Of a stretch of DNA of 64,000 bases, positions 1 through 64,000 are shown in pieces. Positions within the stretch are counted from its first letter, which is position 1, and every line of letters starts with the position of its first letter. The notes under the pieces were generated by a model that did not search any database, had not been told where the DNA came from, and saw only the letters and a program-made list of their open reading frames with translations. This DNA comes from Patescibacteria group bacterium (GTDB lineage Bacteria > Patescibacteriota > Minisyncoccia > Minisyncoccales > Staskawiczbacteraceae): positions 35,693-99,692 of the forward strand of contig JBBTQL010000004.1 in NCBI GenBank assembly GCA_038065715.1, in the 5' to 3' direction. Made by a program: the position numbers and the translations under genes.

Positions 1-1
1 A

Positions 2-364
2 CCTAAAAAATTTAAAACGCAGGTTATACTAAAAAGAGATGAGTTTTTAAACCAAATTAAAACAGCATCTCTATTTTCTGGAAAAATCAACGAAGTAAAA
101 ATTACCATAAATGTTGAAAAAAAAGAAATAGAAATATTTGCTCAAAGCCCGGATCTTGGCGAAAATAAATCTATTATTATAGGAAAAATAGACGGAGAAT
201 CAATAGAAGCTTCTTTTAATCACAGGTTTTTAACAGATGGTCTATTAAATATAAAAAGCTCAGAAGTAATGTTTAATTTAAGCAAAGAAGAGGGGGCGTG
301 CATTTTAAGGCCGGTCGGCGACGCGAGTTATATTTATGTGGTAATGCCAATTAAATCAACATAG
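2..364 (+). CDS. dnaN: DNA polymerase III beta sliding clamp, C-terminal fragment (5' part outside window)
   Basis: Frame open from window edge to TAG 362-364. Translation ...IEASFNHRFLTDGLLNIKSSEVMFNLSKEEGACILRPVGDASYIYVVMPIKST resembles the conserved beta-clamp domain III ending. Confidence 0.7.
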   Translation, partial: PKKFKTQVILKRDEFLNQIKTASLFSGKINEVKITINVEKKEIEIFAQSPDLGENKSIIIGKIDGESIEASFNHRFLTDGLLNIKSSEVMFNLSKEEGACILRPVGDASYIYVVMPIKST

Positions 365-367
365 GTT

Positions 368-2497
368 TTATCTTCCGGCAGCCAGCCAATTATTAATTCC
401 TTGTTGCCAATAATTATATTGCGCGTCTGTGTTTGGATTTTGTGGAGGAGGGCCCAAAGGATCATCTTTATTTATATAATATAAAATAGTGTTAGTGTCA
501 TTAGAATTTAACTGGCCCAATAAAACAGGGCTTTTATTTATTATATTGTCTGGCGGATTAAAATTTTCAACAGCATGATTTTTAATTATTTTTTCTATAA
601 CTTTTCTCCATATTGGAGCCGCTAATCCAACGCCAACATCTTTTGTTGGAGAATTATCGCTGTTTCCAACCCACACCCCCACAACCGTGAAGGGAGAATA
701 TCCCATTGTCCAGCCGTCTTTTAAATTTGATGTCGTTCCTGTTTTAGCCGCAACCTGATAGTCTGGAAAATAAAGAGCGGAATTTGCGCCGAAAACAGGC
801 GCCCTTAAATTATTGTCTGATAAAATATTATTTATTTGCCTTGCGGTCTGCGTGTCTAAAACCTTAGTAGATTGTTTGTTTTTTTGTTCAATAATATTGC
901 CGCCGCTGTCTTCTATTTTTAATATACTAGACGGAGAGGTCAGTAAACCTTCTGTCGCAAAAACACCATAAGCAGAGGTTAATTCTAATAAATTTACTTC
1001 TCCTCCGCCCAACACCAAGGATAAGCCATAACGATCCGGATTATTTAAAGTTGTCATTCCAAAATCTTGCGCTGTTTTTAAAGCGTCTTTAAGCCCCGAC
1101 AAATATAATAATTTTACCGATGGAAGGTTTAAAGATTGCGCTAAAGATTGCCTTATAGTAACCTTTCCTCTATAAGCGCCGTCATAATTTTGAGGATGAT
1201 AACATTCTAACCCATACATGTCTTTTTGCTGGCCTCCGTTAGGGCTGCAATTAGGGTTAAATTCAGTTTTTGCGTCCCATAACACTGTATCTGGGGTAAA
1301 ACCTTTTTTAAGCGCTGTAGCATAAACAAATGGCTTAAACGATGATCCTGGCTGTCTTTGCCCCATAGTTGCCACATCATATTTTGGATCAAATAAACAA
1401 CTTCCTGCGGGCTTTTCATCACATCCTGAAGGATAGGGTTTTTCAAAATAATTTTTTGATCCAATTAGCGCTAAAATTTCGCCGGTTTTTGGGTCAAGAA
1501 CCACCACGGCTGCATTATTCGCCCCGCGGCTTTTATTTGTTTTTTCTGCGTCTTTTAAAATTTTCTCTGCATATTGCTGAATATCCCAGTCTATCGTTGT
1601 ATAAACCCTTAATCCTTTTTCCTTTAAAAAATCTTCGCCGTATTTTTTATTTAAATATTTTTGTACATACATTACAAAATGCGGAGCTTTTATATTTGTT
1701 CTGTCTTCTGAAAAAACTATTTTTTCTGCCTTTGATTTTTCCATTTGGTCTTTTGTTATATACCCCGCTTTCTGTACTTTTTCTAAAACATAATCTTTTC
1801 TTTTTAAAAGTTCGTTTTTATTAGAACCGTATGGAGAAAGATAACTTGGAGCCGGAAGCAGCGCCGTTAAAGTTGCGGCCTCTGCCACAGAAATATCAGA
1901 CGCCGGCTTATTAAAATATGTTTGGCTGGCAGACTCAACCCCATAAGTATTTTGTCCGAAAGGAACTGCGTTTAAATACCAATTAAAAATTTGGTCTTTT
2001 GAATATTTTCTTTCTAATTCTATGCTTAAAACAATTTCCCTGACTTTTCTTGATATGCTTTTTTGGCCAGTTAAATAAACAGACCTTATTAGTTGCTGGG
2101 TTATTGTAGATCCGCCCTGGCTGGCAGATTGCAGTTTTAAGTCAATTAGTATGGCTCTGAATATTCCTTCAAAATCTATTCCGCCATGCTGGTAAAACCT
2201 TGCATCCTCTGAAGCTAAAACGGCATGTTTTAAATTATCTGAGATTTTATCAAACGCAACAATTTCCCTTTTTTCTTCGCCATAAATATCATATAAAAGA
2301 ACCTTTCCTGTCCTGTCATAAATTTTAGTGGATTGTATAAATGGAGTTTCAGTGAATTTTTCGGGCTGGGGCAGATTATAAGTGTAATAAAAAAACAGCA
2401 ATAAAATAAAACCTAAGAAAGCCAAAAACAAATAAGACAGGTATTCCCCTATCTTAATTACTATTTTTAATCTTTTATCTTTAATATTTTTAAACAT
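368..2497 (-). CDS. Class A penicillin-binding protein (glycosyltransferase GT51 + transpeptidase)
   Basis: 709 aa with an N-terminal TM helix. GT51 motifs EDARFYQHGGID and GSTITQQL; transpeptidase motifs SSFKP (SxxK) and KTGTT (KTG). Confidence 0.9.
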   Translation of the reverse strand: MFKNIKDKRLKIVIKIGEYLSYLFLAFLGFILLLFFYYTYNLPQPEKFTETPFIQSTKIYDRTGKVLLYDIYGEEKREIVAFDKISDNLKHAVLASEDARFYQHGGIDFEGIFRAILIDLKLQSASQGGSTITQQLIRSVYLTGQKSISRKVREIVLSIELERKYSKDQIFNWYLNAVPFGQNTYGVESASQTYFNKPASDISVAEAATLTALLPAPSYLSPYGSNKNELLKRKDYVLEKVQKAGYITKDQMEKSKAEKIVFSEDRTNIKAPHFVMYVQKYLNKKYGEDFLKEKGLRVYTTIDWDIQQYAEKILKDAEKTNKSRGANNAAVVVLDPKTGEILALIGSKNYFEKPYPSGCDEKPAGSCLFDPKYDVATMGQRQPGSSFKPFVYATALKKGFTPDTVLWDAKTEFNPNCSPNGGQQKDMYGLECYHPQNYDGAYRGKVTIRQSLAQSLNLPSVKLLYLSGLKDALKTAQDFGMTTLNNPDRYGLSLVLGGGEVNLLELTSAYGVFATEGLLTSPSSILKIEDSGGNIIEQKNKQSTKVLDTQTARQINNILSDNNLRAPVFGANSALYFPDYQVAAKTGTTSNLKDGWTMGYSPFTVVGVWVGNSDNSPTKDVGVGLAAPIWRKVIEKIIKNHAVENFNPPDNIINKSPVLLGQLNSNDTNTILYYINKDDPLGPPPQNPNTDAQYNYWQQGINNWLAAGR

Positions 2498-2556
2498 ATA
2501 TTTTTGAATATAATTTAAGAATATAATACCACAAAACCCCTATTTTTACAAAAAAC

Positions 2557-2587
2557 AAAAACTCCGCTTAAATTCCACGGAGTTTTT
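2557..2587 (-). terminator. Intrinsic terminator-like hairpin between two minus-strand genes
   Basis: AAAAACTCCG / CGGAGTTTTT 10-bp stem with A/T runs on both sides. Confidence 0.6.
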
Positions 2588-2602
2588 GTTTTGTTGTTGT
2601 TA

Positions 2603-2788
2603 TTATTCTTCTTCCTCTACCATTGTATCATCATCGTCGTCAACCACTTCTTCGGCTTTTTCATCGTCGCCGTCATCATCCCAATTATCTTCATCAAAGT
2701 CATCTTCTTGATTTATAAGCCTATTTAAAAATTCTTCTTCCATTTTTTTTATTTTTTTAATTCTATTGTCCTTATTATATTTTTTCAT
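2603..2788 (-). CDS. Small highly acidic hypothetical protein
   Basis: 61-aa ORF with a D/E-rich C-terminal half, located upstream of the PBP gene. No recognisable family. Confidence 0.4.
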   Translation of the reverse strand: MKKYNKDNRIKKIKKMEEEFLNRLINQEDDFDEDNWDDDGDDEKAEEVVDDDDDTMVEEEE

Positions 2789-2833
2789 AAACTATTGTCA
2801 ACCCCGTTAAAAGCCTACTCTGTGGAAAACTTT

Positions 2834-3331
2834 TTAAGTCCAATAATTTTTTAACGAAGCGCAAATAGCCAGCCCCAAAGCATCAAAAGCATCGTCCTTT
2901 TTTCTATTGTTTTTTTTAAAATCAAACCCGTTTAAATCCAATGTTTTTTTTAGCATCTCTTGCATTTGTTTTTTTTCTGCCCTGCCATACCCAGTGATAG
3001 CCATTTTCACTTGCAAAGGAGTAAATTCTACAACTGGCAATTTTTTTTCTTCAGCCGCAAGCAGTATTACTCCCTTTGTTTGGCTTACGGGAATTGCTGT
3101 TTTTAAATTTTTAAAGAAAAATAAATTTTCAACAGCCATTATTTCAGGTTTATGCTTTGCAATCAGTTTTTCTGTTTCTTTGTATATTTTTTTTAATCTT
3201 TCTCCAGTGGTTGCAAACTGCTCTGTTATTATGCATCCAAAATCAATAACCTCAACGCGGCAGTCTTTATGCTTTTTGATAATAGAATAGCCAACCACCA
3301 CAGACCCCGGATCTATGCCTAAGATTATCAT
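2834..3331 (-). CDS. ruvC: Holliday junction resolvase RuvC
   Basis: 165 aa. N-terminal ILGIDPGSVVVGYSII RNase H-fold motif; C-terminal DAFDALGLAIC. Confidence 0.9.
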   Translation of the reverse strand: MIILGIDPGSVVVGYSIIKKHKDCRVEVIDFGCIITEQFATTGERLKKIYKETEKLIAKHKPEIMAVENLFFFKNLKTAIPVSQTKGVILLAAEEKKLPVVEFTPLQVKMAITGYGRAEKKQMQEMLKKTLDLNGFDFKKNNRKKDDAFDALGLAICASLKNYWT

Positions 3332-4057
3332 TTAGTTTTTTAGGTTAGAGTAAATATCGTTTACTGCATCGTTTTCGTCTAAGGCTTCAAAGAGTTTTTG
3401 CGCTTGTTGTTTTTCTTTTTCTGAAATTTCAACTTCTTCTTTAGCAACATAATCCAAAGACGCAGATTCAATTTTAATCCCCTTTTCTTCTAAGGATTTT
3501 TTTACGCTATCTAAATCTTCTATTTTTGTATAAATTTCAAGTTCGTCTCCGCGCCACTTTACATCATCTGCGCCAGCTTCTATGGCTAAAAGCTCCAGTT
3601 CTTCTTTTGTTTTATTGTTTCCGCTAACAGATATAGCTCCTTTTCTCTCAAACATCCATCTCACAGCTCCTTCGCCTGCCATTTTTCCGTTATTTTGGTT
3701 TAAAATAGATTTTATTTCTCCCAAAGTCCTGTTTGTATTGTCTGTAATGCCGTTAATTATTAAAGCGATTCCTCCTGGCCCAAATCCCTCAAAAGACACC
3801 TCTTCTAAAGTTTCTCCTGCCAATTCTCCGGTACCTTTTTTAATTGCCCGTTCAATATTTTCTTTGGGCATATTCATATTTTTAGCCTGTTCTATCACAG
3901 CCTTAAGTTTGGCGTTTTTAAATGGGTCTCCCGATCCCCCTCCTTCTTTGACGGCTATTGTAATTAACCGGCCATATTTAGAATATATTTTTCCTTTTTT
4001 GGCATCATTGGCCATCTTTGTGGCCATAATTGTTTTTGCATGACTATGTCCCGACAT
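3332..4057 (-). CDS. yebC: YebC/PmpR family DNA-binding regulator
   Basis: 241 aa. N-terminus MSGHSHAKTIMATKMANDAKKGKIYSK is typical of the YebC family; abuts ruvC. Confidence 0.9.
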   Translation of the reverse strand: MSGHSHAKTIMATKMANDAKKGKIYSKYGRLITIAVKEGGGSGDPFKNAKLKAVIEQAKNMNMPKENIERAIKKGTGELAGETLEEVSFEGFGPGGIALIINGITDNTNRTLGEIKSILNQNNGKMAGEGAVRWMFERKGAISVSGNNKTKEELELLAIEAGADDVKWRGDELEIYTKIEDLDSVKKSLEEKGIKIESASLDYVAKEEVEISEKEKQQAQKLFEALDENDAVNDIYSNLKN

Positions 4058-5057
4058 ATTTTTTAAAAAGTTTTAATTTAATTAATAATACAATTGCGGC
4101 TGAAATTATAGTTATAATTAAGGCTGTTAAAAATAAAAACCAAGGATTTGCCCCGCTAAAACTTTCGTTGGCAGTTTGGCTTATTGCGTCATTAATGCTT
4201 GCTGTTTTTAAATTTTCATCAACTTTATTACTATTACCAGATTTTTTAGAATTAGACAATATCTCTAAAACAATAATATTTGCAGTTCCCGGGGTAAGGG
4301 TCTTACTCCATTGCCAGCCTGCCTGCGCGGGCAGGCCATTATTCGTTTTATTGTAAGATTGGCCGAGAGGCGCCTTTGTGAGAGAAACTAAATCAATGGT
4401 TTTGCCATCGGGAGTTAACAAATTTAAGCCGTCCCCATCATTGTTCAGTATTATTTTAGTGTCTTGTCTTTTAAAAACTAAATATCCATTGGCAGATATT
4501 TTTACCTGCCTGCCTTCAGGCAGGTATTTAGAAATTGTAAAAGCCGTAATTGTGCCTGCTGTATCTTTTATTTGCCAGTTTGATAAATCAACTTCAAAGT
4601 TATTTGCGTTATATAATTCAATCCATTCGTTTGTTTCGTCTGCGCCTTCTGGTGAAGGCAAAATCTCATTTATAAAAATTCCGCTCGGATAAATTATCGC
4701 GCGTGTTGCCTCTGTCGTGTTTTGTGTATTTAAATTTTGAGAATTAGGATTTGTTTCGGATTTAGAATTTTGAATTTCGGATTTTTCGCCTACATAGGCG
4801 AGCCCCTGGTCTTTTATTTTTTGTAAAGTTTTTTCTCCTATTCCTTTAACTTTTATCAAATCGTCAACAGATAAAAATGGTCTTGCCTCTATTATTCTTT
4901 GCGCCAATACCGGCCCTATGCCAATTATCTCATCTAATTGCGCCAATGAGGCGGTATTTATTTCCACCTTATCTGCCCGCGCAGACAGGTCTGCCGCCAA
5001 AATAAGAGGCGGGCAAAAAGAAAAAACTAATAAAAAAATAATAAATATATTTTTCAC
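4044..5057 (-). CDS. Secreted/anchored ComEA-like helix-hairpin-helix plus lamin-tail-domain protein
   Basis: Signal-like N-terminus. HhH repeats (LAQLDEIIGIGPVLAQRII, VKGIGEKTLQKIK), LTD-like INEILPSPEGADETNEWIELYNANNFEVDLSNWQIKD, and a C-terminal TM helix. Confidence 0.7.
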   Translation of the reverse strand: MKNIFIIFLLVFSFCPPLILAADLSARADKVEINTASLAQLDEIIGIGPVLAQRIIEARPFLSVDDLIKVKGIGEKTLQKIKDQGLAYVGEKSEIQNSKSETNPNSQNLNTQNTTEATRAIIYPSGIFINEILPSPEGADETNEWIELYNANNFEVDLSNWQIKDTAGTITAFTISKYLPEGRQVKISANGYLVFKRQDTKIILNNDGDGLNLLTPDGKTIDLVSLTKAPLGQSYNKTNNGLPAQAGWQWSKTLTPGTANIIVLEILSNSKKSGNSNKVDENLKTASINDAISQTANESFSGANPWFLFLTALIITIISAAIVLLIKLKLFKKYVGT

Positions 5058-5070
5058 AATTCAGGCATGC

Positions 5071-6084
5071 TTAAATTAATGGACTTTGATTGTTCTTTGG
5101 TTTAAGCCCAAAATGTTCATAGGCAAGTTTTGAGGCGACTCTGCCCTTTGGAGTTCTTTCAATAAAACCGCATTGCATCAAATAGGGTTCGTAAATATCT
5201 AAAATAGAATCTTCTTCTTCCATGGCAGCAGCCGACAAAGATTGAAGCCCCACTGGACCGCCGTTAAATTTTTCTATCAAAGCTTTTAATATAGATCTGT
5301 CGCTGGAATCTAACCCCATTTTATCCACTTCTAAAGAATTTAGCGCATCATTTGCAATTTCTTTTGTGATAAATCCATCACTTTTAACTTCTGCAAAATC
5401 TCTAACTCTTTTAAAAAGTCGGTTGGCAACCCTTGGAGTAAAACGAGACCTCTTTGCTATAATTTTTACGGCTTCTGGCTCAATCCCCACATTTAAAATT
5501 TTTCCTGACCTTTCAATTATTTTTTCAATATCTTCATTTGAGTAAAAATTTAATTGAAAAGTCGCGCCAAAGCGATTTCTTAAGGGCGAGGACAAAAGCC
5601 CGGGCCTTGTTGTGGCTCCAATCATTGTAAAATGAGGCAACTTTAATTCCATTGTTCTTGCCATAGGTCCTTTGCCTAAAATTAAATTAAGCTTGTACTC
5701 TTCCATGGCAGGATATAAATATTCTTCAACCGTTTTATTTATTCTATGTATTTCATCTAAAAACAAAACATCGCCTTCTGATAAATTAGTTAGAATTGCC
5801 GCCAAATCTCCGGCTCTTTCTACGGCAGGGCCCGAAGTCACCCTAATGGACTTGCCCATTTCATTGGCAACTAAATATGCCAGCGTGGTTTTTCCTAATC
5901 CAGAGTTCCCATAAAATAATAAATGGTCAGGCGACTGGCTTCTTTTTTTTGCCGCTGTTATTATTATCCTGATATTTTCTTTGATTTTTTCCTGGCCCAC
6001 ATACTCTTGCCAGTTTTTTGGTCGCAAAGCAGAATCCAGCGCGTTATCGTCATTGTTTATTTTTTCTGGTAAAACTCTTGACAT
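5071..6084 (-). CDS. ruvB: Holliday junction branch migration helicase RuvB
   Basis: 337 aa. Walker A GNSGLGKTTLA and Walker B LFLDEIHR; full-length RuvB-like organisation. Confidence 0.95.
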   Translation of the reverse strand: MSRVLPEKINNDDNALDSALRPKNWQEYVGQEKIKENIRIIITAAKKRSQSPDHLLFYGNSGLGKTTLAYLVANEMGKSIRVTSGPAVERAGDLAAILTNLSEGDVLFLDEIHRINKTVEEYLYPAMEEYKLNLILGKGPMARTMELKLPHFTMIGATTRPGLLSSPLRNRFGATFQLNFYSNEDIEKIIERSGKILNVGIEPEAVKIIAKRSRFTPRVANRLFKRVRDFAEVKSDGFITKEIANDALNSLEVDKMGLDSSDRSILKALIEKFNGGPVGLQSLSAAAMEEEDSILDIYEPYLMQCGFIERTPKGRVASKLAYEHFGLKPKNNQSPLI

Positions 6085-6169
6085 AAGCTTTATAAGGTGA
6101 TATAATTAAATTTATTGACGCCTACAATTTATTATAACAAATTTGTTCGTATTATTTATAGGTTTTGCT

Positions 6170-6306
6170 AAAACAGCTCTGGAGTTGGAGGTTTTATATG
6201 GGTTTGTCTCAGTTTCCGGGTAATCTTGCTCCGGCTCGATTATTCCTCAGACAAACTTTTACTTATGTCCCAGACATAAAGACACCTCCAACTCCAGAGC
6301 TGTTTT
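6170..6306 (+). other. 137-nt element closed by a perfect 23-bp inverted repeat (structured RNA or MITE-like element)
   Basis: AAAACAGCTCTGGAGTTGGAGGT (6170-6192) is the exact reverse complement of 6284-6306. Two internal hairpins (GTTTGTCT..AGACAAAC and TATGTC-CCA-GACATA). Confidence 0.55.
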
Positions 6307-6343
6307 CCCCCGTTTCTAGTTCTTTGTTTTTAGGAGAAACGCC

Positions 6344-6520
6344 ATGAGAAAAATATGTATTATCGGGCATTCCATTTCCTGGGTGGCAGTTGTTCTATAT
6401 ATACTTGCTTGCACTTTTGCACCAGAGTTGGCCGGAAAGCACAACTGGGCAGCAATACTGTCTTTCGCCGCTCTTGGGATGTTCTCTTTTCTCCACTTCT
6501 CAGTTGTTGATGCTAAATAA
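6344..6520 (+). CDS. Small hydrophobic two-TM protein (58 aa), below ORF-track cutoff
   Basis: AGGAGA at 6333-6338 lies 5 nt before ATG 6344. Sequence MRKICIIGHSISWVAVVLYILACTFAPELAGKHNWAAILSFAALGMFSFLHFSVVDAK, followed by a terminator hairpin. Confidence 0.55.
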   Translation: MRKICIIGHSISWVAVVLYILACTFAPELAGKHNWAAILSFAALGMFSFLHFSVVDAK

Positions 6521-6538
6521 ACATTCAACAACCTCACA

Positions 6539-6578
6539 AAAGTCCTAGTAGGCTTCGCCCAACGGACTTTATTTTTTT
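6539..6578 (+). terminator. Intrinsic terminator (convergent gene pair)
   Basis: AAAGTCC...GGACTTT stem with an inner GGC-TTC-GCC hairpin, followed by ATTTTTTT. Confidence 0.6.
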
Positions 6579-6581
6579 AAA

Positions 6582-7913
6582 CTAACCAGCTGGCTGCTCT
6601 TCGTCTTCCTCGACAACCCTCAAAACTTCTTCTAATGTTGTATCTCCTAAAACAACATCAATTAAACCCGACTGGTACATTGTGACCATCCCCTTTTTGA
6701 TGGCTAATTCCCTAATTGATGAAACTGGAGGATTAGTTAAAATAAATTTTTCCATTTGCGAGTCTACTAAAAATACTTCAAATAATCCCTGCCTTCCTTT
6801 ATATCCTGTAAAGTTGCAAGCCTCGCACCCTTTTTCTTTTGTTTTTGCAATTTGTATTTTATTTAAATCAGGAAGGATAATATCGTTGGGCAGATTTTTT
6901 AACCCTTTTTTTATTTCAGATAATTCGCTTGCAGTCGGCTTTGCAAGGGTTGAGCATTTTTTGCATACTTTTCTTACCAATCTTTGGGCTACTGTCATTT
7001 TTAATCCTGATGCGATTGATGACGGTTCTGTGCCTAGGTCCACAAGCCTTGGAATGGTGCCAGCAGCGTCATTAGTATGTAAAGTTGATAATACCAAGTG
7101 GCCAGTTAAAGCCGCTTGCAGGGCTATTTTAGCGGTTTCAAGGTCTCTAATTTCACCAACCAATATAACATCGGGGTCTTGCCTTACTATTGACCTTAGC
7201 CCGTCTGAAAAGTCATATCCTTTTTCTGGAGCCACTTGTGTTTGAGAAACGCCTTTTAAGTGATATTCAATCGGGTCCTCAATTGTGATAATTTTAATTT
7301 CTGGATTTTGAATCTTCATTAAAAAAGCGTAAAGAGTAGTTGTTTTTCCAGAACCCGTAGGACCTGTAACAATTATCATTCCATTGGGCTTTTCAATTTC
7401 TTTTTGAAAAATTTTATATAAATCTTTTCTTAATCCTAAAGAATCTAACCCAATTAAATTTTTTGGATTTAAAATTCTCATTACAATTGATTCGCCATAT
7501 TCAGCCGGCAGGCTGGAAGTTCTTATTTCTATTAATGAGTCCTCAATTTCTATGGTAAACCTTCCGTCTTGCGGCTTATCTGTGATATTTAATTTAAGCC
7601 TAGAGAGAAGCTTTAATCTGGAAATTAAGCTGTGATATATTTTTTCGTCAAAAAAAACAACGTCCTGTAAGACGCCGTCTAACCTTATTCTTAACCTTGA
7701 GTTATTTTCCTGCGGCTCTATATGTATATCAGAAGTATCAAGCGCTATGGCTCCAAACAAAATAACATCTAAAAGATTTGTGGTATTTTGCGTTATGTAT
7801 TCTTCTATCTTTGCTTTAAAATTGGAAATACTTTTAACATCTTTTTTTACTTCAACTATAACATCTTTTGAAATAGCTACGGTTCCTAATAATTTTTTCT
7901 TTGTTTCATTCAT
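6582..7913 (-). CDS. Type II/IV secretion / type IV pilus assembly ATPase (GspE/PilB family)
   Basis: 443 aa. Walker A GPTGSGKTTT, Asp box LVGEIRD, His box TGHLVLSTLHTN, and a tetracysteine motif CKKC...CEAC. Confidence 0.9.
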   Translation of the reverse strand: MNETKKKLLGTVAISKDVIVEVKKDVKSISNFKAKIEEYITQNTTNLLDVILFGAIALDTSDIHIEPQENNSRLRIRLDGVLQDVVFFDEKIYHSLISRLKLLSRLKLNITDKPQDGRFTIEIEDSLIEIRTSSLPAEYGESIVMRILNPKNLIGLDSLGLRKDLYKIFQKEIEKPNGMIIVTGPTGSGKTTTLYAFLMKIQNPEIKIITIEDPIEYHLKGVSQTQVAPEKGYDFSDGLRSIVRQDPDVILVGEIRDLETAKIALQAALTGHLVLSTLHTNDAAGTIPRLVDLGTEPSSIASGLKMTVAQRLVRKVCKKCSTLAKPTASELSEIKKGLKNLPNDIILPDLNKIQIAKTKEKGCEACNFTGYKGRQGLFEVFLVDSQMEKFILTNPPVSSIRELAIKKGMVTMYQSGLIDVVLGDTTLEEVLRVVEEDEEQPAG

Positions 7914-8748
7914 TTTTATTAAAAATATTATTTTTTATTTCTTTTAAGTCGGCTCCCGTTTTCATTAAAAGCCCGGCAGTTTCAAAAATTTCCTGCGTTG
8001 TTTTTGAATTTCCAAAATTTTCTGTGTAAATTGCCAGTCCTGCCAAAAAGCAGTTGGCAGCCTGTTTTTTTACCCCGTTAGAAAGCCCATCTTTTGAGGG
8101 TTCCTTATTGGATGGGTCGTATGGCCCCGGTTGCTCAAGCTTTCTATCGGGGTTTACAAGATTTAACGCCATCTCTGACAAAGAATAATCTCTTATTATG
8201 TTTATTCTACCAAAGTTTTGGTTTTTTGTCCCGACTTCGTCGAGGATGCTCGATGGCGAAGCCATCGGCACACTTTCACTATCTATATTTAAAATAAGAG
8301 AATCCAGTAAAAACCCATAAGAGTTAAGCTTGCCAGCCAATTCAGTTTTAAAATCTTTTATTCCTAAAGTTATTGTAAGGTCTGGTTTTGTTTCTGAAAA
8401 ATAAAATAAGAGGTTTTCTTTTTTTATATTTCCCCTGTCAATCATTAAATGAATTTTTAATCCTTCTTCATTTTTTTCGTAGTAAACCTGCGAGATTTCA
8501 GCTGTTTTTTGAGGAATTGAAATCACAAAGTTTTTTGGATATGAAATATGGCCTAAGCTAGGCAATAAAAATCGAAATTTTTCTGGAAATTCTTCTATTA
8601 TTAAGTTTACATTTTTATTTAATTCTTTTAAAGTATAAAAAAGAGCCAAAGCAACTGGAATGCTTTCGCCATTTGGGTTATCATTTGGAATAATGCAGAT
8701 ATTTTTTGCTTCAGAAATTAATTGCTTTGCTTCTTGCGGTATTTCCAT
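7906..8748 (-). CDS. Hypothetical protein with a degenerate DHH/NrnA-like N-terminal region
   Basis: 280 aa. ICIIPNDNPNGESIPVALALFYTLKELNKNV resembles the DHH motif region, but the catalytic His/Asp are replaced. Carries GC-rich insert A1. Confidence 0.45.
   Translation of the reverse strand: MEIPQEAKQLISEAKNICIIPNDNPNGESIPVALALFYTLKELNKNVNLIIEEFPEKFRFLLPSLGHISYPKNFVISIPQKTAEISQVYYEKNEEGLKIHLMIDRGNIKKENLLFYFSETKPDLTITLGIKDFKTELAGKLNSYGFLLDSLILNIDSESVPMASPSSILDEVGTKNQNFGRINIIRDYSLSEMALNLVNPDRKLEQPGPYDPSNKEPSKDGLSNGVKKQAANCFLAGLAIYTENFGNSKTTQEIFETAGLLMKTGADLKEIKNNIFNKNE
8228..8271. repeat. GC-rich palindromic insert family A, copy A1 (in frame in CDS 7906-8748)
   Basis: GTCCCGACTTCGTCGAGGATGCTCGATGGCGAAGCCATCGGCAC encodes ..PMASPSSILDEVG.. 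on the minus strand. Related to copies at 21287, 41150 and 61452. Confidence 0.75.
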
Positions 8749-8805
8749 AAAATTTAAGATTTAATATACCCTATTCGATTTTAAAAAATAAGTCAATTGT
8801 GGATT

Positions 8806-9312
8806 ATGAGAAATAAAATTATAACAAAAAGTTTTAAAGAAACTCAAAAAATTGGCGAGAAATTGGCAGATGAAATTTTGAAATTACTGCCGCAAAAAAG
8901 CGCAATAATTTTAGGTTTGAACGGAAACCTTGGGGGAGGCAAAACAACCTTCTTGCAAGGTTTTGCAAAAGGGCTGGGAATTAAAGAAAAAATATTAAGC
9001 CCCACCTTTGTAATTTACAAAAAGTTTATTATTTCACCAATACTTATAAATAAGCGTACGCAGAATTTGGAGTATCGCCAATTTTATCACTTTGATTGCT
9101 ATCGCATAAAAAATTACAAAGACTTTTTGGCGATAGGATTTTCCGCCCAAGGCGGACCAGCCTCGGGCTGGAAAGAAATAATTTCAAACCCAAAAAATAT
9201 TGTGGCAATTGAATGGCCAGAAAAAATTAAAAAGATTTTTCCAAAAACTGCCGTAAAGATAAATTTTAAATTTATCAACGAAAGCGCAAGAGAGTTGACA
9301 ATTAATAAATAA
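8806..9312 (+). CDS. tsaE: tRNA t6A biosynthesis ATPase TsaE
   Basis: P-loop GNLGGGKTTFLQGFAKGLGI, SPTF and YHFDCYRI motifs. ATG 8806 preferred over the TTG at 8797 in the track. Confidence 0.85.
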   Translation: MRNKIITKSFKETQKIGEKLADEILKLLPQKSAIILGLNGNLGGGKTTFLQGFAKGLGIKEKILSPTFVIYKKFIISPILINKRTQNLEYRQFYHFDCYRIKNYKDFLAIGFSAQGGPASGWKEIISNPKNIVAIEWPEKIKKIFPKTAVKINFKFINESARELTINK

Positions 9313-9323
9313 TATGATAAACT
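9295..9323 (+). promoter_or_regulatory. Sigma-70-like promoter with TG-extended -10
   Basis: TTGACA, 17-nt spacer ending AATATGA, then TAAACT. The same architecture occurs at the DGR target, csrA and other promoters in this window. Confidence 0.55.
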
Positions 9324-9329
9324 CTAAAT

Positions 9330-9578
9330 TAGTTCCTGAAAAAACGTTTAGTTAGCGGCAAGGCGCCTTTTTTACCAACGGGGAAAGATGGAGCAATACC
9401 CATCTGAAAGCGCGTTGGATTGCTGAGATAATCTTTGTCACCCTGACACAAAGAAACGATTTTTGGCAAAGAGGCGCGCTGGAAAAGAAATGCCAGCCGA
9501 ATCTATTGGAGTCGATTCGGCGCCGCTAACCTTAAAGCCCCTTGTTTTGCAACTCGCAGAACAAGGGGCTGATTTTTT
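9330..9578 (+). ncRNA. Unclassified structured RNA with its own promoter and terminator
   Basis: Closing stem GTTAGCGGC (9351-9359) / GCCGCTAAC (9522-9530). At least 5 internal hairpins, then terminator AGCCCCTTGTT..AACAAGGGGCT plus T-run (9536-9578). No convincing ORF on this strand. Confidence 0.5.
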
Positions 9579-9632
9579 GAATAATTTGACATTATTATTA
9601 GTATAATAGTATTATAAATAATAATTAAATAT

Positions 9633-9845
9633 ATGTCTAAAAAAGTAATTTTATTAAAATCAACAGTAAGAAGGGAAAAAGGCGTGGTGGTTTTACCTTT
9701 GGAAAAATGGCAGAAACTGGAAAAAGAAAAATATGAACTTAAAGAGGTGGTAAAAGCGGTTTTAGAGGGAGAATTAGCGCTGAGGTCAGGGAAAACCAGG
9801 TCTTTTAGAGATTTTATAAAAGACAAATATGCCAAAGATTTTTAA
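9633..9845 (+). CDS. Type II antitoxin (partner of the RelE-like toxin)
   Basis: 70 aa, overlaps the downstream toxin gene by 17 nt, and has the typical small antitoxin size. Confidence 0.6.
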   Translation: MSKKVILLKSTVRREKGVVVLPLEKWQKLEKEKYELKEVVKAVLEGELALRSGKTRSFRDFIKDKYAKDF

Positions 9846-10101
9846 ATCGCATTCTACCCCTCATTTTGAAAGCAAATTTGATAAACTTCCGGAAGATATT
9901 AAAAAAATCGCGCTTAGAAAAATTTTACTTTTTGAAAGTAATTTTCTTCATCCCAGCTTAAATACGCACAAATTAAAAGGGCCCCTTTCTAACTTTTGGG
10001 CTTTTTATATTACTAAAAACTATAGAGTTCTTTTTCAGTTTTTAAAGAATAAAGAAGTCATCTATTATGATATTGATACCCACGATATTTATAAAAAATA
10101 A
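9829..10101 (+). CDS. RelE/YafQ-type mRNA interferase toxin
   Basis: 90 aa. Pattern ..HKLKGPLSNFWAFYITKNYRVLFQF....IYYDIDTHDIYKK is typical of RelE/ParE superfamily toxins. Confidence 0.75.
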   Translation: MPKIFKSHSTPHFESKFDKLPEDIKKIALRKILLFESNFLHPSLNTHKLKGPLSNFWAFYITKNYRVLFQFLKNKEVIYYDIDTHDIYKK

Positions 10102-10998
10102 ATGGAAACAAAACGGCTTATAATAATTGATTCTAATGCCCTGTTACATAGGGCATTTCATGCTTTGCCGCCTTTAACCAATAAAAAAGGCGAACCAACT
10201 GGAGCTGTTTACGGGTATCTGCTGATTTTATTTAAGGCAATAAAAGATTTAAAAGCAAATTACGTGGTTGCCTGTTTTGACACAAAGGCAAAAACTTTCC
10301 GCCACGAAGAATTTAAAGAATATAAGGCGCATAGAGTTGCCACGCCAGACGGCATAATCTCGCAAATACCAATAGCAAAAAAAGTCCTTCAGGCTTTCAG
10401 GATTCCTGTTTTTGCAAAAGATGGATTTGAAGCAGACGATTTAATTGCAACCATTGCTACAGAAGTCGCTAAAAAAGATAACTTAGAAGTTTATATTTTA
10501 AGCGGCGACTTAGATAATTTACAGCTTGTTTCAAATAATATAAAGGTTTATACTTTAGGTAAGGGCATAAAAGATACCGTGGTTTATGACAAAAATAAAG
10601 TTGTAGAACGTTTTGGAGTGGAGCCTTTGCAGATGAATGATTTTAAAGCGTTAACAGGAGACGCTTCAGATAATATTCCTGGGGTTCCCGGCATTGGCAA
10701 AACAACAGCGGCAGATTTAATACAAAGATACGGCAATATAAAAAATATTTATGACGAGCTTTCAACAGACACAGCTGTTTTAAAACCAAAAATAAAAGAA
10801 GCTTTGAAAAACAATAAAGAGTCAGCTTTTCTTTCTCTCAAGCTAGTAGAAACAAAAAAAAATGTTGATATAGATTTTAAAATTGATGATTGCGAGTTTG
10901 GCAAATTTGATTTTAAAGAAGTTGAAAATATTTTTAGAGAATTAGATTTTAATACTTTAATTGATCGTTTAAAATCAATAACAAACAGTAATTATTAA
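10102..10998 (+). CDS. Stand-alone 5'-3' exonuclease (Pol I N-terminal/FEN domain)
   Basis: 298 aa. LIIIDSNALLHRAFHA and the H3TH segment DNIPGVPGIGKTTAADLI; no polymerase domain. Confidence 0.9.
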   Translation: METKRLIIIDSNALLHRAFHALPPLTNKKGEPTGAVYGYLLILFKAIKDLKANYVVACFDTKAKTFRHEEFKEYKAHRVATPDGIISQIPIAKKVLQAFRIPVFAKDGFEADDLIATIATEVAKKDNLEVYILSGDLDNLQLVSNNIKVYTLGKGIKDTVVYDKNKVVERFGVEPLQMNDFKALTGDASDNIPGVPGIGKTTAADLIQRYGNIKNIYDELSTDTAVLKPKIKEALKNNKESAFLSLKLVETKKNVDIDFKIDDCEFGKFDFKEVENIFRELDFNTLIDRLKSITNSNY

Positions 10999-11013
10999 TT
11001 ACATAAATAAATT

Positions 11014-11610
11014 ATGATGAAAATTACATCAAGGATAGCTTTGCCAATAATACTTGCAGGATTATTTGCGATTGTCTCTTTGATAGCCATAGAATACGAT
11101 AGATTAGATACTAGTTTTTATATAGTATTTTTATTTCTTGCAATATATTTGTTTTTATTTGGTTTTGCTATAGGAGAAAGGGTTTCTCTTCCCGTAAAAA
11201 AAATATTACAAAGGGCAACTGAATTAAGCAAAGGAGATTTAAAATCAAGAATTTATTTAGGGGATAAAGACGAGCTTGGCGAGCTTGCAAAAGTTTTTAA
11301 TAAAATAGCAGAAGAACTTGAAAATAGCCGCCTTGAAGCTGGAAAAACAGAAAATTCGGTTAATATAAAAGTGAAAGCCAGAACAGAATCTTTAGAAGAA
11401 ACAATAAAAGCGTTAGAACAAAAAGTCGGGAATAGGGCTTTAGAGCTTGATAAAATAATAAATGAATCTAAAAAAATGCAGGAGATAGCGGCTAAAAAAG
11501 AGATGGAGGCTTTAGAATTAAAAAATGAGCTTTTATTTTTAAAAGAAAAAGCAAAAAGATATAAATCTAAGAAATGTCCGGTTCCGGTAAATGAGGATAA
11601 CGGACAATAA
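11014..11610 (+). CDS. Membrane protein with HAMP domain and coiled coil
   Basis: Two N-terminal TM helices, a HAMP-like PVKKILQRATELSKGDLKSRI...ELGELAKVFNKIAEELE, and a K/E-rich coiled coil. Confidence 0.65.
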   Translation: MMKITSRIALPIILAGLFAIVSLIAIEYDRLDTSFYIVFLFLAIYLFLFGFAIGERVSLPVKKILQRATELSKGDLKSRIYLGDKDELGELAKVFNKIAEELENSRLEAGKTENSVNIKVKARTESLEETIKALEQKVGNRALELDKIINESKKMQEIAAKKEMEALELKNELLFLKEKAKRYKSKKCPVPVNEDNGQ

Positions 11611-11619
11611 TAAAAAAAG

Positions 11620-12513
11620 ATGCCAGAGCTTCCAGAAGTAGAAACAACGGTGCGCGGTTTAAATTCAAAGGTCCTAAAAAGGGCCTTTGTTGATGTGTGG
11701 TCAGATTGGGAAAGAATAATTAAAAAACCAGACAATTTTGAAGTTTTTAAAAAAAATATAAAAGGTAAAAAAATAGAAAAAATATGGCGCCGCGCTAAAA
11801 ATATTATTTTTGATTTATCTGAAGAAAGTTCTCTTTTAATCCACCAAAAAATGACAGGCCATCTTTTGCATGGAACATGGAACATAAAACATGAAACATG
11901 GACGCCGGCTGAAAAAGGTCCATTGAATGACCCGATGAATCGTTTTATTCATTTAATATTTTTTTTAGACAATGGAAAAATGCTCGCTTTGTCTGATGCA
12001 AGAAAATTTGCCAAAGTTGAATTATGGAAAACAGAAGAATTATTAAAAGAATTTGATAATTTAGGGCCAGAACCGCTGGACAAAAATTTTACTTTTGAAA
12101 AGTTTAAAGAAAGATTGTTGCGGCAAAACCCGCCTTCGCCAAGGCTTCGGCGGGGCAAAGTAAAACAGGTTTTAATGAATCCAGAAATAATTGCAGGCAT
12201 TGGAAATATTTATTCTTCAGAGGCATTGTGGCATGCAAAAATACATCCAGAAAAAGAAATCCAAAAATTAAATGGCAAAGAACTAAAAAATATTTATAAT
12301 TCTATTAAAAAAGTTTTAGAGTTGGGGGTGAAATTGGGAGGAGAAAGTTTCTCAGACTACAGAAAACCAGACGGCAGCAAAGGAAATTTTGACACAGAAA
12401 GAAGGGCTTATAAAAGGGAGGGGCAAAAATGCCATAGATGCGGGACAAAAATAAAAAGAATAAAATTTGGCGGCAGAAGCGCATTTTTTTGCCCCCACTG
12501 CCAAAAACTATGA
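11620..12513 (+). CDS. mutM: Formamidopyrimidine-DNA glycosylase
   Basis: N-terminal MPELPEVET and a C-terminal zinc finger CHRCGTKIKRIKFGGRSAFFCPHCQ. Carries a GC-rich in-frame insert at 12129-12155. Confidence 0.95.
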   Translation: MPELPEVETTVRGLNSKVLKRAFVDVWSDWERIIKKPDNFEVFKKNIKGKKIEKIWRRAKNIIFDLSEESSLLIHQKMTGHLLHGTWNIKHETWTPAEKGPLNDPMNRFIHLIFFLDNGKMLALSDARKFAKVELWKTEELLKEFDNLGPEPLDKNFTFEKFKERLLRQNPPSPRLRRGKVKQVLMNPEIIAGIGNIYSSEALWHAKIHPEKEIQKLNGKELKNIYNSIKKVLELGVKLGGESFSDYRKPDGSKGNFDTERRAYKREGQKCHRCGTKIKRIKFGGRSAFFCPHCQKL

Positions 12514-12527
12514 TAAAAGCAAAAAAT

Positions 12528-12546
12528 AGAGACCCGATCTCGCACA
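12528..12546. repeat. REP-like sequence upstream of RAYT (degenerate, inverted orientation)
   Basis: AGAGACCCGATCTCGCACA is the near reverse complement of the downstream REP core GTGTGAGATCGGGTCTC. Confidence 0.6.
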
Positions 12547-12565
12547 ACTCACACAAAAAAATACT

Positions 12566-13303
12566 ATGCCATATAGAAAAGAACAATTTGTGAACGGAGA
12601 TATTTATCACATTACCAATAGAGCAATTGATGATAACTTAATTTTTAAAGATAAAAACGATTATTATCGCGGTATTTTTTCTATTTATGAATTTAATAAT
12701 GAAAAACCTGTGAATATATCTAATAGAAGACGAGATCGGATTGTCGAAAAAGAAAGAGAAAAACCGTGTGAGACCGGGTCTCATGCGAAGCTTTCTTCGG
12801 ATGAAAGGGAAAAGTTGGTGGATATTTTTGCATTTTGTTTTATGCCAAATCATATTCATCTTTTGGTAAAACAGCTGGAAGATAATGGAATAACTAATTT
12901 TATGAAAAAAGTCGGCATAGGATATGGAGGTTATTTTAATAGAAAATATCAGCGCAAAGGTTATGTTTTCCAAAACAGATTTAAATCAGTTCACATAGAG
13001 AATGACAATCAATTTATGGTGGTTGTGCCGTACATATTTACAAATCCCACCGCATTAATAGAGCCAGGGTGGAAAGGACAGGGGATCAAAAATCACTCCA
13101 CCAAAGAGGTGCTTAAATTTTTAGAAGAATACAAGTGGTCAAGTTATCAAGATTGTATTGGAATTAAGAATTTTGATTCTGTCACACAAAGAGATTTTTT
13201 ATTAGAAATGATGGCAGGCAAACAAGGTTGTAAAGACGCAGTTGAAAATTGGATAAAAAATAAAGTCGAAATTGGACAGCACGCAAATATTTTATTAGAT
13301 TAA
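12566..13303 (+). CDS. REP-associated tyrosine transposase (RAYT, IS200/IS605 Y1 HUH family)
   Basis: 245 aa. YHITNRA, the HUH motif in FMPNHIHLLV, and a C-terminal Tyr-containing region. Flanked by REP-like hairpins. Confidence 0.8.
   Translation: MPYRKEQFVNGDIYHITNRAIDDNLIFKDKNDYYRGIFSIYEFNNEKPVNISNRRRDRIVEKEREKPCETGSHAKLSSDEREKLVDIFAFCFMPNHIHLLVKQLEDNGITNFMKKVGIGYGGYFNRKYQRKGYVFQNRFKSVHIENDNQFMVVVPYIFTNPTALIEPGWKGQGIKNHSTKEVLKFLEEYKWSSYQDCIGIKNFDSVTQRDFLLEMMAGKQGCKDAVENWIKNKVEIGQHANILLD
12766..12786. repeat. REP-like hairpin inside the RAYT coding sequence (in frame)
   Basis: AAAACCGTGTGAGACCGGGTCTCATGC closely matches AAAACCGTGTGAGATCGGGTCTCACAC at 13303-13330. Encodes ..KPCETGSHA.. Confidence 0.65.
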
Positions 13304-13306
13304 AAA

Positions 13307-13332
13307 CCGTGTGAGATCGGGTCTCACACAGC
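13307..13332. repeat. REP hairpin downstream of RAYT
   Basis: GTGTGAGA-TCGGG-TCTCACAC, a perfect 8-bp stem, immediately after the RAYT stop. Confidence 0.75.
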
Positions 13333-13341
13333 TTGCTAAAA

Positions 13342-14316
13342 ATGATTTATTTTATTTACGGGGAAGATTCTTACAGGTCAAAAAAGAAATTAGAAGAGAT
13401 AATTTTAGGTTACAAAAAAGTCCATAAATCAGGATTAAATTTGGTTTATGTTGATGCTGGTAAAACAGACTTTAATGATTTTTACAGCAATTTTAAAATT
13501 ACCTCAATGTTTGCTGAAAAAAAACTGATAGTTTTAAAAAATGTTTTTTCTCGCCCTGAACGCGCCGAAGGGCCAAGTCAAAAGTTTCAGGAGGAGTTTT
13601 TAGAAAATTTTAAAAATTTAGAAAAAATTGAAGATATAATTATTGTTTTTGAATATGATGCGGTTGATGAAAGAAAAAAGCTTTTTAAAATTTTAAAAAA
13701 AGAAACAAAATGCCAGGAGCTCTCTTTTCTTTTTGGGCTAAGCCTAAAAAAATGGGCAAAAGAGGAGTTCGAAAAAAACAAAACAAAAATTAATCCTGAC
13801 GCAGAAGACTTGCTTTTGGCTTTTACGGGAAACGATCTCTGGCAATTAGCAAATGAGATAAATAAATTATCAAATTATAAAAGAGAGGGGTACTCGCTGC
13901 CAGGTCTTATAAAAAAAGAAGATGTTGAGCTTTTAGTAAGGCCTAAGTTAGAAAATGATATTTTTAAAACAATTGAAGCCATGGCTCAAAAAAATAAAAA
14001 AGAAGCTTTTTCTTTATTGCATAAGCATATTGAAAATGGAGACAACGCCCTTTATCTGCTTTCAATGATTGCCTACCAGTTTAAAAATCTTTTAATAATA
14101 AAAGAACTTATTGAAAAACGCCTGCCCTATGCTGTTGTTTCAAAAAACAGCGGGCTTCACCCGTTTGTTGTTAAAAAAACATATTATTTGTGCGGCCAGT
14201 TTTCATTTAACGAACTAAAAAAAATCTACCAAAAAATTTTTCAGGCAGATTTAGATATTAAAACAGGTAAGATTGATCCAGAACTCACCTTAGATTTATT
14301 AGTTTCAGAAGTATAG
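13342..14316 (+). CDS. holA: DNA polymerase III delta subunit
   Basis: N-terminus MIYFIYGEDSYRSKKKLEEII and overall length typical of HolA. ATG 13342 preferred over TTG 13333. Confidence 0.8.
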   Translation: MIYFIYGEDSYRSKKKLEEIILGYKKVHKSGLNLVYVDAGKTDFNDFYSNFKITSMFAEKKLIVLKNVFSRPERAEGPSQKFQEEFLENFKNLEKIEDIIIVFEYDAVDERKKLFKILKKETKCQELSFLFGLSLKKWAKEEFEKNKTKINPDAEDLLLAFTGNDLWQLANEINKLSNYKREGYSLPGLIKKEDVELLVRPKLENDIFKTIEAMAQKNKKEAFSLLHKHIENGDNALYLLSMIAYQFKNLLIIKELIEKRLPYAVVSKNSGLHPFVVKKTYYLCGQFSFNELKKIYQKIFQADLDIKTGKIDPELTLDLLVSEV

Positions 14317-14322
14317 TTATTT

Positions 14323-14583
14323 TTATTTTTTTTCTATCAATCTTGTTAATCTGGATTTTTTTCTTGACGCGGCATTCTTTTTTATAACCCCCTTTTTTGC
14401 CGCTTTATCTAAAATAGAATAAACCTCTGATAATAGTTTTTTTACTTCAACAGATTTTTTTTCTAAAACCAAACTGCGGGCCTCTTTAATGAGGCTTTTC
14501 ATTTTGTTTTTATAAACAAGATTTTGCTCTTTTCGCCTTGCGTTTTGGCGAATAGCTTTTTTAGCTGATTTTGTTATAGCCAT
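14323..14583 (-). CDS. rpsT: 30S ribosomal protein S20
   Basis: 86 aa, starting MAITKSAKKAIRQNARRKEQNLVYKNKMK. Confidence 0.9.
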   Translation of the reverse strand: MAITKSAKKAIRQNARRKEQNLVYKNKMKSLIKEARSLVLEKKSVEVKKLLSEVYSILDKAAKKGVIKKNAASRKKSRLTRLIEKK

Positions 14584-14724
14584 AATTTTTTATTTTATAT
14601 AAAAAAAGCATATCACATAATTATTATTTTTGCAATAGTTGAAGCTTTGTGCTATATTGTAAAAACAGTTTTTTACTTGCCCGTGTGGGCAGGTTTCGCA
14701 CATTGACATTAAGGGAGCTCAGAA

Positions 14725-16302
14725 ATGATTAGCAAACAAAAAAACAACGATTGGCGGTTGATAAGGATTATTGTTCCTGCGTCTAAGAGAGAAACTATAT
14801 ATAGCAGACCATTAAAGATTACTACATCTTTGGCGGCTGTGATTTTAGCAACTATTATCAATAAGATTTGGGGATGGAGGGTTGAGATAATAGATGAAAA
14901 CAATTTTAGGAGCGGTCCTTTAGATAAAAACGGTTTGCCAGACCATGCAGTTTTGCAAAGAGAAAATCCAGCTGTATTGGTTGGATTTTACTGCGGTTTA
15001 AGCAGCCAGATTGACAGAGTTTGGGATTTGGCCAAACTTTATAAAGAACAAGGAGTGGCCACTGTAGCAGGCTCTTGGCATTCTCACTATTTGCCAGAAG
15101 AAACCTTACGCCACGATATTGATTTAGTTGTGCACGGCGATGGAGAACCTGTGATAAAAAGAATTATCTCTAACTTCAGCGACGGAAAGCCTTTGTGGCA
15201 ATCTGTTCCAGGAGTTTCTTTTTTGAGAGATGGTAAAGTTTATCACAACTCTTTAAGCTTGCAAGAAATTCAAGGTATTCCAGATGAAGATGAATTTTTG
15301 AATGGCTTAATGAATAAGGCTTTTGACTTAAGCGACCAGCCCTATCCAGACTTTGGTTTAGTAAAACTTGCAAAAATCAAAATATACCCGATAGGTCGCA
15401 TTAGGGGGTGCAGTTTTAGATGCGAGTTTTGCAGTGTTAGGGGTTCTGCTAGATGGGCAAGCCCAGAATATTTATTTGGAACAGTTAATTGGCTGGTTCA
15501 AACAAGAAAAGCAAAAGAGTTTTTTATTGTTGACGACAGGCTTGAAGAAGATATTGAAGGCACAATAAGGTTTTTTGAAATGATTGCTAAAAAGTACGGC
15601 AACAAACTCAGTTTTATTGTGCAAGTTCGTCTTGGAGCCGCAGAAAATACAAGGCTCTTAGAGGTAATGGAAAAAGCAGGAGTTAGAGTTGTTTGTATTG
15701 GGTATGAATCTCCGATTCAAGAAGAATTGAAGGCAATGCGCAAAGGAGTGGCGGCAGAGAAAATGCTTGAACTAACTAGAATCTGGCGGAAACATTTTAG
15801 GATTCACGGAATGTTTATAGTTGGTTTTCCTCTGCAAGACAACCAACCGTCTCCGCCAGCAAAGAAAATTTACAAAGTCTACAAGGATTTTGTAAGAAAA
15901 GCTGGCATAGACAGCGTTCAGTTTCTTGTGGCAGGGCCGGTGCCGGGGTCTGACCTTAAAAAAAGGTTGAAAAAAGATCAAAGACTGCCCTTTTCTGACC
16001 AAGAAATGTCGTTGGCTGGCGATGGAAATTTTGTTTTGTTCAAACCAATTGGCATAACTGCAACAGAGCTTCAAAATACTACCATGCGGCTAATGAGATG
16101 GTTTTACGGGCCTCTGAACATTCCCAGATTTGTTTTTAGGCTCTTGTCTTTTCCATTTGATTGGCTGATAAGAGGATGGCAAAATTGGTACAAAGACTGG
16201 TGTAGAGACAAAATAAAACTTGGAGGCCATTATTTGTTAAGAAAATGGCAAAGAAGAAAAGAAGTAGCAGAGCTTTTGGAAGAGATTAAAAAGCGATGCT
16301 AA
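14725..16302 (+). CDS. B12-binding-domain radical SAM protein
   Basis: 525 aa with a CSFRCEFC (CxxxCxxC) cluster motif, an N-terminal Rossmann-like B12-binding region, and RBS AAGGGAG upstream. Confidence 0.8.
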   Translation: MISKQKNNDWRLIRIIVPASKRETIYSRPLKITTSLAAVILATIINKIWGWRVEIIDENNFRSGPLDKNGLPDHAVLQRENPAVLVGFYCGLSSQIDRVWDLAKLYKEQGVATVAGSWHSHYLPEETLRHDIDLVVHGDGEPVIKRIISNFSDGKPLWQSVPGVSFLRDGKVYHNSLSLQEIQGIPDEDEFLNGLMNKAFDLSDQPYPDFGLVKLAKIKIYPIGRIRGCSFRCEFCSVRGSARWASPEYLFGTVNWLVQTRKAKEFFIVDDRLEEDIEGTIRFFEMIAKKYGNKLSFIVQVRLGAAENTRLLEVMEKAGVRVVCIGYESPIQEELKAMRKGVAAEKMLELTRIWRKHFRIHGMFIVGFPLQDNQPSPPAKKIYKVYKDFVRKAGIDSVQFLVAGPVPGSDLKKRLKKDQRLPFSDQEMSLAGDGNFVLFKPIGITATELQNTTMRLMRWFYGPLNIPRFVFRLLSFPFDWLIRGWQNWYKDWCRDKIKLGGHYLLRKWQRRKEVAELLEEIKKRC

Positions 16303-16309
16303 TAATTGC

Positions 16310-16337
16310 AGACGAACGAAAGTTCGTCTTTTTTTTG
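16310..16337 (+). terminator. Intrinsic terminator
   Basis: AGACGAAC-GAAA-GTTCGTCT followed by T8. Confidence 0.85.
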
Positions 16338-16419
16338 AGTGGCTTGTTAGAAGTTTGACGTAATATGTGGCAAGTGGTAAAATTAAGTAAACTTTTTAAA
16401 AATAAAAAATAAAAAAAAT

Positions 16420-18360
16420 ATGGGAGAAAAACCAAACAGAGGAGAAAATGCCAAAAATATACAAATGGTAAAAAATATGGCCGAACAAGCCAAAGCACTT
16501 GAAGATAGTCAAGCTTCAACTAATCCAGAAATAACTCCACCGCAACTTCCACCAAAACCAGACGGAAGTCCAATACCTCCAGAAATTTTTGCTGGAGGTT
16601 TAAAAGGAGTAAAAGCGCCAGCGGAAGAGCTTGTTGGACAGGGAAAATTAGAAAATGTAATTAAACCCAACGAGTCTTTTATCGAAAGTGAAAAAAAATA
16701 TTTTCAAACAAAAGCATATTTTGAAAGATTGATAGAAGCTACTAATGACAAATTAGAAGAATTAAGTTTTAATTTGAAAGAAGGAAAAGGCGCGAAAGAA
16801 GACACAAAAAATGAAATAGCCGATGTAAAAAAAGATTATAAAAAAGTCTCGGATTTGCTTCACGATTTAGAAAACGGAAAAACCGAACAAGTAAAGGTAT
16901 TTATTGCCGACAGGCTGGAATTGGCAAAAAAACAAATTGAGATAGGAGAAATAAAAGAAGATGACGATAAATATACTCATCTTTTAGAGCTTGCTGAAGA
17001 GCTTGGTATACAGAAGGAGGCAGAAAAAGAAAATAAACCTCAAGTTACAGAAAAATTAATTCAGCCAAATGGAAATATAGAAGATGACAGCACAAAAAAA
17101 GTTTTAGATGCGGCAAAAGAAAAATTAGAAAAACAAAGACAAATTTTAGAGTCAGCTTATGGTTCTGGAGATAACACAATAGATGTTGGTGCAGAAGCGA
17201 AGCTAATTGTCAGCCAATTTGAAACGCCCCTGCTAGAGGAAATACCAGTTCCAAAAACAGAGGTTGAGCCGCTTGTTACAGAATCAAGTTTAGAAGAAGA
17301 AAAAGAACAGGGAGAAGCTGTTGTTAGTCCTGATGGCAAATTTATTTACATTAATGGAGAAAAAGAAAAGCCAGCCGTAGAAGAAAAGGTTAGAGTGGAA
17401 TCTGAAGAAGACAGAGAAAAAAGAGAAAAAGCAGAAGCACAGCTGGCTGAAGAAATGCGCTTGCAAAAAATCAAAGAAGCAAAAGAAGAATTAATAAAAA
17501 CAGCAGAGCAGATAAAAACTGCAGTTGCAGAAAAAAATAAAAGCAGTGAGGCGTTGTTATTAGAATCTGCCAAGGGGCCTTTTGAAACAGCAACTGGAGA
17601 AAATTTAGAAAGAAAGAGCGGTGAAAGAGCAGAATTGGTGGCTAAAGAAACAATGAATTGTAAAAGAGTAACTGTGGCAGAATATCTGCAAGAAAATACA
17701 AAAAAAGAAACAGGCATTGCTGAACAAAAACAGAGATTTAAAGCATTAAAAAAATATTGGGCTAATTTATCTAAGGAAGAACAAATACAATATGTTCATG
17801 ACGGTAAAGTTGATGCAAATAAAGTCGCTGTAGATTTGGATAAAAAAATAAATGATAAAAAAGCGGAGTTAGGTAAAAAAGGAATAGAACTTTCTACAAA
17901 TGCATTTTATGCAATGATTGATAATGGATTAAGGCCAGAAGAAATCAAGATATATAAACCATGGTATTCCTCCGTGTTTAAAATAGAAATTCCGCGTTTG
18001 TCTAAAAGAGATAAAAGCGGACCGGCTAAATATTCAGAAAAAGATTTTGCGGAGGAAATTAAAGAGATAGAGGGTGTTTTTAATAAATCAATTAGAAGCG
18101 ATGCAAGAGCCCAACTCGAAAGAAAAATTATATCAGGCAAGAATATATGGAAACAAATAAAGCAAAAGTGCATGAGAAATATAATTGAAGAAACAGCTGA
18201 TGAATATAAAAAACAACAAGAGAATCTGCAGGAAGAACAGGCCGAAAACGCCACAAATAATGTTGCGCCAGAAGTTAAAGTCAGGCGAAGAAAAAATCGA
18301 TTTACTGCGCCAAAAGCTGAGGGTAGACATAAAATAATAAAGAAAAAAAGTAAAAAATAA
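16420..18360 (+). CDS. Large K/E-rich coiled-coil hypothetical protein
   Basis: 646-aa ORF. Low complexity in the first two thirds, with a more ordinary C-terminal 200 aa. No recognisable family. Confidence 0.5.
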   Translation: MGEKPNRGENAKNIQMVKNMAEQAKALEDSQASTNPEITPPQLPPKPDGSPIPPEIFAGGLKGVKAPAEELVGQGKLENVIKPNESFIESEKKYFQTKAYFERLIEATNDKLEELSFNLKEGKGAKEDTKNEIADVKKDYKKVSDLLHDLENGKTEQVKVFIADRLELAKKQIEIGEIKEDDDKYTHLLELAEELGIQKEAEKENKPQVTEKLIQPNGNIEDDSTKKVLDAAKEKLEKQRQILESAYGSGDNTIDVGAEAKLIVSQFETPLLEEIPVPKTEVEPLVTESSLEEEKEQGEAVVSPDGKFIYINGEKEKPAVEEKVRVESEEDREKREKAEAQLAEEMRLQKIKEAKEELIKTAEQIKTAVAEKNKSSEALLLESAKGPFETATGENLERKSGERAELVAKETMNCKRVTVAEYLQENTKKETGIAEQKQRFKALKKYWANLSKEEQIQYVHDGKVDANKVAVDLDKKINDKKAELGKKGIELSTNAFYAMIDNGLRPEEIKIYKPWYSSVFKIEIPRLSKRDKSGPAKYSEKDFAEEIKEIEGVFNKSIRSDARAQLERKIISGKNIWKQIKQKCMRNIIEETADEYKKQQENLQEEQAENATNNVAPEVKVRRRKNRFTAPKAEGRHKIIKKKSKK

Positions 18361-18363
18361 TAT

Positions 18364-18410
18364 AAAAAAAGAGAGCTGAGGCCAATAAATTGGCTTCAGC
18401 TCTTTGCGTT
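18364..18410. terminator. Bidirectional terminator between convergent genes
   Basis: 13-bp stem AGAGCTGAGGCCA / TGGCTTCAGCTCT with an A-run upstream and a T-rich tail downstream. Confidence 0.75.
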
Positions 18411-18439
18411 TTCCCTATTCCCGATGATTCGGAGAACTG

Positions 18440-18865
18440 CTACTTGTTGGTTTTAGCCGGCTCTTTTGGCGCTGGGAAAAGCTCCACAAACTTTTCCTTT
18501 GCCATTACTGGCACTTCTCTGATGCCCAGAGGCTGGGAAACCTTGGCGTAGAAAACTTTGCCCGAGCTGTCTTCAACAAGCAATAAGGTTTTCTTGTCTT
18601 TTGTCTGGCCCTCCCACATCACGTGGTAGATGTCCTCTTCTTTCGGGGTGGCATCAGAGGCAGTTGTTGGCGACTTTGCAGGAGGTGCTAATCCCTTTTG
18701 CACCAACAAAAACCCCGCAAAAGCGAACATGAAACAGAAAACAACAAACACTCCCAACAGCCATGGCCGTATTTCCCATTTGATGCCGTAGCTAAACGAC
18801 ATCAAAACGAAAAACCCAGCCACGATTATTACCGTCAGGCCAAAACAAATCTGAAGCACGTCCAT
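18440..18865 (-). CDS. GC-rich small membrane protein (2 TM plus soluble C-terminal domain), hypothetical
   Basis: ATG at 18865 is preceded by AGGGAG; the track uses an upstream ATG at 18904. Composition is clearly more GC-rich than the flanks. Confidence 0.6.
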   Translation of the reverse strand: MDVLQICFGLTVIIVAGFFVLMSFSYGIKWEIRPWLLGVFVVFCFMFAFAGFLLVQKGLAPPAKSPTTASDATPKEEDIYHVMWEGQTKDKKTLLLVEDSSGKVFYAKVSQPLGIREVPVMAKEKFVELFPAPKEPAKTNK

Positions 18866-18923
18866 TTTCAGACTCCCTATAGTAGGAACTTTTTGACGCA
18901 ACATAGTGTCGCGTTCTTTATTT

Positions 18924-18952
18924 ATAGTATCATATTATATAATGGTTGTCAA
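18924..18952 (-). promoter_or_regulatory. Sigma-70-like promoter with TG-extended -10
   Basis: On the minus strand: TTGACA, 17-nt spacer (..AATATGA), then TACTAT. Confidence 0.55.
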
Positions 18953-19034
18953 CCCTTCACCTTTCCGTCAATACTTGTTCCTAAAAATATTCAAAATTAT
19001 AAGACTTCTATACGGCTTTTAAAAATTTGATTTC

Positions 19035-21083
19035 TTAAGGTGAAGGGTCAATAGCTGGTGGATTATTTATTAAATCTCTAATTTCTGCCGCTCTTTCAAA
19101 GTCTAAATTTTTAACGGCTATTTTCATTTCTTTTTCCAGTAATTTCCTGTCGTGTACTGCCCAAAATTCTTCTGAAACAACTTCTTTTTTTGAAAAACCC
19201 CAATCGCGTATGTCTTTTATTATTGCTTTTGGATTTATTTTATTTTTTTTATTGTAAGCTATTTGTATTTTTCTTCTTCTGTTTATTTCGTCAATGGCTG
19301 ACTGCATAGAAAAAGTAGTTTTGTCTGCATATAAAATAACGCGCCCCTGAAGGTGCCTTGCGGCCCTGCCCATTGTTTGTATTAAGGTTGTTTTATTTCT
19401 TAAAAAACCTTCTTTGTCAGCGTCTAAAATTGCAACCAATGAAACTTCGGGCAGATCAATCCCCTCTCTTAGAAGATTTATTCCAACTAAAACATCGTAT
19501 TTTCCCTCTCTTAAATCTTTTAAAATTTTAGGCCTTTCCATTGTTTTTATTTCAGAATGCAGATATTGGGTTTTGATTCCTCTTTCAATTAAATAATCAG
19601 AAATTTCTTCTGCCAATCTTTTTGTTAAAGTTACAACTAAAACCCTATGTTTTTTAGCAGTTTCTTTTTTAATTTCTTTTATTAAGTCTTTAATTTGATT
19701 CTCGGTTTTTTTGATTTCAATTGATGGTTCTAATAATCCGGTTGGCCTTATAAGCTGTTCAACAATATTTTTGCCTGATTTGTGTTTTTCATAATCGGCT
19801 GGAGTTGCTGAAACATAAATTGTCTGCCCGCCTGCAACGGCTATGCCGTAGGCATTGCGGGCAGGCTTTTGCCTTTTTTCAAATTCTGCAAAAGTTAAAG
19901 GCCTGTTATCAACTGCAGAGGGCAAACGAAATCCAAAATCAATTAAAGTTTCTTTTCTTATTTTATCTTGAACCGACATAGCGCGAATTTGCGGAATTGA
20001 AATATGCGACTCATCAATAAAAATTAACGACCCTTTAGGATTGAAGTAATTAAAATAATCAACCAAAGAAAATGGAGCTTCGCCATGTTTTCTAAATTCC
20101 AAATGCCTTGAATAGTTTTCTATTCCATGGCAAAAGCCAACCTCTTGCATCATCTCTACGTCATAATTTGTTCTTTGCCCTAATCTTTCTGCTTCCAGTA
20201 ATTTTTTTTGTTCATTTAATTTTTTTAGCTGTTCGTGCAATTCTAATTTTATATTTTCTATGGCTATATTTATTTTGTCTTTTGGAGCCACCCAAAAAGT
20301 TGCGGGGAATAGACATAAATTTGAAATTTGAAATTTGAAATTTGAAATTTCGATATTTTTATCGTTAGTTTTTTTTCTGTAAATTTTTTTTATAATATCA
20401 TTGCCAAATTCAATTCTAATAATTTCTTCGCCTGTTACTAAAAATATATCTATAATATCTCCCCTGACACGAAAAGTGGCTGGCTTAAAATCCCAGCCCG
20501 CATTGCTACGCGAAGCGTTGCTGGCGGGAATATCATTTCTTTTATATTGCAAAGCTATAAGATGTGAAATAAATTCTTTGCGTTTTATTTTTTGCCCGGG
20601 GTTTATATCCAAAGAAACATTTTGATAGTTTTCAGGCGAGCCAATATTATAAATGCACGACACAGAAGCCACTACAATTACATCTTTACGCGACAGAACA
20701 TCTTGAACTGCCGAATGCCTTAACCTGTCAATTTCTTCATTTATTTTTGCATCCTTTTCTATATATGTGTCTGATTGCGGGATATAGGCTTCGGGCTGGT
20801 AATAATCATAATAAGAAACAAAGTAATGCACGGCGTTGTTTGGAAAAAATTCTTTAAATTCCTGGTAGAGCTGGGCAGCTAAAGTTTTGTTTGGAGAAAT
20901 AACTAAAGTAGGTTTTTGGATTTTTTGTATAACATTAGCTAATGTGAAAGTTTTGCCCGAGCCAGTAACGCCTAAAAGCACCTGGTCTTTTACGCCATGT
21001 TTGAGATTATTAGTCAGTTCTCTTATTGCTCGTGGCTGATCTCCGGTAGCTGAGAATTTAGATTTTAATTTAAAGTTGGTCAT
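19035..21083 (-). CDS. uvrB: Excinuclease ABC subunit B
   Basis: 682 aa. GVTGSGKT, DESH, helicase motifs and a C-terminal UVR domain (FERAAEIRD). Carries two repeat inserts, at 19823-19866 and 20317-20350. Confidence 0.95.
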   Translation of the reverse strand: MTNFKLKSKFSATGDQPRAIRELTNNLKHGVKDQVLLGVTGSGKTFTLANVIQKIQKPTLVISPNKTLAAQLYQEFKEFFPNNAVHYFVSYYDYYQPEAYIPQSDTYIEKDAKINEEIDRLRHSAVQDVLSRKDVIVVASVSCIYNIGSPENYQNVSLDINPGQKIKRKEFISHLIALQYKRNDIPASNASRSNAGWDFKPATFRVRGDIIDIFLVTGEEIIRIEFGNDIIKKIYRKKTNDKNIEISNFKFQISNLCLFPATFWVAPKDKINIAIENIKLELHEQLKKLNEQKKLLEAERLGQRTNYDVEMMQEVGFCHGIENYSRHLEFRKHGEAPFSLVDYFNYFNPKGSLIFIDESHISIPQIRAMSVQDKIRKETLIDFGFRLPSAVDNRPLTFAEFEKRQKPARNAYGIAVAGGQTIYVSATPADYEKHKSGKNIVEQLIRPTGLLEPSIEIKKTENQIKDLIKEIKKETAKKHRVLVVTLTKRLAEEISDYLIERGIKTQYLHSEIKTMERPKILKDLREGKYDVLVGINLLREGIDLPEVSLVAILDADKEGFLRNKTTLIQTMGRAARHLQGRVILYADKTTFSMQSAIDEINRRRKIQIAYNKKNKINPKAIIKDIRDWGFSKKEVVSEEFWAVHDRKLLEKEMKIAVKNLDFERAAEIRDLINNPPAIDPSP
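20317..20350 (-). repeat. AAATTTC heptamer tandem repeat inserted in frame in uvrB
   Basis: Plus strand (AAATTTG)x4, which is coding strand (CAAATTT)n. Encodes ISNFKFQISNL, the same peptide as the leuS insert. Confidence 0.85.
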
Positions 21084-21181
21084 GTTTTTGGCTGGCCTTG
21101 CCCATCCGAAGCTTTAGCGGAGGAGGGTCGCCTGTTGGTTTAAATTTTGATTTTAATTTGAATTTCATATATTATTATTTA

Positions 21182-21787
21182 ATGATAGCATTTTTATCGG
21201 GTAAAATTTTATTAAAAAAGGACAAGTTTATCATTCTTGAAGCAGCTGGCGTTGGCTACAAAGTTTTTTTAAATCAGCAAACCCTATCCCGACTCGATCG
21301 AGGATCCTCGACGACTTCGTCGTCGGGATTAAAATTATCAGAAATAGGGCAGGATGTAAAGCTATTTTGCTTCCAAAATATAAAAGAAGATGCTTCGGAT
21401 TTATATGGGTTTTTAAGTTATGACGAGCTTGATTTTTTTGAGGTGCTAAACGATATTCATGGCGTAGGGCCAAAAGCTGCTTTGGAAATTTCTGTGTTAG
21501 GCCCCTTAGAAAAAATTAAGGACAGAATTTTAGCGCAGGACGAAAAAATATTTGAAGGAATTCCCGGAATTGGTTCAAAAAGGGCGTCGTCAATTATTTT
21601 AGAATTGACCGGAAAAATAATGGCGAAGTCCGCCTTTGCTAAAGCTTCGCCAGACGAAGCAGAAACCGCTTTAACCCAGCTTGGTTTTTCAAAACAGCAA
21701 GCAAAGGATGCCCTGGCTCGCGTGCCTGTTGCTGTTAAAAATTCTGAAGACAGAATAAAATTAGCGCTTAAAAATTTAGGAAAATAA
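21182..21787 (+). CDS. ruvA: Holliday junction DNA helicase RuvA
   Basis: MIAFLSGKI start and HhH motifs GVGPKAALEI and IPGIGSKRASSIILEL. ATG 21182 preferred over the upstream alternative start. Confidence 0.85.
   Translation: MIAFLSGKILLKKDKFIILEAAGVGYKVFLNQQTLSRLDRGSSTTSSSGLKLSEIGQDVKLFCFQNIKEDASDLYGFLSYDELDFFEVLNDIHGVGPKAALEISVLGPLEKIKDRILAQDEKIFEGIPGIGSKRASSIILELTGKIMAKSAFAKASPDEAETALTQLGFSKQQAKDALARVPVAVKNSEDRIKLALKNLGK
21287..21329. repeat. GC-rich palindromic insert family A, copy A2 (in frame in ruvA)
   Basis: ATCCCGACTCGATCGAGGATCCTCGACGACTTCGTCGTCGGGAT has perfect 8-bp termini. Encodes LSRLDRGSSTTSSSGL. Confidence 0.75.
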
Positions 21788-21791
21788 AAAT

Positions 21792-22097
21792 ATGAAAGAA
21801 ATTTATTTGTTATTAATAGGATTATTATTAGGCATAGTTTTAACATGGGTGTTTGAGTTGATTTTAAAAACTAATAAAAAATTGCGGGAGAAATATTATA
21901 GGCGCCATAAGCTTTTTTGGGGTTACCATATACACCACAGCACTTTTGGATTAGTGTTTATTGCGCTTAATGTGGTTTTATTTTTAATGGATAAAAAACC
22001 AACAGATTTAATTTATACAGCAATAGGCGTAGGAATTATTATTATGCACACTATTTCAGACGGCAGGTTTGTTTTTATAGAAAAACAAAGAAATTGA
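21792..22097 (+). CDS. Small membrane protein, hypothetical
   Basis: 101 aa with three predicted TM helices. Confidence 0.5.
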   Translation: MKEIYLLLIGLLLGIVLTWVFELILKTNKKLREKYYRRHKLFWGYHIHHSTFGLVFIALNVVLFLMDKKPTDLIYTAIGVGIIIMHTISDGRFVFIEKQRN

Positions 22098-22343
22098 AAT
22101 TTGACTTATTTTTTTGTATTTGCTATATATAAATATATGAACTTCCGAACAGCGGAAAACATAATTATTCTTAGTATTATTAACCTCTCTTAGAGAAGGA
22201 GCATTTTGGGAAATTAAAAAATTAGAAAACCAAGAAATTAAAAATGCCTCTTCTCAAAAAGAGGTTTTTGTTTTTTAGGGCACGGAAAGCTCTAAAATCT
22301 TTTTTTGAAGTTCGTTGACAATCTATCGGGAAAGGAAAACACT

Positions 22344-22562
22344 ATGTGTGATTTGAATGAGGCTCACGAAATAGCCAAGGTTGCATGGAAAAATTCTCCT
22401 ATGAAAAGTTCTTTGTCAAGAAAAAAATGCCCAAGATGTTTTGATAATTGGCAAAGAAATGGCTGCAAGGCAGAACAAAAGCCTCCCTATTTTCCTGCCG
22501 ATTATGAGGAAAATTGTCCTGTCTGTAAAAGCGAACTTTCTAGGCCAGGCATTCCTTTCTAA
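22344..22562 (+). CDS. Small Cys-rich (zinc-ribbon-like) protein, GC-richer than flanks
   Basis: ATG 22344 follows AAAGGAAAA. CPRC...CPVC pairs in 72 aa. A hairpin plus T-run follows at 22573-22598. Confidence 0.5.
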   Translation: MCDLNEAHEIAKVAWKNSPMKSSLSRKKCPRCFDNWQRNGCKAEQKPPYFPADYEENCPVCKSELSRPGIPF

Positions 22563-22788
22563 AATTAAGCCCGCCGGCTTGTATATAGCCGGCTTTTTAT
22601 TTTGCTTCATTCTTAAAAATAAATAAAAGCAAAATAACCCCTCGCCAATTTTACCAATATAGCTTGAACTGCCATAAAGGCCGGCGTAGCCGATTCGCCT
22701 TTCTGTATAAATATATTTAAGAAAAGTCGTTGAAATTGGCGACGGGGTTGCTACCATTATTTAAAACTTTGTGTTAGATTGGGTAAAT

Positions 22789-24039
22789 ATGAGGATAAAA
22801 GAAGCAGTTAAAAAAATATTAGGCAGAAATTTGTTGGGTTTTTATCATTATGGCATGGCTTTTTTGGGAGCTGTGATTTTTGGTTTTCCATCTAAAAATT
22901 TAACTGTTATAGGGGTTACAGGCACCAGCGGTAAATCAACTACTTCTGATTTTATCACAAGAATTTTAGAAGAACCCTTCGACGGGGCCCAGGGCAGGTC
23001 TGGCAATAAGGTGGCTTCAATTTCAACAATAAGATTTAAAATTGCAGAAAAAGAATGGGAAAATAAATATAAAATGACAATGCCCGGCCGTTTTGTTATT
23101 CAAAAGTTTTTAAGGCAGGCAAAAAAAGCAGGATGCAAATTTGTGGTTTTAGAAGTTACTTCGCAAGGCATTGAACAATATCGCCATAAATTTATAAATT
23201 TTGATACAGCTGTTTTTACTAATTTGTCGCCAGAGCATATTGAAAGCCATGGCAGTTTTGAAAATTACAGAAACGCAAAACTAAAACTATTTCGAGCAAC
23301 AAAAAACATCCATATTATAAATACTGATGACGCAAATTCAAAATATTTTTGGAATATTCCGGCAAAACAAAAAATTGGATTTTCAGCCAAAGATGCGCAA
23401 AACGCTAATTTAAAATTAAATTTAATTGGAGACTTTAATATTTTAAACGCCTTAGCGGCAATTTCTGCGGCAAAGGCATATGGCATTGATTTTAGCATTT
23501 GTAAAAGGGCGCTGGAAAAGGCCAAAGGAATTTCTGGCAGAATGGAAGTGATTCAAAAAGAGCCATTCAAAGTTATTGTTGACTATGCTCATACTCCAGA
23601 ACAACTCGAAAGTGTCTATAAGGCACTTTCTCAAAACCCAAAACCTCAAACTCCAAACCCCAAACTTATTTGTGTGCTTGGAAGTTGCGGCGGGGGAAGG
23701 GATAAATGGAAAAGGACTGTTTTAGGAGAAATTGCAAATAAATATTGCGACAAAATATTTATAACCAATGAAGATCCATATGATGAAAACCCCAACCAGA
23801 TTTTATCTGAAATAAAATCTGGAATTATCAATTCTCAATTTCCAATTTCCAATTTATATGAAATTTTAGACCGTAAAGAGGCAATTAAAACTGCAATAAA
23901 ATTAGCAAAATCAGATGATATTGTTATAATCACTGGCAAGGGTTCAGAATCCTGGATGTGCATAGCAAACGGTAAAAAAATCCCCTGGGACGACAGGCAA
24001 ATCGCTAAAGATGCGTTGGGGCTCCAAACCTTGACATAG
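22789..24039 (+). CDS. murE: Mur ligase, MurE-like UDP-MurNAc-tripeptide synthetase
   Basis: GVTGTSGKSTT P-loop, DYAHTP and GSCGGGRDKWKR. Carries in-frame repeat inserts at 22975-23004, 23630-23667 and 23835-23856. Confidence 0.8.
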   Translation: MRIKEAVKKILGRNLLGFYHYGMAFLGAVIFGFPSKNLTVIGVTGTSGKSTTSDFITRILEEPFDGAQGRSGNKVASISTIRFKIAEKEWENKYKMTMPGRFVIQKFLRQAKKAGCKFVVLEVTSQGIEQYRHKFINFDTAVFTNLSPEHIESHGSFENYRNAKLKLFRATKNIHIINTDDANSKYFWNIPAKQKIGFSAKDAQNANLKLNLIGDFNILNALAAISAAKAYGIDFSICKRALEKAKGISGRMEVIQKEPFKVIVDYAHTPEQLESVYKALSQNPKPQTPNPKLICVLGSCGGGRDKWKRTVLGEIANKYCDKIFITNEDPYDENPNQILSEIKSGIINSQFPISNLYEILDRKEAIKTAIKLAKSDDIVIITGKGSESWMCIANGKKIPWDDRQIAKDALGLQTLT

Positions 24040-24059
24040 ATGCTTTAATATGATATGAT
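24031..24059 (+). promoter_or_regulatory. Promoter of DGR-1 target gene
   Basis: TTGACA, 17 nt (TAGATGCTTTAATATGA), then TATGAT, with a TG-extended -10. Nearly identical to the promoter at 61997-62025. Confidence 0.65.
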
Positions 24060-24097
24060 TAATAATATAGCTCTTTTTTATTGTTACTTGCGAAATT

Positions 24098-24153
24098 GGC
24101 AGTTATAGCCAAAAGCTACTGAATTATATCGGTATCTTCTGGCTATGACTGCT
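24098..24153 (+). promoter_or_regulatory. Conserved 5' leader hairpin of DGR target mRNA (copy 1)
   Basis: 13-bp stem GGCAGTTATAGCC / GGCTATGACTGCT. The same stem occurs at 62068-62150 with A-U to G-U compatible changes and a larger loop. Confidence 0.6.
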
Positions 24154-24218
24154 ATGTCGGTACGTCAAGCAGAAACCAGCCTGTCATAATTGGCGGGCAA
24201 AACAGAAAGGAGATTGTC

Positions 24219-24878
24219 ATGGCTGTGCAAGTCATTGGCGATCTATATGTGGAGTTGGATGGGAAGTTGGCGGAGATTAAGCGGCAAATGAGGCAGCAGG
24301 GAGGCTATCCGTTTGACCCGGAGAAATTAAACAAGTTTCTCCAACTAGCTGTCGAGGGCAGGTTCAACGACAACCGGTGCTGGTGCGAGAAGGAAGGAGT
24401 GATCTACTTTGAGGTCACCTCTGACGGCACGACTGGACCCCAATGGATTGAGCGTCTGGAGAAGAAGGGTATCCAGCTCTCCAAGTGGGCCAAGGACGTC
24501 CTGCTGTCTCCGGACTTCAAGCCGACCAACGGCGTGACCACCGAGATCGCTGTCCTCAAGGGCGCGCTTTTTATGGACAATGATCGCATCACGTCTAAGA
24601 TCCGCGCTGAGGCCGACAAGCGCAAGCTCGTCAAGCCCGAAGCCGAACTCGGTTGCCTTATCCGCGACACGTTCACGGACGAGGAAATCGAAGCCATGGG
24701 TCTTGTGTGGATCGTGGCGTTCCACGAGCCCATCAAGGACTCTGACGGCGATCCGACGTTGCTCGGTGCGCGTCGCCTTGGCGATGGCCGTTGGCTGCGC
24801 GCGTGCTGCGGCCTGCCCGACCGCAGGTGGCTTCGCGACCGTGGCTTTGCCTTCGCCGTCTCGCAAGTATCTTCGTAA
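24219..24878 (+). CDS. DGR-1 variable (target) protein with C-terminal VR, no signal peptide
   Basis: 219 aa; RBS AAAGGAG before the ATG. Sampled 60-nt lines are about 60-65% GC versus about 30% for the genome. The C-terminal 42 codons are the VR. Confidence 0.85.
   Translation: MAVQVIGDLYVELDGKLAEIKRQMRQQGGYPFDPEKLNKFLQLAVEGRFNDNRCWCEKEGVIYFEVTSDGTTGPQWIERLEKKGIQLSKWAKDVLLSPDFKPTNGVTTEIAVLKGALFMDNDRITSKIRAEADKRKLVKPEAELGCLIRDTFTDEEIEAMGLVWIVAFHEPIKDSDGDPTLLGARRLGDGRWLRACCGLPDRRWLRDRGFAFAVSQVSS
24741..24866 (+). repeat. Variable repeat VR-1
   Basis: Gap-free 126-nt alignment with TR-1. There are 21 substitutions opposite TR adenines and one C/G difference; the last 25 nt are identical. Confidence 0.9.
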
Positions 24879-24974
24879 GTCCTTTGGGCTTGAGCCTTTG
24901 CTCTAGCCCTTGGATCCTCTGCCCTTTGCATTTCCTCACGGACTTGCACTGGGCAGATTTTTTTTGCTAAAATA

Positions 24975-25334
24975 TAAATGGTAATAGGTGAATCTTGCGG
25001 GAGATCAAGGTTTCCCGCGGCCGAATCCAGTATTCGTATGCTGAGAGCGTTTGCGATTAAGGTTGCAAACGGAGGGCATACGAATTACTTTCAAAAAAGA
25101 AGATACTTGGCGTGGGAAACTAGGGCATTACGATGCCGAATTCGATACAGCCCTGTGATCGTAAAACTACTTCAAGGGGCAGTGGCATAGATGGTTTCTT
25201 GCGTATTTCTGACGGCGATCCGAACTTGCTCAGTGCGAATCGCAATGACGATGGCCATTGGCTGAACGCGTACTACGACAAGCCCGACAACAGGTGGAAT
25301 CGCGACAATGGCTTTGCCTTCGCCGTCTCGCAAC
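24975..25334 (+). ncRNA. Putative DGR-1 template RNA (structured 5' region plus TR)
   Basis: Candidate promoter TTGCAC-18-TAAAAT (TG-extended) near 24940-24972. Extended hairpin at 25029-25089 and blocks conserved with locus 2 up to 14 nt before TR. Transcript ends are not determined. Confidence 0.5.
25209..25334 (+). repeat. Template repeat TR-1 (noncoding)
   Basis: Copy of the VR with A at 21 variable positions, mostly in AAC/AAT codons of the VR frame. No RBS or start codon. Confidence 0.9.
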
Positions 25335-25339
25335 TCTCT

Positions 25340-25699
25340 TCATTTCTCTCCTTGCTTAGGAGAGTTTTGTTTAATAATTTGTCCCGACCAACCACCGAGC
25401 ATTTTGCCAATTTCATCTAGTTTCAATGATAGAGCAATATATTTTTTGTTATCCAATGATTTTGTTTCCCAAAGAATCATTAAAAATATTTTTAACGTAT
25501 CGACCTTTCTAATTGCTAAACGTACATAGGACAATTTTTCTGATTGCCCAAGAAAACTTGCAGTCACTATTGCCTCTATTGCTTCAACAAAAAGTTTATC
25601 AATTTTTTCACCAAGAGAATATTTATGTATTTTTGGTATAATTAAATAGTGTTGGTACCAAAAAAGATAAGCTTCTTTCAACTTTTGCAAAACAGGCAA
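25340..25699 (-). CDS. avd: DGR accessory variability determinant (Avd-like four-helix-bundle protein)
   Basis: About 119 aa from a TTG start (LPVLQKLKEAYLFWYQ...). Homologous to the 122-aa ORF at 63274-63642. Helical pattern with C-terminal IGKMLGGW. The track ORF extends further upstream (25834), probably spuriously. Confidence 0.8.
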   Translation of the reverse strand: MPVLQKLKEAYLFWYQHYLIIPKIHKYSLGEKIDKLFVEAIEAIVTASFLGQSEKLSYVRLAIRKVDTLKIFLMILWETKSLDNKKYIALSLKLDEIGKMLGGWSGQIIKQNSPKQGEK

Positions 25700-25705
25700 C
25701 AGTCT

Positions 25706-25715
25706 GGGGGGGGGG
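25706..25715. repeat. Homopolymeric G10 tract in the avd/RT divergent gap
   Basis: G10 lies 6 nt from the avd TTG start and 24 nt before the RT ATG. The paralogous position in DGR-2 has G7. Confidence 0.9.
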
Positions 25716-25739
25716 ATTAAAAGCTGAGTTATTTTGATT

Positions 25740-32697: not shown

Positions 32698-34527
32698 ATG
32701 AAGAACAAGGAAATTGCTAAAATATTTTATGAAATAGCGAAATTTTTAGAAATAGAAAGAGTGGCTTTTAAGCCCTATGCTTATGAAAGGGCTGGTAATT
32801 CCTTAGAAGCATTGAAAGAAGATGTGGGCGATATTTATAGAAAAGGCGGGGCAAAGGCTTTGCAGGAAATTTCAGGAGTCGGCAAAAATATTGCAGGGCA
32901 TATTGAAGAGTATTTAAAAAATGGAAAGGTAAAAATCTACGAACAGCTTAAAAAGAAATTGCCCCTTAAAATAGATGAGTTGATTAAAGTAGAAGGTTTG
33001 GGCCCAAGAAAAATAAAAATTCTTTATCAAAAATTAGGCGTTAAAAATTTGAAAGATTTGGAAAAGATGGCTAAGGCGCATAAAATAGCCCCGCTTTTCG
33101 GTTTTGGAGAAAAAACAGAAAATAATATTTTAGAAGGCATTGAATTTTTAAAAAGAAGCAAAGGCCGGTCTCGTTTGGGAGACATAATGCCAATAGTAGA
33201 AGAAATTTTTGAAAATTTAAAAAATTTAAAAGAGGTTGAAAAAATCAGTTTAGCTGGCTCTTTAAGAAGAAGAAAAGAAACTATTGGAGATGTTGATATT
33301 TTAGTGGTTTCCCGCCCAGCAGGGCGAGGCTCGCCTGGTGAGGCGGCTAATAAAGTAATGGATTTTTTTGTTTCTCAAGAGGGCGTAGAAAAAGTATGGG
33401 GCAAAGGAGGAACAAAAGCATCGGTTCATATGAAATATGGATTTGATATGGATTTAAGAATTGTTCCCGAAAAAAGTTATGGCTCTGCTTTGCAATACTT
33501 TACCGGGTCAAAAGACCACAATATTGTTACAAGAAAAATTGCCATAGAAAAAGGCCTAAAATTAAGCGAGTACGGAGTTTTTAAAGGAAAAAAACAGATT
33601 GCCGGTAAAACAGAAGAAGATGTTTATAAAGCAATTGGTTTGCCATTTATAGAACCAGAATTAAGAGAAAACGAAGGCGAAATTGAGGCGGCTCTTCGAC
33701 AAGCTCAGGGTAAACTTCCGGGATTGCCAAAAATAGTTGAGTTAAAAGATATAAGGGGGGACTTACATTGCCATTCAAAACCCGATGGAGTCGCCCATTT
33801 GAATGTCGGAGAAAAATCGATTGAAGAAATGGCTAAAGTGGCAATGGCTATGGGTTACGAATATATTGGAATTTCTGATCATACAAAATTTTTAAAAATT
33901 GATGATGGTTTAGACGAGAAACAATTATTAAAACAAAATGAAGCAATAAAAAAAATAAATACCCGCCTCCGCCAACCTGCGCTTCGCCAAAGGCTTCGGC
34001 AAGGCGAGGGCTTCGGCGGGCAAGAAAAATTTCGCATACTTCACGGATGCGAGGCAAATATTCTACCGGACGGTTCAATAGATATTAAAGACGAAGTTTT
34101 GGCTCAATTAGATTATGTTATAGCTGGCGTTCACAATGCTTTAAAACAAGAAAAACTAAAAATGACAGAAAGGTTAATAAGAGCAATGAAAAATCCGAAT
34201 GTTGATATTATTTCGCATCCAACGGGCAGATTAATAGGCAGCAGAGACGAATATCAAATTGATTTTGATAAAATTTTAGAAATAGCAAAAGAAACCGGAA
34301 CAATTTTGGAAATTAATTCGTCTCCTTACAGATTAGATTTAAAAGACTTATATGTCAGAAGAGCAAAAAATGAAGGCGTGAAAATGATTATAAATACCGA
34401 CAGCCACCAAAAAGAGCAATTAAATCTTATGGAATATGGAGTTTCGCAAGCCAGAAGAGGTTGGGCGGAGAGAGAGGATATTATAAACACAAATTCATTA
34501 GACGGATTATTAAAATATTTTAAATGA
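32698..34527 (+). CDS. polX: Family X DNA polymerase with C-terminal PHP domain
   Basis: HhH motifs, GSLRRRKETIGDVDILV and the PHP motif GDLHCHS. Three GC-rich in-frame inserts, at 33311-33346, 33686-33723 and 33962-34020. Confidence 0.9.
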   Translation: MKNKEIAKIFYEIAKFLEIERVAFKPYAYERAGNSLEALKEDVGDIYRKGGAKALQEISGVGKNIAGHIEEYLKNGKVKIYEQLKKKLPLKIDELIKVEGLGPRKIKILYQKLGVKNLKDLEKMAKAHKIAPLFGFGEKTENNILEGIEFLKRSKGRSRLGDIMPIVEEIFENLKNLKEVEKISLAGSLRRRKETIGDVDILVVSRPAGRGSPGEAANKVMDFFVSQEGVEKVWGKGGTKASVHMKYGFDMDLRIVPEKSYGSALQYFTGSKDHNIVTRKIAIEKGLKLSEYGVFKGKKQIAGKTEEDVYKAIGLPFIEPELRENEGEIEAALRQAQGKLPGLPKIVELKDIRGDLHCHSKPDGVAHLNVGEKSIEEMAKVAMAMGYEYIGISDHTKFLKIDDGLDEKQLLKQNEAIKKINTRLRQPALRQRLRQGEGFGGQEKFRILHGCEANILPDGSIDIKDEVLAQLDYVIAGVHNALKQEKLKMTERLIRAMKNPNVDIISHPTGRLIGSRDEYQIDFDKILEIAKETGTILEINSSPYRLDLKDLYVRRAKNEGVKMIINTDSHQKEQLNLMEYGVSQARRGWAEREDIINTNSLDGLLKYFK

Positions 34528-34538
34528 AATTTAAAAAT

Positions 34539-34567
34539 TTGACACAGAGTTGAGGGGGGGGTATTAT
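34539..34567 (+). promoter_or_regulatory. Promoter with a G8 tract in the spacer
   Basis: TTGACA, 17 nt (CAGAGTTGAGGGGGGGG), then TATTAT. The G8 tract is at 34554-34561. Confidence 0.5.
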
Positions 34568-34664
34568 AAGATAATATCAAAAATATCAAATTTTTAGTTT
34601 TTAATTTCTAATTTTTTAAATAATTTTTCAATTTTAGAATTTTAAAATTAAAATTTAATAGCAT

Positions 34665-36359
34665 ATGAGAATAAAATATTTTTTAATAACAGCTGTTTTA
34701 GCAACATCAATTTTAGGTTCTGGCGGTTTTGTGAAAGCGCAAACCACAGACAATTCAGCGTTAATTGCCCAACTTCAAGCGCAAATTCAGGCAATTCTGC
34801 AACAAATAGCGCAACTGCAAGCTCAGCAAGATACAAACGCGGTCCAAAACTCTGCGTCAGAAAATGCTAATTCAGACAGTTCAAAAGCAAACTGGTGCTA
34901 TAATTTCAAACAAAACTTGTGGATTGGTAAAAATGGCAGGCCTGTTGAGGCTTTACAGATTGCTTTGTCTAAAGAAGGTTTGTTTGACGCCAGTTTAATT
35001 AAGAATCCATGGAGATTTGGCCCCTCTACCTTATTGGCAGTAATCAAGTTTCAGAATAAATATAGCATAAAACCAACAGGATATGTGGGCTTCGCCACAA
35101 ACAAAAAACTAAACGAACTCTACGGCTGCAAAACCACCGAGTCATCAGTTACAGTTACTTCGCCCAACGGCGGAGAGGAGTGGGTGCGAGGGTCAACTCA
35201 TAATGTTACGTGGACGTCTCAAAATGTGGAAAGAGATGTTTATCTTACAATTAAAAACTTTGACACAAACGTCATAAAGAGCATTTCTTTAGCGCCTGTT
35301 TCGCCGGTCAGCGATTCTGCTTCTTTTAATATTCCGTCTGATTTGGCCGTGGGAAACAAATATAAGGTTAGAGTGGGAAATAGCGATGTTTCAGATTACA
35401 GCGACAATTATTTTAGCATTCTTGATACAACAACTTCTTCAAATGCGTCTATTACCGTCACTTCGCCCAACGGCGGAGAAACATGGCAAGTCGGCGGAAC
35501 GCATAATATCACATGGTTCAGTCAGGGTGCAAATGCTATAAATTATAATGTTCAAATCGGAATTATTGATAATCGCTATAGTACGGAATCAGGAGATAGA
35601 TCCGAAAAAATTATAGTAAATTCTATTCCTAATACTGGCAGTTATTCTTGGACGGTGCCTCAATCTATTGGAACAATGAATCTGAATGATACTATCCAAC
35701 CGGTTTATAAAATTGTTGTACATTCTCGAAGTGATGCGGTTACAGGAGTGGCTCTTGGAGACTCGAGCGATAATCCTTTCAGTATTGTGGCGCCGACGGT
35801 TGCCTGTACGTCATTTACCTATTCAGCTTGGGGGGCTTGCCAGTCAAACAATACCCAAACAAGAACAGTTGTATCATCCTCGCCAACTGGATGCGCAGGA
35901 GGCAGCCCAATATTATCGCAATCTTGCGGAGTAGTAAAGACTGTATTCAGCAATAGCCAAATTTATCTTGACGCCAATAGCAAAGTAGCGCCCTTGTCTT
36001 GCACTAATTATAAGTGTAACGGCTCTTTTGGCTATTGCTCTGCTTCTTGCGGAGGAGGATATTATCCAGATAATTTAACAGCCCAGAAATTGTGCCAGAA
36101 AAAAGGTTACGATGCAGCTTCAAGTTTCACCATAAAAAATGGTTTTTATGCATCTTGCAGCGATAACTATATGTGGAAATGGAATGGGGTTAGCGCTGAA
36201 TATGTTTGGTCTTGCGTTAAAAATAGCGGTATAGACACTGTCACTTGCTCAAAAACTGTTGGGACTACGGCAAGCATTGATTCTCAAGATCAATTAGCGT
36301 CTATTTCTAGCGCAATACAAAGAATAGCTCAACAAATTCAAGCATTATTTGAAAGGTAA
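34665..36359 (+). CDS. Secreted protein with peptidoglycan-binding-like domain, repeated beta domains and Cys-rich C-terminus
   Basis: Signal peptide, PG_binding_1-like segment (VEALQIALSKEGLF...FGPSTLLAVIKFQNKYSIKPTGYVG), and two VTSPNGGExW..G.THN.TW repeats. Confidence 0.6.
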   Translation: MRIKYFLITAVLATSILGSGGFVKAQTTDNSALIAQLQAQIQAILQQIAQLQAQQDTNAVQNSASENANSDSSKANWCYNFKQNLWIGKNGRPVEALQIALSKEGLFDASLIKNPWRFGPSTLLAVIKFQNKYSIKPTGYVGFATNKKLNELYGCKTTESSVTVTSPNGGEEWVRGSTHNVTWTSQNVERDVYLTIKNFDTNVIKSISLAPVSPVSDSASFNIPSDLAVGNKYKVRVGNSDVSDYSDNYFSILDTTTSSNASITVTSPNGGETWQVGGTHNITWFSQGANAINYNVQIGIIDNRYSTESGDRSEKIIVNSIPNTGSYSWTVPQSIGTMNLNDTIQPVYKIVVHSRSDAVTGVALGDSSDNPFSIVAPTVACTSFTYSAWGACQSNNTQTRTVVSSSPTGCAGGSPILSQSCGVVKTVFSNSQIYLDANSKVAPLSCTNYKCNGSFGYCSASCGGGYYPDNLTAQKLCQKKGYDAASSFTIKNGFYASCSDNYMWKWNGVSAEYVWSCVKNSGIDTVTCSKTVGTTASIDSQDQLASISSAIQRIAQQIQALFER

Positions 36360-36373
36360 TCAATTAGAGAATG

Positions 36374-36403
36374 AAACCAGCCCAATGGGCTGGTTTTGTT
36401 TTT
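36374..36403 (+). terminator. Intrinsic terminator
   Basis: AAACCAGCCC-AAT-GGGCTGGTTT followed by TGTTTTT. Confidence 0.85.
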
Positions 36404-36424
36404 AATAGTTGATATAATAATCCA

Positions 36425-36916
36425 ATGCCAAAAGAAAAGTCAGCTGGAGTTATAATTTTTAGACGGGAACCCTTCGACCCGGCTCAGGGTAAAAAATCTG
36501 ATATTTTTTACCTGCTTTTGCATTATGCTCCGTCTGAGCCGGGAAAACATGGACACTGGGGGTTTGCAAAAGGGCATATTGAAAAAGGCGAAACAGACGA
36601 AGAAACAGCTAAAAGAGAAGTCGCTGAAGAAACTGGCATTAAAGACCTAAAAATAATTTCTGGATTTAAAGAATTAGAAAAATATTTTTTTAGGCAGGTT
36701 TACGGGCTAAAGGGCGAAGCAAGAAAAAAAGCGCCGTGGGTTTTCAAATCAGTTGTATTTTTTTTAGCTGAAACAAAAATTAAAGATGTTAAAATTTCAG
36801 AAGAACACGCTGGTTTTTTGTGGCTGGCTTACGGAGATGCTGTTAGAAAAATAAGTTTTAAAAACTCAAAAGAGCTATTAAAAAAAGCAAATGAATTTTT
36901 AGAAGAAAACAAGTAA
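36425..36916 (+). CDS. Nudix hydrolase
   Basis: Nudix box GHIEKGETDEETAKREVAEETGI. In-frame insert at 36464-36493 (EPFDPAQGK). Confidence 0.9.
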   Translation: MPKEKSAGVIIFRREPFDPAQGKKSDIFYLLLHYAPSEPGKHGHWGFAKGHIEKGETDEETAKREVAEETGIKDLKIISGFKELEKYFFRQVYGLKGEARKKAPWVFKSVVFFLAETKIKDVKISEEHAGFLWLAYGDAVRKISFKNSKELLKKANEFLEENK

Positions 36917-36918
36917 AA

Positions 36919-36957
36919 TAAAAAACCGTCCTTCGATAATCTTGGGACGGTTTTTCG
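36919..36957. terminator. Bidirectional terminator hairpin with a conserved loop (family B)
   Basis: AAAAAACCGTCC-TTCGATAATCTTG-GGACGGTTTTT, between convergent genes. Confidence 0.75.
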
Positions 36958-36968
36958 TTTTTAAATAA

Positions 36969-37319
36969 TTATTTTGATTTGACTTTTTCTATTATTTTCA
37001 CAAAAATTTCAGGATGCTTTTTTGCCAATTCAGACAAAATTTTTCTATCAAGCTCAATTTTATTTTCTTTTAATCCGTGAATGAGCCTGCTGTAATTTAT
37101 GCCGTTTTCTCTAGCTAAAGCATTAATTTGCAATTGCCAAAGCTGCCTGAAGTCTCTTTTTTTAATTTTTCTGTCGCGATACGAATAAGTCCACGCATGC
37201 CTTAAAGCATCTTTTGCCAGCTTATATTTTGATTTTCTGCCCCACTTAAAACCTTTCGCATGTTTTAATGTGTTTTTTCTATGTTTTCTGGCTGATACTG
37301 CTCTTTTTACTCTTGCCAT
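36969..37319 (-). CDS. rplT: 50S ribosomal protein L20
   Basis: 116 aa, starting MARVKRAVSARKHRKNTLKHAKGF. Confidence 0.95.
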   Translation of the reverse strand: MARVKRAVSARKHRKNTLKHAKGFKWGRKSKYKLAKDALRHAWTYSYRDRKIKKRDFRQLWQLQINALARENGINYSRLIHGLKENKIELDRKILSELAKKHPEIFVKIIEKVKSK

Positions 37320-37331
37320 ATTTTTGGATTT

Positions 37332-37520
37332 TTATATATGTAAAAATCTTTTAATTTTTTTAGTTTCGGATTTGGAAACTTGAATCCATTTACGGCCTTT
37401 TCTTTTCCTTGCGCCTGATTTTTTAGCTTGAAGATGGTTTTGCCCGGAAAGCCTTCTTAAAATTTTTCCGGTTTTTGTTATTTTAAACCTTTTTACTAAT
37501 GCTTTTTTTGTTTTATTCAT
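37332..37520 (-). CDS. rpmI: 50S ribosomal protein L35
   Basis: 62 aa from the internal ATG (MNKTKKALVKRFKITKTGKILRR...). In the infC-rpmI-rplT operon order. Confidence 0.85.
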   Translation of the reverse strand: MNKTKKALVKRFKITKTGKILRRLSGQNHLQAKKSGARKRKGRKWIQVSKSETKKIKRFLHI

Positions 37521-37530
37521 ATTTTTATTT

Positions 37531-38037
37531 TTATTCTTTTGAAACAATTACTGTGAATCCCTTTGGCTCTCTTTTCAATTCTCTTTCAACCTTTATTGGC
37601 ATTAATTTATCTATATTTTCTAAAAACATCAGCACTTTTTTCTTTGCAAAATCTCCCAATGCCTTTTCTCTTCCTCTTAATACCATAGACAATTTAACTT
37701 TGTCTCCGCCTTTTAAAAATTTTTCTGCCTGTTTTGCCCTAATATCCATATCATGCGGCGAAATATTAAAGGTAAGCCTTATTTCTTTTAATTCTCCGCC
37801 CTTAGGATGCGCTACTTTTTTTTCTTTCTTTTGCAAAGAGTAAAGATATTTTCCATAGTCTCCAATTCTGCAAACCGGCGGTTCAACTTTTTCTGTAACC
37901 TGGATTAAATCCAAACTCTTAGATTTTGCCAAATCAATAGCCTCAAATATACCCATTACCCCGAGCTGGTTTCCAGCCTCGTCTATAATTCTTACCTCTT
38001 TTGCCCTTATATAATTGTTTATTAAAACTTTATTCAA
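37531..38037 (-). CDS. infC: Translation initiation factor IF-3
   Basis: 168 aa with INNYIRAKEVRIIDEAGNQLGV. Non-ATG (TTG) start in the track, consistent with infC autoregulation. Confidence 0.9.
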   Translation of the reverse strand: MNKVLINNYIRAKEVRIIDEAGNQLGVMGIFEAIDLAKSKSLDLIQVTEKVEPPVCRIGDYGKYLYSLQKKEKKVAHPKGGELKEIRLTFNISPHDMDIRAKQAEKFLKGGDKVKLSMVLRGREKALGDFAKKKVLMFLENIDKLMPIKVERELKREPKGFTVIVSKE

Positions 38038-38054
38038 TTGTATTTATTATTTTA

Positions 38055-38403
38055 GTGGAAGCGCCGGGGTCGAACCCGGGTCCAGAAATTTTTTAAAAAT
38101 AAATCTACAAATTTATCTTGCTTTGTTGTTTGGATATTAAATAAGAAGCAAGAAAAATGTTTAATATCCTAATTCTCGTAAATCTCGACAGTTCCCCGAG
38201 AAATAAAACTGCCTATCCTGAAAATATAACACCCTCGGTCCATTTATCAGGAGTCAATGGCGAGGATGCAGCATTAAGCTAAAGCTAGTGCTGGTTGCCT
38301 ATTAAATAAATTAGCAATTATGTTTTTTCTATAAGTTTAACCAGGTTATAGAAAACTGGATTTGCATATTTTTAATGAAACATCTGTCAAAACTTACGCT
38401 CCC
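38055..38403 (-). ncRNA. ssrA: tmRNA (SsrA)
   Basis: 5' GGGAGCG pairs with 3' CGCTTCC-A, including a G3:U pair. T-arm GGACCCGGGTTCGACCCCGG. Tag frame GCT AAT ... GCT TAA predicts ANLFNRQPALALA. Adjacent to smpB. Confidence 0.85.
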
Positions 38404-38404
38404 A

Positions 38405-38848
38405 TTATCCTCTTAATTCGCGATTAACCTCGCGCTCTGTGTCTCTTTTCTTTATTTCCTCTTTTTTGTTGTATTTTTTCTTTCCCTTAGCCAATCCGAA
38501 TTCAAGTTTTATCCTACCATTTTTCTCGTAAACTTTCAAGGGTATCAGCGAAAAACCCTTCATATTTGACTTTCCTGCAAGAAAATTTATCTCTTTTTTG
38601 TTCAAAAGCAGTTTTCTTTGCCTTTCTGGATTATATCCCTCTGGCGCGTTTTTTGGCTGATAAGCTGGAATTTTAGCTCCTATTAAAAATACCTCTTCAT
38701 TTCTTAAAACAACATAAGAAGCAGTTAGAGTAATATGCCCGCCCCGAATTGATTTTACTTCTGTGCCAATCAAAACAAGCCCCGCTTCAAACTTGTCGAG
38801 TATTTCATAATCATAGTAGGCCTTTTTGTTTTCACTGAAAATTTTCAT
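38405..38848 (-). CDS. smpB: SsrA-binding protein SmpB
   Basis: 147 aa from the internal ATG (MKIFSENKKAYYDYEILDKFEAGLVL.GTEVKSIR). Confidence 0.9.
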   Translation of the reverse strand: MKIFSENKKAYYDYEILDKFEAGLVLIGTEVKSIRGGHITLTASYVVLRNEEVFLIGAKIPAYQPKNAPEGYNPERQRKLLLNKKEINFLAGKSNMKGFSLIPLKVYEKNGRIKLEFGLAKGKKKYNKKEEIKKRDTEREVNRELRG

Positions 38849-38955
38849 ATTTTTCTTTAAGCTTAGCAGTTGTTTTATATTACCACAACTATTGACAAAT
38901 GTAAACAATGGGTGTATAATTAATATAATATGATCTGTTGATTTATTTCTCTGCC

Positions 38956-38996
38956 GTCCCCGGTCAGATTCGTCTGATCGAGGGCTTTTTTATTGT
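38956..38996 (+). terminator. Intrinsic terminator with UUCG tetraloop
   Basis: GTCCCCGGTCAGA-TTCG-TCTGATCGAGGGC followed by TTTTTTATT. Confidence 0.75.
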
Positions 38997-39152
38997 TTTT
39001 TTGTCCGTGTGCGGCTTTTTCACTCGAGTGAAAAAGCCGCACCTTTTGAAAATTAGAAACCCGCTTCGCCCGCGAAGCGAGGCGAGTTGAAAATTGAAAA
39101 TTAGCCCATGAGCCCTTTAAATTTTAGCTAAAATAAGGTAGACTAAGAAATA

Positions 39153-39830
39153 ATGAATAAGGAAACTATAATAATTTCACTGGGTGGGTCGCTTGTAGCG
39201 CCGGGGGAAATTGATATTGGATTTTTGAAGAATTTTAAGCACGCTTTGTTAAAATACTTAAAGTTAAAGCGTTTTTTTATTATTGTAGGCGGAGGCAAAA
39301 TTTGCAGAAATTACCAAAAAACATTATCAGAATTTGGCGCAAAAGATGTTGATAAGGACTGGATAGGAATAAATGTTTCAAAATTAAACGCAGAAGTTGT
39401 AAAACAGGTTTTTTCTAAGTTTTCTTTTTCTGAAATTATTACAAACCCTACAAAAGAAATAACAACTAAAAAAGATATTGTTGTAGCGTCTGGCTGGAAA
39501 CCTGGCCGCTCTACTGATTACTGCTCCGTTGTGATGGCAAAAAAAGCCGGTATTAAGACGATTATAAACTTAACAAATATTGATTATGTTTACGATAAAG
39601 ACCCAAAACAGTTTCCTGGAGCTAAAGCCATAAAAGAAATAAGCTGGAAAGATTTTAGAAAAATTATTGGTGATAAATGGAGCCCTGGATTGTCAGCTCC
39701 CTTTGACCCTGAGGCTTCAAAAATTGCAGAAAAATTAAAATTAAAGGTGGCAATGATTAACGGCAAAAATTTAGAACGCCTTGAAGATTTTTTAAACAGT
39801 AAGCCATTTATTGGAACTATTATTCAATGA
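39153..39830 (+). CDS. pyrH: Uridylate kinase (archaeal-type amino acid kinase fold)
   Basis: 225 aa with IISLGGSLV at the N-terminus and an amino-acid-kinase family pattern. Confidence 0.75.
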   Translation: MNKETIIISLGGSLVAPGEIDIGFLKNFKHALLKYLKLKRFFIIVGGGKICRNYQKTLSEFGAKDVDKDWIGINVSKLNAEVVKQVFSKFSFSEIITNPTKEITTKKDIVVASGWKPGRSTDYCSVVMAKKAGIKTIINLTNIDYVYDKDPKQFPGAKAIKEISWKDFRKIIGDKWSPGLSAPFDPEASKIAEKLKLKVAMINGKNLERLEDFLNSKPFIGTIIQ

Positions 39831-41482
39831 TAAAAGAAGAAATAAAAAAAATAGTGGAAAACTCAATTAAAAACCTGCAAAAACAGGGCGCATTTTTAAA
39901 ATTAAAAATGCCAGAAATTTTAATTGAGCGGCCTAAAGAAAAAATACGCGGTGACTATTCAACCAACATTGCCTTTGTAATTGGAAAAGATGTTTTGAAA
40001 AATCCATTTGAAACGGCATTGCTTTTGAAAACAGAAATTGTCTCGCTTTGCGAGATCTCGCGCAGCGAGAAAAAACAAAAATCTGTAATAGAAAAAGTTG
40101 AGGTAGTGGGAGGGTTTATTAATTTTTTTGTTGCTGACGATTATTTTAAAAATCAGCTGCAAATTATTTTAAAACAAAAAAACAAATTTGGAGATTTAAA
40201 ACTTGGTAAAAGTCAAAAAGTAAACATAGAATTTATTTCTGCAAATCCAACAGGGCCGTTAACTTTAGGAAACGGCAGAGGAGGATTTTGTGGCGATGTT
40301 TTGGCTAATGTTTTAGAAAAAGCAGGATATAAAGTTGAAAGAGAATATTATATTAACAATACCGGAGCTCAAATTAAAAAACTTGGGCATTCTGTAATTG
40401 GAGATGCAGAAGCTGTTTACAAAGGAAAATATATTATTGATTTAAGAAACAAAGTTAAGGGAGATGACCCCGAGAAAGTTGGAGAAAAATCGGCAAAAAT
40501 TATTTTAGAAAAAATGATAAAGCCGTCTGTAAAAAAAATGGGAATTAAATTTGACACATGGTTTTCAGAAAAAACTCTCTATAAAAATAAAGAAGTAGAT
40601 AAAACAATACAAGAATTGGCTAAAAAAGGGTTCACCTATGAAAGCGAAGACGCTGTGTGGTTTAAATCTAAAGAATTGGGCGATGACAAAGACAGGGTTT
40701 TGGTGAGAGCCGACGGAATTAAAACATATTTTGCTTCAGATATTGCTTATTTTAAAAATAAATTTAAAAGAGGGTTTGGTAAACTTATTATGTTTTTGGG
40801 AGCCGACCACTATGGATATGTTCCGAGGCTAAAAGCTGCCTCGCTTGCTTTTGGTTTTAAAAAAGACAGTATTGATGCTATTGTTATGCAGTTGGTGCGG
40901 CTTTATGAAAAAGGCAAAGAAGTAAGAATGGCAAAAAGGACTGGTATTTATGTAACAATAGATGAGTTAATTGGCGAGGTTAGTTTGGATGTTGCCAGAT
41001 TTTTCTTTTTAATGATAAGCCCTAATACCCACATGAATTTTAATTTGGATTTAGCAAAAGAAAAATCAGAGAAAAATCCGGTTTTTAAAGTGCAATATGC
41101 GCATGCCCGAATTTGCTCAATTTTCCGAAAATTTGGAAATTTCAAATTTTCCCGATTTCATCGAGGATCCTCAATGGCAAAGCCATCGGGACAAATTTCA
41201 AATTTAAAATTATTAAATGAGCCGAGCGAGTTAGGGTTAATTAGAGAATTAATTAAACTTCCAGAAATTATTGAAGAGATAGCTAAAGATTATCAAGTTC
41301 AAAGACTACCGCAATACGCAATGGATTTAACTGATGCATTCCATAGATTTTATGAAAACTGTAAAGTCCTGAGCGAAGTCGAAGGATTGCGTGATGCCCG
41401 CTTGTCTCTTGTTATGGCAACAAAAATTGTTTTAAAAAATACATTAGACTTAATGGGAATATCTGCTCCTGAAAAAATGTGA
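39827..41482 (+). CDS. argS: Arginine--tRNA ligase
   Basis: 551 aa with SANPTGPLTLGNGRG and VQYAHARICS; ends in M. Carries inserts at 40049-40078, 41137-41205 and 41368-41392. Confidence 0.95.
   Translation: MIKEEIKKIVENSIKNLQKQGAFLKLKMPEILIERPKEKIRGDYSTNIAFVIGKDVLKNPFETALLLKTEIVSLCEISRSEKKQKSVIEKVEVVGGFINFFVADDYFKNQLQIILKQKNKFGDLKLGKSQKVNIEFISANPTGPLTLGNGRGGFCGDVLANVLEKAGYKVEREYYINNTGAQIKKLGHSVIGDAEAVYKGKYIIDLRNKVKGDDPEKVGEKSAKIILEKMIKPSVKKMGIKFDTWFSEKTLYKNKEVDKTIQELAKKGFTYESEDAVWFKSKELGDDKDRVLVRADGIKTYFASDIAYFKNKFKRGFGKLIMFLGADHYGYVPRLKAASLAFGFKKDSIDAIVMQLVRLYEKGKEVRMAKRTGIYVTIDELIGEVSLDVARFFFLMISPNTHMNFNLDLAKEKSEKNPVFKVQYAHARICSIFRKFGNFKFSRFHRGSSMAKPSGQISNLKLLNEPSELGLIRELIKLPEIIEEIAKDYQVQRLPQYAMDLTDAFHRFYENCKVLSEVEGLRDARLSLVMATKIVLKNTLDLMGISAPEKM
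41137..41205 (+). repeat. Composite insert in argS: family A copy A3 nested within an AAATTTC heptamer repeat
   Basis: AAATTTCAAATTT (41137-41149), then TCCCGATTTCATCGAGGATCCTCAATGGCAAAGCCATCGGGAC, then AAATTTCAAATTT (41193-41205). Encodes GNFKFSRFHRGSSMAKPSGQISNLK. Confidence 0.8.
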
Positions 41483-41536
41483 AATTTAGCTATGCTGAAT
41501 TTCATCCTGAGCTATTGCGAAGGATAAATTATTACT

Positions 41537-42106
41537 ATGAAACTAAATAATAAATACTATGTTTTACGCCATGGGGAGGCTTTGTCTAATGTTAAAAATA
41601 TTGTTTCTTGCTGGCCTGAAAAATTTGAAAATTCATTAACAAAAAATGGAATATCGCAGATTAAAATAGTTGCGCAAGAGTTAAGGAATAAAAATATAAA
41701 TTTAGTATTAGCTTCAGATTTATTAAGAACTAAACAAACAGCAGAAATCAGCGGCAATATTTTGGGAATAAAGCCGGAATATGATAAAAGGCTAAGAGAA
41801 ATTGATTTTGGGATCCTTAACGGGGGTTTGGCATCAGATTTCGAAAAATATTTTAAAAATTATTTAGAAAGAATAGACAAGGCCACGCCAGAGGGAGAAA
41901 ACTATAAAGATGTTTTTAAAAGAGTTGCTGATTTTTTTAAAGAAATAAATAATAAATATAAAGATAAAAATATCTTGATAATTAGCCACCAGGCCCCGCT
42001 TTTTCTACTGGAAGGATATATGAGGGGTTTTTCGATTGAACAAACTATCGAAAATTTTCCAGAAGAAAAAATGCTTCGCAACGGAGAATTAAGAGGATTA
42101 AATTAG
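41537..42106 (+). CDS. Histidine phosphatase family protein (phosphoglycerate mutase-like)
   Basis: RHGE motif (YYVLRHGEALSN), 189 aa. Confidence 0.8.
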   Translation: MKLNNKYYVLRHGEALSNVKNIVSCWPEKFENSLTKNGISQIKIVAQELRNKNINLVLASDLLRTKQTAEISGNILGIKPEYDKRLREIDFGILNGGLASDFEKYFKNYLERIDKATPEGENYKDVFKRVADFFKEINNKYKDKNILIISHQAPLFLLEGYMRGFSIEQTIENFPEEKMLRNGELRGLN

Positions 42107-42187
42107 AAGTATTGACAGATTTTTTAAAAAAGATAAAATGAATATGTAATACAAATTATTACATATTATAATTAATATTTTAATTTT

Positions 42188-42406
42188 ATGCGCTCAATTG
42201 TTAATATATCATTATCAAAAGAACTTGTTTCTGATTTGAATAAGGCGGTAAAAAAGGGAAAATATTCAAGCAAAAGCGAATTTTTGAGAGAACTTATAAG
42301 AGAAAGAATTGAACAGGAAGATTTGTTGAGGAGGGTAAGGATAAGTCAAAAAGAAATAAAACAAGGTAAAGGAAAAATTCTTAAGTCATTAAAAGATTTA
42401 AGGTAA
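42188..42406 (+). CDS. Ribbon-helix-helix (CopG-like) antitoxin
   Basis: 72 aa with ISLSKELVSDLNKAVKKGKYSSKSEFLRELIRE. Lies 7 nt upstream of the toxin gene. Confidence 0.7.
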   Translation: MRSIVNISLSKELVSDLNKAVKKGKYSSKSEFLRELIRERIEQEDLLRRVRISQKEIKQGKGKILKSLKDLR

Positions 42407-42413
42407 TTTTATC

Positions 42414-42671
42414 ATGCAGATTATTTATTCTCCGCAATTTGTAAAAGATTACAAAAAAATAAACGAGCAGACAAAGAGAAAAGCGGAGGCGAAAGAAAAT
42501 ATTCTTCGCAATAATCCTTTCGACAGCCGTTTAAAAACCCATAAATTAAGCGGTAAGTTTTATGATTTTTGGTCGTTTTCCGTTGATTATAATTGCAGAA
42601 TAATTTTTGAGTTTAAAAATGAAAAAATTGTTATATTCCATGCAATTGGTAGCCATTCTATTTATAAATGA
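42414..42671 (+). CDS. RelE/ParE-family toxin
   Basis: 85 aa with ...LKTHKLSGKFYDFWSFSVDYNCRIIFEF....IVIFHAIGSHSIYK. Confidence 0.8.
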   Translation: MQIIYSPQFVKDYKKINEQTKRKAEAKENILRNNPFDSRLKTHKLSGKFYDFWSFSVDYNCRIIFEFKNEKIVIFHAIGSHSIYK

Positions 42672-42728
42672 TGTAAAAAAAGAATTCACAAAGCAGAAAG
42701 AAGAGAATCAAATTAAATTTTAATAAAT

Positions 42729-43355
42729 ATGCTAAAAGAAAATATTTCAGAAATTGTAGAAGGACTTTTAAAACTTCAAAAAAAATATTCTTCTACTCCC
42801 AGATCTATAGTGACCTACGATAGGAATAAAAATATTATTGAATCGGGTTTATTAAAAGAATATAATTATGACTCTGAAATAATTCGCGAGCCGCTAATTG
42901 AACATGTTGGGCATCTGCCGATTATTGCATCTTATTTGCACCAATTTATTGAACATAAAAATAAAGTTGATTTAGGAAAGTCATTAATTATTTTATCAGT
43001 GCATGATATTGGGGAAACAGAAGTCGGAGACATGATAACTTATTCAAAAACAAAATCGCACGAAAAAGCAGAAGAGAAAGCCGCTTTTAAAATCCTGCCT
43101 GATTATTTGTATAAATATTTTATAGAATATGATGAGGCAAAAACCATAGATGCCAAGTTTGCCAAGTCGGTTGATTCTTTGGCGCCATTATTACACGAAT
43201 TAACATTGCCAAAAATTACAGCCGAAAGATTTAAATATCATAATTTCAGCGTTGATAAAATTGTTGTAAAGAAAAAAGTATATTTTAAATGGGATAATGT
43301 TTTATCTAAAATATTTGATTATGTGACAGACGAATTAAGAAAAATAGAAAAATAA
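42729..43355 (+). CDS. HD-domain hydrolase (YfbR-like)
   Basis: EHVGHLP...SVHDIGETEVGD pattern. Confidence 0.65.
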   Translation: MLKENISEIVEGLLKLQKKYSSTPRSIVTYDRNKNIIESGLLKEYNYDSEIIREPLIEHVGHLPIIASYLHQFIEHKNKVDLGKSLIILSVHDIGETEVGDMITYSKTKSHEKAEEKAAFKILPDYLYKYFIEYDEAKTIDAKFAKSVDSLAPLLHELTLPKITAERFKYHNFSVDKIVVKKKVYFKWDNVLSKIFDYVTDELRKIEK

Positions 43356-43364
43356 TTTTTAAAT

Positions 43365-46313
43365 ATGTATAATTTTCCAGAAGCAGAAAATAAAATCTTA
43401 AAGTTTTGGCAGGATAACAAAATTTTTGAAAAGTTAAGACAAAAAAATAAAAAGGGAAAACCATGGTCTTTTTTAGACGGGCCTATAACTGCAAACAATC
43501 CGATGGGCGCGCATCATGCATGGGGCAGAAGTTATAAAGATATTTTTCAGAGATATAAGGCGATGCAAGGTTATGACCAGCGATATCAAAATGGTTTTGA
43601 TTGCCAGGGATTGTGGGTTGAAGTTGAAGTTGAAAAAGAGCTGGGCTTTAAAAATAAAAAAGATATTGAAAAATATGGAATTGATAAATTTGTTGAAAAA
43701 TGCAAAGAAAGAGTTGAAAAATATTCAACCATACAGACGCAGCAGTCAATAAGATTGGGCCAATGGATGGATTGGGAAAATTCTTATTACACAATGTCTG
43801 ATGAAAACAATTATGCTATTTGGCATTTTTTAAAAAAATGTTGGCAAGAGGGCTATTTATATAAAGGCAGGGATTCGGTTCCTTGGTGTCCAAGATGCGG
43901 AACTGCAATTTCTCAGCATGAAATTTTAACAGAAGAATATAAAGAAATAACGCACAAAGCCATATATTTTAAGTTACCCGTGATAGAGGGCAAACTAAAA
44001 GGCAAAAAGTTTTTGGTTTGGACGACTACTCCATGGACAATTCCAGCTAACGTTGCTTTGGTCGTAAACCCAGATTTTGATTACGGAATTTATAAAAAAG
44101 ATAACGAAGAATTAATTTTATTGAAATCTTTAGCCGAAAAAGTTTTACATGCCCGCGAAGGCGGGGGTAAAGATTATATTTTAGAAAAGAAAATTAAAGG
44201 CAAAGATTTAAAGGGCATAAAATATGAAGGGCCGTTTGACAGCCTACCTAGAGTTAAAAAAATAAAAGAAGAAAAAATAGACACATTTCATACGGTTGTT
44301 TTAGATAAAGATTTAGTGACAGAAACAGAGGGAACGGGAATTGTGCACTGTGCGCCGGGCGCCGGCGAAGAAGATTTTAAAATAAGCCAAAGAGAGGGCT
44401 TAGCGGTAATTGATGTGATTGATGAAGCAGCAGTGTATTTGCCGGAAATGGAAGAATTTTCTGGAAAAAATGCAAAAAAAATTCCAGATATTATTTTTGA
44501 TTATTTAAAATCCAGTGAAAATGGAAAATTCTTTTTTAAGATAGAAGATTATACGCACCGCTATCCTACTTGCTGGAGATGTAAAACAGAATTAGTTTGG
44601 AGGGTTGTTGACGAGTGGTATATTTCTATGGATAAGTTAAGAAAAAATTTAGAAAAAATTACAAAAAAAATAAATTGGATTCCATCTTTTGGCAAAGAGC
44701 GTGAGCTTGACTGGTTAAAAAATATGCATGACTGGCTGATTTCTAAAAAAAGGTATTGGGGTTTGGCTTTGCCTATTTTTGAATGCGAATGCGGAAATTT
44801 TGAGGTTATTGGCTCAAAAGAAGAGCTAAAAAAGAGAGCGATAGAAGGTTGGGATAAATTTGAAAATAATTCTCCTCATAGGCCGTGGATAGACAATGTA
44901 AAAATAAAATGCAAAAAATGCAAAAAAATAGTTTCAAGAATTAAAGATGTGGGCAGCCCTTGGTTAGATGCTGGAATTGTTTCTTTTTCCACAATGAAAT
45001 ATTTTTCAGATAAGTCATATTGGAAAAAATGGTTTCCTATAGAATTAGTTTGTGAATCATTTCCCGGGCAATTTAAAAATTGGTTTTATAGTTTGTTAGT
45101 GATGTCAGTTGTTTTAGAAGATACAAATCCAATAAAAACAATTTTTGGTTATGCCTTAGTCCGCGATGAAAAAGGAGAGGAAATGCACAAATCAAAAGGT
45201 AATGCCATTTGGTTTGACGAGGCCGTAGAAAAAATTGGGGCTGATCCAATGCGCTGGATGTATTCAAAACAAAATCCAGCAGAAAATCTTAATTTTGGTT
45301 ATAATACAGCCGATGAAGTAAAAAGAAGACTGTTAACACTTTATAATGTTTATGCTTTTTTCAATACCTATGTTAAAAAAGAAGAATTTGAAAATATAGA
45401 TTTGAATCCAAAGCCGAAAAGTGTTTTAGATAAATGGATTTTGTCAAAAATAGACCATTTAATTGGCGCTTGTGAATTTAATCTTGAAAAATACGATGTT
45501 GCTAAAGTAGTTTTAGCCATAGAAGATTTTTTCATAAATGATTTGTCTTTATGGTATATAAGAAGGTCAAGGAAAAGATTTCATCCTTCGGCGGACTCGG
45601 GGCAAGTCAATGATAGCCAAGATAGGTCAGAGGCGATGTCAGCTCTTTATTATGCGCTTTTGAATATTACAAAGCTAATAAGTCCGATAATGCCATTTTT
45701 TGCAGAAGAAATGTATCAAAATTTAAAAACAAACAATATGCTAGAATCGGTTCATTTGTGTAGTTGGCCTCAATTAAAAAAAGAAGGTTATGTTGATTTA
45801 GAACTTGAAGGCAAAATGGACGAAGCCCGCAATATTGTTAATTTGGCCTTAGCAGAAAGGGCCGAAAAAGTAATCAAAGTAAGACAGCCAATTGCTTTGA
45901 TTAAAATAAAAAATAAGAAATTAAAAATTGAGGGCGATAAAGAAATATTAGAATTGATAAAAGACGAGGTTAATACAAAAAAAATTGTTTTTGATGTCAA
46001 AATTAAAAATGAGATAGAGCTTGATACAAAAATTACGCAAGAGTTAAAAGAAGAAGGAATGGTCAGGGAAATAATTAGGTATATTCAAAATATGAGGAAA
46101 GAGGCGGGCTTAATACCAGAAAACAAAATTTTGGTTTTCTTTTTTGGCGGACTCGGAATAAACAAGGTTTTGGAGAAAAATAAAGAGTTTTTATTGAAAG
46201 AAATTAATGCAAAAGATTTTTATTTAGATAAAAAATCAGGCCCAGCTTGCGATATGGAAAAAGAATTTTTAATTGATAACCAAAAAATATTATTAAAAAT
46301 AAAAAAAATATAA
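43365..46313 (+). CDS. ileS: Isoleucine--tRNA ligase
   Basis: 982 aa. HIGH-like PMGAHHAWG, KMSKS-like MHKSKGN, and zinc-binding CWRC/CPRC. GC-rich inserts at 44152-44165 and about 45585-45625. Confidence 0.95.
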   Translation: MYNFPEAENKILKFWQDNKIFEKLRQKNKKGKPWSFLDGPITANNPMGAHHAWGRSYKDIFQRYKAMQGYDQRYQNGFDCQGLWVEVEVEKELGFKNKKDIEKYGIDKFVEKCKERVEKYSTIQTQQSIRLGQWMDWENSYYTMSDENNYAIWHFLKKCWQEGYLYKGRDSVPWCPRCGTAISQHEILTEEYKEITHKAIYFKLPVIEGKLKGKKFLVWTTTPWTIPANVALVVNPDFDYGIYKKDNEELILLKSLAEKVLHAREGGGKDYILEKKIKGKDLKGIKYEGPFDSLPRVKKIKEEKIDTFHTVVLDKDLVTETEGTGIVHCAPGAGEEDFKISQREGLAVIDVIDEAAVYLPEMEEFSGKNAKKIPDIIFDYLKSSENGKFFFKIEDYTHRYPTCWRCKTELVWRVVDEWYISMDKLRKNLEKITKKINWIPSFGKERELDWLKNMHDWLISKKRYWGLALPIFECECGNFEVIGSKEELKKRAIEGWDKFENNSPHRPWIDNVKIKCKKCKKIVSRIKDVGSPWLDAGIVSFSTMKYFSDKSYWKKWFPIELVCESFPGQFKNWFYSLLVMSVVLEDTNPIKTIFGYALVRDEKGEEMHKSKGNAIWFDEAVEKIGADPMRWMYSKQNPAENLNFGYNTADEVKRRLLTLYNVYAFFNTYVKKEEFENIDLNPKPKSVLDKWILSKIDHLIGACEFNLEKYDVAKVVLAIEDFFINDLSLWYIRRSRKRFHPSADSGQVNDSQDRSEAMSALYYALLNITKLISPIMPFFAEEMYQNLKTNNMLESVHLCSWPQLKKEGYVDLELEGKMDEARNIVNLALAERAEKVIKVRQPIALIKIKNKKLKIEGDKEILELIKDEVNTKKIVFDVKIKNEIELDTKITQELKEEGMVREIIRYIQNMRKEAGLIPENKILVFFFGGLGINKVLEKNKEFLLKEINAKDFYLDKKSGPACDMEKEFLIDNQKILLKIKKI

Positions 46314-46314
46314 A

Positions 46315-46614
46315 ATGTCATTATTTGATAAAAAAGGGCAATTACCGAGAAAAGAATTTAGGGATATACTTAAAAGAAGCGATATAAAAACAGGACCAAC
46401 AAAGGGGCTGAATATTAAAGAAAGACTTAAAATAGAAGAAGATGTTTTTCCTAAAAAACACGGTGAAATAATATCAAAAAGTATCTTTGACAGGGGGCTT
46501 AATAATCTTAAAAAGAAAGGCGCATGGGAAGTTGATCTTATAAAGAAATCGAAAATACATAAAAAAATAAAATACTTAAAAAAATTAGAAGAAACAGGAG
46601 GCACAGATAAATAA
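46315..46614 (+). CDS. Basic hypothetical protein
   Basis: 99-aa ORF tightly packed between ileS and recO. Confidence 0.4.
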   Translation: MSLFDKKGQLPRKEFRDILKRSDIKTGPTKGLNIKERLKIEEDVFPKKHGEIISKSIFDRGLNNLKKKGAWEVDLIKKSKIHKKIKYLKKLEETGGTDK

Positions 46615-46615
46615 T

Positions 46616-47371
46616 ATGGCAGTTCATTATAGAACCAAAGGTTTAATCTTTAAAGAAAATAACTGGGCTGAGGCAGATAAAGTTTTTTCTATTTTTACTT
46701 GTGATTTTGGAAGGCTTGAAGTTTTTGCTAAGGCCATAAGAAAAATTACTTCAAAATTAAGAGGAGGAATTGAAATTTTTTCTTTATCTGAAATCGAGTT
46801 TATACAAGGCAAAAACCGCAAAACCTTAACCGACGCAGTTTTTATAAACAATTTTAACAATATAGCGCATGATTTGGAAAAATTAAGAATTGCCAGCAAA
46901 GTTATCCAAGCTTTAGACAACTTTGTTAAAGGCCAAGAGAAAGATGAAAAAATTTGGAATTTGATAATTGATATTTTTGAAAAAATAAATAGCCCATTAT
47001 TATCTCAAGAAAAATATCAATTAACTTATTATTATTTTATTTGGAATTTTTTTTCTATATTGGGATATAAGCCCGAAGTTTCAAAGTGCGCTATATGCCA
47101 GAAAAAGTTAAATCCCTATAATTTATATTTTTGCAATCAAGAAGGAGGAATTATTTGCAAAAATTGTTTTTCAAAAAAAAGAGATGTTAAAAAAATAAAC
47201 TCCAGTATTGTTAAAGTTTTAAGGCTGTTTTTTAAAAAAGACTGGCAAACTATACAAAAATTAAAAATTGAGTTTTCTTTAATAAATCTTTTGAAAGAAG
47301 TTTCTGAAGATTATTATCTTTATCTTTTATCATCGCATTCTTTTAAAGACAGCATAAATGATGTAATATAA
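46616..47371 (+). CDS. recO: DNA repair protein RecO
   Basis: 251 aa. N-terminal OB-fold pattern (GLIFKENNWAEADKVFSIFTCDFGRLEVFAKAIRK) and zinc motif CAIC...CKNC. Confidence 0.8.
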   Translation: MAVHYRTKGLIFKENNWAEADKVFSIFTCDFGRLEVFAKAIRKITSKLRGGIEIFSLSEIEFIQGKNRKTLTDAVFINNFNNIAHDLEKLRIASKVIQALDNFVKGQEKDEKIWNLIIDIFEKINSPLLSQEKYQLTYYYFIWNFFSILGYKPEVSKCAICQKKLNPYNLYFCNQEGGIICKNCFSKKRDVKKINSSIVKVLRLFFKKDWQTIQKLKIEFSLINLLKEVSEDYYLYLLSSHSFKDSINDVI

Positions 47372-47376
47372 AAAAT

Positions 47377-49041
47377 ATGAACAAAAAAGCAACTTTTATA
47401 TTGTTATTTATCGTTATTATGTTAGGTTTTTTAGGATTTTGGTATTACAGAAATACGATTTTTTCAAAAGAAATTTTAAAATTAGAAATCCTTGGACTTG
47501 ATTCTGCTAAAATGGGAGATGAAATTAAGTACACTGTAAAATATAAAAATAACGGCAATTTTGTTTTAGAGCAGCCAAAGCTGATTTTTGAGCTTCCTGA
47601 TAATTCTTTAACCGAGGACGGAAAAACAAGATTTGAAAAGGACCTAAAAGATATTTATCCTGGAGTTGAAGAAATTGTGCAATTTAACGGCAGGCTTCTC
47701 GGAAAAGAGGGCGACTTAAAAGTAGCCAAAGCCTCTCTTTCTTATATTCCAAAAAACATAACAGCCCGCTATGAATCAAGCACTACATTTACCACAAAAA
47801 TTGATGCTGTTGCCATAACTTTAGATTTTGATTTGCCTTCAAAAATAGAAAAAGGCAAGGAAATTTCTTATTCTCTTAATTATTTTTCTAACATAGATTA
47901 TCCTTTAGAAAATCTAAGCATGAAAATTGATTCTGTAAACGGTTTTAACTTTGAGTCGGCAACTCCCTCTTCATTAGATAATTCTGAATGGAAATTACAA
48001 ACATTAAACAAGGCCCAAGGTGGCAGGATAAATGTTAAGGGAGCAATTACGGCCTCTGCTAATAGCCGCATAATATTTGGCGCAACGCTTGGCGTATGGC
48101 AAAACGGAGCATTTATCGCAATAAAACAAACCAACGCAGATATTGAGGTTATTGATCCTTTATTATTTATATCGCAGCAAATAAACGGATCTTCTAATCA
48201 CATTGCTTCTCCCGGTGAAAAGCTGCATTATAAAATATTTTTTAGAAATATCGGCTCCAGTTCTTTTGATAATTTATTTATGATAGTAAGGTTAGACGGT
48301 TTAGCTTTTGATTTGTCTACGCTTCAGTCACAGCAAGGGCAAGCAAGGCCAAATGACAATTTAATTGTTTTTGATTCAAAACAAGTTTCAGAATTAACTC
48401 ATTTAAACCCCCAACAAGAAAACAAAGTTGAATTTGATGTTAAGTTAAAAGACAGCTGGCCTCCTGTTCCAGCTGAAAAAAACAATACAGTTATAAAAAG
48501 CAAGGTTAATATTTCTGATATCAGCCAGGAATTTGATACTAAAGTTAATTCAAGATTAGAAGTTTCTCAAAAAGCATATTACTCAAATCAAGGGAATGTA
48601 GAAAATTCAGGGCCTGTCCCTCCAGAGGTTGGCAAAGCTACCACATATACTATAGTTTGGCAGATTAAAAATTATTTTAACGATGTTAAGAATGTAAAGG
48701 TAAGAGCTGTTTTGCCCCAAGGCGTTGTTTTAACCGGGAAAATACTGCCAGACAATCAAATAGCCAATTTTTCTATGGATAATGGCAGCAGGGAAATTGT
48801 TTGGTCTGCTGGAGATATTTCAGCTGGCGCAGGAATTTCAAGTTCTGGGCCGTCATTATTTTTTCAGGTTTCTTCAACTCCAAGTTCTTTCCAAAAAGGA
48901 GGGACAGCGAGCCTTATTGGCCAGGCAACAATTTTTGGCGAAGACCAATTTACTAATTCCACTGCTCAAAGCAATGCGCCAGCGGCAGATACTAATTTGC
49001 CAGATGACCAAAATAATTCTGGCGGCGGAATCGTGCAGTAA
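47377..49041 (+). CDS. Membrane-anchored protein with repeated Ig-like (DUF11/CARDB-like) domains
   Basis: 554 aa with an N-terminal TM helix and repeated beta-rich segments. Confidence 0.5.
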   Translation: MNKKATFILLFIVIMLGFLGFWYYRNTIFSKEILKLEILGLDSAKMGDEIKYTVKYKNNGNFVLEQPKLIFELPDNSLTEDGKTRFEKDLKDIYPGVEEIVQFNGRLLGKEGDLKVAKASLSYIPKNITARYESSTTFTTKIDAVAITLDFDLPSKIEKGKEISYSLNYFSNIDYPLENLSMKIDSVNGFNFESATPSSLDNSEWKLQTLNKAQGGRINVKGAITASANSRIIFGATLGVWQNGAFIAIKQTNADIEVIDPLLFISQQINGSSNHIASPGEKLHYKIFFRNIGSSSFDNLFMIVRLDGLAFDLSTLQSQQGQARPNDNLIVFDSKQVSELTHLNPQQENKVEFDVKLKDSWPPVPAEKNNTVIKSKVNISDISQEFDTKVNSRLEVSQKAYYSNQGNVENSGPVPPEVGKATTYTIVWQIKNYFNDVKNVKVRAVLPQGVVLTGKILPDNQIANFSMDNGSREIVWSAGDISAGAGISSSGPSLFFQVSSTPSSFQKGGTASLIGQATIFGEDQFTNSTAQSNAPAADTNLPDDQNNSGGGIVQ

Positions 49042-49058
49042 TTAAAAAAGAAAAAATT

Positions 49059-50369
49059 ATGAAAAAAGAAGAAAATAATTTAATGGAAAAAATAGTGTCT
49101 TTATGTAAAAGAAGAGGGTTTGTATTTCCTGGTTCTGAAATTTATGGAGGCATGGCAAACAGTTATGATTACGGCCCTTTGGGCGCCGAAGTTTTTAATA
49201 ATATACGTAATTTATGGTGGAAAAAATTTGTGCATGAAAGAGACGACATGGTGGGTGTAAGGGGACCCATTATAATGAATTCAAAAGTTTGGGAAGCTTC
49301 CGGACATATTAAAAATTTTACAGACCCCTTGGTTGAATGCAAAATTTGCCATACAAGATTACGTTCAGATAAGACAATGGAAATTAAAGAACATGAAAAA
49401 TCGCATAAAGAAAAAGTTGAGTGGGCAGATCCTAAAAATTTTAATTTGCTATTTAAAACGTTTATAGGGGCAACAGAAGATAAAACATCCGAAGTTTATT
49501 TACGCGGAGAAACTGCGCAAACCATGTTTACAGATTTTAAGCTTGTTATGGATTCTATGAGGCGCAAACTTCCCTTTGGAATTGCGCAAATAGGCAGGTC
49601 GTTTAGAAATGAAATTACCACTGGAAATTTCATTTTCAGAATGAAAGAGTTTACCATTGCCGAATTTGAATATTTCGTAAAACCAGAAAGTGATGATAAA
49701 TCTTTTTCTGAACTTTTAGATTATCAGCAAGATTTTTTTATAAATAGTTTAGGCATTAAAAAGGAAAACATAAAAACTGTTGAGTTGTCAAAAGACGAAT
49801 TAGCTCATTATTCAAAACGAACAGTTGATACGTATTTTAATTTTCCTTTTGGATGGGACGAGGTTGCTGGAATAGCAAATCGCGTAGATTACGATTTAAA
49901 AAATCATATTGCGTTATCTGGCGAAAATCTTTCATATAAAGATGAAGAAACAAAAGAGGAATTCGTTCCCTATGTGATAGAGCCGACTTTTGGTTTAGAC
50001 AGATTATTGCTAGCCGTATTAACTGATGCATATAAAGAAGAAGCAAACAGGGTTGTTTTGAAATTAAAGCCGAGTTTGGCGCCATATAAGGCTGCTGTGT
50101 TTCCGCTTTTAAAAAACAAGCCAGAGTTAGTTAAAAAAGCAAAAGAAATTTACAACGTATTAAGAAAGGAATTTAATATTGCTTTTGACGACAGGGGAAA
50201 TATAGGCAAGCGTTATTATAGCCAAGACGAAATTGGCACGCCCTATTGCATTACTATTGATTTTGACACATTAAAAGATGATACAGTAACCGTCCGCGAC
50301 CGCGACACAATGAAACAAGAAAGAGTAAAAATTCCCGATTTAATAAAAAAAATATCAGAATTTTTATAA
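49059..50369 (+). CDS. glyQS: Glycine--tRNA ligase (dimeric class II)
   Basis: 436 aa with RRGFVFPGSEIYGG and FRNEITTGNFIFRMKEFTIAEFEYF. Confidence 0.9.
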   Translation: MKKEENNLMEKIVSLCKRRGFVFPGSEIYGGMANSYDYGPLGAEVFNNIRNLWWKKFVHERDDMVGVRGPIIMNSKVWEASGHIKNFTDPLVECKICHTRLRSDKTMEIKEHEKSHKEKVEWADPKNFNLLFKTFIGATEDKTSEVYLRGETAQTMFTDFKLVMDSMRRKLPFGIAQIGRSFRNEITTGNFIFRMKEFTIAEFEYFVKPESDDKSFSELLDYQQDFFINSLGIKKENIKTVELSKDELAHYSKRTVDTYFNFPFGWDEVAGIANRVDYDLKNHIALSGENLSYKDEETKEEFVPYVIEPTFGLDRLLLAVLTDAYKEEANRVVLKLKPSLAPYKAAVFPLLKNKPELVKKAKEIYNVLRKEFNIAFDDRGNIGKRYYSQDEIGTPYCITIDFDTLKDDTVTVRDRDTMKQERVKIPDLIKKISEFL

Positions 50370-50374
50370 AAATA

Positions 50375-51361
50375 ATGGAAGGAGAAAAAAGAGAATCAGA
50401 AAAAATACCAGAACAAAAAATTAATATTCCTCAAAATGAGGGTAAAATTTTAGGAATTAACTCAGAAACCACAAAAGAAAGGGAGGCTGAAGAACAAGTG
50501 GAAATTAAAGAATTAAAAAAAGAAATTGAGAAATCATTTACTGACGAAAATCCTAATACAACAGAAAAATCGGTCAATTCTCCAGAAAAAGAATTTGAAG
50601 AAAAATCAGCGCAAGGAAAGAATGAAAGTATTGCTAAAAAATTTGGCGTCTTCATTGGGAAATCATTGAGCTGGATGTTCGGTTCATTAGAAAGCAGAGT
50701 TAAAAATTTTGATGTTGAACTTTCAGGGTCTGAAAATTTAAGAGAGTTAGAGGGTAGACCGTATATATTAGCGGCTAACCATATTAAACCAAAAAACATT
50801 CTAATGCAGGCAATAGGGTTGTCTCCCGATTCTTTTGTAATTAGAAGAGTCGTTCAGGAAGAAACCCAGCGGATGCCCCATGTCATTGCAAATGTATCAA
50901 GCAAGATAAGAAAAATTCCGATTTTTGGGCAAATAGATAAGATATGGTCTCCATTTCGAGAGGGAATAATGCAGGGAGCAGGTTTTATCCCTGTAAAAAT
51001 GAGGAGAGGAGGAGAATCGACAGGATTTAATCGTAATTTCATCGAAAGGTTTCGAGAGGTAGTAGACAAAAAAGAACCGGTTATTATTTTTCCTCAAGGC
51101 CATTGGGATAAAGATTTTAATCCCGAGAGAGAATTTGAAACTGGGACAGCTACGCTTGCTAGGAACTATGGCTTGCCGATAGCACCGGTTTACATTCAAG
51201 GATGTCAATCATGGTCACCAAAGGGAAGAGCGTCGGTTAGTATTGGTCAAATTATTGATCCTGCTGAAAAAAATAAAGAAGAGATAACGGATGAAATTAA
51301 AAAAAGCATAATCTGCATGAAAGAAGTTAAAGCAGGCAGTAATGACACAACAAAAAAATGA
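50375..51361 (+). CDS. Acyltransferase (PlsC/LPLAT-like), divergent
   Basis: The C-terminal 200 aa resemble lysophospholipid acyltransferases (ILAANHIKP..., IIFPQGHW). The N-terminus is E/K-rich. Confidence 0.5.
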   Translation: MEGEKRESEKIPEQKINIPQNEGKILGINSETTKEREAEEQVEIKELKKEIEKSFTDENPNTTEKSVNSPEKEFEEKSAQGKNESIAKKFGVFIGKSLSWMFGSLESRVKNFDVELSGSENLRELEGRPYILAANHIKPKNILMQAIGLSPDSFVIRRVVQEETQRMPHVIANVSSKIRKIPIFGQIDKIWSPFREGIMQGAGFIPVKMRRGGESTGFNRNFIERFREVVDKKEPVIIFPQGHWDKDFNPEREFETGTATLARNYGLPIAPVYIQGCQSWSPKGRASVSIGQIIDPAEKNKEEITDEIKKSIICMKEVKAGSNDTTKK

Positions 51362-51921
51362 GCAGGTTTTTTAGAAACATAATACACAAAATAAAAAATA
51401 AAGGAGCAAAAGATAGGATTAAAAAGATTAGGCCATATTTAAACAAAAAAGATAAAATTTTAGATATTGGGGCCGGTTCTTGCATTGTTTGCGAAGCACT
51501 GCGAGAAGAAGGTTATCATATTACGCCGATCGATATTAAAAACTCGAGTTTTGCTAAGGATATCAAGCCGATTATATATGGCGGTGTAAAAATACCGTTT
51601 AAGAGAGATGAATTTAATACAGCTTTAATTTTAACGGTTTTGCATCATACGCCTTCTCCCAGAAAAATTTTAGAAGAAGCTAAAAGAATATCAAGGGTAA
51701 TTATTATTATAGAAGATATTTATACAAATATATTTAATAAGTATATGACCTATTTTATTGACAACCTGCTTAATTTAGAATTTATTGGTTGTTATCATAC
51801 AAATAAAAATGACAGAGAATGGAAAAAAATATTCGATAAAATGAATTTGAAATTGCTTGACACTAAATACTATAAATCCTTTTTCAGAGTTAAGCGTGCG
51901 GTATATTATCTTAAAAAATAA
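51358..51921 (+). CDS. Class I SAM-dependent methyltransferase
   Basis: ILDIGAGSCIV motif I. Confidence 0.7.
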   Translation: MSRFFRNIIHKIKNKGAKDRIKKIRPYLNKKDKILDIGAGSCIVCEALREEGYHITPIDIKNSSFAKDIKPIIYGGVKIPFKRDEFNTALILTVLHHTPSPRKILEEAKRISRVIIIIEDIYTNIFNKYMTYFIDNLLNLEFIGCYHTNKNDREWKKIFDKMNLKLLDTKYYKSFFRVKRAVYYLKK

Positions 51922-51951
51922 TCTTTTACAGGAAAATAACGACATCGGCTA

Positions 51952-52821
51952 ATGAAATTTTTGATAAATCTTTTCAAGCTTACAAGACCACTAAGCAATG
52001 TAAAAAACATTGCAATAGTTGTCCTAGCTTTTTATTTTTCAAAAAAGGGATTTGATTTATGGCTGTTTTCAGGTTCTCTGATTTCTTTATCGTTGGTCTG
52101 CTCGGCTTTTTATGCCTATAACACTTTATCTGACTTTGATTTAGATAAAGATAATAAAAATAAAAAGCATTATCTGGAGGCGGTTAATTATTTTGGAAAA
52201 AATAAAAGTTTTATTATTTTTATAACTCTTTTAATTGCGGGGCTGTTCATCGGATATTTTATAAATTTATACTTTTTTATATTTTTATTGCTTTTAGCTT
52301 TAACCGATTTTTCATACTCTTTTAAGTATACTCGGTTTAAAGAAAAATTTATTTTAGATATATTGTTTGGCGCTTCTTTTACTTTTTTATTCAGATTTCT
52401 TGCTTTTTGGTTTGTTTTTTCGTCTGCCTTTCCGCCATTGTTGGTTGTGGCAGGATTGGTTTTTGCCAAAAGCGGAGGATATTTTTTGTATAAATCATTG
52501 GATTATCAGTATTTACTAAAAGAAAACATAAAAAATTCAATAACAATTTTAAATCAAAAAACAAAAATTATTGTTTCTATTTTATTTTGGGTTATTGCCC
52601 TCATTTCTTTTATATTTTTGTGCTTTAATTCTTATTTTAAAATCGGATTGATTGGAGAGCTTCCTTTTAAGTTTTTGTTTTTAGGGCTACTTGCAGTTCC
52701 TCCACTTGCTGTAATTTATCTTTCAGTTTTCGGAAAGATTAAAATAAAAATTAAAAATTTAAGAACTGCAGGATACATTTATTGGGCGGCAGTTTTGGCC
52801 ACTACCTTAACTTTTATATGA
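51952..52821 (+). CDS. UbiA-family prenyltransferase
   Basis: Polytopic, with the NTLSDFDLDKDN Asp-rich motif. Confidence 0.65.
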   Translation: MKFLINLFKLTRPLSNVKNIAIVVLAFYFSKKGFDLWLFSGSLISLSLVCSAFYAYNTLSDFDLDKDNKNKKHYLEAVNYFGKNKSFIIFITLLIAGLFIGYFINLYFFIFLLLLALTDFSYSFKYTRFKEKFILDILFGASFTFLFRFLAFWFVFSSAFPPLLVVAGLVFAKSGGYFLYKSLDYQYLLKENIKNSITILNQKTKIIVSILFWVIALISFIFLCFNSYFKIGLIGELPFKFLFLGLLAVPPLAVIYLSVFGKIKIKIKNLRTAGYIYWAAVLATTLTFI

Positions 52822-53330
52822 AAAAAGGATTTATTAGAAATTTATTGCCTGACCATAGGTTTGAAAAAATTATAGATATTATGTCGGATTTTTTTTCAGG
52901 CAGTCAGCTTGTTATTTTTGATTTGGATAATACGCTGGTTTTTTCTGAAAAAACAGAATCGACAAAAGAAATTATTAATTGGATAGCTTCTATTAAAAAC
53001 AGATACAAGTGCGTATGTATATCCAACAGCAGAACTGCCAAAGATAGAGCTCAGAAAATTTCAAAAGCGCTTGACATTGATATTTTTTTAAGCAAAGAAA
53101 AAAAGCCATCAAAAAAGTTATTTGAGGAAATCAAAAAAAAATATAATTTAGGAAATGGCAAAATATTTGTTGTTGGCGACAGAGTTTTTACAGATATTTT
53201 GTTTGGCAATTTAAATGGGGCGGCAACTGTCTTAATAAAACCTTTAAGCAGGAAAGAAAATATTTTAATTAAAATTATAAGGAAAATTGAAAACGCAATT
53301 CTTTTTTTAGTCAATTTAATATATACTTAA
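52818..53330 (+). CDS. HAD-superfamily phosphatase (YqeG-like)
   Basis: VIFDLDNTLV motif I and VGDRVFTDI motif IV. ATGA overlap with the upstream stop. Confidence 0.75.
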   Translation: MKKGFIRNLLPDHRFEKIIDIMSDFFSGSQLVIFDLDNTLVFSEKTESTKEIINWIASIKNRYKCVCISNSRTAKDRAQKISKALDIDIFLSKEKKPSKKLFEEIKKKYNLGNGKIFVVGDRVFTDILFGNLNGAATVLIKPLSRKENILIKIIRKIENAILFLVNLIYT

Positions 53331-53335
53331 AATAT

Positions 53336-54607
53336 ATGTATAAAAAAACAACATTAAAAAACGGATTAAGGGTGATAACAATTCCAATGGAAAACGCCAA
53401 TAGTGTTACTGTTTTAATCTTGGTTGGCACAGGTTCAAAATATGAAACAAAAGACATAAACGGCATTTCTCATTTTTTAGAACATATGTTTTTTAAAGGC
53501 ACTGAAAAAAGGCCAACCACTTTAAAAATTGCCGAAACCTTAGATATGGTTGGCGGCGAATATAATGCTTTCACATCAAAAGAAATTACTGGATTTTGGG
53601 CTAAAGTAGATAAAAAACACACAGATGTTGCTTTAGACTGGATATCTGATATGTTTTTAAATTCTAAATTTGACGAAAAAGAAATAGAAAGAGAAAAAGG
53701 AGTAATAATAGAAGAGGTAAATATGTATTTAGACACCCCAATGGCCTATGTTGGAGAATTATGGGAAGATTTGCTTTACAAAGACCAGCCGGCCGGCTGG
53801 CGGGTTATAGGCGAAAAAGAAAACATACTGAACTTTAACAGAAAAAAAATTATAAATTATTATAAAAATCATTATTCGCCAAAAAATACAATAATTTGCG
53901 TGTCGGGAGGCATTGAGCAAGATAAAATTGCATCAAAAATACAGAGTTATTTTTCCCCCTTCGGGGGATCCGCCGTAGGCGGAAAAGTTAAAGTAAAAGA
54001 ATACCAAAAAGAGCCTGAAATATTGTTTCACCATAAAAAAACAGACCAGACCCATTTTTGTTTAGGGGTAAGGGCATACGATATGTTTCATCAGCAAAAA
54101 TATGCTTTGGTTTTACTGGCTATTATTTTGGGGGGAAACATGAGCTCGCGTCTTTTTATTAAAGTAAGGGAAAGAAGCGGTTTGGCTTATTCTATTCACA
54201 CATCTGTTGACGCTTCTACTGACACCGGATATTTGGTCACGCAAGCTGGAATTGACCATAAAAATTTAGAAAAATCAGTAAAGCTTATTTTACAGGAATA
54301 TAAAAACATTAAAGATACAAAAATTACAGAAAGAGAATTGCAAAAGGCAAAAGATTATTTAAAGGGAACTATGTCTTTGTCTTTAGATTCGTCAGACAGC
54401 CAAGCTTCTTTTTATGCCGTGCAAGAATTGCTTGAAAAGGAAGTTTTATCTCCTGAAGAAAAGTTTAAAAAAATTGACACAGTTTCTGTAAATGATATAA
54501 AAAAGGTAGCAGAGGATATATTTTTACCAGAAAAGTTGAATTTGGCAGTTATCGGCCCGTTTGAAGAAAATAAAAAAGAAGAGTTTAAAAAAATACTAAA
54601 AATATGA
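53336..54607 (+). CDS. M16-family zinc peptidase
   Basis: HFLEHMFFKGT (HxxEH). In-frame double tetraloop-hairpin insert at 53955-53983. Confidence 0.9.
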   Translation: MYKKTTLKNGLRVITIPMENANSVTVLILVGTGSKYETKDINGISHFLEHMFFKGTEKRPTTLKIAETLDMVGGEYNAFTSKEITGFWAKVDKKHTDVALDWISDMFLNSKFDEKEIEREKGVIIEEVNMYLDTPMAYVGELWEDLLYKDQPAGWRVIGEKENILNFNRKKIINYYKNHYSPKNTIICVSGGIEQDKIASKIQSYFSPFGGSAVGGKVKVKEYQKEPEILFHHKKTDQTHFCLGVRAYDMFHQQKYALVLLAIILGGNMSSRLFIKVRERSGLAYSIHTSVDASTDTGYLVTQAGIDHKNLEKSVKLILQEYKNIKDTKITERELQKAKDYLKGTMSLSLDSSDSQASFYAVQELLEKEVLSPEEKFKKIDTVSVNDIKKVAEDIFLPEKLNLAVIGPFEENKKEEFKKILKI

Positions 54608-55635
54608 GCCAAAGCCAAACATTGGACATTTCTTGGGAAGCTATAATAAAAATATTTATAGCAATTTTTGTTTTATATATGATTTATTTGGCGCGGAATA
54701 TCGTCCTTTGGTTTTTCTTTGGGCTGGCAATATCTGTTTTATTGGATCCTGCAATTAATTTTTTAAGAAAGCTATGGATACCTAAAATGCTGGCAATAGT
54801 TGTGATTTATTTTTCTATTTTTGGATTATTAGGAATTTTAATTTATTTAATGGCGCCTCTTTTTATAAGCGAGTTAAAGCAATTTTCCAGTTATTTGCCT
54901 GATTATTTTAATCAAATAAATCCGGTTTTGCAAAAATTCGGGATAGATGCCGCCCAAAGCTTTAACGAATTTATCGGTTCGCTGGTAGGCGGGTTAGAGC
55001 AAAGTTCAAGGGGAGTGATGGACGCATTATTCACATTCTTTGGAGGGTTATCTTCAACTGTTATTATTTTAACAATAGCCTTTTTTCTATCGCTGGAAGA
55101 CAGGGGCCCAGAAAAGTTTTTGGCGCTGGTTTCGCCTAAAAAATACCAGGATAAAATTGTTTTATTTTTTGAAAAAGCCCAGACTAAGGTTGCAGGATGG
55201 TTTGGCGCAAGGATAATTGCCTGTCTTTTTGTGGGAGCAGCATCTTTTATAGTATTTTATATTTTTAACATAAAATACGCCTTTTTATTGGCATTAATTG
55301 CCGGTATTTTTAATTTTGTTCCATATATAGGACCGTTAATAACCGCTATTTTGCTGATTGTATTTGTTTTTGTTTCTGCCGGATCTTGGCTTATTACAAT
55401 GTATATTTTGCTGGCTATTTGGGTTGTTCAGATAATAGAAAATAATATTTTAACTCCTTTTTTAATGAAAAAAATGATAGACATTCCGCCAGTTTTAGTT
55501 TTAATATCTTTGCTGTTTGGAGCCAAAGTTTTTGGTTTTTTGGGGACTATATTTGTAGTGCCAGTTTTTGGAATTATATATGAATTTACAAAAGAGATGC
55601 TGGAAAAGAGAAAAGAAGAAACGTTTTCTGATTAA
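54604..55635 (+). CDS. AI-2E family transporter (PerM-like)
   Basis: 343 aa with about 8 TM helices and a family-typical C-terminal region. Confidence 0.8.
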   Translation: MSQSQTLDISWEAIIKIFIAIFVLYMIYLARNIVLWFFFGLAISVLLDPAINFLRKLWIPKMLAIVVIYFSIFGLLGILIYLMAPLFISELKQFSSYLPDYFNQINPVLQKFGIDAAQSFNEFIGSLVGGLEQSSRGVMDALFTFFGGLSSTVIILTIAFFLSLEDRGPEKFLALVSPKKYQDKIVLFFEKAQTKVAGWFGARIIACLFVGAASFIVFYIFNIKYAFLLALIAGIFNFVPYIGPLITAILLIVFVFVSAGSWLITMYILLAIWVVQIIENNILTPFLMKKMIDIPPVLVLISLLFGAKVFGFLGTIFVVPVFGIIYEFTKEMLEKRKEETFSD

Positions 55636-56078
55636 AATTTTAATAAAATAACAGAAATAATAATTATTATAATCTGGCTTGAAATTCTCCATAAGTTGGA
55701 GATTTTTTTGTGTTTTAGAAAATGGTTTTTTTCGTGAAAATTACTATGAATTTGCAATAATCTGTTTCTAAAAATCATATTTAAAATATTAAGTATGTCG
55801 GGCAGGACGGCAAAAAAAGCCACTATAAAAATTATTGGCTGGCTGTTTGAAAATATTAAAATAAGAAGTATTCCAAGAGAAAAATCCAGGAATACTCTTA
55901 AAAAATCCGGGAAAGCTTTAAGCCATTGCCTATTTTTAATATTTTCAATAGGATATTCAATATGGGGAATAGCATCTAAAATATAATGGCTTAAAAAGCT
56001 TAAAGTTATTGATAGTGGAATATATTTTATTTTAGAAGCAATAACAGCCCCTAAAAGCAGGTGCGCAATTAAAATCAT
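55632..56078 (-). CDS. Membrane protein, possibly a YdjM/DUF457-like metal-dependent hydrolase
   Basis: 148 aa, 4 TM helices, His-rich loops. Confidence 0.35.
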   Translation of the reverse strand: MILIAHLLLGAVIASKIKYIPLSITLSFLSHYILDAIPHIEYPIENIKNRQWLKAFPDFLRVFLDFSLGILLILIFSNSQPIIFIVAFFAVLPDILNILNMIFRNRLLQIHSNFHEKNHFLKHKKISNLWRISSQIIIIIISVILLKF

Positions 56079-56135
56079 ATGAAATTTAATAAAAAAATGA
56101 TAAAATCAACTTAAACCAATTAGACCTATTATACT

Positions 56136-57569
56136 ATGTTTGGCAAAAAGAAAAAGTTTTATATAACGACAACTTTGCCCTATGTTAATGCCGACCCGCA
56201 TCTCGGCCATATTTTAGAATTTGCGCAAGCAGATGTGGCTGCGCGATATCATAAGTTATTAGGCTATGATGTATTTTTTAATACAGGCGTTGACGAGCAC
56301 GGATTAAAAATTTATCAAAAAGCGCAGGAAAGAAAATTAGATCCGCAGGAATATTGCGATATTTATGCTAAAAAATTTGATAATTTAAAAAGCGCGTTTA
56401 ATCTAAGCTATAATAGTTTTATTAGAACCACAGACGAACATCACATTAAAGCCGCGCAAGAATTTTGGCGACGATGCCAAAAGAACGGGGATATTTATAA
56501 AAAAATATATAAAATAAAATATTGCATCGGCTGCGAATTAGGAAAAACTGAATCAGAAATAGTTGGCGGCAAATGCCCCATACACCCAAATTTAGAAATA
56601 GAAATTATTGAAGAAGAAAATTATTTTTTTAAGTATTCAAAATATCAAAAATCACTTTTAAATTTTTATAAAAAAAATGCAGATTTTGTTGTTCCAGAAT
56701 CAAGATTTAACGAAATAAAAGAATTTACTAAAAGAGGTTTGGAAGATTTTAGCATATCCAGACTAAAAGAAAAAATGCCATGGGGCGTTCCAGTTCCCGA
56801 TGATAACAATCATATTATGTATGTTTGGTTTGATGCCCTTGTAAATTATATTTCTGCTTTAGGCTGGCCTGAAAATTCAAAACAATTTAAAGATTTCTGG
56901 CCAGGACTCCAAATAGCAGGAAAAGACAATCTTCGCCAGCAGTCTTCAATGTGGCAAGCTATGCTTATGTCTGCTGGACTGCCAAATTCAAAACAGATTT
57001 TTATTCATGGATTCATTACGGTAAATGGGCAAAAAATGTCAAAGAGCTTGGGAAATGTAATTGACCCGTTTGAGTTAGTAAAAAAATATGGAACAGATGC
57101 CGCGCGTTATTATTTATTGAGAGAGATTTCTCCAACAGAAGACGGCGATTTTACTTATGAAAAATTTGAGCGAAGATATAATTCAGATTTAGCTGGAGGA
57201 ATAGGAAATTTAGTTGCAAGAACAATGGCTCTGTTTTTAAAACTGAATATAAAGACAAAAAAACCAAGCTTGTTTATAAAAAAGGCAGTAGAAAAGGCCA
57301 ATAAAGATTGTTTTGGCTTTTTAGAAAATTACAAATTCAGCGATTCATTAAAATCAATTTGGGAGCTTATTTCTTTTTGCGACAAATATATAAATAATGA
57401 AAAGCCGTGGGAAAACAATGGCAGTTCTTTGCAAGTTATTTCAGATGTAATTTTTGCTTTGGAAAATATTGTAGAATTATTGAGTCCATTTTTGCCAGAA
57501 ACATCAGAGAAGATTAAAAAAATAATTAAAGCCGGAAAAAATTCAGAAATTCTATTTCTAAGGATTTAA
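56136..57569 (+). CDS. metG: Methionine--tRNA ligase
   Basis: PYVNADPHLGH (HIGH) and KMSKSLGN. Confidence 0.95.
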   Translation: MFGKKKKFYITTTLPYVNADPHLGHILEFAQADVAARYHKLLGYDVFFNTGVDEHGLKIYQKAQERKLDPQEYCDIYAKKFDNLKSAFNLSYNSFIRTTDEHHIKAAQEFWRRCQKNGDIYKKIYKIKYCIGCELGKTESEIVGGKCPIHPNLEIEIIEEENYFFKYSKYQKSLLNFYKKNADFVVPESRFNEIKEFTKRGLEDFSISRLKEKMPWGVPVPDDNNHIMYVWFDALVNYISALGWPENSKQFKDFWPGLQIAGKDNLRQQSSMWQAMLMSAGLPNSKQIFIHGFITVNGQKMSKSLGNVIDPFELVKKYGTDAARYYLLREISPTEDGDFTYEKFERRYNSDLAGGIGNLVARTMALFLKLNIKTKKPSLFIKKAVEKANKDCFGFLENYKFSDSLKSIWELISFCDKYINNEKPWENNGSSLQVISDVIFALENIVELLSPFLPETSEKIKKIIKAGKNSEILFLRI

Positions 57570-57600
57570 AGGTGTTTTTTAGTTGTACTTGTTGACGCTA

Positions 57601-57629
57601 TTGACTTTATTTTAGCATTATGATATCAT
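57601..57629 (+). promoter_or_regulatory. Promoter of csrA
   Basis: TTGACT, 17 nt (..CATTATGA), then TATCAT, with a TG-extended -10. Confidence 0.55.
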
Positions 57630-57698
57630 AAAAGTAACTCTTTATTTCAGTCAAGATGACCGAAAAGAGTTAGACCCCCCCAGAAAGGAGAGTGCAAG

Positions 57699-57953
57699 AT
57701 GCTGGTTTTGTCCCGCAAGAAGAACGAGAGCATTGTCATCAACGACGATATCACGATTGTCGTGATAGAAATCCGCGGCGACAAGGTTCGCCTCGGCATT
57801 GATGCGCCAAAAGAGGTGCCTGTCCACCGGCGCGAAGTGTTTGACGCGATACGTCGCGATGATGCTTCAGCAGCTAGTACGGGGATTAAAACCTCCGAGA
57901 CCCCCGATAATCTGGAGGATCCCGCCGAGGAAAGCCCTCAAGACCCAGGTTAA
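57699..57953 (+). CDS. csrA: Carbon storage regulator CsrA, GC-rich island
   Basis: MLVLSRKKNESIVINDDITIVVIEIRGDKVRLGIDAPKEVPVHRREVF, plus an acidic, Pro-rich tail. RBS AAAGGAGAG. Confidence 0.85.
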   Translation: MLVLSRKKNESIVINDDITIVVIEIRGDKVRLGIDAPKEVPVHRREVFDAIRRDDASAASTGIKTSETPDNLEDPAEESPQDPG

Positions 57954-57988
57954 TTCTTGGGAACACAGCACAAGGCGCGAAAGCGCAT

Positions 57989-58018
57989 AACGGATAACCG
58001 CTGGTTATCCGTTTTTTT
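57989..58018 (+). terminator. Intrinsic terminator
   Basis: AACGGATAACC-GCT-GGTTATCCGTT followed by a T-run. Confidence 0.9.
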
Positions 58019-58036
58019 ATTTGTTATTATAAAAAC

Positions 58037-58945
58037 ATGATTATTGATACACATTCTCATTTAAGTTTTAAGGCATATGATAGCGATAGAGATGAGGTTA
58101 TAAAACGCACTCAAAAAGAGGGTGTTGTTTGTATTGATGTTGGCACAAAATATGAAACAAGCAAAAGGGCAGTTGAATTAGCAGAAAAATATGAAAATAT
58201 ATATGCAGCCGTTGGAATGCATCCAATTCATATAAAAACAGATTTATTAAAATTAAAATTAGACAAAGAAGAGGGCGCATTTGCTCCGCTTGGCGAAGAG
58301 TTTGATAAAGCGAAATACAGAGAACTTGTTATAAATAGTGAAAAAAAAGCCGAAGGTCCTAACTCGAGAAGGACCGAAGGCTCTGAGGAGCTAAAGCGAC
58401 GAAGAGTGGTAGCGGTTGGTGAAATTGGATTAGACTATTATTATAAGCCAAAAGGAACAGCTAAAAAAGAACAATTTAAAGAAAAACAAAAACAAGTTTT
58501 TTTACAGCAATTAGAATTGGCAGAAGAATTAAATTTACCGGTAATTGTTCATTGCAGAATGGCGCATCAGGATGTTATAGAAATTTTGAAAAATAAAAAT
58601 GTTGAAGGAGTTATTCATTGTTTCACAGGAAATTGGGAAGAAGCGCAAAAATATATAGATTTAGGATTTTATATTGGCTTAAACGGAATTATTTTTTCTG
58701 CCCTAGGCAGACCCGCCTCGGGCGGGAAATTACCGCTAGATGATGTTGTTACGCAGTGTCCCCTAGATAAAATTTTAACAGAAACAGATTGCCCATATTT
58801 AACACCCTTGCAGGAAAACGGAAAAAGAAACGAACCGATTTTTGTAAAACACGTTATTCAAAAAATCGCTGACTTAAAAAGTGTTAGTTTCGCCGAAGTT
58901 GCCGACAAAACTACCCAAAACGCCAAAAAATTATTTAATATTTAA
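58037..58945 (+). CDS. tatD: TatD-family metal-dependent hydrolase
   Basis: MIIDTHSHL; 302 aa. Inflated by GC-rich inserts at about 58343-58400 and 58712-58726. Confidence 0.9.
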   Translation: MIIDTHSHLSFKAYDSDRDEVIKRTQKEGVVCIDVGTKYETSKRAVELAEKYENIYAAVGMHPIHIKTDLLKLKLDKEEGAFAPLGEEFDKAKYRELVINSEKKAEGPNSRRTEGSEELKRRRVVAVGEIGLDYYYKPKGTAKKEQFKEKQKQVFLQQLELAEELNLPVIVHCRMAHQDVIEILKNKNVEGVIHCFTGNWEEAQKYIDLGFYIGLNGIIFSALGRPASGGKLPLDDVVTQCPLDKILTETDCPYLTPLQENGKRNEPIFVKHVIQKIADLKSVSFAEVADKTTQNAKKLFNI

Positions 58946-58948
58946 AAC

Positions 58949-58987
58949 AAAAAAAGACCGCCCTTAGACTTTGCTCAAGGCGGTTTT
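58949..58987. terminator. Bidirectional terminator hairpin (family B-like loop)
   Basis: AAAAAAGACCGCC-CTTAGACTTTGCTCAA-GGCGGTTTTT. Confidence 0.7.
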
Positions 58988-58998
58988 TGATTCGGAGA

Positions 58999-59337
58999 TC
59001 AACGGTCCACAATGCGCGTAACACACCATTCTTTCAAAACATCTTCTGACACACTATAAACAATGGTGTATACCGTTTTTCCGTGTTCATCTTTTGATGT
59101 TAGCACGGCCATGTTTTTTTTGAAGTCGGCGAAGTATAAGTTGTATGTTACACCTGCTTTGATCATCTCGCCTTCGGAAACAGGATTTTGAGATTTGACC
59201 ATTTCCATGATTGTCAAAGAAAGTTGGTCAATTTGACGCTGTTGGTCAATAAATTGTCCCATAAGAGTGACATAAACAATCGTCACAGTTACAAGAAAAA
59301 CACCAAAATGTGTTGGGGCAGTAAGAATTCTTTTCAT
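58999..59337 (-). CDS. GC-richer small membrane-anchored hypothetical protein
   Basis: 112 aa with an N-terminal TM helix. RBS GGAGGTG, its own promoter and a leader hairpin. Confidence 0.55.
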   Translation of the reverse strand: MKRILTAPTHFGVFLVTVTIVYVTLMGQFIDQQRQIDQLSLTIMEMVKSQNPVSEGEMIKAGVTYNLYFADFKKNMAVLTSKDEHGKTVYTIVYSVSEDVLKEWCVTRIVDR

Positions 59338-59404
59338 TTCACACCTCCGATGGTTGAAAACCTTGTTTAAAGAGGCGAAATGCCTCTTTGTTTGTGCTGG
59401 TTGA

Positions 59405-59433
59405 AGATTATCATATTATTATATTAATGTCAA
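59405..59433 (-). promoter_or_regulatory. Sigma-70-like promoter with TG-extended -10
   Basis: On the minus strand: TTGACA, 17 nt (..AATATGA), then TAATCT. Confidence 0.55.
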
Positions 59434-59467
59434 GATTTACCAGATCAAATAATTCTGTTATTATTAT

Positions 59468-64000: not shown

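Follow-up and report, generated by a model that had tools for sequence, protein, structure and literature searches.

A modular promoter and stem-loop leader upstream of variable-protein genes in Candidate Phyla Radiation bacteria

Stem-loops in the 5´ UTRs of bacterial mRNAs are known to act in several ways. Leader hairpins of E. coli pnp, rnc and adhE, like the processing sites of phages T7 and lambda, are cut by RNase III; in the adhE type, cleavage strips off a 5´ segment that occludes the ribosome binding site (RBS), and processing can leave a protective terminal hairpin. Translational operators, found in ribosomal-protein leaders, in phage MS2 and in systems of the T4 regA type, are bound by proteins and usually overlap the Shine-Dalgarno (SD) sequence or the start codon. 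Stem-loops of the ompA 5´ UTR and of the B. subtilis aprE and ermC leaders stabilize the mRNA and sit at its extreme 5´ end.

DGRs are unusually abundant in the Candidate Phyla Radiation (CPR), whose members are mostly uncultured, and to our knowledge the expression and regulation of DGR variable proteins are almost entirely uncharacterized, especially in this group. Target recognition is said to have been traced by Guo and colleagues in 2011 to the IMH together with a GC-rich hairpin or cruciform at the 3´ end of the VR, which reportedly acts as DNA and is needed for homing. Comparative analysis has also found structured RNAs in DGR loci that flank the TR or the RT and are thought to serve reverse transcription (2017, PMC5737381).

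The leader described here precedes two DGR target genes in a 64,000-nucleotide stretch of DNA from a Patescibacteria group bacterium (contig JBBTQL010000004.1), the whole of which we call the window. The two targets do not belong to one DGR; there are two paralogous complete cassettes, each made up of an RT, an Avd and, at the 3´ end of its target gene, a TR/VR pair (RVT_1 and bAvd domains are present). VR and TR are 82% and 79% identical in the window, and the equivalent pairs of 59 related loci carry adenine-biased mismatches (0.83-1.0). The cassettes comprise the following features.

24219..24878 (+), target gene 1, 219 aa, with an N-terminal helical module and a CLec-like domain; VR at 24741-24874
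24919..24965 (+), terminator-like stem CTGCCC...GGGCAG, then T8; read by eye
25208..25341 (+), template repeat 1, 82% identical to VR1
25343..25699 (-), minus-strand feature of cassette 1
25740..26726 (+), DGR reverse transcriptase 1 (RVT_1)
62202..62822 (+), target gene 2, 206 aa; VR at 62704-62820
63165..63281 (+), template repeat 2
63277..63642 (-), avd 2 (bAvd-like)
63688..64000 (+), DGR reverse transcriptase 2, cut by the window end

The RTs of the two cassettes are 78% identical, and DNA homology of cassette 2 to cassette 1 (78%) starts at 63626, the ATG at 63688 being the counterpart of the RT 1 ATG at 25740. Genes immediately flanking the cassettes encode a Mur ligase, RuvA, UvrB, a NIF3-family protein and LeuRS; no recombinase is among them. 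The two target proteins had been called unrelated, and in sequence they are (no BLASTP match, hhalign probabilities of 3-4%): BLASTP, two hhalign runs, Pfam and PDB sequence searches gave nothing that would support homology, and the fold alone matches. Within cassette 1, the stem at 24919..24965, which the terminator scan left unflagged because of its long loop, probably separates the target 1 transcript from the TR unit, and TGCTAAAAT (24965-24973), which overlaps the last T of this stem, looks like an extended -10 element for the TR.

The leaders of the two targets, by contrast with their coding regions, which give no blastn alignment between the cassettes, are homologous: 24031-24123 aligns with 61998-62093 (78%, E 4e-17) and 24128-24175 with 62125-62170 (87.5%, E 4e-10). 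Everything that a first-pass annotation of the window had reported of the leader sequences was found again, including two TTGACA-17-TATGAT promoters (each an 11/12 match, with an extended TG) and the string TAATAATA(T/C)AGCTCTTTTT in both leaders. A conserved 20-mer and 25-mer occur at these two sites only, with 0 expected in shuffles, and the folding z-scores of the leaders are -6.0 and -4.5. The parts of the two leaders are these.

24031..24059 (+), locus 1 promoter: -35 TTGACA 24031-24036, 17-nt spacer with TG, -10 TATGAT 24054-24059
24069..24093 (+), locus 1 5´-proximal leader: pyrimidine box AGCTCTTTTTT 24069-24079 and TACTTGCGA box 24085-24093
24098..24153 (+), locus 1 hairpin: 56 nt, 23 bp, dG -31 kcal/mol, apical loop AAUUAU
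24158..24174 (+), locus 1 3´ flank box: CGGTACGTCAAGCAGAA
24179..24221 (+), locus 1 gene-proximal module: small hairpin GCCTGTCA/TGGCGGGC 24179-24198, SD GAAAGGAGA 24205-24213, start codon 24219-24221
61998..62026 (+), locus 2 promoter: TTGACA 61998-62003, 17 nt, TATGAT 62021-62026
62036..62063 (+), locus 2 5´-proximal leader: AGCTCTTTTT 62036-62045 and TACTTGCAA 62055-62063
62068..62150 (+), locus 2 hairpin: 83 nt, 32 bp, dG -37.5 kcal/mol
62153..62170 (+), locus 2 3´ flank box: GGTAGTAGTCAAGCGAAA
62170..62204 (+), locus 2 gene-proximal module: ATGGTG...CACCAT helix around a purine-rich RBS, start codon 62202-62204

At locus 1 the -35 element adjoins the stop codon of the upstream Mur-ligase gene, and at locus 2 the promoter overlaps the end of leuS. 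The 5´-proximal leader of locus 1 is kept in locus 2 and in many metagenomic copies, and the gene-proximal helix of locus 2 is homologous to one in a related locus, L075, with a compensatory change of GGUG/CACC to GGCG/CGCC. In the metagenomic copies among the matches listed the promoter matches at 10 or more of 12 positions in 88 of 104 and at all 12 in 41 of 104, and none of the 104 shuffled controls exceeds 10/12. Among these matches the end of the -10 element lies a median of 47 nt upstream of the hairpin, and from the end of the hairpin to an ATG preceded by an SD the median distance is 54 nt. With the transcription start placed by consensus matches, the layout would be a near-consensus sigma-70-type promoter and a 5´ UTR of about 150-180 nt, in which a stem-loop of 20-35 bp would begin about 40 nt after the transcription start and end about 40-70 nt before the start codon.

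A 13-bp stem had been noted in both leaders, and it is present as described, formed by GGCAGTTATAGCC (24098-24110) and GGCTATGACTGCT (24141-24153) at locus 1 and by AGCGGTTATAGCC (62068-62080) and GGCTATGACTGCT (62138-62150) at locus 2, with differences between the 5´ arms that are compatible with wobble pairing. This stem is the base of a longer hairpin at both loci. The 30 and 57 nt that it encloses had been read as loops; the lengths are right, but the helix runs on to 23 and 32 bp, respectively. Locus 2 has the basal and middle stem of locus 1 with a GC-rich apical extension (about 62086-62125) stacked on top. We considered that this insertion might be a copy of a dispersed repeat and dropped the idea, as there is no second copy within the window. 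Our covariance model R2 scores the locus 1 hairpin at 73 bits (E 1e-17) and the locus 2 hairpin at 69 bits. All 107 distinct hairpins among the matches listed have 20-35 bp (median 23; median dG -30 kcal/mol), and thus the length of an RNase III substrate, which is about two turns, or at least 20 bp, of mostly uninterrupted dsRNA.

The leader is selected at the level of the RNA and not of a peptide, in line with the RNA-level conservation that the first-pass annotation had argued for, and covariation is strong. In an alignment of 12 divergent copies pairing holds in 96% of cells, and compensatory changes are seen at 14 of the 21 pairs, a count reached in 0 of 500 shuffles; slid controls are 30-45% paired. 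The 91 distinct metagenomic copies among the matches listed are 97.4% paired; since they were gathered by a pattern that fixes much of the stem, covariation there is informative at free positions only, and at one free pair (columns 12/123) C-G occurs 43 times and U-A 42 times, with 4 exceptions. In the same copies G.U cells outnumber A.C cells 240 to 18, which indicates that the folded RNA is the sense strand. Divergent copies keep the G-C and C-G pairs of AUAGC/GCUAU, one A-U pair, a G.U wobble (83/91 among the matches listed) and a U.G wobble (68/91). The invariant nucleotides are mostly base-paired, the apical part differs in length and sequence, and the inner stem covaries without sequence conservation.

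These properties also bear on whether the repeat acts as DNA, either as the operator of a dimeric repressor or as an attC-like site at which a single strand or cruciform is recombined for module exchange. The loci are indeed mosaic, both arms are conserved in sequence and apical insertions are tolerated, all as such an element might require. However, the spacing of the arms varies from 30 to more than 57 nt, unlike that of a dimeric operator, the inner stem is free to covary, and the excess of G.U over A.C singles out the strand that would be transcribed as 5´ UTR. The hairpin is also always promoter-proximal to one gene family, and the immediate cassette flanks hold no recombinase. We consider a DNA-level role improbable, and we rejected an integron attC-like site in particular because the hairpin always has a consensus promoter on one side and the 5´ end of a gene on the other, and the flanks checked are housekeeping genes.

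The hairpin is widespread. The first-pass annotation had proposed a covariance-model search of related CPR genomes, which we ran over related genomic loci (780 kb), metagenomic loci (490 kb) and, with filters off, the whole window; among 49 related CPR DGR loci with a complete target, 15 proved to have the hairpin in front of that target. A pattern scan of metagenomes, which came from groundwater and sediment samples such as those of Hainich, Rifle and lake sediments, added at least 120 copies, bringing the total to at least 137 in many CPR lineages, at least 135 of them outside the window. In viral contigs a pattern scan found no copies. Every significant covariance-model hit is on the sense strand, upstream of a gene of the target family or one sharing its N-terminal module, although a few downstream ORFs are unclassifiable. 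In about 85% of the copies listed the downstream ORF is a target-family relative, and the protein is nearly always of about 200 aa, with a C-type-lectin fold where modelled.

What the hairpin accompanies is this gene family rather than the DGR. The metagenomic copies listed include 32 with 2.6 kb or more of downstream sequence. An RT accompanies 18 of these, nearly always about 1.5 kb downstream, and 14 have neither an RT nor a template repeat nearby and are surrounded by housekeeping genes. The leader is modular: the same leader stands in front of two C-terminal domain families without sequence relationship, one variant precedes a gene for an Hpt-domain protein, and the target protein family is also found behind other leaders, which occupy 34 of the 49 sister DGRs. 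Leader type is only partly clustered by RT similarity; the nearest RT neighbor of a type-A locus is also type-A in just 8 of 16 cases, which excludes strict co-inheritance of leader and RT. Leader, N-terminal module, CLec domain and RT recombine independently in mosaic loci. The 34 non-type-A leaders are not enriched in long hairpins when set against 111 control upstream regions (median 12 versus 13 bp, p = 0.37), so that dsRNA is no general requirement of these genes. The leader looks like a shuffleable expression module of a variable-protein gene family and not like a part of the retrohoming machinery.

A mechanistic role in the DGR, in which the hairpin would mark the target for RT-Avd or aid cDNA homing or target recognition, was nonetheless an obvious reading, given that the hairpin was first seen before two DGR targets, that an RT accompanies 18 of the 32 listed copies and that both targets flanking the single RT of another locus (L108) bear it. 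Like the elements attributed to Guo and colleagues, it is a hairpin associated with DGR target genes. Unlike those elements it belongs to the 5´ UTR and is some 590 nt away from the VR, on its upstream side (the hairpins end at 24153 and 62150, and VR1 and VR2 start at 24741 and 62704), and shows an RNA-type strand asymmetry; it is missing from most sister DGRs, occurring in only 15 of 49 cassettes, and also precedes genes that have no DGR in their vicinity. Structural elements of the template RNA (RT-10-like or spacer region) adjoin the TR on its transcript, whereas this hairpin is about 1.1 kb upstream of it, separated by the target CDS and the terminator-like stem. Since the hairpin tracks the gene family and not the DGR, a part in target recognition, one of two roles that the first-pass annotation had offered, is unlikely on grounds of distance, of distribution and of the Hpt-domain variant, and we think it very improbable that the hairpin is a component of the DGR mechanism at all. 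The other role offered, a dedicated cis-regulatory RNA module, survives in part: the promoter and the structured leader are conserved, but a module dedicated to DGRs is not supported, given the 14 listed copies without RT or TR nearby.

Hardly more credible is the idea that the hairpin has no function of its own and either hitch-hikes with duplicated or horizontally transferred cassettes or serves as a device for an upstream ORF (uORF). In its favor, the window copies sit in paralogous cassettes with similar RTs, and in several copies a short ORF, with MTAM or MTAI as its first residues, starts at the ATG in the 3´ arm. At locus 1 this is the 14-codon uORF MTAMSVRQAETSLS starting at 24145, and at locus 2 the corresponding ATG (62142) is in frame with the target, both as previously described. 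But a helix with compensatory change at 14 of 21 pairs, kept in so many lineages while the flanking and coding sequences diverged beyond recognition, is hard to explain by hitch-hiking, and with at least 137 copies the similarity is not just that of a recent segmental duplication. Control by a leader peptide was rejected on the evidence of the ORFs themselves: the ATG lies inside the stem without an SD of its own and is ACG in L075, the stop varies (8-14 codons, or a fusion), and in-frame fusions, about 15 of the 120 copies listed, occur at about the frequency expected by chance (about 0.13).

By the catalogs searched, the leader is new. Rfam 15 finds only the tmRNA in the whole window, chance-level scores of 13-17 bits against thresholds of 47-100 in the leader regions at E up to 10, and only tRNAs in 13 related loci with type A, B and C leaders. 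The first-pass annotation knew of no such leader as a DGR component, and none is described in the DGR literature searched, although Paul et al. 2017 (CPR DGRs) may mention it in passing. None of the motifs of PMC5737381 is matched in the window by the Rfam scan, and the leader differs from them and from the pre-TR hairpin of this clade in that it would lie on a separate, target-gene transcript. Measured against Rfam 15 and this literature, the leader is a previously uncatalogued, putative cis-acting mRNA element.

It is not an intrinsic terminator or attenuator, a reading that we discarded because no U-tract directly follows the hairpin at either locus (the 3´ arm is followed by UAUGUCGG at locus 1 and UAUGGUAG at locus 2); the terminator scan of the plus strand flagged nothing at the leader hairpins. 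Other pairings of the leader do raise the question of a conformational switch, riboswitch-like or thermosensing, in which the base of the hairpin would alternate with a helix between the 3´ arm and its flank or between the 5´ box and the SD. In the minimum free energy (MFE) fold of locus 1, CUCUUUUUU pairs with AGAAAGGAG of the SD region, and over the copies listed the energy of the 5´ box/SD duplex is -8.3 versus -6.8 +/- 0.4 in shuffles. This pairing is not part of the locus 2 MFE fold and is missing in copies with the alternative TAGCACATTTACA box. Downstream of the hairpin, GGUACGUC of the locus 1 flank box repeats the beginning of the 5´ arm, imperfectly and in direct orientation; GACUGC of the 3´ arm is a possible pairing partner for it. 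Such a flank helix (UGACURC with GGYRGUC) has at least 6 of 7 bp in 51 of the 105 copies listed, with a mean of 5.49 of 7 bp versus 4.91 +/- 0.07 in shuffles and a preferred spacing of 7 nt, and its partner pairs are A:U 17, A:C 0, G:C 20 and G:U 11; it is short and confined to about half of the copies, and its apparent covariation may stem from common ancestry.

The enriched 6-7 bp alternative with no A:C partners and the complementarity of the pyrimidine box to the SD region are thus what a switch has to offer. Against it, a main helix of at least 20 bp and -30 kcal/mol would outweigh an unaided alternative of 6-7 bp, and the flank box is absent from about half of the copies. Nor does the leader resemble a riboswitch aptamer: it is one unbranched helix without a multi-helix junction or a conserved unpaired pocket, and its conserved nucleotides are mostly paired. 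We regard a switch of this kind as unlikely, although somewhat less so than action as DNA.

The reading that we favor, with a probability of about 0.6, is that the leader is a modular promoter and 5´-UTR stem-loop that acts post-transcriptionally, as a binding site or an RNase III-type processing site. We infer that the leader is transcribed, that a trans-acting factor reads it and that expression is regulated as a result. The hairpin would be the recognition site of a dsRNA reader, either a sequence-specific RNA-binding protein or RNase III, and a common hairpin would place all genes bearing it under joint control. At locus 1, the 5´ pyrimidine box (CUCUUUUUU) would pair with the SD region and the hairpin would hold the two together, occluding translation; cleavage or binding of the hairpin would free the 5´ box and open the RBS, and the 3´ arm might then form, with the GGYRGUC flank, a small 5´-terminal hairpin that could stabilize the processed mRNA. 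Counting against this reading are an unbranched hairpin with no obvious ligand pocket and no expression platform that overlaps it.

Each of the three known kinds of leader resembles this one in part. As in leaders processed by RNase III, a strong promoter is separated from the RBS by a stem-loop of at least 20 bp, and RNase III is a candidate factor by virtue of helix length and the analogy with E. coli and its phages. Unlike those sites, however, the stem sequence, two wobbles and an A.C mismatch are conserved here across lineages, which is more than RNase III alone needs, and the motif is multi-copy and tied to one gene family. As in protein-binding operators, a conserved 5´-UTR helix could allow one factor to control several mRNAs, with the non-Watson-Crick pairs as identity elements; unlike most of these operators, the hairpin ends 40-70 nt upstream of the start codon. 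As with 5´ stabilizers, the hairpin could lengthen the life of the mRNA of a highly transcribed gene, but the helix starts at about +40 and would become 5´-terminal only after processing.

A bolder and more tentative proposal, which we hold to be possible yet doubtful, is that hypermutated ligand-binding proteins of CPR form a post-transcriptional regulon of their own, with the hairpin as its operator. A sequence-specific RNA-binding factor would read the invariant G-C/C-G, G.U and U.G pairs and tie the expression of all paralogues, whether orphan or linked to a DGR, to a single signal. This factor might be a product of the DGR (Avd, for example) or a CPR-specific protein, and the type B and type C leaders would work in parallel by the same logic.

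Whatever reads it, the leader is a marker by which members of the protein family can be searched for, orphans overlooked by DGR-finding pipelines among them, and a defined element for heterologous reporter, RNase III and pull-down work. Its distribution portrays these loci as assembled from exchangeable modules: promoter-leader, N-terminal module, CLec domain and TR-avd-RT. The leader also corrects gene calls that start inside or just past the hairpin, such as the public call for target 2 (P0121, 223 aa), which starts 17 codons upstream, just past the hairpin.

A second structured element in these loci, the pre-TR hairpin, appears to be a separate matter. We dropped a suspected link between the 5´ arm of the leader (GGCAGT.ATAGCC) and the pre-TR GGCAGTGGCATAGATGG, because the pre-TR hairpin is independent of leader type; it is conserved in nearly all related loci examined, whichever leader they bear.

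Two complete, paralogous DGR cassettes lie in the AT-rich window (~33% GC), and both have housekeeping genes on either side, those upstream being a Mur ligase (cassette 1) and LeuRS (cassette 2).

Features of the two DGR cassettes
24219-24878: target gene, cassette 1
24741-24874: variable repeat (VR), cassette 1
25208-25341: template repeat (TR), cassette 1
25343-25699, minus strand: bAvd gene, cassette 1
25740-26726: reverse transcriptase (RT), cassette 1
62202-62822: target gene, cassette 2
62704-62820: VR, cassette 2
63165-63281: TR, cassette 2
63277-63642, minus strand: bAvd gene, cassette 2
from 63688: RT, cassette 2, cut by the window end

The target genes are ~50-52% GC compared with ~33% for the genome, and the variable-protein ORFs together with the TR form a sharp GC island (24001-25000, 62001-63000). 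In a blastn comparison of the cassettes, only four regions align: the leader, a short pre-TR element, part of avd, and the RT. The leader aligns in two segments (24031-24123 with 61998-62093, 78%; 24128-24175 with 62125-62170, 87.5%), whereas the coding regions from leader to TR do not, bearing out the claim of the first-pass annotation that homologous upstream regions precede unlike proteins. The coordinates and sequences it gave for both leaders were all correct, as were the promoters, which match 11/12 sigma-70 consensus positions at both loci, with an extended TG. The conserved 20-mers and 25-mers are confined to these two sites in the window, with 0 expected by chance. A 13-bp stem with a loop of 30 or 57 nt had also been proposed; the stem stands but the loop does not, since a continuous helix runs on, of 23 bp in locus 1 (24098-24153) and of 32 bp in locus 2 (62068-62150), where the supposed insertion stacks atop the shared stem. 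Leader folding relative to shuffles gave z = -6.0 for locus 1 and -4.5 for locus 2.

A query with the RT, limited to one genome per species, yielded 80 loci, at 54-74% RT identity, in MAGs of Patescibacteria (CPR) and in unclassified MAGs that closely resemble them. The first-pass annotation had suggested a covariance-model search for more copies, and this proved fruitful: using blastn, then covariance models R1 (6 copies) and R2 (12 copies), we found the hairpin, here called type A, in 15 of the 49 loci with a complete target and at least 200 nt upstream. In all 15 it is on the sense strand, directly upstream of the target gene. An R2-type model search of the 64-kb window, with filters off, returned only the two known copies.

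Metagenome contigs provided at least 120 further copies by an exact-pattern scan. Given that the scan pattern fixes the mid-stem, the evidence for covariation comes from the 12 divergent genomic copies and, for the larger set, from the positions left free. Standard pairs make up 96% of cells among the 12 divergent copies, and 14/21 pairs changed on both sides; the observed pairing values were reached by 0/500 shuffles, and pairing fell to 30-45% when the partner was slid by 1-3 columns. Among the matches listed, alignment of 91 distinct copies to the model shows 97.4% of cells paired, and the pair left free by the search pattern is C-G in 43 and U-A in 42, with 4 exceptions. These same copies contain 240 G.U cells but only 18 A.C cells, which indicates that it is the sense, mRNA-like strand that folds. 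Together, the G.U excess and the compensatory changes uphold the earlier argument for RNA-level conservation, and the element is under selection as sense-strand RNA. All 107 distinct hairpins among the matches listed are 20-35 bp long (median 23), with a median dG of -30 kcal/mol.

The promoter accompanies the hairpin, matching at least 10/12 positions in 88/104 copies and perfectly in 41/104 (among the matches listed), compared with 0/104 shuffled controls above 10/12. Following it is a 5´ segment of ~40 nt with one of two alternative boxes, AG(C/T)TCTTT (both window copies) or TAGCACATTTACA, and then TACTTGCGA. Within the hairpin, which usually has one A.C mismatch, the G-C and C-G pairs of AUAGC/GCUAU, the A-U pair and G.U wobble in AAAG/YUUU, and the U.G wobble in the apical ACUGA/UCGGU are invariant even in divergent copies. 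About half of the copies have a 3´ flank box, GGYRGUC, ~7 nt past the hairpin, which repeats the start of the 5´ arm and may base-pair with the 3´ arm at its end. Among the matches listed, this pairing reaches at least 6/7 bp in 51/105 copies and averages 5.49, compared to 4.91 ± 0.07 for shuffled sequence; the partner pairs are A:U 17, A:C 0, G:C 20, and G:U 11. The last part is a gene-specific RBS module, in which the start codon follows the hairpin at a median distance of 54 nt (among the matches listed).

For ~85% of copies among the matches listed, the ORF past the hairpin encodes a protein of 190-240 aa related to the DGR target proteins. These proteins are mosaic, with a ~45-aa N-terminal helical module and a ~155-aa C-terminal domain carrying the VR. 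The C-domain of the locus 1 protein matches that of the related locus L075, and the N-module and RBS module of locus 2 match those of L075. No sequence relation was detectable between the two window proteins, for which we also found no Pfam domain and no PDB sequence match; the two families are large, and their 1647 and 84 database clusters are all "hypothetical". The public call for target 2 (P0121), at 223 aa, is 17 residues longer than the product of the SD-preceded start at 62202 and is probably an annotation artefact. It begins at the ATG just past the leader hairpin (62151-62201), and similar in-frame read-through is seen in ~15/120 metagenomic copies among the matches listed.

A role for the leader in DGR target recognition, raised as a possibility in the first-pass annotation, is unlikely, since the leader follows the gene family and not the DGR. 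Among the matches listed, 32 metagenomic copies have at least 2.6 kb downstream; 18 are accompanied by an RT, usually ~1.5 kb downstream, and 13 by an adenine-biased TR-like repeat, while 14 have neither and are instead neighbored by genes for GroEL, SHMT, a ZIP transporter, an IS200-type transposase, and the like. These orphan copies might be targeted remotely, by a DGR located elsewhere in their genomes. Conversely, different leaders precede the target in 34/49 sister DGR cassettes, with at least two more conserved types among them; one protein subfamily occurs with differing leader types, and leader type clusters only partially with RT similarity. In one locus (L108), a single RT is flanked by two targets whose products are 77% identical, each with its own hairpin copy (5750-5827 and 9121-9201). 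A type-A variant (L085/L178) precedes a protein in which the N-module is joined to an Hpt (histidine phosphotransfer) domain in place of the lectin domain. This 168-aa protein (L085 1109-1615 and L178; PF01627, 38 bits) hints that the N-module family is tied to signalling. Other conserved structured leaders, absent from Rfam, lie just upstream of the start codon of same-clade DGR targets, and type C frequently comes after a type-A hairpin within one leader.

Further leader types
Type B: GGCAAGCCTGGGG-[hairpin]-TGAGGGGYGAGCCA; L003, L006, L015, L018, L028, L055, L057, L077
Type C: CCCCAYAACCTCGGGMAGAGGRAA, then a small hairpin and SD; L010, L025, L065, many of L084-L130

Experimentally defined DGR target-site elements are reportedly located at the 3´ end of the VR, whereas this leader is at the 5´ end of the target. 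Its position also differs from that of RT-associated motifs, which flank the TR or RT (Weinberg et al., 2017; PMC5737381). No Rfam 15 family matches the leader, and full-text searches covering DGRs, CPR, and structured RNAs, though not a key CPR DGR paper, gave no description of one of this kind, in agreement with the earlier view that it is undescribed as a DGR component. We therefore rate it as a cis-regulatory leader hairpin whose sequence family and biological association are both new, best described as the modular promoter and 5´ UTR stem-loop of a CPR variable-protein gene family.

How might the leader act? The hairpin stops 40-70 nt short of the start codon and lacks a U-tract, which rules it out both as a terminator and as a direct sequestor of the SD. 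With one helix only, in which the conserved positions are paired, it does not look like a ligand-binding aptamer either. The conserved sequence and wobble pairs in a helix of at least two turns, the tolerance of apical insertions, and the multiple copies per genome point to recognition by a predicted trans-acting factor, either a sequence-specific RNA-binding protein or RNase III. In the locus 1 MFE fold, the pyrimidine box pairs with the Shine-Dalgarno region, CUCUUUUUU with AGAAAGGAG, a pairing not seen in the locus 2 MFE fold. Across copies among the matches listed, the 5´-box/Shine-Dalgarno duplex has -8.3 kcal/mol, compared with -6.8 ± 0.4 kcal/mol for shuffled 5´ segments, a difference driven by the copies carrying the pyrimidine box. 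For locus 1 we favour a model in which the hairpin would hold the 5´ pyrimidine box against the Shine-Dalgarno region until it is freed by cleavage of, or binding to, the helix. After that, a small terminal hairpin could arise from the 3´ arm and flank box, a step modelled on E. coli and phage leaders. The predicted TSS, processing, and regulation of the leader are all what we infer.

A second hairpin, GATACAGYYYY-GAGAGTATTCAA-RRRRCAGTGGCATAGATGG, is conserved directly upstream of the TR (25148-25200 and 63103-63151, and at the same place in nearly all of L001-L080). Its YYYY/RRRR stem has obvious compensatory changes over ~60 loci, irrespective of leader type, and in this CPR clade it probably serves as a structural part of the DGR template RNA. 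The avd gene sits inside the TR-RT spacer on the strand opposite to both (25343-25699 and 63277-63642, minus strand), such that any TR-to-RT transcript would be antisense to avd, and the 3´ ends of TR and avd overlap. Between the avd and RT starts, a poly-G tract embedded in conserved GCAACAGTCTGGGG...ATTA (10 G at 25706-25715, 7 G at 63649-63655) is a candidate slipped-strand, phase-variable tract. Elsewhere, the window has a tmRNA gene (38053-38403, minus strand; Rfam RF00023, 112 bits) and two small families of dispersed GC-rich double mini-hairpin repeats, such as TTTTCCGCCCAAGGCGGACCAGCCTCGGGC. Some copies are inside ORFs, and the repeats are candidate REP/MITE-like elements or a repeated peptide motif.

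Mini-hairpin repeat copies
9139-9168, 29277-29306, 53951-53980, 58694-58723
Further set: 8229-8270, 21287-21328, 41150-41191

Follow-up and report, generated by a model that had tools for sequence, protein, structure and literature searches.

Results

Two DGR cassettes with antisense avd genes

The window (the whole stretch of DNA analysed, 64,000 nucleotides) carries two DGR cassettes, recognized as such by the adenine signature of their TR/VR differences, a reverse transcriptase (RT) and an Avd. The TR of locus 1 (25208..25333, plus strand) is a direct repeat of a VR at 24741-24866 in the target gene at 24219-24878, and that of locus 2 (63165..63276, plus strand) is a direct repeat of a VR at 62704-62815 in the target gene at 62142-62822. 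There are 22 TR/VR mismatches per locus, and in both loci 21 of the 22 fall at TR adenines. The locus 1 RT is encoded at 25740..26726 on the plus strand (Pfam RVT_1, E=1.1e-24), and avd (accessory variability determinant) lies at 25340..25699 on the minus strand, antisense to TR and RT; its start codon, TTG at 25699, was assigned by analogy with locus 2. Avd was identified by matches to Pfam bAvd PF22296 at E=1.4e-11 in locus 1 and E=2.9e-9 in locus 2. The cassettes are paralogous, with RTs that are 78% identical at the DNA level. More than 8000 RT homologues were found, and those with a named source all come from Patescibacteria/CPR. Both cassettes share their gene order and reverse-oriented avd with 'Architecture B3: TR-(avd)-RT', which was catalogued by Wu et al. 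2018 (PMC5758913); that study treats genes and repeats only, and no RNA element 5' of TR was found described in it.

Only a hairpin and a U-tract lie between TR and the antisense avd. In locus 1 the terminator scan placed them at 25346..25372 on the plus strand (CTCTCC-TTGCT-TAGGAGAG then TTTTGTTT), where the hairpin itself (25346-25364) overlaps the 3' end of the antisense avd CDS; in locus 2 it placed the hairpin at 63288-63308 and the U-tract at 63309-63316 (TTTTGCTT), also on the plus strand. A hairpin with a U-tract follows TR in 55 of 57 loci, versus 12% of random windows. Its stem (median 10 bp) varies between loci, and the hairpin is located within the avd CDS in 26 of these loci and beyond it in the other 29. 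These features meet the criteria for an intrinsic (Rho-independent) terminator, a prediction from sequence that is not backed by termination data. If termination after TR is efficient, RT needs a separate promoter; none was identified in the gap of about 40 nt between avd and RT.

A conserved RNA element adjoins TR

Both DGRs carry a conserved, folded RNA directly 5' of TR, spanning approximately 24980-25207 in locus 1 (about 230 bases) and 62942-63164 in locus 2. A profile built from the two window copies (nhmmer) matched 67 of 80 genome loci, which had been retrieved via RT similarity. A covariance model additionally recovered one locus missed by nhmmer (L032), bringing the count to 68 of the 69 genome loci with at least 600 nt upstream, and, among 54 metagenome loci with sufficient sequence upstream, matched 53. 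Overall, the element is present in 121 of 123 related CPR DGR loci with enough upstream sequence, L063 and L179 being the two that gave no match. It lies on the RT strand, adjoining TR, about 480-690 nt 5' of RT, with two exceptions (L083 and L168) in which it is downstream of a partial RT and probably belongs to a neighbouring cassette. Within the window, the only covariance-model matches are at 63035-63167 (121.5 bits) and 25079-25218 (105.3 bits); the third-best scores 14.8 bits.

The approximately 120 loci that bear the element span many CPR lineages. Divergent yet collinear versions occur on IMG/VR contigs with RTs that are 44-47% identical, and a covariance-model search of loci where the DGR RT is only about 30% identical did not find the element. 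At gathering thresholds, cmscan of the window against Rfam returned only a tmRNA, elsewhere in the window, and comparison of 24880-25400 with 4227 Rfam 15 models at E<=10 gave no match to an RT motif. A weak minus-strand match to Betaproteobacteria-1 in that comparison was dismissed, as its 20 bits fall below the gathering score of 49. There is no conserved ORF in the upstream region, each reading frame being open in at most 4 of 61 loci. The upstream element defines an RNA family, about 230-260 nt long, missing from Rfam 15. Literature searches returned no account of a DGR RNA with an upstream or permuted layout.

Covariation supports a three-helix core

The core of the element consists of a closing helix, P1, that encloses hairpins P2 and P3. 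In locus 1 (all on the plus strand), P1 is a 12-bp helix between 25110..25121 (GCGTGGGAAACT) and 25193..25204 (GGTTTCTTGCGT), the latter strand ending 3 nt 5' of TR. P2 (25124..25137; GGCAU-UACG-AUGCC) is followed by an A-rich conserved joiner at 25138-25147 (GAAUUCGAUA). P3, a hairpin with interior loops that is supported by covariation (25148..25182), comprises the pair C25148-G25182, GCCC at 25150-25153 with GGGC at 25177-25180, and GA at 25157-25158 with UC at 25172-25173, and is followed by a second conserved joiner at 25183-25192 (UGGCAUAGAU). The corresponding core of locus 2 (63066..63153, plus strand, within the match at 63035-63167) has P1 at 63066-63077/63142-63153, P2 at 63081-63094 and P3 at 63106-63131. 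In some loci the P3 loop carries variable hairpin insertions.

On an alignment made from sequence only (MAFFT), 96.3% of cells in the core helices can pair, compared with 77.2% after shuffling (reached in 0 of 500 shuffles) and 28-49% when partners are slid out of register. Shuffle controls ignore phylogeny, and slid-register controls retain it. Cells in which both partners have changed number 305, against 90 expected. Ranked by mutual information, the first 13 column pairs all belong to helices, as do 15 of the first 16; these include pairs of P1, and the highest value in the alignment belongs to the pair of columns 48-67 in the P2 region, which is paired in 100% of sequences. P1 is 97.5% paired and has compensatory changes at 10 of its 12 pairs. 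The covariation result was reproduced on the metagenome loci. Given that G-U pairs are frequent in the core (e.g., U-G at the base of P1 in 48 of 57 sequences), the RNA strand is the plus strand. Thus, the upstream element is a covariation-supported structured RNA on the TR-sense strand. Folding of locus 2 alone (62942-63316) by MFE recovers the whole consensus architecture, including the long-range helix and the 5' hairpins described below. The MFE fold of locus 1 alone prefers to pair the P1 strands with hairpin A of the 5' domain instead, and this single-sequence fold was set aside as uninformative.

A long-range helix and P1 bracket TR

A second helix, of 8 bp, joins an A-rich strand located 5 nt 5' of P1 with a strand 3' of TR. 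In locus 1 these strands, both on the plus strand of the DNA, are 25096..25103 (AAAGAAGA), which is followed by a joiner at 25104-25109 (UACUUG), and 25337..25344 (TCTTCATT), which starts 3 nt past the end of TR/VR homology. This copy contains an A-A mismatch. In locus 2, all eight positions of 63052..63059 (AAAGAAAA) pair with 63280-63287 (TTTTCTTT), again on the plus strand. Given that the helix is short and A/U-rich, about 70% pairing is expected from composition alone. Observed pairing between alignment columns 12-19 and 71-78 is 87.3%, against 70.6% for shuffled (0 of 500) and 50-58% for slid partners, with 70 double-change cells versus 23.7. On 46 new loci, for which the register was set solely by an anchor motif at the TR end and the helix columns were not used, pairing was 88.3% versus 72.4% shuffled (0 of 2000), and the fully compensated variants there include UUUGUUGC/GCAACAGG.

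The 3' strand is specific to TR. Across 57 loci the TR copy makes on average 7.0 of 8 pairs with the A-rich strand, compared with 3.2 of 8 for the VR copy, and TR and VR are identical at 2.9 of these 8 positions. On the other side of the repeat, P1 stops close to the first TR/VR-homologous base, at a median distance of 3 nt (interquartile range 1-4; 52 loci). With a median of 3 nt between P1 and TR, and with the long-range helix beginning 3 nt after TR, the repeat is bracketed exactly. The conservation, the helices and their positions relative to TR are shown by these data. At the helix end, the nucleotide covaries with its partner (A, C, U or G) and is not a fixed A or G, so that no particular nucleotide can be assigned as the primer. 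The positions A(-4), U(-2) and U(-1) are invariant and could allow pairing to continue into the last bases of TR, in which case the start site would move. We rejected a local hairpin between an upstream CUUCA and the UGAAG of the A-rich strand as a general feature, given that only 49% of cells pair in a fixed register, which does not exceed the slid controls; it could still form in some loci.

The 5' domain and a predicted promoter

Upstream of the long-range helix is a 5' domain (24980..25095 in locus 1, plus strand) that was derived with RNAalifold on the alignment and pair counts. Its consensus contains two covariation-supported hairpins with YAHG tetraloop caps. In locus 1, hairpin A (24997-25018) has a CAAG loop, an outer stem pairs 25032-25041 with 25076-25085 (ATTCGTATGC/GCATACGAAT), and within it hairpin B (25049-25070; stem 25049-25054 with 25065-25070) has a UAAG loop. 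In locus 2 the domain lies at 62942..63051 on the plus strand, as judged from the alignment, pair counts and MFE fold, with hairpin A at 62955-62976 and hairpin B at 63005-63028 (both with UACG loops) and the outer stem between 62990-62997 and 63035-63042 (ATGTATAT/ATATACAT). Pairing in this domain is 97.0%, against 64.1% shuffled and 43-50% with slid partners, and compensatory changes occur at 17 of 18 pairs.

Just 5' of this domain in locus 1 is a putative extended -10 promoter element (24965..24973, plus strand; TGCTAAAAT), a prediction at the consensus level only, and locus 2 has a -10-like sequence at 62928-62935 on the plus strand (TGTAGAAT). The motif TGnTAnnnT forms one aligned column block a median of 135 nt 5' of P1 and is present in 36 of 57 loci versus 22% of control segments. 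A sigma-70 scan of the window did not flag the proposed TR-RNA promoter. The TR RNA of locus 1 is predicted to start near G24980, based on the consensus match without transcript data.

A first-pass annotation of the window had described ordered sequence blocks shared by the two loci before TR, and hairpins with non-homologous stems at equivalent positions ahead of them. All of the blocks are present and collinear in the two-locus alignment, including the one at 25171-25194 (TTCAAGGGGCAGTGGCATAGATGG) and 63120-63143, and they are the best-conserved parts of the large structured RNA. The coordinates given for the locus 1 hairpin (25032-25041/25076-25085, with an inner stem) are correct. Those given for locus 2 (63000-63007/63045-63052) are not, as the actual site is 10 nt upstream (62990-62997/63035-63042). 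The stems proved to be two instances of one covarying stem. Gaps of 14 nt and 21 nt had been reported between the blocks and TR; counted to the starts of TR/VR homology (25208 and 63165), the gaps are 0 nt (blocks ending at 25207) and 8 nt (ending at 63156). The element is about twice the size described at that stage, and the long-range helix had gone unnoticed.

Discussion

We suspect that each cassette produces a self-contained DGR RNA in which the upstream domain recruits RT-Avd and both primes and stops cDNA synthesis. On balance we favor this interpretation, in which the transcript ends, protein contacts, priming chemistry and stop function are all inferred. In this scenario, a dedicated RNA of about 390 nt in locus 1 (approximately 24980-25372) and about 375 nt in locus 2 would be transcribed from its own promoter, located just past the terminator of the target gene, and would end at the hairpin and U-tract right 3' of TR, with the upstream region as its non-template part. 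The upstream domain would fold into two tetraloop hairpins and the P1/P2/P3 junction, and the two adjacent helices, 5 nt apart on the upstream strand, would bracket TR. The 8-bp long-range helix may be the template:primer duplex, and P1 may act as a roadblock and organizer, like the avd:Sp "cPRT Stop" duplex of BPP-1. RT-Avd could bind the core of P2, joiner and P3 together with the post-TR hairpin, which occupies the position of an Avd-binding stem-loop, although there are no binding data. The cDNA would then start from a ribose hydroxyl where the upstream strand ends on its 3' side (in locus 1, around A25103-U25108), and RT would copy TR with adenine-specific errors and halt at P1.

The mechanism of DGRs is known almost wholly from one phage element, in which the essential cis RNA is 3' of the template. 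The BPP-1 DGR RNA comprises the 3' end of avd, TR and a 140-nt Spacer (bioRxiv 10.1101/2023.10.23.563531; PMC6182149). In the cryo-EM structure of its bRT-Avd:RNA complex, a primer strand (Sp47-56) is followed after 2 nt by a stop strand, Sp59-70 (Handa et al., bioRxiv 10.1101/2023.10.23.563531), which pairs with sequence just 5' of TR; the cDNA stops just short of this duplex (bioRxiv 10.1101/2023.10.23.563531). Beyond the stop strand are a stem-loop with adenosines, a single-stranded Thumb Ring and an RT-binding stem, and the Avd-binding stem-loop is just 3' of TR (bioRxiv 10.1101/2023.10.23.563531).

The CPR RNA resembles this arrangement in several respects. In both, TR is flanked by two adjacent helices, and a strand of the helix at the 3' edge of TR is followed after a few nucleotides by a strand of the second helix, whose partner is immediately 5' of TR. 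Past the stop-type helix, both have a short stem-loop, an adenosine-rich single strand and an interrupted stem. Both systems use an RT and Avd pair and show adenine-specific TR/VR differences. The CPR stem-loop directly 3' of TR is a further likeness, but it also fits an intrinsic terminator, and binding data are lacking. However, the connectivity of the CPR RNA is circularly permuted: the module that resembles the primer, stop and RT-binding parts (roles that are inferred) is 5' of TR rather than in a 3' Spacer. Unlike BPP-1, the CPR loci have no structured 3' Spacer between TR and RT, their RNA seems to end at the U-tract after the post-TR hairpin, an extra 5' domain with one or two tetraloop hairpins is present, and avd, being antisense, has no role in the 5' flank of the RNA. 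No sequence or covariance-model similarity was detected between the BPP-1 Spacer (Rfam RT-10) and the CPR element.

Retron msr-msd RNAs have a comparable order, in which the 5' strand of a terminal helix is followed by structured RNA recognized by the RT (recognition is inferred for CPR), the template, and the 3' strand of the helix. The nucleotide predicted to prime synthesis likewise lies before the template, at the 3' end of the 5' strand, an arrangement that in retrons yields a 2'-5' branched RNA-cDNA. The CPR elements differ from retrons in that their RT is in a DGR cassette with Avd and TR/VR (no RT phylogeny was built), the cDNA would serve mutagenic homing rather than accumulate as msDNA, and there is neither a conserved branching G nor a match to a retron covariance model. 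The RT-1 to RT-19 motifs are structured RNAs beside bacterial RT genes that were proposed to be primers or cis elements, RT-10 being the BPP-1 Spacer (Weinberg et al. 2017, PMC5737381). Like these motifs, the CPR element is a structured RNA near an RT; unlike them, it matches no Rfam 15 model, and we take the motifs to be included among the 4227 models searched.

A bolder reading is that this is a naturally circularly permuted DGR RNA of CPR bacteria, non-coding and self-contained from promoter to terminator, with the primer strand, stop helix and RT-binding module all placed before the template and with priming upstream of TR from a 2'-OH, as in retrons. We consider the case for and against it to be evenly balanced. 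Counting against the interpretation favored above, Handa et al. described BPP-1-like upstream and downstream duplexes in CPR DGRs, based on 40 nt upstream and 100 nt downstream of TR. The permutation fits the unusual gene order with its antisense avd, because a Spacer no longer has to be accommodated between TR and RT.

The first-pass annotation had inferred that the upstream segment supplies RT/Avd recognition or priming in a DGR RNA with a layout other than that of BPP-1. Comparative evidence supports the functional part, with binding, the priming site and transcript ends still inferred, and the layout is supported by the presence of structured RNA 5' of TR and only a hairpin and U-tract 3' of it. 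Lack of conservation of the blocks in related DGRs would have refuted the idea, and on checking they are conserved. A transcript start downstream of the blocks would also have counted against it; instead, the promoter-like extended -10 is upstream of them, although this is no more than a consensus prediction.

Among the alternatives, the one that survives best is that the upstream RNA is a scaffold and not a primer. In this case it would bind RT-Avd, P1 and the long-range helix would only loop TR and set its boundaries, and priming would come from the 3'-OH of a terminated or nicked RNA, from nicked target DNA, or from a site reached by read-through into the antisense avd. The bracketing helices are shown, yet there is no evidence of the priming chemistry, the helix-end nucleotide is not invariant, and 3'-OH priming from nicked template RNA was proposed for BPP-1 (PMC5703328). 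We nevertheless regard this as unlikely. The upstream strand, 5 nt and P1 mirror the primer strand, 2 nt and stop strand of BPP-1, the helix docks 3 nt past TR/VR homology, where initiation must occur, and the U-tract right after the post-TR hairpin means that a downstream spacer could exist only if termination fails.

It seems much less probable that the element is a regulatory leader, which would control the level or survival of the TR RNA by riboswitch-like, thermosensing or stability/processing effects and have no role in reverse transcription. A large conserved 5' structure with a terminator-like hairpin farther on would be consistent with such a leader, and the conserved single-stranded joiners could make a ligand pocket. 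However, there is no plus-strand ORF before the terminator, the whole TR separates the terminator from the element with no alternative antiterminator pairing seen, and no Rfam riboswitch matched. Furthermore, both long-range contacts are at the exact TR boundaries, which a regulator would not need.

The possibility that the conservation does not reflect an RNA, but a small protein, a DNA site or a recent duplication of cassettes within the genome, can be all but discounted: ORFs at 24978-25190 and 62947-63162 (70 and 71 aa) overlap the region and the cassettes are paralogous with similar RT genes, but the small protein is ruled out by the different reading frames of the shared blocks in the two loci and the lack of a conserved open frame (none in more than 4 of the 61 loci), and compensatory changes, strand-specific G-U pairs and retention in about 120 loci from many CPR lineages argue against the rest.

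A very large fraction of environmental DGRs belongs to CPR bacteria. Should the cis RNA of these DGRs prove to be an upstream, permuted version, then a covariation-backed structure that predicts the start and stop sites of the cDNA is available for testing. In addition, were the permutation true, DGR and retron priming architectures could be interconverted through a simple permutation, and the RNA layout of the most abundant environmental DGR clade would be invisible to surveys for a 3' Spacer. The two-helix geometry observed in the BPP-1 cryo-EM structure also gains independent support from evolution through the CPR element. Finally, the arrangement may offer a compact and modular design for engineered mutagenesis, consisting of a 5' scaffold, any template and a terminator hairpin.

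Two retroelement cassettes

The window carries two DGR cassettes of identical layout. Locus 1 has its target gene at 24219-24878, the VR at 24741-24866, the TR at 25208-25333, an antisense avd at 25340-25699 and the RT at 25740-26726. In locus 2 the target gene lies at 62142-62822, the VR at 62704-62815, the TR at 63165-63276 and the antisense avd at 63274-63642, with an RT that starts at 63685 and is truncated by the window end. In Pfam, the RT matches RVT_1 and the products of the two avd genes match bAvd. Both cassettes bear the DGR signature, given that TR adenines account for 21 of the 22 TR/VR mismatches at each locus. This gene order has been catalogued as "Architecture B3, TR-(avd)-RT" (PMC5758913). 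Close homologues of the RT number in the thousands, and those with a named source are from Patescibacteria/CPR.

A simple-sequence tract lies in the short spacer that separates the divergent avd and RT starts (G10 at 25706-25715, G7 at 63649-63655). Just 5' of the RT, most of 27 inspected loci (L001-L080 range) have such a tract, a poly-G run of ~7-13 nt, with (GT)n in its place in L058 and (GA)n in L038. Given the variable length, slipped-strand, phase-variable control of avd/RT expression is a possibility. The sequence before each target gene (24031-24218; 61998-62200) contains a near-consensus promoter, TTGACA-17-TGnTATGAT, and a conserved ~150-nt leader in which an 11-bp stem (CAGTTATAGCC/GGCTATGACTG) encloses a variable insert. 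Weaker matches occur upstream of target genes in L001, L075, L066 and L023.

A conserved RNA fold upstream of the template repeat

The comparisons establish the conservation of an element directly 5' of the TR, its strand, its helices and its exact placement around the TR. The first-pass annotation had described ordered sequence blocks shared by the two loci and an upstream hairpin in each, and the observation as a whole is confirmed. When 24870-25400 was aligned with 62815-63350, all listed blocks were present in the same order, and the positions reported for the long block and the locus-1 hairpin held. The locus-2 hairpin exists but had been misplaced; it lies at 62990-62997 and 63035-63042, 10 nt further upstream. 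The proposed distances of 14 and 21 nt from the last block to the TR also failed, as the gap between this block and the start of TR/VR homology is 0 nt in locus 1 and 8 nt in locus 2.

RNAalifold predicted three helices from an alignment of 57 loci made with MAFFT on sequence alone (A2); in locus 1 these are the 12-bp P1 (25110-25121 with 25193-25204), the hairpin P2 (25124-25137) and the interrupted hairpin P3 (25148-25182). In a structure-blind mutual-information scan, helix pairs were the top 13 and 15 of the top 16 signals. Standard pairs make up 96.3% of the core pairing, compared with 77.2% after shuffling (0/500) and 28-49% with slid partners, and 305 double-change cells were observed where 90 were expected. 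These pairing figures recur in the metagenome set, for which the alignment was fitted to the model and is thus biased toward structure. G-U pairs are abundant, which identifies the plus (TR-sense) strand as the one that folds. The joiners are conserved in sequence (AAUAAGAUACAG-like and GUGGCAUNGAUGG-like).

A small-protein reading can be rejected: although ORFs of 70 and 71 aa run through the region, the blocks common to the two loci differ in frame between them, and no conserved open frame spans the element, none being open in more than 4 of 61 related loci.

The P3 apical loop (25159-25170 in the window, and in L075, L076, L045, L016 and L012; A2 columns 94-107) takes insertions whose size ranges from ~10 nt, as in locus 1, up to an entire additional hairpin. 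Divergent IMG/VR relatives have insertions of 16-32 nt in both P2 and P3.

In most loci a terminator-like hairpin for the target gene lies 5' of the core and is followed, at a fixed distance, by a TGnTAnnnT motif (36/57 loci versus 22% of controls). Next comes the conserved start GGWAGUAGG, then two hairpins with YAHG tetraloops, the second of them nested in the outer stem described in the first pass. Pairing in this 5' domain is 97.0% standard, versus 64.1% shuffled and 43-50% slid, with compensation at 17 of 18 pairs. The gap between VR and P1 is shorter in 14 genome loci, and those inspected lack the second hairpin module. We infer that the RNA spans roughly 24980 to 25372. Locus 1 alone has a minimum free energy (MFE) fold in which the P1 strands (25110-25121, 25193-25204) pair with the two strands of hairpin A (24997-25018) rather than with one another, which may be either an artefact of the folding algorithm or a real alternative conformer.

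Distribution of the element

Retrieval by RT gave 80 genome, 52 IMG/VR and 80 metagenome loci. A profile built from the two window copies matches 67 of the 80 genome loci, always on the RT strand and 480-690 nt upstream of the RT; all except two of the misses lack upstream sequence. R1, a covariance model of the core, recovers one of these two (L032) and finds the element in 53 of the 54 metagenome loci with enough upstream sequence. Within the window it matches only at the two cassettes (121.5 and 105.3 bits; next best 14.8 bits). L063 and L179 are the sole RT-related loci with sufficient upstream sequence in which R1 finds no element. In IMG/VR contigs with RTs 44-47% identical, matches are weak yet collinear, with large insertions in P2 and P3, and the element is absent from loci with ~30%-identical DGR RTs. 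No family in Rfam 15, which we take to include the RT-associated motifs of Weinberg et al., matches the region; one of those motifs, RT-10, is the BPP-1 Spacer (PMC5737381).

Strong R1 matches also occur downstream of a partial RT (L083:1844-1984) and, on the minus strand, downstream of an RT on the opposite strand (L168:1524-1608). Each is probably part of another cassette nearby, the window likewise carrying two.

A long-range helix across the template repeat

An A-rich strand directly 5' of P1 (25096-25103 in locus 1; 63052-63059 in locus 2) forms an 8-bp helix with a strand just after the TR (25337-25344; 63280-63287). In A3, where 5' and TR-end segments were aligned by sequence only, this helix is 87.3% paired versus 70.6% shuffled (0/500) and 50-58% slid, with 70 double-change cells against 23.7 expected. 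The result was replicated in 46 non-identical metagenome loci, with the register set solely from the TR-end anchor motif (88.3% versus 72.4% shuffled, 0/2000, and 50-58% slid), and fully compensated variants include UUUGUUGC/GCAACAGG and AAAUACUU/GAGUAUUU. A competing local hairpin received no support.

TR/VR homology ends at a GCAA motif, beyond which the VR enters the stop codon and the 3' strand of the helix is TR-specific; with the upstream strand, the TR copy forms 7.0 of 8 pairs and the VR copy 3.2 of 8. P1 stops a median of 3 nt short of the first TR/VR-homologous base, the long-range helix begins 3 nt past the last, and 5 nt separate the two helices on their upstream strands. A post-TR hairpin (median 10 bp) with an immediate U-tract is present in 55 of 57 loci, versus 12% of random windows; its stem sequences vary between loci, and the hairpin falls within the avd coding sequence in 26 of them and beyond it in the remaining 29. 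The complete 375-nt locus-2 RNA recovers the whole architecture in its MFE fold without any guidance.

Relation to the BPP-1 RNA

The BPP-1 RNP contains a duplex of the primer strand (Sp47-56) with TR117-129; 2 nt on, Sp59-70 pairs with sequence just 5' of the TR as the "cPRT Stop", the cDNA ending just before that duplex. From there the strand runs into a short stem-loop, followed by A-minor adenosines, a single-stranded Thumb Ring and an interrupted RT-binding stem, and an Avd-binding stem-loop lies immediately 3' of the TR (bioRxiv 10.1101/2023.10.23.563531). Each of these elements has a counterpart in the CPR RNA, at the same position with respect to the TR. The elements are connected in a different order, however: the primer-type strand is followed after 5 nt by P1 strand a, and then by P2, the A-rich joiner, P3, a further joiner, P1 strand b, the TR, the template-type strand, the hairpin and the U-tract. 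Relative to BPP-1, the CPR RNA is circularly permuted, and its topology resembles that of retron msr-msd.

By this comparison, we infer that cDNA would be primed from the upstream strand, although the priming nucleotide cannot be named, that P1 would halt its synthesis, and that RT-Avd may bind the core and the post-TR hairpin. The first-pass proposal that the upstream segment supplies RT/Avd recognition or priming is supported on comparative evidence, with the biochemical test pending. The search of other DGRs by Handa et al. was limited to 40 nt on the upstream side of the TR and 100 nt on the downstream side, a span that would miss the upstream strand described here. No published account of this arrangement was found in the literature searched. 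Pending biochemistry, an upstream, permuted layout is clearly of interest for retroelement research.

Other features of the window

A full-length tmRNA gene lies on the minus strand at 38053-38403 (Rfam RF00023, 112 bits). A 42-nt G+C-rich palindromic repeat (TCCCGAC...GTCGGGA; repeat family D7) occurs in three copies in otherwise A+T-rich surroundings (8229-8270, 21287-21328 and 41150-41191); the copies could be REP-like elements or terminators.

Follow-up and report, generated by a model that had tools for sequence, protein, structure and literature searches.

Family B, a short repeat with a conserved 13-14-nt core in terminator-like hairpins and genes of a Patescibacteria genome: a candidate REP/SDR-like mobile cassette

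Introduction

Three terminator-like hairpins with similar large loops occur in a Patescibacteria genome within the window analyzed here (the whole stretch of 64,000 nt under study), and a closely similar sequence recurs in frame inside four genes of the same window. The preliminary description of these sequences, termed family B, proposed that one hairpin module serves as a terminator between genes and also colonizes coding regions. This proposal raises the questions of whether the intergenic and genic segments belong to one family, what unit actually enters genes, and how such a unit could have reached so many positions. We examined these questions by comparing the window with syntenic relatives, orthologous genes, metagenomes and bacteria of other phyla.

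Results

One sequence family in the window

The three large-loop hairpins and the four in-frame genic segments were all present as described (Table 1). Each of the hairpins at 28162, 36919 and 58949 consists of an A-run, a GC-rich stem of 6-7 bp, a loop of 13-16 nt and a T-run; two of them (36919 and 58949) are located between convergent genes, and the third (28162) between co-directional genes. Three further copies were identified on the minus strand (41367, 41501 and 62095) in addition to the earlier seven, so that the window holds about ten family B copies. The element comprises 24-38 bases of DNA with a conserved core of 13-14 bases, TTCGAC-N2-3-GCTCA, which is enclosed by a short RYCC/GGRY stem with a short tail after it. 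The core is found in the window above chance (7 matches versus 1.1 expected); a second count gave 8 observed versus 0.37 expected, and the stemmed core copies number 8 versus 1.6 +/- 1.3 expected.

A covariance model (R2) was trained on 20 copies, all of them from unrelated taxa, and then run on the window, where it recovered nine copies (E-values of 1.6e-6 to 3.5e-3) and no other match. The tenth copy, in MurE, is marginal under this model, GCTCA being replaced by GCCCA in its core. The AT-rich loop TTCGATAAAYTCR of the two best terminator-like hairpins was rejected as a separate enriched motif, with 11 matches in the window versus 12.2 expected; the family membership of those hairpins rests on their hairpin context and on R2, which detects all three long-stem copies. 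These comparisons support the assignment of the terminator-like hairpins and the genic segments to one sequence family, and the loop similarity, rather than vanishing, grew stronger as more copies were collected.

Table 1. Family B copies and the candidate mobilizing gene in the window
Feature	Coordinates	Strand	Sequence or domain	R2 E-value	Remarks
24-nt in-frame MurE insert	22975..22998	+	CCCTTCGACGGGGCCCAGGGCAGG	0.23	degenerate core; read PFDGAQGR
Short copy in 98-aa ORF	26891..26910	+	tcc-TTCGACGCGGCTCA-gga	2.6e-4	read SFDAAQD
Long-stem terminator-like copy	28162..28199	+	AAAAAAACCATCC-TTCGATAAACTCA-GGATGGTTTTTT	2.5e-6	z -5.0/-6.6 vs shuffles
PolX copy, 2-nt spacer	33692..33715	+	CTC-TTCGACAAGCTCA-GGGTAAAC	2.4e-3	read LRQAQGK
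24-nt in-frame Nudix insert	36470..36493	+	CCC TTC GAC CCG GCT CAG GGT AAA	6.7e-4	read PFDPAQGK
Long-stem bidirectional terminator-like copy	36919..36957	+	AAAAAACCGTCC-TTCGATAATCTTG-GGACGGTTTTT	7.3e-4	z -4.8/-4.6
Antisense copy in ArgRS	41367..41392	-	+ strand CCTGAGCGAAGTCGAAGGATTGCGT	8e-4	read LSEVEGLR
Intergenic hairpin, 7-bp stem, no T-run	41501..41528	-	tttatcc-TTCGCAATAGCTCA-ggatgaa	3.4e-5	z -3.5
Long-stem terminator-like copy	58949..58987	+	GACCGCC-CTTAGACTTTGCTCAA-GGCGGT	3.5e-3	z -3.0/-2.3
Intergenic hairpin after LeuRS	62095..62122	-	gttgtcc-TTCGGCTCTGCTCA-ggacgac	1.6e-6	best match of the model
RAYT-like Y1 (HUH) transposase gene	12566..13303	+	PF01797		35 bits, cutoff 23; candidate mobilizing enzyme only

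Several other identities of the core were considered. Mimicry of a tRNA T-loop or D-arm, suggested by the resemblance of TTCGA and GCTCAG to these arms, misfits in the closing pair and in the 7-nt loop geometry. Readings of the loop as a K-turn, loop E, hammerhead or UUCG tetraloop misfit by inspection, and no Rfam family matches the element in a scan of the window at the gathering threshold and at E <= 10; the Rfam scan of 18 loci with long-stem copies returned tRNA matches only. The core search of the window also hit the tmRNA T-arm, a false match. A sequencing-adapter or assembly artefact was rejected, as copies occur in isolate genomes and the same codon is occupied in independent samples with different spacers. 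Searches of the literature with the peptides, the DNA strings and REP/RAYT combined with CPR returned nothing relevant. Family B could conceivably be identical with an already catalogued repeat family, the REP and SDR catalogues having been compared by description and not by consensus sequence.

Intergenic copies

The three long-stem hairpins fold much better than shuffled sequence (z from -2.3 to -6.6), and they are the only copies in which a GC-rich stem runs directly into a T-run; both 41501 and 62095 lack one. The 36919 hairpin is positioned 3 nt past the stop codon of the Nudix gene and 12 nt from the stop codon of the convergent L20 gene (rplT). The 58949 hairpin, with the most diverged loop of the family, separates the convergent genes for TatD and a 112-aa ORF, and the 28162 hairpin follows a structured, conserved region (28024-28158). 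A consensus terminator scan misses these hairpins with 13-16-nt loops. The 41501 copy presents GAAGGA on the plus strand, with the next ATG about 12 nt further on, and the intergenic stretch of ~50 nt that carries it is absent in the relatives L121-L124.

The large conserved loop had been considered unusual for a terminator, and the relatives bear this out: at the site orthologous to 36919, L121 shares the loop and differs in the stem, and five other relatives have ordinary loops of 2-6 nt. At the 28162 site, L123 and L124 retain the outer stem but have another apex. Because orthologous terminators keep the outer stem while the apex differs, a mobile cassette that sits in, or was exapted as, a terminator apex appears more likely than a terminator that spreads. 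On the other hand, the window and L121 have near-identical loops at two orthologous terminators despite differing stems, so that a constraint on the loop fits as well as common descent.

With RNA folding parameters, the complementary orientation is the more stable one (-23.7 versus -17.1 kcal/mol), and U-A, tandem G.A/A.G and G-C pairs closing a pentaloop are predicted for it. Strand asymmetry was nevertheless rejected as evidence, as DNA parameters show no such preference (-11.8 versus -11.3) and shuffles fold as well as the bare cassette does. Copies are found in both orientations relative to transcription.

Genic copies

The genic copies are copies of the core sequence, not hairpins: their stems are only 3-4 bp long and they fold no better than shuffles (z of 0 to +1; about 0 as DNA). 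Thus, the original view of one module that terminates transcription and colonizes genes holds for the unity of the family and for its presence in genes but not for the form of the entrant, which is a discrete 24-nt cassette with a 3-4-bp stem and not a hairpin module.

Comparison with orthologs lacking the peptides revealed in-frame inserts of 18-24 nt in MurE, PolX and Nudix, which are missing from most orthologs, and a 25-nt replacement in ArgRS. The 24-nt MurE insert is present in the window and L121 with different spacers (GGG and ACA, respectively) and absent in L122, and the PolX copy is a 6-aa (18-nt) insert relative to four orthologs. The part of the 98-aa ORF that holds the copy is variable and of low complexity. 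In ArgRS, the copy forms a same-length patch, in which 13 of 25 nt differ from L123 between nearly identical flanks; since it is a replacement and not an insertion, a simple cut-or-copy-and-paste process does not cover all cases. Judging by these alignments, the genic segments are lineage-specific inserts or a same-length patch and not conserved motifs of their host protein families, as might otherwise have been suspected.

In L121, the His_Phos gene carries an 18-nt in-frame insert of the family, and one His_Phos site has been taken by two different hairpin inserts in different lineages. The L121 insert hinted that the target flank might be copied in inverted form to make the stem; the Nudix site gives this idea no support, both arms of that copy being inside the insert.

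Spread and decay of the Nudix insert

Filled and empty alleles of the Nudix gene differ by exactly 24 nt, and no target duplication is present around the insert. The insert was found in 15 of 120 orthologs, which are scattered over a neighbor-joining tree built on ~150 residues, so that at least 12 state changes are needed. Carriers are up to 91.9% identical to non-carriers and at most 80% identical to other carriers. The flanks of the insert in the carrier P0003 match the window at 36 of 39 positions versus 20 of 39 for its own sister; outside these flanks, the P0003 gene is 85% identical to the sister versus 76.5% to the window. The filled allele of P0003 evidently arrived on a recombination patch of ~63 nt.

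In five of the six protein-ascertained Nudix carriers, the insert has GCT, CAG and also TTC, a codon with 9% genomic usage. Another carrier, P0009, has kept the peptide and shows four synonymous changes toward AT. In this single old genic copy, the DNA motif is being eroded through synonymous substitutions, which speaks against a role within genes. In the predicted structure of the Nudix protein (pLDDT 91), strands are formed by residues 3-14 and 27-34, and the insert (residues 16-23) would occupy a tolerated surface loop, the beta1-beta2 loop. Strict site-specific homing into the Nudix site is weakened by the other hairpin family at the His_Phos site and by the carrier that received its copy through recombination, and tolerance of surface loops is the simpler reading.

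Copies in relatives, metagenomes and other phyla

Syntenic relatives possess 0 to 5 copies per 20 kb; L121 has four to five, and L122 and L124 have none. The unit in AT-rich CPR genomes is a 24-mer, C-CCTTCGAY-NN-GGCTCAGGGTAAA. A metagenome scan for the exact 24-mer identified at least 119 loci in at least 101 distinct, unrelated contexts, across which the flanks carry ~0 bits of information past position -1 and the central NN is hypervariable. Cassettes were also found nested mid-centre in antisense hairpin repeats (L251, L274, L286 and L303/306/327).

Among the matches listed, the core with covarying stems occurs in bacteria of more than a dozen phyla, the hosts including Chloroflexota, Bacteroidota, Cyanobacteria, Acidobacteriota, Actinomycetota, Proteobacteria, Planctomycetota, Nitrospirota and CPR. 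Isolate genomes with copies belong to Gelidibacter, Microbacterium, Sphingomonas and Streptomyces. Covariation across taxa was observed at 10 of 10 stem pairs, in a hairpin set that was selected for having stems. Most copies among the matches listed possess the 4-bp stem only; extended stems are enriched in the same matches, with three or more extra pairs at 61 versus 14 sites and at least 8 of 10 positions paired at 25 versus 2.8. The commonest central spacer in other taxa, among the matches listed, is AA or AG.

Discussion

We consider it probable, at roughly 60%, that family B is an ultra-small REP/SDR-like mobile cassette, the long-stem copies of which, with their A and T tracts, double as terminators. 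Alignments of filled and empty sites indicate that it enters genomes as one sharply bounded block and leaves no target duplication, and its landing sites evidently include intergenic DNA, the centre or apex of existing hairpins, and gene interiors. Genic copies survive if they add a multiple of three nucleotides, can be read through (four of the six frames are open) and fall in a surface loop. Filled alleles evidently travel between related lineages on short recombination patches, and old copies appear to decay toward AT. Copies in long GC-rich stems with A and T runs would act as bidirectional intrinsic terminators, and the 41501 copy may supply the Shine-Dalgarno-like GAAGGA; both uses would be exaptations and not the reason why the sequence exists. 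The weakest step is the movement itself: the block may move as single-stranded DNA by means of a hairpin-recognizing enzyme such as an HUH Y1 transposase. Both the mobility of the cassette and its mobilizing enzyme are candidates that derive from sequence comparison.

In a narrower form of this explanation, not an alternative to it, family B would be a true REP/REPIN family moved by a RAYT, a Y1 HUH transposase that cuts single-stranded hairpins and pastes them at replication forks, here the product of the gene at 12566-13303; we regard this version as rather unlikely. The RAYT-like protein carries the HUH (PNHIHLL) and YIFTNP motifs, the intergenic copies resemble REPs in being imperfect palindromes (28-38 nt) that separate convergent or co-directional genes, and the absence of target duplication agrees with this mechanism. 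Outside the window, one contig (L113) has GTAG-tagged inverted doublets carrying the family B loop, and in L347 the 11-mer GACTCCGCTCA of family B recurs in the palindrome beside a Y1 gene; intragenic REPs, among them some in repair and tRNA-synthetase genes, and REPs within palindromes have been documented (PMC3733652). However, no consistent GTAG or CGTC tag is borne by any window copy, and inverted doublets of the REPIN type are absent in the window and L121-L124, being seen in L113 only. The Y1 gene of the window is flanked by its own GAGACCCGATCTC-type hairpins (12529-12541 and 13309-13329; GTGAGA-YCGGG-TCTCAC), which are unrelated to family B and, within the 64-kb window, were found at that locus only; no family B copy adjoins this gene in a REPtron arrangement anywhere in the window. 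Its protein scores 41.9 bits against NF047646, under the NCBIfam RAYT cutoff of 80, and Y1 genes are not enriched near copies, with one clear match in 2.74 Mb around them. Moreover, the 24-mer is not a stable hairpin, and REP families are lineage-specific whereas the family B core spans phyla. This sharing of one 13-nt core could point to a conserved host factor. We also entertain, as a rather improbable reading, a new class of mobile DNA, a ~24-nt cassette with a 13-14-nt core, a hypervariable 2-3-nt centre and no dedicated transposase, written by machinery that most bacteria possess. The cassette would be placed in hairpin apexes and other sites by replication or repair at hairpins that are extruded or single-stranded, or by a so far unrecognized enzyme. 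Such widespread machinery would explain why CPR, Chloroflexota, Cyanobacteria, Proteobacteria and others have one core in common and why essential proteins have repeatedly gained loops of 6-8 residues.

A widely conserved host factor could also bind the loop of a functional structured element, as RNA or single-stranded DNA, with the functional copies in terminators and other intergenic DNA and the genic copies as by-products or regulatory sites. The identical 13-nt loop between covarying stems across phyla, the loops kept at two orthologous terminators of the window and L121, their size compared with the 2-6 nt of relatives and the ordered pairs predicted by RNA parameters in the complementary orientation are all compatible with this idea, but we find it doubtful: copies occur in both orientations relative to transcription, most of those listed have the 4-bp stem only, the genic ones are unfolded and decaying at synonymous sites, two relatives (L122 and L124) do without any copy while ordinary terminators stand at the corresponding sites in most relatives, and Rfam has no matching family. 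Nor do binding sites arise by insertion of a sharp-ended block into at least 101 unrelated contexts. That family B acts like the DNA uptake signals of Neisseria (DUS) and Haemophilus (USS), favored by the competence machinery, spread by transformation and homologous recombination and accumulating in terminators and permissive parts of genes, is improbable. ComEA-like and PilB-type genes occur in the window, the motif is found in both orientations in genes and terminator hairpins, and a filled allele has crossed lineages on the ~63-nt patch; but known uptake signals, present at ~1 per kb, are lineage-specific and arise by point mutation, whereas family B is pan-phylum, arrives as a 24-nt block, is found about once per 6 kb in the window and 0-5 times per 20 kb in close relatives, and forms the loop of terminators and not their paired arms. 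Hardly any weight can be given to a reverse transcriptase writing copies from a short template RNA into breaks or hairpins, its error-prone synthesis generating the variable centre. A diversity-generating retroelement (DGR) with RT, TR and VR at 24.2-26.7 kb adjoins the 98-aa ORF copy, the ArgRS copy is a same-length replacement patch, and AA or AG is the most frequent spacer of the copies listed from other taxa. However, a template copy was looked for and not found, and adenine mutagenesis by the neighboring DGR was rejected, as the other adenines of the cassette are invariant and L121, from which the DGR block is absent, has its four to five copies.

If the favored reading of family B as a mobile cassette is right, the 24-nt unit lies at the lower size limit of mobile DNA, and its cross-phylum core requires a mechanism that is universal or else horizontal transfer on a very wide scale. 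Neither has a precedent among REPs, the families of which are confined to lineages and tied to RAYTs. Apexes of terminators and surface loops of proteins would act as landing pads, with the element exapted as terminator or ribosome-binding site. The housekeeping proteins of streamlined CPR genomes have acquired recurrent, homoplasious insertions of 6-8 residues, which can mislead phylogenies, alignments and indel-based markers, and the family generates many spurious 'hypothetical proteins' (PFDxAQGK, LRQAQG, LSEVEG and similar). The sharp 24-mer and the filled and empty Nudix alleles provide a testable system, and the genome is also present in the Hainich groundwater time-series metagenomes (L273).

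Comparison with known systems

Intrinsic terminators share with three family B copies the GC-rich stem and the T-run, here with a preceding A-run, directly after stop codons. Their loops are usually 3-8 nt long and of arbitrary sequence, whereas those of family B have 13-16 nt and are conserved, and in the seven other copies either the T-run or a stable stem is missing. DUS and USS are likewise short, occur in both orientations at permissive genic sites and in terminator hairpins, and are spread by recombination; family B differs in being roughly six-fold less dense, pan-phylum, block-inserted, and placed in the loop and not in the stem.

The GC clusters and byp elements of yeast mitochondria are short GC-rich mobile hairpins that invade an AT-rich genome, including its coding regions. 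They are organellar and 30-55 nt long, and byps are bypassed by the ribosome, whereas the genic inserts of family B, multiples of three in open frames, are presumably translated. Rickettsia palindromic elements (RPE) are selfish sequences that lie in frame in essential genes and are translated as surface peptide segments. Family B shares with them the in-frame insertion (in MurE, PolX, Nudix and the His_Phos gene of L121) and the patchy occurrence among orthologs; RPE-1 is ~100-150 bp long and found in Rickettsia only, whereas the genic inserts of family B have 18-24 nt in a Patescibacteria MAG, and family B additionally forms terminator apexes.

REPs are imperfect palindromes of 20-40 nt scattered through the genome, chiefly near 3' ends in the gaps between convergent or co-directional genes, as are the five intergenic copies of 28-38 nt in the 64 kb analyzed; the five other copies are intragenic and palindromic over 3-4 bp only. 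Both families show stem covariation within the family, insertion inside other palindromes, and occasional intragenic in-frame copies, including those in DNA-repair and tRNA-synthetase genes. REPs carry at one end an unpaired tetranucleotide, GTAG or CGTC, that is conserved (PMC3733652, Di Nocera et al. 2013), and their inverted doublets are called REPINs (PMC3116915). In the window, family B has neither this tag nor a cognate flanked RAYT; it conserves a loop of 13-14 nt where most REP loops have 2-5 nt, its stems are unrelated between copies, and its genic unit of 18-24 nt forms no stable hairpin. REP families are also usually specific to a species or genus, whereas the family B core spans many phyla.

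The small dispersed repeats (SDR) of Nostocaceae, 21-27 nt long, were reportedly inferred by Elhai and co-workers in 2008 to be mobile without coding capacity. SDRs are reported only in Nostocaceae (PMC5861425). Compared with SDRs by description only, family B falls into the same 21-27-nt, non-coding class, which is present or absent between related genomes, nested, and located in palindromic sites; its sharp-ended 24-nt unit, its presence and absence at orthologous positions and its nesting are SDR-type features, whereas its core is pan-bacterial and its in-frame copies in housekeeping genes are prominent.

Copies of the element in the window

The preliminary description had named three family-B hairpins as terminators, at 28162, 36919 and 58949, together with four genic sites; the hairpins match in coordinates and sequence, each genic site was located and reads in frame, and three new copies were found (see table). 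Searches of the window, 64 kb of a Patescibacteria (CPR) MAG with a GC content of 30-39%, used degenerate forms of the core, TTCGAC-N2-3-GCTCA, and gave 7 and 8 matches where 1.1 and 0.37, respectively, were expected. A search for the core with an adjacent stem of 3 bp or more gave 8 matches (expected 1.6 ± 1.3), one of which, the T-arm of tmRNA, was false.

A covariance-model search, proposed earlier and run here on the window with filters off, used a model (R2, alignment A12) trained on 20 hairpin copies exclusively from unrelated viral and genomic contigs. Nine copies were recovered at E-values, rough because of a short calibration, of 1.6e-6 to 3.5e-3, among them the terminators at 28162, 36919 and 58949 and, of the five genic copies, every one except that in MurE. 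The MurE copy, with core GCCCA, scored E = 0.23, and the scan gave nothing more except two weak matches, in holA (E = 0.11) and fpg (E = 2.9), which sit either side of a RAYT-like gene and may be decayed copies or chance. The claim that one hairpin module occurs in both terminators and genes stands in that the independently trained model recovers both, but not as regards structure: the long-stem copies are true hairpins, whereas in genic copies the stem is limited to 3-4 bp and folding, modelled as RNA or as DNA, is no stronger than in shuffled sequence.

Features of the window and of fetched contigs (L numbers; L121-L124 are syntenic relatives)
Feature	Position	Strand	Context
ComEA-like gene	4044-5057	-	HHH_3 + lamin-tail domain
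PilB/T2SSE-type ATPase gene	6582-7913	-
Weak R2 match	12129-12154	+	in fpg
RAYT-flanking hairpin GAGACCCGATCTC	12529-12541		inverted relative to GTGTGAGATCGGGTCTCACAC
RAYT-like gene	12566-13303		Y1 HUH transposase
Third copy of flanking hairpin	12768-12784		inside RAYT-like gene; encodes CETGSH
RAYT-flanking hairpin GTGTGAGATCGGGTCTCACAC	13309-13329
Weak R2 match	13547-13580	-	in holA
DGR	24219-26726		~2.7-kb block
DGR target ORF	24219-24878
DGR variable repeat	24741-24874
DGR template repeat	25208-25341		134 nt
DGR reverse transcriptase	25734-26726		RVT_1, E 1.2e-24
Promoter-like TTGACA-16-TAAAAT	27991-28018		upstream of structured region
Conserved structured region	28024-28158	+	~135 nt
Family-B hairpin	28162		directly after structured region
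CTGCC-N-GGCAG-type hairpin	28304-28325
PolX	32698-34527
Family-B hairpin	36919		3 nt past Nudix stop, 12 nt from convergent rplT stop
ArgRS	39827-41482
New family-B copy	41367-41386	-	within ArgRS
New family-B copy	41501-41528	-	between ArgRS and next gene
RelE/YafQ/ParE-type toxin gene	42414-42671	+
Family-B hairpin	58949		flanked by convergent TatD and 112-aa ORF
New family-B copy	62095-62122	-	after LeuRS
MurE of L121	L121 876-2111		insert CLPAGRV
Orthologue of 28162 terminator	L121 3590-3725		occurs twice, one each side of N run
Insert in His_Phos	L122 ~17456-17473		TGACTGCACAGGCAGGAA
Copy CCCTTCGACAAGCTCAGGGTAAACC	L162 338-440		beside tRNA-Glu gene (Staskawiczbacteria)

Genic copies are insertions

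The Nudix protein, which is identical to an NCBI entry named 'Patescibacteria group bacterium' and whose relatives include Staskawiczbacteria, aligns with 40 orthologues (64-83% identity) without gaps save at one point, where 13 of the 40 have an 8-residue segment, F-D-x-A-Q-G-K. Carriers of this insert account for 15 of 120 homologues and are scattered on a tree of ~150 residues from which the insert columns were left out, at least 12 state changes being needed. They are far closer to non-carriers than to one another: P0003, P0046 and P0018 are 91.9%, 89.5% and 85.7% identical to the non-carriers P0022, P0114 and P0110, and 79.7%, 76.9% and 76.9% to the best other carrier, respectively. Filled and empty genes differ by exactly 24 nt, CCC TTC GAY NNG GCT CAG GGT AAA, and in a confident structure model (pLDDT 91) the insert, residues 16-23, falls within the loop that joins strands 3-14 and 27-34. 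The MurE copy is a 24-nt insert common to the window and L121 (spacers GGG and ACA, respectively) and missing in L122, and the PolX copy is a 6-residue insert found, among the relatives compared, in the window only. Thus the alternative that such segments are conserved protein motifs, raised in the preliminary description, does not apply to the Nudix, MurE and PolX copies, which are missing from orthologues.

Of the 39 positions that flank the P0003 insert (15 + 24 nt), 36 agree with the window and only 20 with the 92%-identical sister of P0003, whereas the remainder of the gene is closer to the sister (85%) than to the window (76.5%); therefore a patch of ~63 nt was exchanged, with the insert, between lineages. 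The flanks of P0046 resemble those of its sister (32/39), so this is a clean 24-nt difference. The window ArgRS copy involves no indel: within a 25-nt patch 13 positions differ from L123, the flanks being nearly identical. L123 ArgRS has a copy at another position. The intergenic copy at 41501 lies within ~50 nt missing from all four relatives. The His_Phos gene has an 18-nt hairpin insert in L121, and in L122 the corresponding position is occupied by another palindrome, also of 18 nt.

Among six carriers found by protein search, and hence free of DNA-pattern bias, five have TTC together with GCT and CAG; TTC makes up only 9% of Phe codons in window genes. Homologue P0009 keeps the peptide with the DNA CCA TTT GAT AAG GCT CAA GGC AAA, four synonymous changes toward AT, so the DNA motif is not maintained within genes. 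These comparisons indicate that old copies decay and that most are either young or were homogenised recently.

Other short GC-rich, lineage-specific in-frame inserts occur in PolX (PAGRGSPGEA and PALRQRLRQGEGFGGQ) and ArgRS (SRFHRGSSMAKPSG); L121 MurE has an in-frame insert unlike family B in sequence, L122 His_Phos has another, and a further hairpin lies at 28304. The variety of these inserts implies that several hairpin-insert families colonise genes in this lineage.

Terminator-like hairpins and intergenic copies

In each of the three hairpins, a GC-rich stem of 6-7 bp with a 13-16-nt loop is preceded by an A-run and followed by a T-run. Each folds far more stably than its shuffled counterparts, whichever the orientation (z -2.3 to -6.6). 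They are absent from the terminator scan list because that scan accepts loops of 3-8 nt only. Long-stem copies with an A-run on one side and a T-run on the other are probably bidirectional terminators.

The hairpin at the Nudix-rplT site is CCGTCC-TTCGATAATCTTG-GGACGG in the window and CCCGCTC-TTCGATAAACTCG-GAGCGGG in L121, with a near-identical loop but a different stem; five further relatives have ordinary loops of 2-6 nt. At the site 3' of a NIF3-like gene, the window, L123 and L124 share the outer stem AAAAACCATC/GATGGTTTTT but not the apex: L124 has a nested hairpin and L123 has CCGCTTAGCGGG, and a family-B loop is present in the window and also in L121. Judged from these two sites, the terminator apex behaves as a cassette. 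In the two best terminators the loops (TTCGATAAACTCA, TTCGATAATCTTG) are AT-shifted relative to TTCGACAAGCTCA elsewhere, which would fit the same decay as in old genic copies. The 41501 copy places GAAGGA ~12 nt before the following start codon; this use and that as terminators would be exaptations.

MAG assemblies may contain errors, and one L121 terminator has an internal N-gap; the doubling of the 28162-type terminator in L121 is probably a scaffolding artefact due to the hairpin. The structured region that ends at the 28162 terminator has a closing helix, GAGGGGG/CCCCCTC, lies at the same place in L121-L124 and has 36 pairs predicted by RNAalifold, 9 with compensatory changes. It had no match in Rfam and may be either an ncRNA not yet described or the leader of the gene at 28283-28561.

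The element in other bacteria

We scanned viral and genome collections for the core pattern CCTTCGAC-N2-3-GCTCAGG. Among the matches listed, two-nt spacers are AA or AG in 78/101 and 75/93 cases in the two collections, three-nt spacers are TCC, TTC or TGC, the stem is RYCC/GGRY and the tail is RARC (GCGAAC, ACGAAC, ATGAGG, RCAGGC, GTAAAC), all of these being features outside the search pattern. The hosts listed include Chloroflexota, Bacteroidota, Cyanobacteria, Acidobacteriota, Actinomycetota, Planctomycetota, Nitrospirota, Verrucomicrobiota, CPR lineages and Alpha-, Beta- and Gammaproteobacteria, with isolates of Gelidibacter, Microbacterium, Sphingomonas and Streptomyces. At least 3 extra stem pairs were present at 61 listed sites versus 14 in shifted-partner controls, and at least 8/10 paired stem positions at 25 versus 2.8. 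Stems are unrelated from copy to copy, and closings other than CC/GG also occur; in 27 copies, selected for possessing stems, 10/10 stem pairs are changed on both sides and five loop columns are invariant. The copy in L162 starts 1-3 nt from the 3' end of the tRNA-Glu gene, at the CCA position.

The CPR-type 24-mer (~20 specified bases; chance matches near nil) was found at a minimum of 119 metagenome loci. Among the matches listed, 115 sites have full flanks and represent 101 distinct contexts, with ~0 bits of flank information beyond positions -1 (C) and +1; this drop reproduces the 24-nt unit derived from the Nudix genes. The central NN is hypervariable, and four of the six reading frames are open. 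ORFs of at least 150 codons contain 47 of the 101 listed sites, 26 of them in the PFDxAQGK frame. Several cassettes occupy the middle of an antisense hairpin repeat, in which they are nested (L251, L274, L286, L303/306/327), some are arranged in tandem (L321, L359, L367), and L113 has inverted doublets with GTAG tags. Recurrent composite repeats in metagenome contigs of GC 0.5-0.67 (L303, L306, L327, L328 and L279, L286) consist of a cassette and a CTCCG tail between arms GTCATTGCGAGG...CGAAGCAATCTC or GTCATTYTGAGC...GCGAAGAATCTC; in GC-rich bacteria, therefore, larger nested repeat families incorporate the cassette.

Transposase and other genes of the window

The RAYT-like gene has HUH and YIFTNP motifs and matches PF01797 (35 bits) and NF047646 (41.9 bits, under the cutoff of 80). 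Its locus (12529-13329) is similar in layout to a REPtron/TIRtron, and its flanking hairpins, unrelated to family B, were not found elsewhere within the window. No enrichment of Y1 genes was detected in 2.74 Mb fetched around family-B copies; in a single case, L347, a palindrome beside a Y1 gene has an 11-mer in common with family B. The repeats of the diversity-generating retroelement (DGR) are 82% identical, with mismatches nearly all at template adenines, and the entire block is missing between MurE and a small ORF in L121 and L124. The window also encodes a toxin, and its ComEA-like and PilB-type genes represent DNA-uptake/pilus machinery, relevant to allele spread by recombination.

Nature of the element and comparison with known repeat families

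Family B is most likely an interspersed selfish element of very small size, similar in kind to REPs or small dispersed repeats (SDRs). This reading rests on sequence comparison: on insertion as a sharp-ended block without target duplication, on unrelated contexts and nesting, on patchy, homoplasious presence among orthologues, spread by recombination patches and decay of old copies, and on the survival of copies only in open frames and surface loops. No Rfam family matches it, and its DNA strings and peptides were not found in the running text of the papers searched.

The survey PMC3733652 describes REPs as 20-40-nt palindromes, GTAG- or CGTC-tagged, with loops mostly of 2-5 nt; it also records REPs that lie inside genes for repair and for tRNA synthetases, and REPs inserted within palindromes. 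Family B has habits in common with REPs but is without their tags, a cognate REPtron or lineage specificity. The Nostocaceae SDRs of Elhai et al. 2008 reportedly measure 21-27 nt. Compared by description, they are nearest to family B in size and behaviour but, according to PMC5861425, are reported in Nostocaceae only. On these text descriptions we therefore assign family B to none of the described families.

What the first reader, a model, noticed from the sequence alone, without database searches (positions are those of the whole stretch)
41137..41205. Family of GC-rich palindromic elements inserted in frame into essential genes (family A)
Seen in sequence:
- Four related 42-44-nt elements have inverted termini TCCCGA(C/T)...(A/G)TCGGGA and a central CGAGGA(T/C)(C/G)C core.
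- They lie inside CDSs without breaking the frame.
- A1 is at 8228-8271 (hypothetical protein, minus strand, PMASPSSILDEVG).
- A2 is at 21287-21329 (ruvA, LSRLDRGSSTTSSSGL).
- A3 is at 41150-41191 (argS, SRFHRGSSMAKPSGQ).
- A4 is at 61452-61493 (leuS, PTVSPSRTRDEVGAE).
- Both orientations occur relative to the host gene, giving two peptide versions.
- A3 is flanked by a 13-nt direct repeat, AAATTTCAAATTT (41137-41149 and 41193-41205). This could be a target-site duplication, or insertion into a pre-existing heptamer repeat.

Established knowledge: in-frame palindromic insertions in housekeeping genes are known from Rickettsia (RPEs).

Inference: this is an analogous, possibly undescribed, mobile hairpin element family in this lineage. 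Only frame-preserving, stop-free copies survive in genes.
Basis: partly seen in the sequence, partly recalled or inferred. Interest (0 to 1): 0.75.

Follow-up and report, generated by a model that had tools for sequence, protein, structure and literature searches.

The report
Tiny hairpin elements inside essential genes
A 36-45 bp GC-rich double-hairpin DNA element has been inserted, almost always in multiples of three bases, into protein-coding genes (argS, leuS, ruvA and others) of a small-genome groundwater bacterium and many relatives; it resembles the palindromic elements of Rickettsia but is smaller, and I found no description of it.

Summary
Four related 42-nt elements (TCCCGA...TCGGGA) lie in frame in argS, ruvA, leuS and an unnamed gene of a Patescibacteria (CPR) MAG. 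A fifth lies just outside the window.

- **Insertions:** each is absent from the closest orthologues. Three filled/empty DNA pairs show exactly 42 nt added with no target-site duplication.
- **Flanking repeat:** the 13-nt repeat around A3 is a heptamer repeat that already exists in the empty site, so it is not a duplication.
- **Distribution:** about 100 further copies occur in groundwater and sediment metagenomes.
- **Length:** copies are 36, 42 or 45 nt; 91 of 97 are multiples of three.
- **Structure:** covariation supports two bulged hairpins rather than one long palindrome. Wobble pairs are almost absent, which points to a DNA-level structure.
- **Flanks:** G at -1 in 66% of copies, after a T-rich run. 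Copies also nest at the centre of other copies.
- **Candidate enzyme:** the window encodes a RAYT-like Y1/HUH transposase (12566-13303), but different palindromes flank it.

Best reading: a REPIN/RPE-like non-autonomous hairpin element, tolerated in surface loops and probably moved by an HUH enzyme. The enzyme link is inferred, not shown. I found no prior description of it.

The parts
41150..41191 (+). Family-A copy A3 (42 nt), in frame in argS; peptide SRFHRGSSMAKPSG
   Evidence: Absent from the closest orthologue at protein level and DNA level. Lies in a loop with AlphaFold pLDDT below 50 (residues 438-457).
41137..41205 (+). A3 with its flanking 13-nt direct repeat AAATTTCAAATTT (41137-41149 and 41193-41205). 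This is heptamer-repeat target context, not a target-site duplication.
   Evidence: The empty site in L001 already reads CCAAATTGCAAATTTCAAATTT.
8229..8270 (+). Family-A copy A1 (42 nt, TGC/GCA foot variant), in frame in the minus-strand gene 7906-8748; peptide PMASPSSILDEVG
   Evidence: Insertion relative to homologues. Present in an independent assembly.
21287..21328 (+). Family-A copy A2 (42 nt), in frame in ruvA; peptide SRLDRGSSTTSSSG
   Evidence: Empty site in L221 and filled sites in L222, L227 and L228. Loop with pLDDT below 50 at residues 39-49.
61452..61493 (-). Family-A copy A4 (42 nt, reverse orientation), in frame in leuS; peptide IPTVSPSRTRDEVG
   Evidence: Unique among 120 LeuRS orthologues. 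Empty site in L220.
39827..41482 (+). Host gene argS (arginyl-tRNA synthetase)
   Evidence: Pfam Arg_tRNA_synt_N, tRNA-synt_1d and DALR_1. 100% match to a Patescibacteria MAG protein.
21182..21787 (+). Host gene ruvA (201 aa from the annotated start)
   Evidence: Pfam RuvA_N, HHH_5 and RuvA_C. P0121 is 100% identical. Start checked.
59468..62014 (+). Host gene leuS (leucyl-tRNA synthetase)
   Evidence: Pfam; P0241 and P0512.
7906..8748 (-). Host gene of A1; conserved protein with no Pfam match
12566..13303 (+). RAYT-like Y1/HUH transposase gene; candidate enzyme acting in trans. The link to family A is inferred, not shown.
   Evidence: Pfam Y1_Tnp 35.0 bits (gathering score 23). NCBIfam REP-associated tyrosine transposase 41.9 bits, below its cut-off of 80. 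HUH motif PNHIHLL and tyrosine motif PYIFTNP are present.
12529..12545 (+). Left inverted repeat flanking the RAYT-like gene (GAGACCCGATCTCGCAC)
   Evidence: 94% complementary to 13309-13325. Shares only the CCCGAT core with family A.
13309..13325 (+). Right inverted repeat flanking the RAYT-like gene (GTGTGAGATCGGGTCTC). A third copy lies inside the gene at 12759-12783.

Best explanation
Family A is a non-autonomous mobile DNA element made of two back-to-back bulged hairpins: [TCCCGAY-TTC-RTCGAGGA][TCCTCGA-variable stem-loop-TCGGGA]. It is 36-45 bp long, which makes it an inverted doublet of one hairpin unit, like a REPIN without a spacer.

**Shown.**
- It enters DNA as an exact unit, without duplicating the target.
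- It usually sits after a T-rich run ending in G.
- It sometimes inserts at the centre of another copy.
- Its length is almost always a multiple of three, and it is poor in stop codons.
- Copies in genes lie in poorly conserved stretches of the host proteins; the two modelled (ArgRS, RuvA) are low-confidence loops.

**Inferred.**
- Copies that land in surface loops of genes are read through and translated as 12-15 extra residues, so they persist even in argS and leuS.
- The hairpins are recognised as single-stranded DNA by a Y1/HUH tyrosine transposase of the RAYT / IS200-IS605 kind acting in trans. One such gene lies in the window at 12566-13303.
- The element itself has no function for the cell.
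For: **Insertion, not ancestral sequence.** Three filled/empty DNA pairs show exactly 42 nt (TCCCGA...TCGGGA) added between intact codons, with no target-site duplication.

**Copy number and spread.**
- Five copies lie in about 74 kb of this genome.
- About 100 copies were found elsewhere, in other Patescibacteria and in metagenome contigs of 30-63% GC.
- LeuRS orthologues carry the element at a second site.

**Structure.**
- 98.7% of cells pair in the double-hairpin model.
- Seven pairs show changes on both sides. These include 7-11 (UA 15 : CG 14), 20-41 (CG to GC) and the whole distal stem of hairpin 2.
- No shuffle of 500 reached the observed covariation score.
- The single-palindrome model breaks in exactly the sequences that vary.
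- Only 1 of 544 cells is a G-U pair, as expected for a structure that must form on DNA, on either strand.

**Length and frames.**
- 91 of 97 copies are multiples of three (p = 3e-36).
- On average 0.9 of 6 frames are closed, against 2.9 for random 42-mers.

**Flanks.**
- G at -1 in 63 of 96 copies; T at -2 to -4 in 50-57 of 96.
- Three of four empty sites already carry the G.
- There are 6-8 nested insertions, most at CGAG|GATCC.

**Tolerance.** The insert regions are loops with pLDDT below 50 in otherwise confident models.

**Enzyme of the right kind.**
- Window ORF 12566-13303 matches Y1_Tnp above Pfam's threshold and has HUH and Tyr motifs.
- It is flanked by inverted palindromes, as RAYT genes are.
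- A second RAYT-like gene flanked by palindromes lies on the family-A-bearing contig L186.
Against: - **No direct link between the RAYT-like gene and family A.**
  - Its flanking repeats are a different palindrome sharing only CCCGAT. That palindrome is absent from all other loci.
  - The NCBIfam RAYT score is below the curated cut-off.
  - There is no match among solved structures.
- **No GTAG or CGTC tag** at the element ends.
- **No transposase next to paired copies** in L152 or L181.
- **Weak target motif:** little more than one base plus T-richness.
- **The RuvA site is ambiguous.** The copies are scattered on the tree (10 changes for 10 carriers) and have different distal stems. Yet they share an unusual hairpin-1 loop. 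This could mean recombination of an old allele rather than repeated transposition.
- **Not tested:** translation of the insert, and any presence/absence polymorphism within one population.
Confidence: 0.55

Rival explanations
1. The copies are old insertions that no longer transpose. They spread between lineages by homologous recombination of whole alleles after DNA uptake. Their stems stay complementary through template switching between the arms of the quasi-palindrome during replication, not through selection or an enzyme.
For: - RuvA-site copies in four genomes share a non-canonical hairpin-1 loop (CTCGA, TTAGA, ATTGG, CTTGA) but differ in the hairpin-2 stem by paired changes.
- Carriers are scattered among non-carriers on the RuvA tree.
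- G-U pairs are almost absent, as strand-symmetric copying would give.
- The window encodes a ComEA-like protein with an HHH_3 domain.
Against: - It does not explain about 100 copies at unrelated sites with 89% mean column identity.
- It does not explain nested insertions at one position of other copies.
- It does not explain the unique recent copies in ArgRS and LeuRS.
- It does not explain the shared flank signature.
Confidence: 0.15
2. The element is mobile but moved by another kind of enzyme. Candidates are a DDE transposase, a homing-type nuclease, or reverse transcription by the retroelement reverse transcriptase encoded at 25734-26726.
For: - A reverse transcriptase gene lies in the window.
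- The link to the RAYT-like gene is only circumstantial.
- The central GGATCC/GATC and flanking TCGA sites could be nuclease sites (sequence).
Against: - No target-site duplication is seen, which argues against DDE transposition.
- The reverse transcriptase belongs to a typical diversity-generating retroelement with its own template and variable repeats.
- No GATC duplication is seen at nested sites.
- No transposase of another family turned up in the few window ORFs scanned against Pfam or beside paired copies in L152 and L181. Most window ORFs were not scanned, and the motif search looked only for the HUH/Tyr signature.
Confidence: 0.15
3. The sequence is a selected functional motif, kept because the cell uses it. 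Candidates are a binding site for a host protein, a DNA-uptake signal, or an RNA hairpin affecting mRNA stability or translation.
For: - The hairpin feet are conserved across contigs of 30-63% GC.
- About half of the copies could not be placed in a long ORF, and one sits between a terminator-like hairpin and a ribosome-binding site.
- REPs are known to have been co-opted (PMC3337134).
Against: - Copies sit at unrelated positions in unrelated proteins and in both orientations.
- Nearest orthologues function without them.
- The near-absence of G-U pairs argues against selection at the RNA level.
- Uptake signals arise by substitution, not by 42-nt insertions (my knowledge).
Confidence: 0.1
4. 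The inserts are assembly or binning artefacts.
For: None found.
Against: - An independent assembly is identical over 12.5 kb, including A1.
- The same insert-bearing proteins come from several sources.
- Copies occur in about 100 contigs from many studies.
Confidence: 0.01

Closest known systems
Rickettsia palindromic elements (RPEs)
   Same: Palindromic repeats in a small, AT-rich genome. They are inserted in frame into housekeeping genes, add a peptide, and the protein is thought to stay functional (PMC10969869).
   Different: - RPEs are reported as about 150 bp in ten families; family A is 36-45 bp.
- RPEs are reported to end in CGTC (PMC3733652); family A ends in TCCCGA/TCGGGA.
- The lineages differ (Alphaproteobacteria versus Patescibacteria).
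- No sequence similarity is claimed or tested beyond the ends.
REP / REPIN elements with RAYT transposases
   Same: - Short, GC-rich imperfect palindromes, paired in inverted orientation.
- Thought to fold in single-stranded DNA.
- Non-autonomous.
- A single Y1/HUH transposase gene flanked by palindromes (PMC3337134; PMC3733652).
- Intragenic REPs have been reported, including in repair genes.
   Different: - No GTAG or CGTC tag.
- The two hairpins abut with no spacer.
- All five copies in this genome are intragenic.
- Lengths come in multiples of three.
- The RAYT-like gene here is flanked by a different palindrome.
IS200/IS605-derived miniature elements (palindrome-associated transposable elements)
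   Same: No target duplication, hairpins at both ends, and a short conserved sequence on the 5' flank. The family's properties are from my knowledge.
   Different: No autonomous parent element with the same ends was found. The hairpins reach the very ends of the element instead of being subterminal. The flank motif is much weaker than TTAC-type targets.
Mobile GC clusters and double-hairpin or repetitive hairpin-forming elements of mitochondrial genomes
   Same: GC-rich hairpins scattered through an AT-rich compact genome, sometimes within coding sequence. Basis: the title and abstract of PMC2800124 and my knowledge.
   Different: Organellar, unrelated sequences, mechanism also unknown. This is an analogy only.

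Membership tests
Rickettsia palindromic elements (RPE) | In-frame insertion of a palindromic repeat into protein-coding genes | tested here: met
Rickettsia palindromic elements (RPE) | Element of about 150 bp (as stated in PMC10969869) encoding a conserved peptide of matching length | tested here: not met
   Copies are 36, 42 or 45 nt; size per PMC10969869.
Rickettsia palindromic elements (RPE) | CGTC tetranucleotide at one end (as stated in PMC3733652) | tested here: not met
   Ends are TCCCGA and TCGGGA. CGTC appears only inside hairpin 1 of the C/G variant.
REP / REPIN | Short imperfect palindrome (about 20-40 nt) | tested here: met
   Each hairpin is 18-27 nt with a one-base bulge; pairing is supported by covariation.
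REP / REPIN | Two units in inverted orientation forming the mobile doublet | tested here: met
   Hairpin 1 is the reverse complement of the hairpin-2 type; they are adjacent with no spacer.
REP / REPIN | GTAG (or CGTC) tag at one end | tested here: not met
   Flank and end composition; consensus.
REP / REPIN | A RAYT gene in the genome | tested here: inconclusive
   Y1_Tnp scores above Pfam's threshold. The NCBIfam RAYT model scores 41.9 bits against a cut-off of 80. HUH and Tyr motifs are present. No match among solved structures.
REP / REPIN | RAYT gene flanked by members of the dispersed repeat family | tested here: not met
   The flanks are a different 17-nt palindrome sharing only CCCGAT.
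REP / REPIN | Predominantly extragenic location | tested here: not met
   All 5 copies in this genome are intragenic. 46 of 97 copies overall lie in long ORFs.
IS200/IS605-type miniature elements | Insertion without target-site duplication | tested here: met
   Three filled/empty pairs.
IS200/IS605-type miniature elements | Insertion 3' of a specific tetra- or pentanucleotide | tested here: inconclusive
   G at -1 in 66% of copies and a T-rich -2 to -4. Three of four empty sites carry the G.
IS200/IS605-type miniature elements | Ends shared with an autonomous element encoding TnpA | not tested
   No whole genome was available. None was seen in about 0.8 Mb of loci.
DDE-type MITEs (for example Correia) | Terminal inverted repeats plus a fixed-length target-site duplication | tested here: not met
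   No duplication. The A3 flanking repeat pre-exists in the empty site.
Any Rfam RNA family | Match at the family's gathering score | tested here: not met
   tmRNA is the only match in the window.

The most novel reading that the evidence does not exclude
Family A would be among the smallest mobile elements I know of (36 bp; my knowledge, not a survey). It would be a bare pair of transposase-recognition hairpins that has adapted to life inside coding sequence, with triplet-quantised length, few stop codons and a preference for two reading phases. It would be spread across Patescibacteria, and apparently beyond, by a domesticated RAYT-like HUH enzyme with a new DNA specificity. In that case the streamlined CPR genomes would be riddled with active selfish DNA inside their essential genes.
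Probability: 0.3. Interest if true: 0.75.

Novelty: new variant of a known kind. Interest (0 to 1): 0.6.

Why it matters
- **Genome biology.** CPR/Patescibacteria genomes are held up as extreme cases of streamlining. Yet this one carries about one family-A copy per 15 kb, plus many other GC-rich hairpin insertions, inside core genes such as aminoacyl-tRNA synthetases.
- **Practical effects.** These inserts create lineage-specific indels in marker proteins used for phylogenomics. They also mark sites in essential enzymes that tolerate insertions.
- **A testable system.** The element is short enough to synthesise, and a candidate HUH enzyme is at hand. Its recognition rules could be worked out in vitro.
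- **Possible tool.** HUH enzymes with new single-stranded-DNA specificities are useful for protein-DNA conjugation (my knowledge).

Tried and rejected
- **Genome-collection scan.** The pattern was too degenerate. Almost all hits were chance matches in GC-rich genomes.
- **Target-site duplication.** Rejected after reading the empty site.
- **Single long palindrome or cruciform as the conserved structure.** Rejected by covariation.
- **Transposase between or beside paired copies.** L152 holds unrelated ORFs and L181 an oxidoreductase-like ORF (judged by eye from the translations, not scanned).
- **Solved-structure relatives of the RAYT-like protein.** None found.
- **The RAYT-flanking palindrome in other loci.** None found.
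- **Near-identical protein variants without the insert.** None; the clusters are too small.
- **ORF 62142-62822 as a second variable repeat of the retroelement.** Not supported by the alignment.
- **Literature.** Searches for the element's sequence, and for intragenic palindromes in CPR, found nothing. The library lacks most subscription journals, so a prior description cannot be excluded.
- **Orientation bias.** Copies lie 34:12 relative to the host gene (p = 0.0016). I did not rely on this because orthologous copies were not collapsed.
Full report
**Organism and setting.** The window is 34% GC. Its ArgRS, RuvA and LeuRS are 100% identical to proteins of a Patescibacteria-group MAG. The nearest named relatives are Candidatus Staskawiczbacteria. 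An independent assembly from Hainich groundwater is identical over window 1-12497. It shows dnaN and dnaA just beyond the left end of the window.

**The observation.**
- The four elements are at the stated coordinates and align without gaps, with 25 invariant columns.
- A profile built from them finds only these four in 64 kb (E 7e-11 to 9e-13; the next unrelated hit has E 0.9).
- TCGAGGA occurs only inside them.
- The hosts are argS, ruvA, leuS and a conserved gene with no Pfam match.
- A fifth copy lies 4 kb beyond the window, in frame in an R3H-domain gene (L225:16510-16553).

**They are insertions.**
- *ArgRS.* The 14 residues are missing from all 30 aligned orthologues, including one at 81-83% identity. 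No other of the 120 hits has the motif.
- *LeuRS.* The insert at this site is unique among 120 orthologues.
- *A1 host.* Homologues align up to residue 159 and resume after the insert.
- *DNA level.* Relatives give empty sites for argS (L001), ruvA (L221) and leuS (L220). In each case exactly 42 nt, TCCCGA...TCGGGA (A4, in canonical orientation, begins CCCCGA), sit between intact codons. Nothing is duplicated.
- *The flanking repeat.* The 13-nt repeat around A3 is not a target duplication. The empty site already reads CCAAATTGCAAATTTCAAATTT.
- *Models.* AlphaFold models put the ArgRS and RuvA inserts in loops with pLDDT below 50, within otherwise confident folds.

**A family far beyond this genome.**
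- An exact 24-nt pattern from the left half finds 98 metagenome stretches, mostly groundwater and sediment, and one viral contig.
- Two genome-collection hits are real: another Patescibacteria MAG and a Liptonbacteria MAG. Neither shares detectable DNA similarity with the window otherwise.
- After removing duplicates there are 97 copies.
- Lengths are 36 (39 copies), 42 (40) or 45 (9). In all, 91 of 97 are multiples of three (p = 3e-36).
- 46 copies lie well inside ORFs of at least 150 codons, many of 300-1200 codons.
- Reading phases 0 and 2 dominate. Phase 1 is rare and is the frame that often carries a stop.
- On average 0.9 of six frames are closed, against 2.9 for random 42-mers of this genome.

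**Anatomy.**
- The element is two hairpins: TCCCGAY-TTC-RTCGAGGA, then TCCTCGA-(variable stem-loop)-TCGGGA. Each has a one-base bulge, and each is the reverse complement of the other's type.
- On 32 distinct 42-nt copies, 98.7% of cells pair.
- Seven pairs change on both sides:
  - position 7-11 (UA 15, CG 14);
  - position 20-41 (CG to GC, the TGC...GCA subfamily to which A1 belongs);
  - the four distal pairs of hairpin 2.
- None of 500 shuffles reached the observed covariation score.
- The alternative of one long palindrome fails in exactly the sequences that vary.
- The search pattern did not constrain the right half and left Y and R independent, so this covariation was not built in.
- Only one G-U cell occurs among 544. 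That fits a structure that must form on DNA, on either strand, better than an RNA structure.

**Sites of insertion.**
- The base before the element is G in 63 of 96 copies. The three bases before that are T in 50-57 of 96. The base after the element is C or T in 84 of 96.
- Three of four empty sites already have the G, so it belongs to the target.
- Six to eight copies sit inside another copy, most at the same point, CGAG|GATCC (L176, L204, L171, L210, L190).
- Fifteen of 92 copies share 8 nt or more between their left and right flanks, against 2.0 expected. These copies lie within AT-rich heptamer tandem repeats.
- The A3 site is one such array, and ArgRS orthologues often carry these repeats in that loop.

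**The RuvA site.**
- Ten of 120 orthologues carry the element at the same codon boundary.
- They are scattered on a tree built without the insert. It takes 10 changes to explain 10 carriers, and every carrier's nearest neighbour is empty.
- Their hairpin-2 stems differ by paired changes, yet they share a non-canonical hairpin-1 loop.
- I cannot decide between three readings: repeated hits on a hot spot, precise losses, or recombination of an old allele.

**A candidate enzyme.**
- A motif search of all ORFs found a Y1/HUH protein in the window itself, at 12566-13303.
- It scores 35 bits on Pfam Y1_Tnp, against a threshold of 23.
- Its best NCBIfam match is REP-associated tyrosine transposase, at 41.9 bits. 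That is below the cut-off of 80.
- HUH (PNHIHLL) and Tyr (PYIFTNP) motifs are present.
- The gene is flanked by 17-nt inverted repeats, with a third copy inside it. This is the layout described for RAYT genes (PMC3337134).
- A second such gene, flanked by GATGGTGCCCATCGT palindromes, lies on the family-A-bearing contig L186.
- The flanking palindromes are not family A. They share only CCCGAT and occur nowhere else in the fetched loci.
- So the genome has the right kind of enzyme, but the link to family A is an inference.

**Context.**
- Family A is one of several kinds of GC-rich hairpin in this genome. The window holds 14 perfect GC-rich hairpins, against 0.67 expected from shuffles.
- Over 21 kb of synteny with a relative, GC-rich hairpin indels occur on both sides.

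**Comparison with known systems.**
- It behaves like RPEs: palindromic, in frame, in housekeeping genes.
- It is built like a REPIN, a doublet of inverted imperfect palindromes.
- It inserts like an IS200/IS605-type element, with no duplication.
- It fails defining tests for each:
  - *RPE:* wrong size and no CGTC end.
  - *REP/REPIN:* no GTAG/CGTC tag, not extragenic, and not the repeat that flanks the RAYT-like gene.
- Rfam has no match.
- Literature searches for the sequence, or for such elements in CPR bacteria, found nothing. The library is incomplete, so this does not prove the family is undescribed.

**Verdict.** This is a real and widespread family of miniature double-hairpin elements, and I found no prior description of it. 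It is a new variant of the REP/RPE kind. Insertion, structure and tolerance in coding loops are shown. Mobilisation by an HUH enzyme, translation of the insert and current activity are inferred.

Noticed in passing
window 24219-26726: Probable diversity-generating retroelement.
- GC-rich target gene at 24219-24878, with a variable repeat at its 3' end (about 24746-24876).
- Template repeat at about 25213-25333.
- Reverse transcriptase at 25734-26726 (Pfam RVT_1, E 1e-24).
- 23 of 28 mismatches between the two repeats fall on adenines of the template.
   Followed up: partly
window 62142-62822: A second GC-rich ORF (about 65-70% GC in a 34% GC genome) with no Pfam match. It does not align convincingly with the retroelement template repeat. 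The same protein is also found on a separate 980-bp contig.
   Followed up: partly
window 12529-13325: RAYT-like Y1 transposase gene flanked by 17-nt inverted palindromes. A third, 25-nt copy of the palindrome is inserted in frame inside the transposase gene itself (12759-12783).
   Followed up: partly
window 9143-9171, 53955-53982, 58698-58726, 29255-29308, 19822-19866, 12120-12156, 33962-34024, 4308-4337, 4505-4524, 28301-28323: Other GC-rich single or double hairpins inside ORFs, unrelated in sequence to family A. Examples are CCGCCCAAGGCGGACCAGCCTCGGGCTGG and the CTGCC...GGCAG types. Several are present or absent relative to the syntenic relative L001, and L001 has its own that the window lacks.
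   Followed up: partly
window 22972-23004, 26892-26916, 36462-36489: Repeats of the type GAACCCTTCGAC...GCTCAGGG (peptide EPFD.AQG). In GC-rich metagenome contigs, family-A copies are nested inside similar sequences (L148, L181).
   Followed up: no
window 41137-41205; loci L122, L129, L134, L168, L177, L188, L193: AT-rich tandem repeats with a 7-nt period (CAAATTT, AATTTGG, TTTAGAG and similar) flank many family-A copies. They also fill the same ArgRS loop in many orthologues, read as 7-residue peptide repeats such as SKIQNPK.
   Followed up: partly
window 40050-40069: A second small GC-rich insert in argS (peptide SLCEISRSEKK), shared with the closest orthologue but absent from most others.
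   Followed up: no
window 8110-8134: The A1 host gene has a further insertion of about 20 residues (NPDRKLEQPGPYDPSNKEPSKDGLSNGV region), containing a GC island, that none of its homologues has.
   Followed up: no
window 57699-57953: A CsrA homologue (Pfam E 5e-26) whose gene is much more GC-rich than its surroundings.
   Followed up: no
window 38053-38403: tmRNA gene on the minus strand (Rfam 112 bits; tag peptide ANLFNRQPALALA).
   Followed up: no
L225 12134-14825 (just left of window position 1): dnaN and dnaA lie immediately beyond the left end of the window, so the window starts near the replication origin. Cumulative GC skew turns at about 8 kb.
   Followed up: no
L219 1749-1792: One family-A copy (TGC/GCA variant) lies on an IMG/VR viral contig of 52% GC. 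It sits between a terminator-like hairpin and the ribosome-binding site of an ORF.
   Followed up: partly
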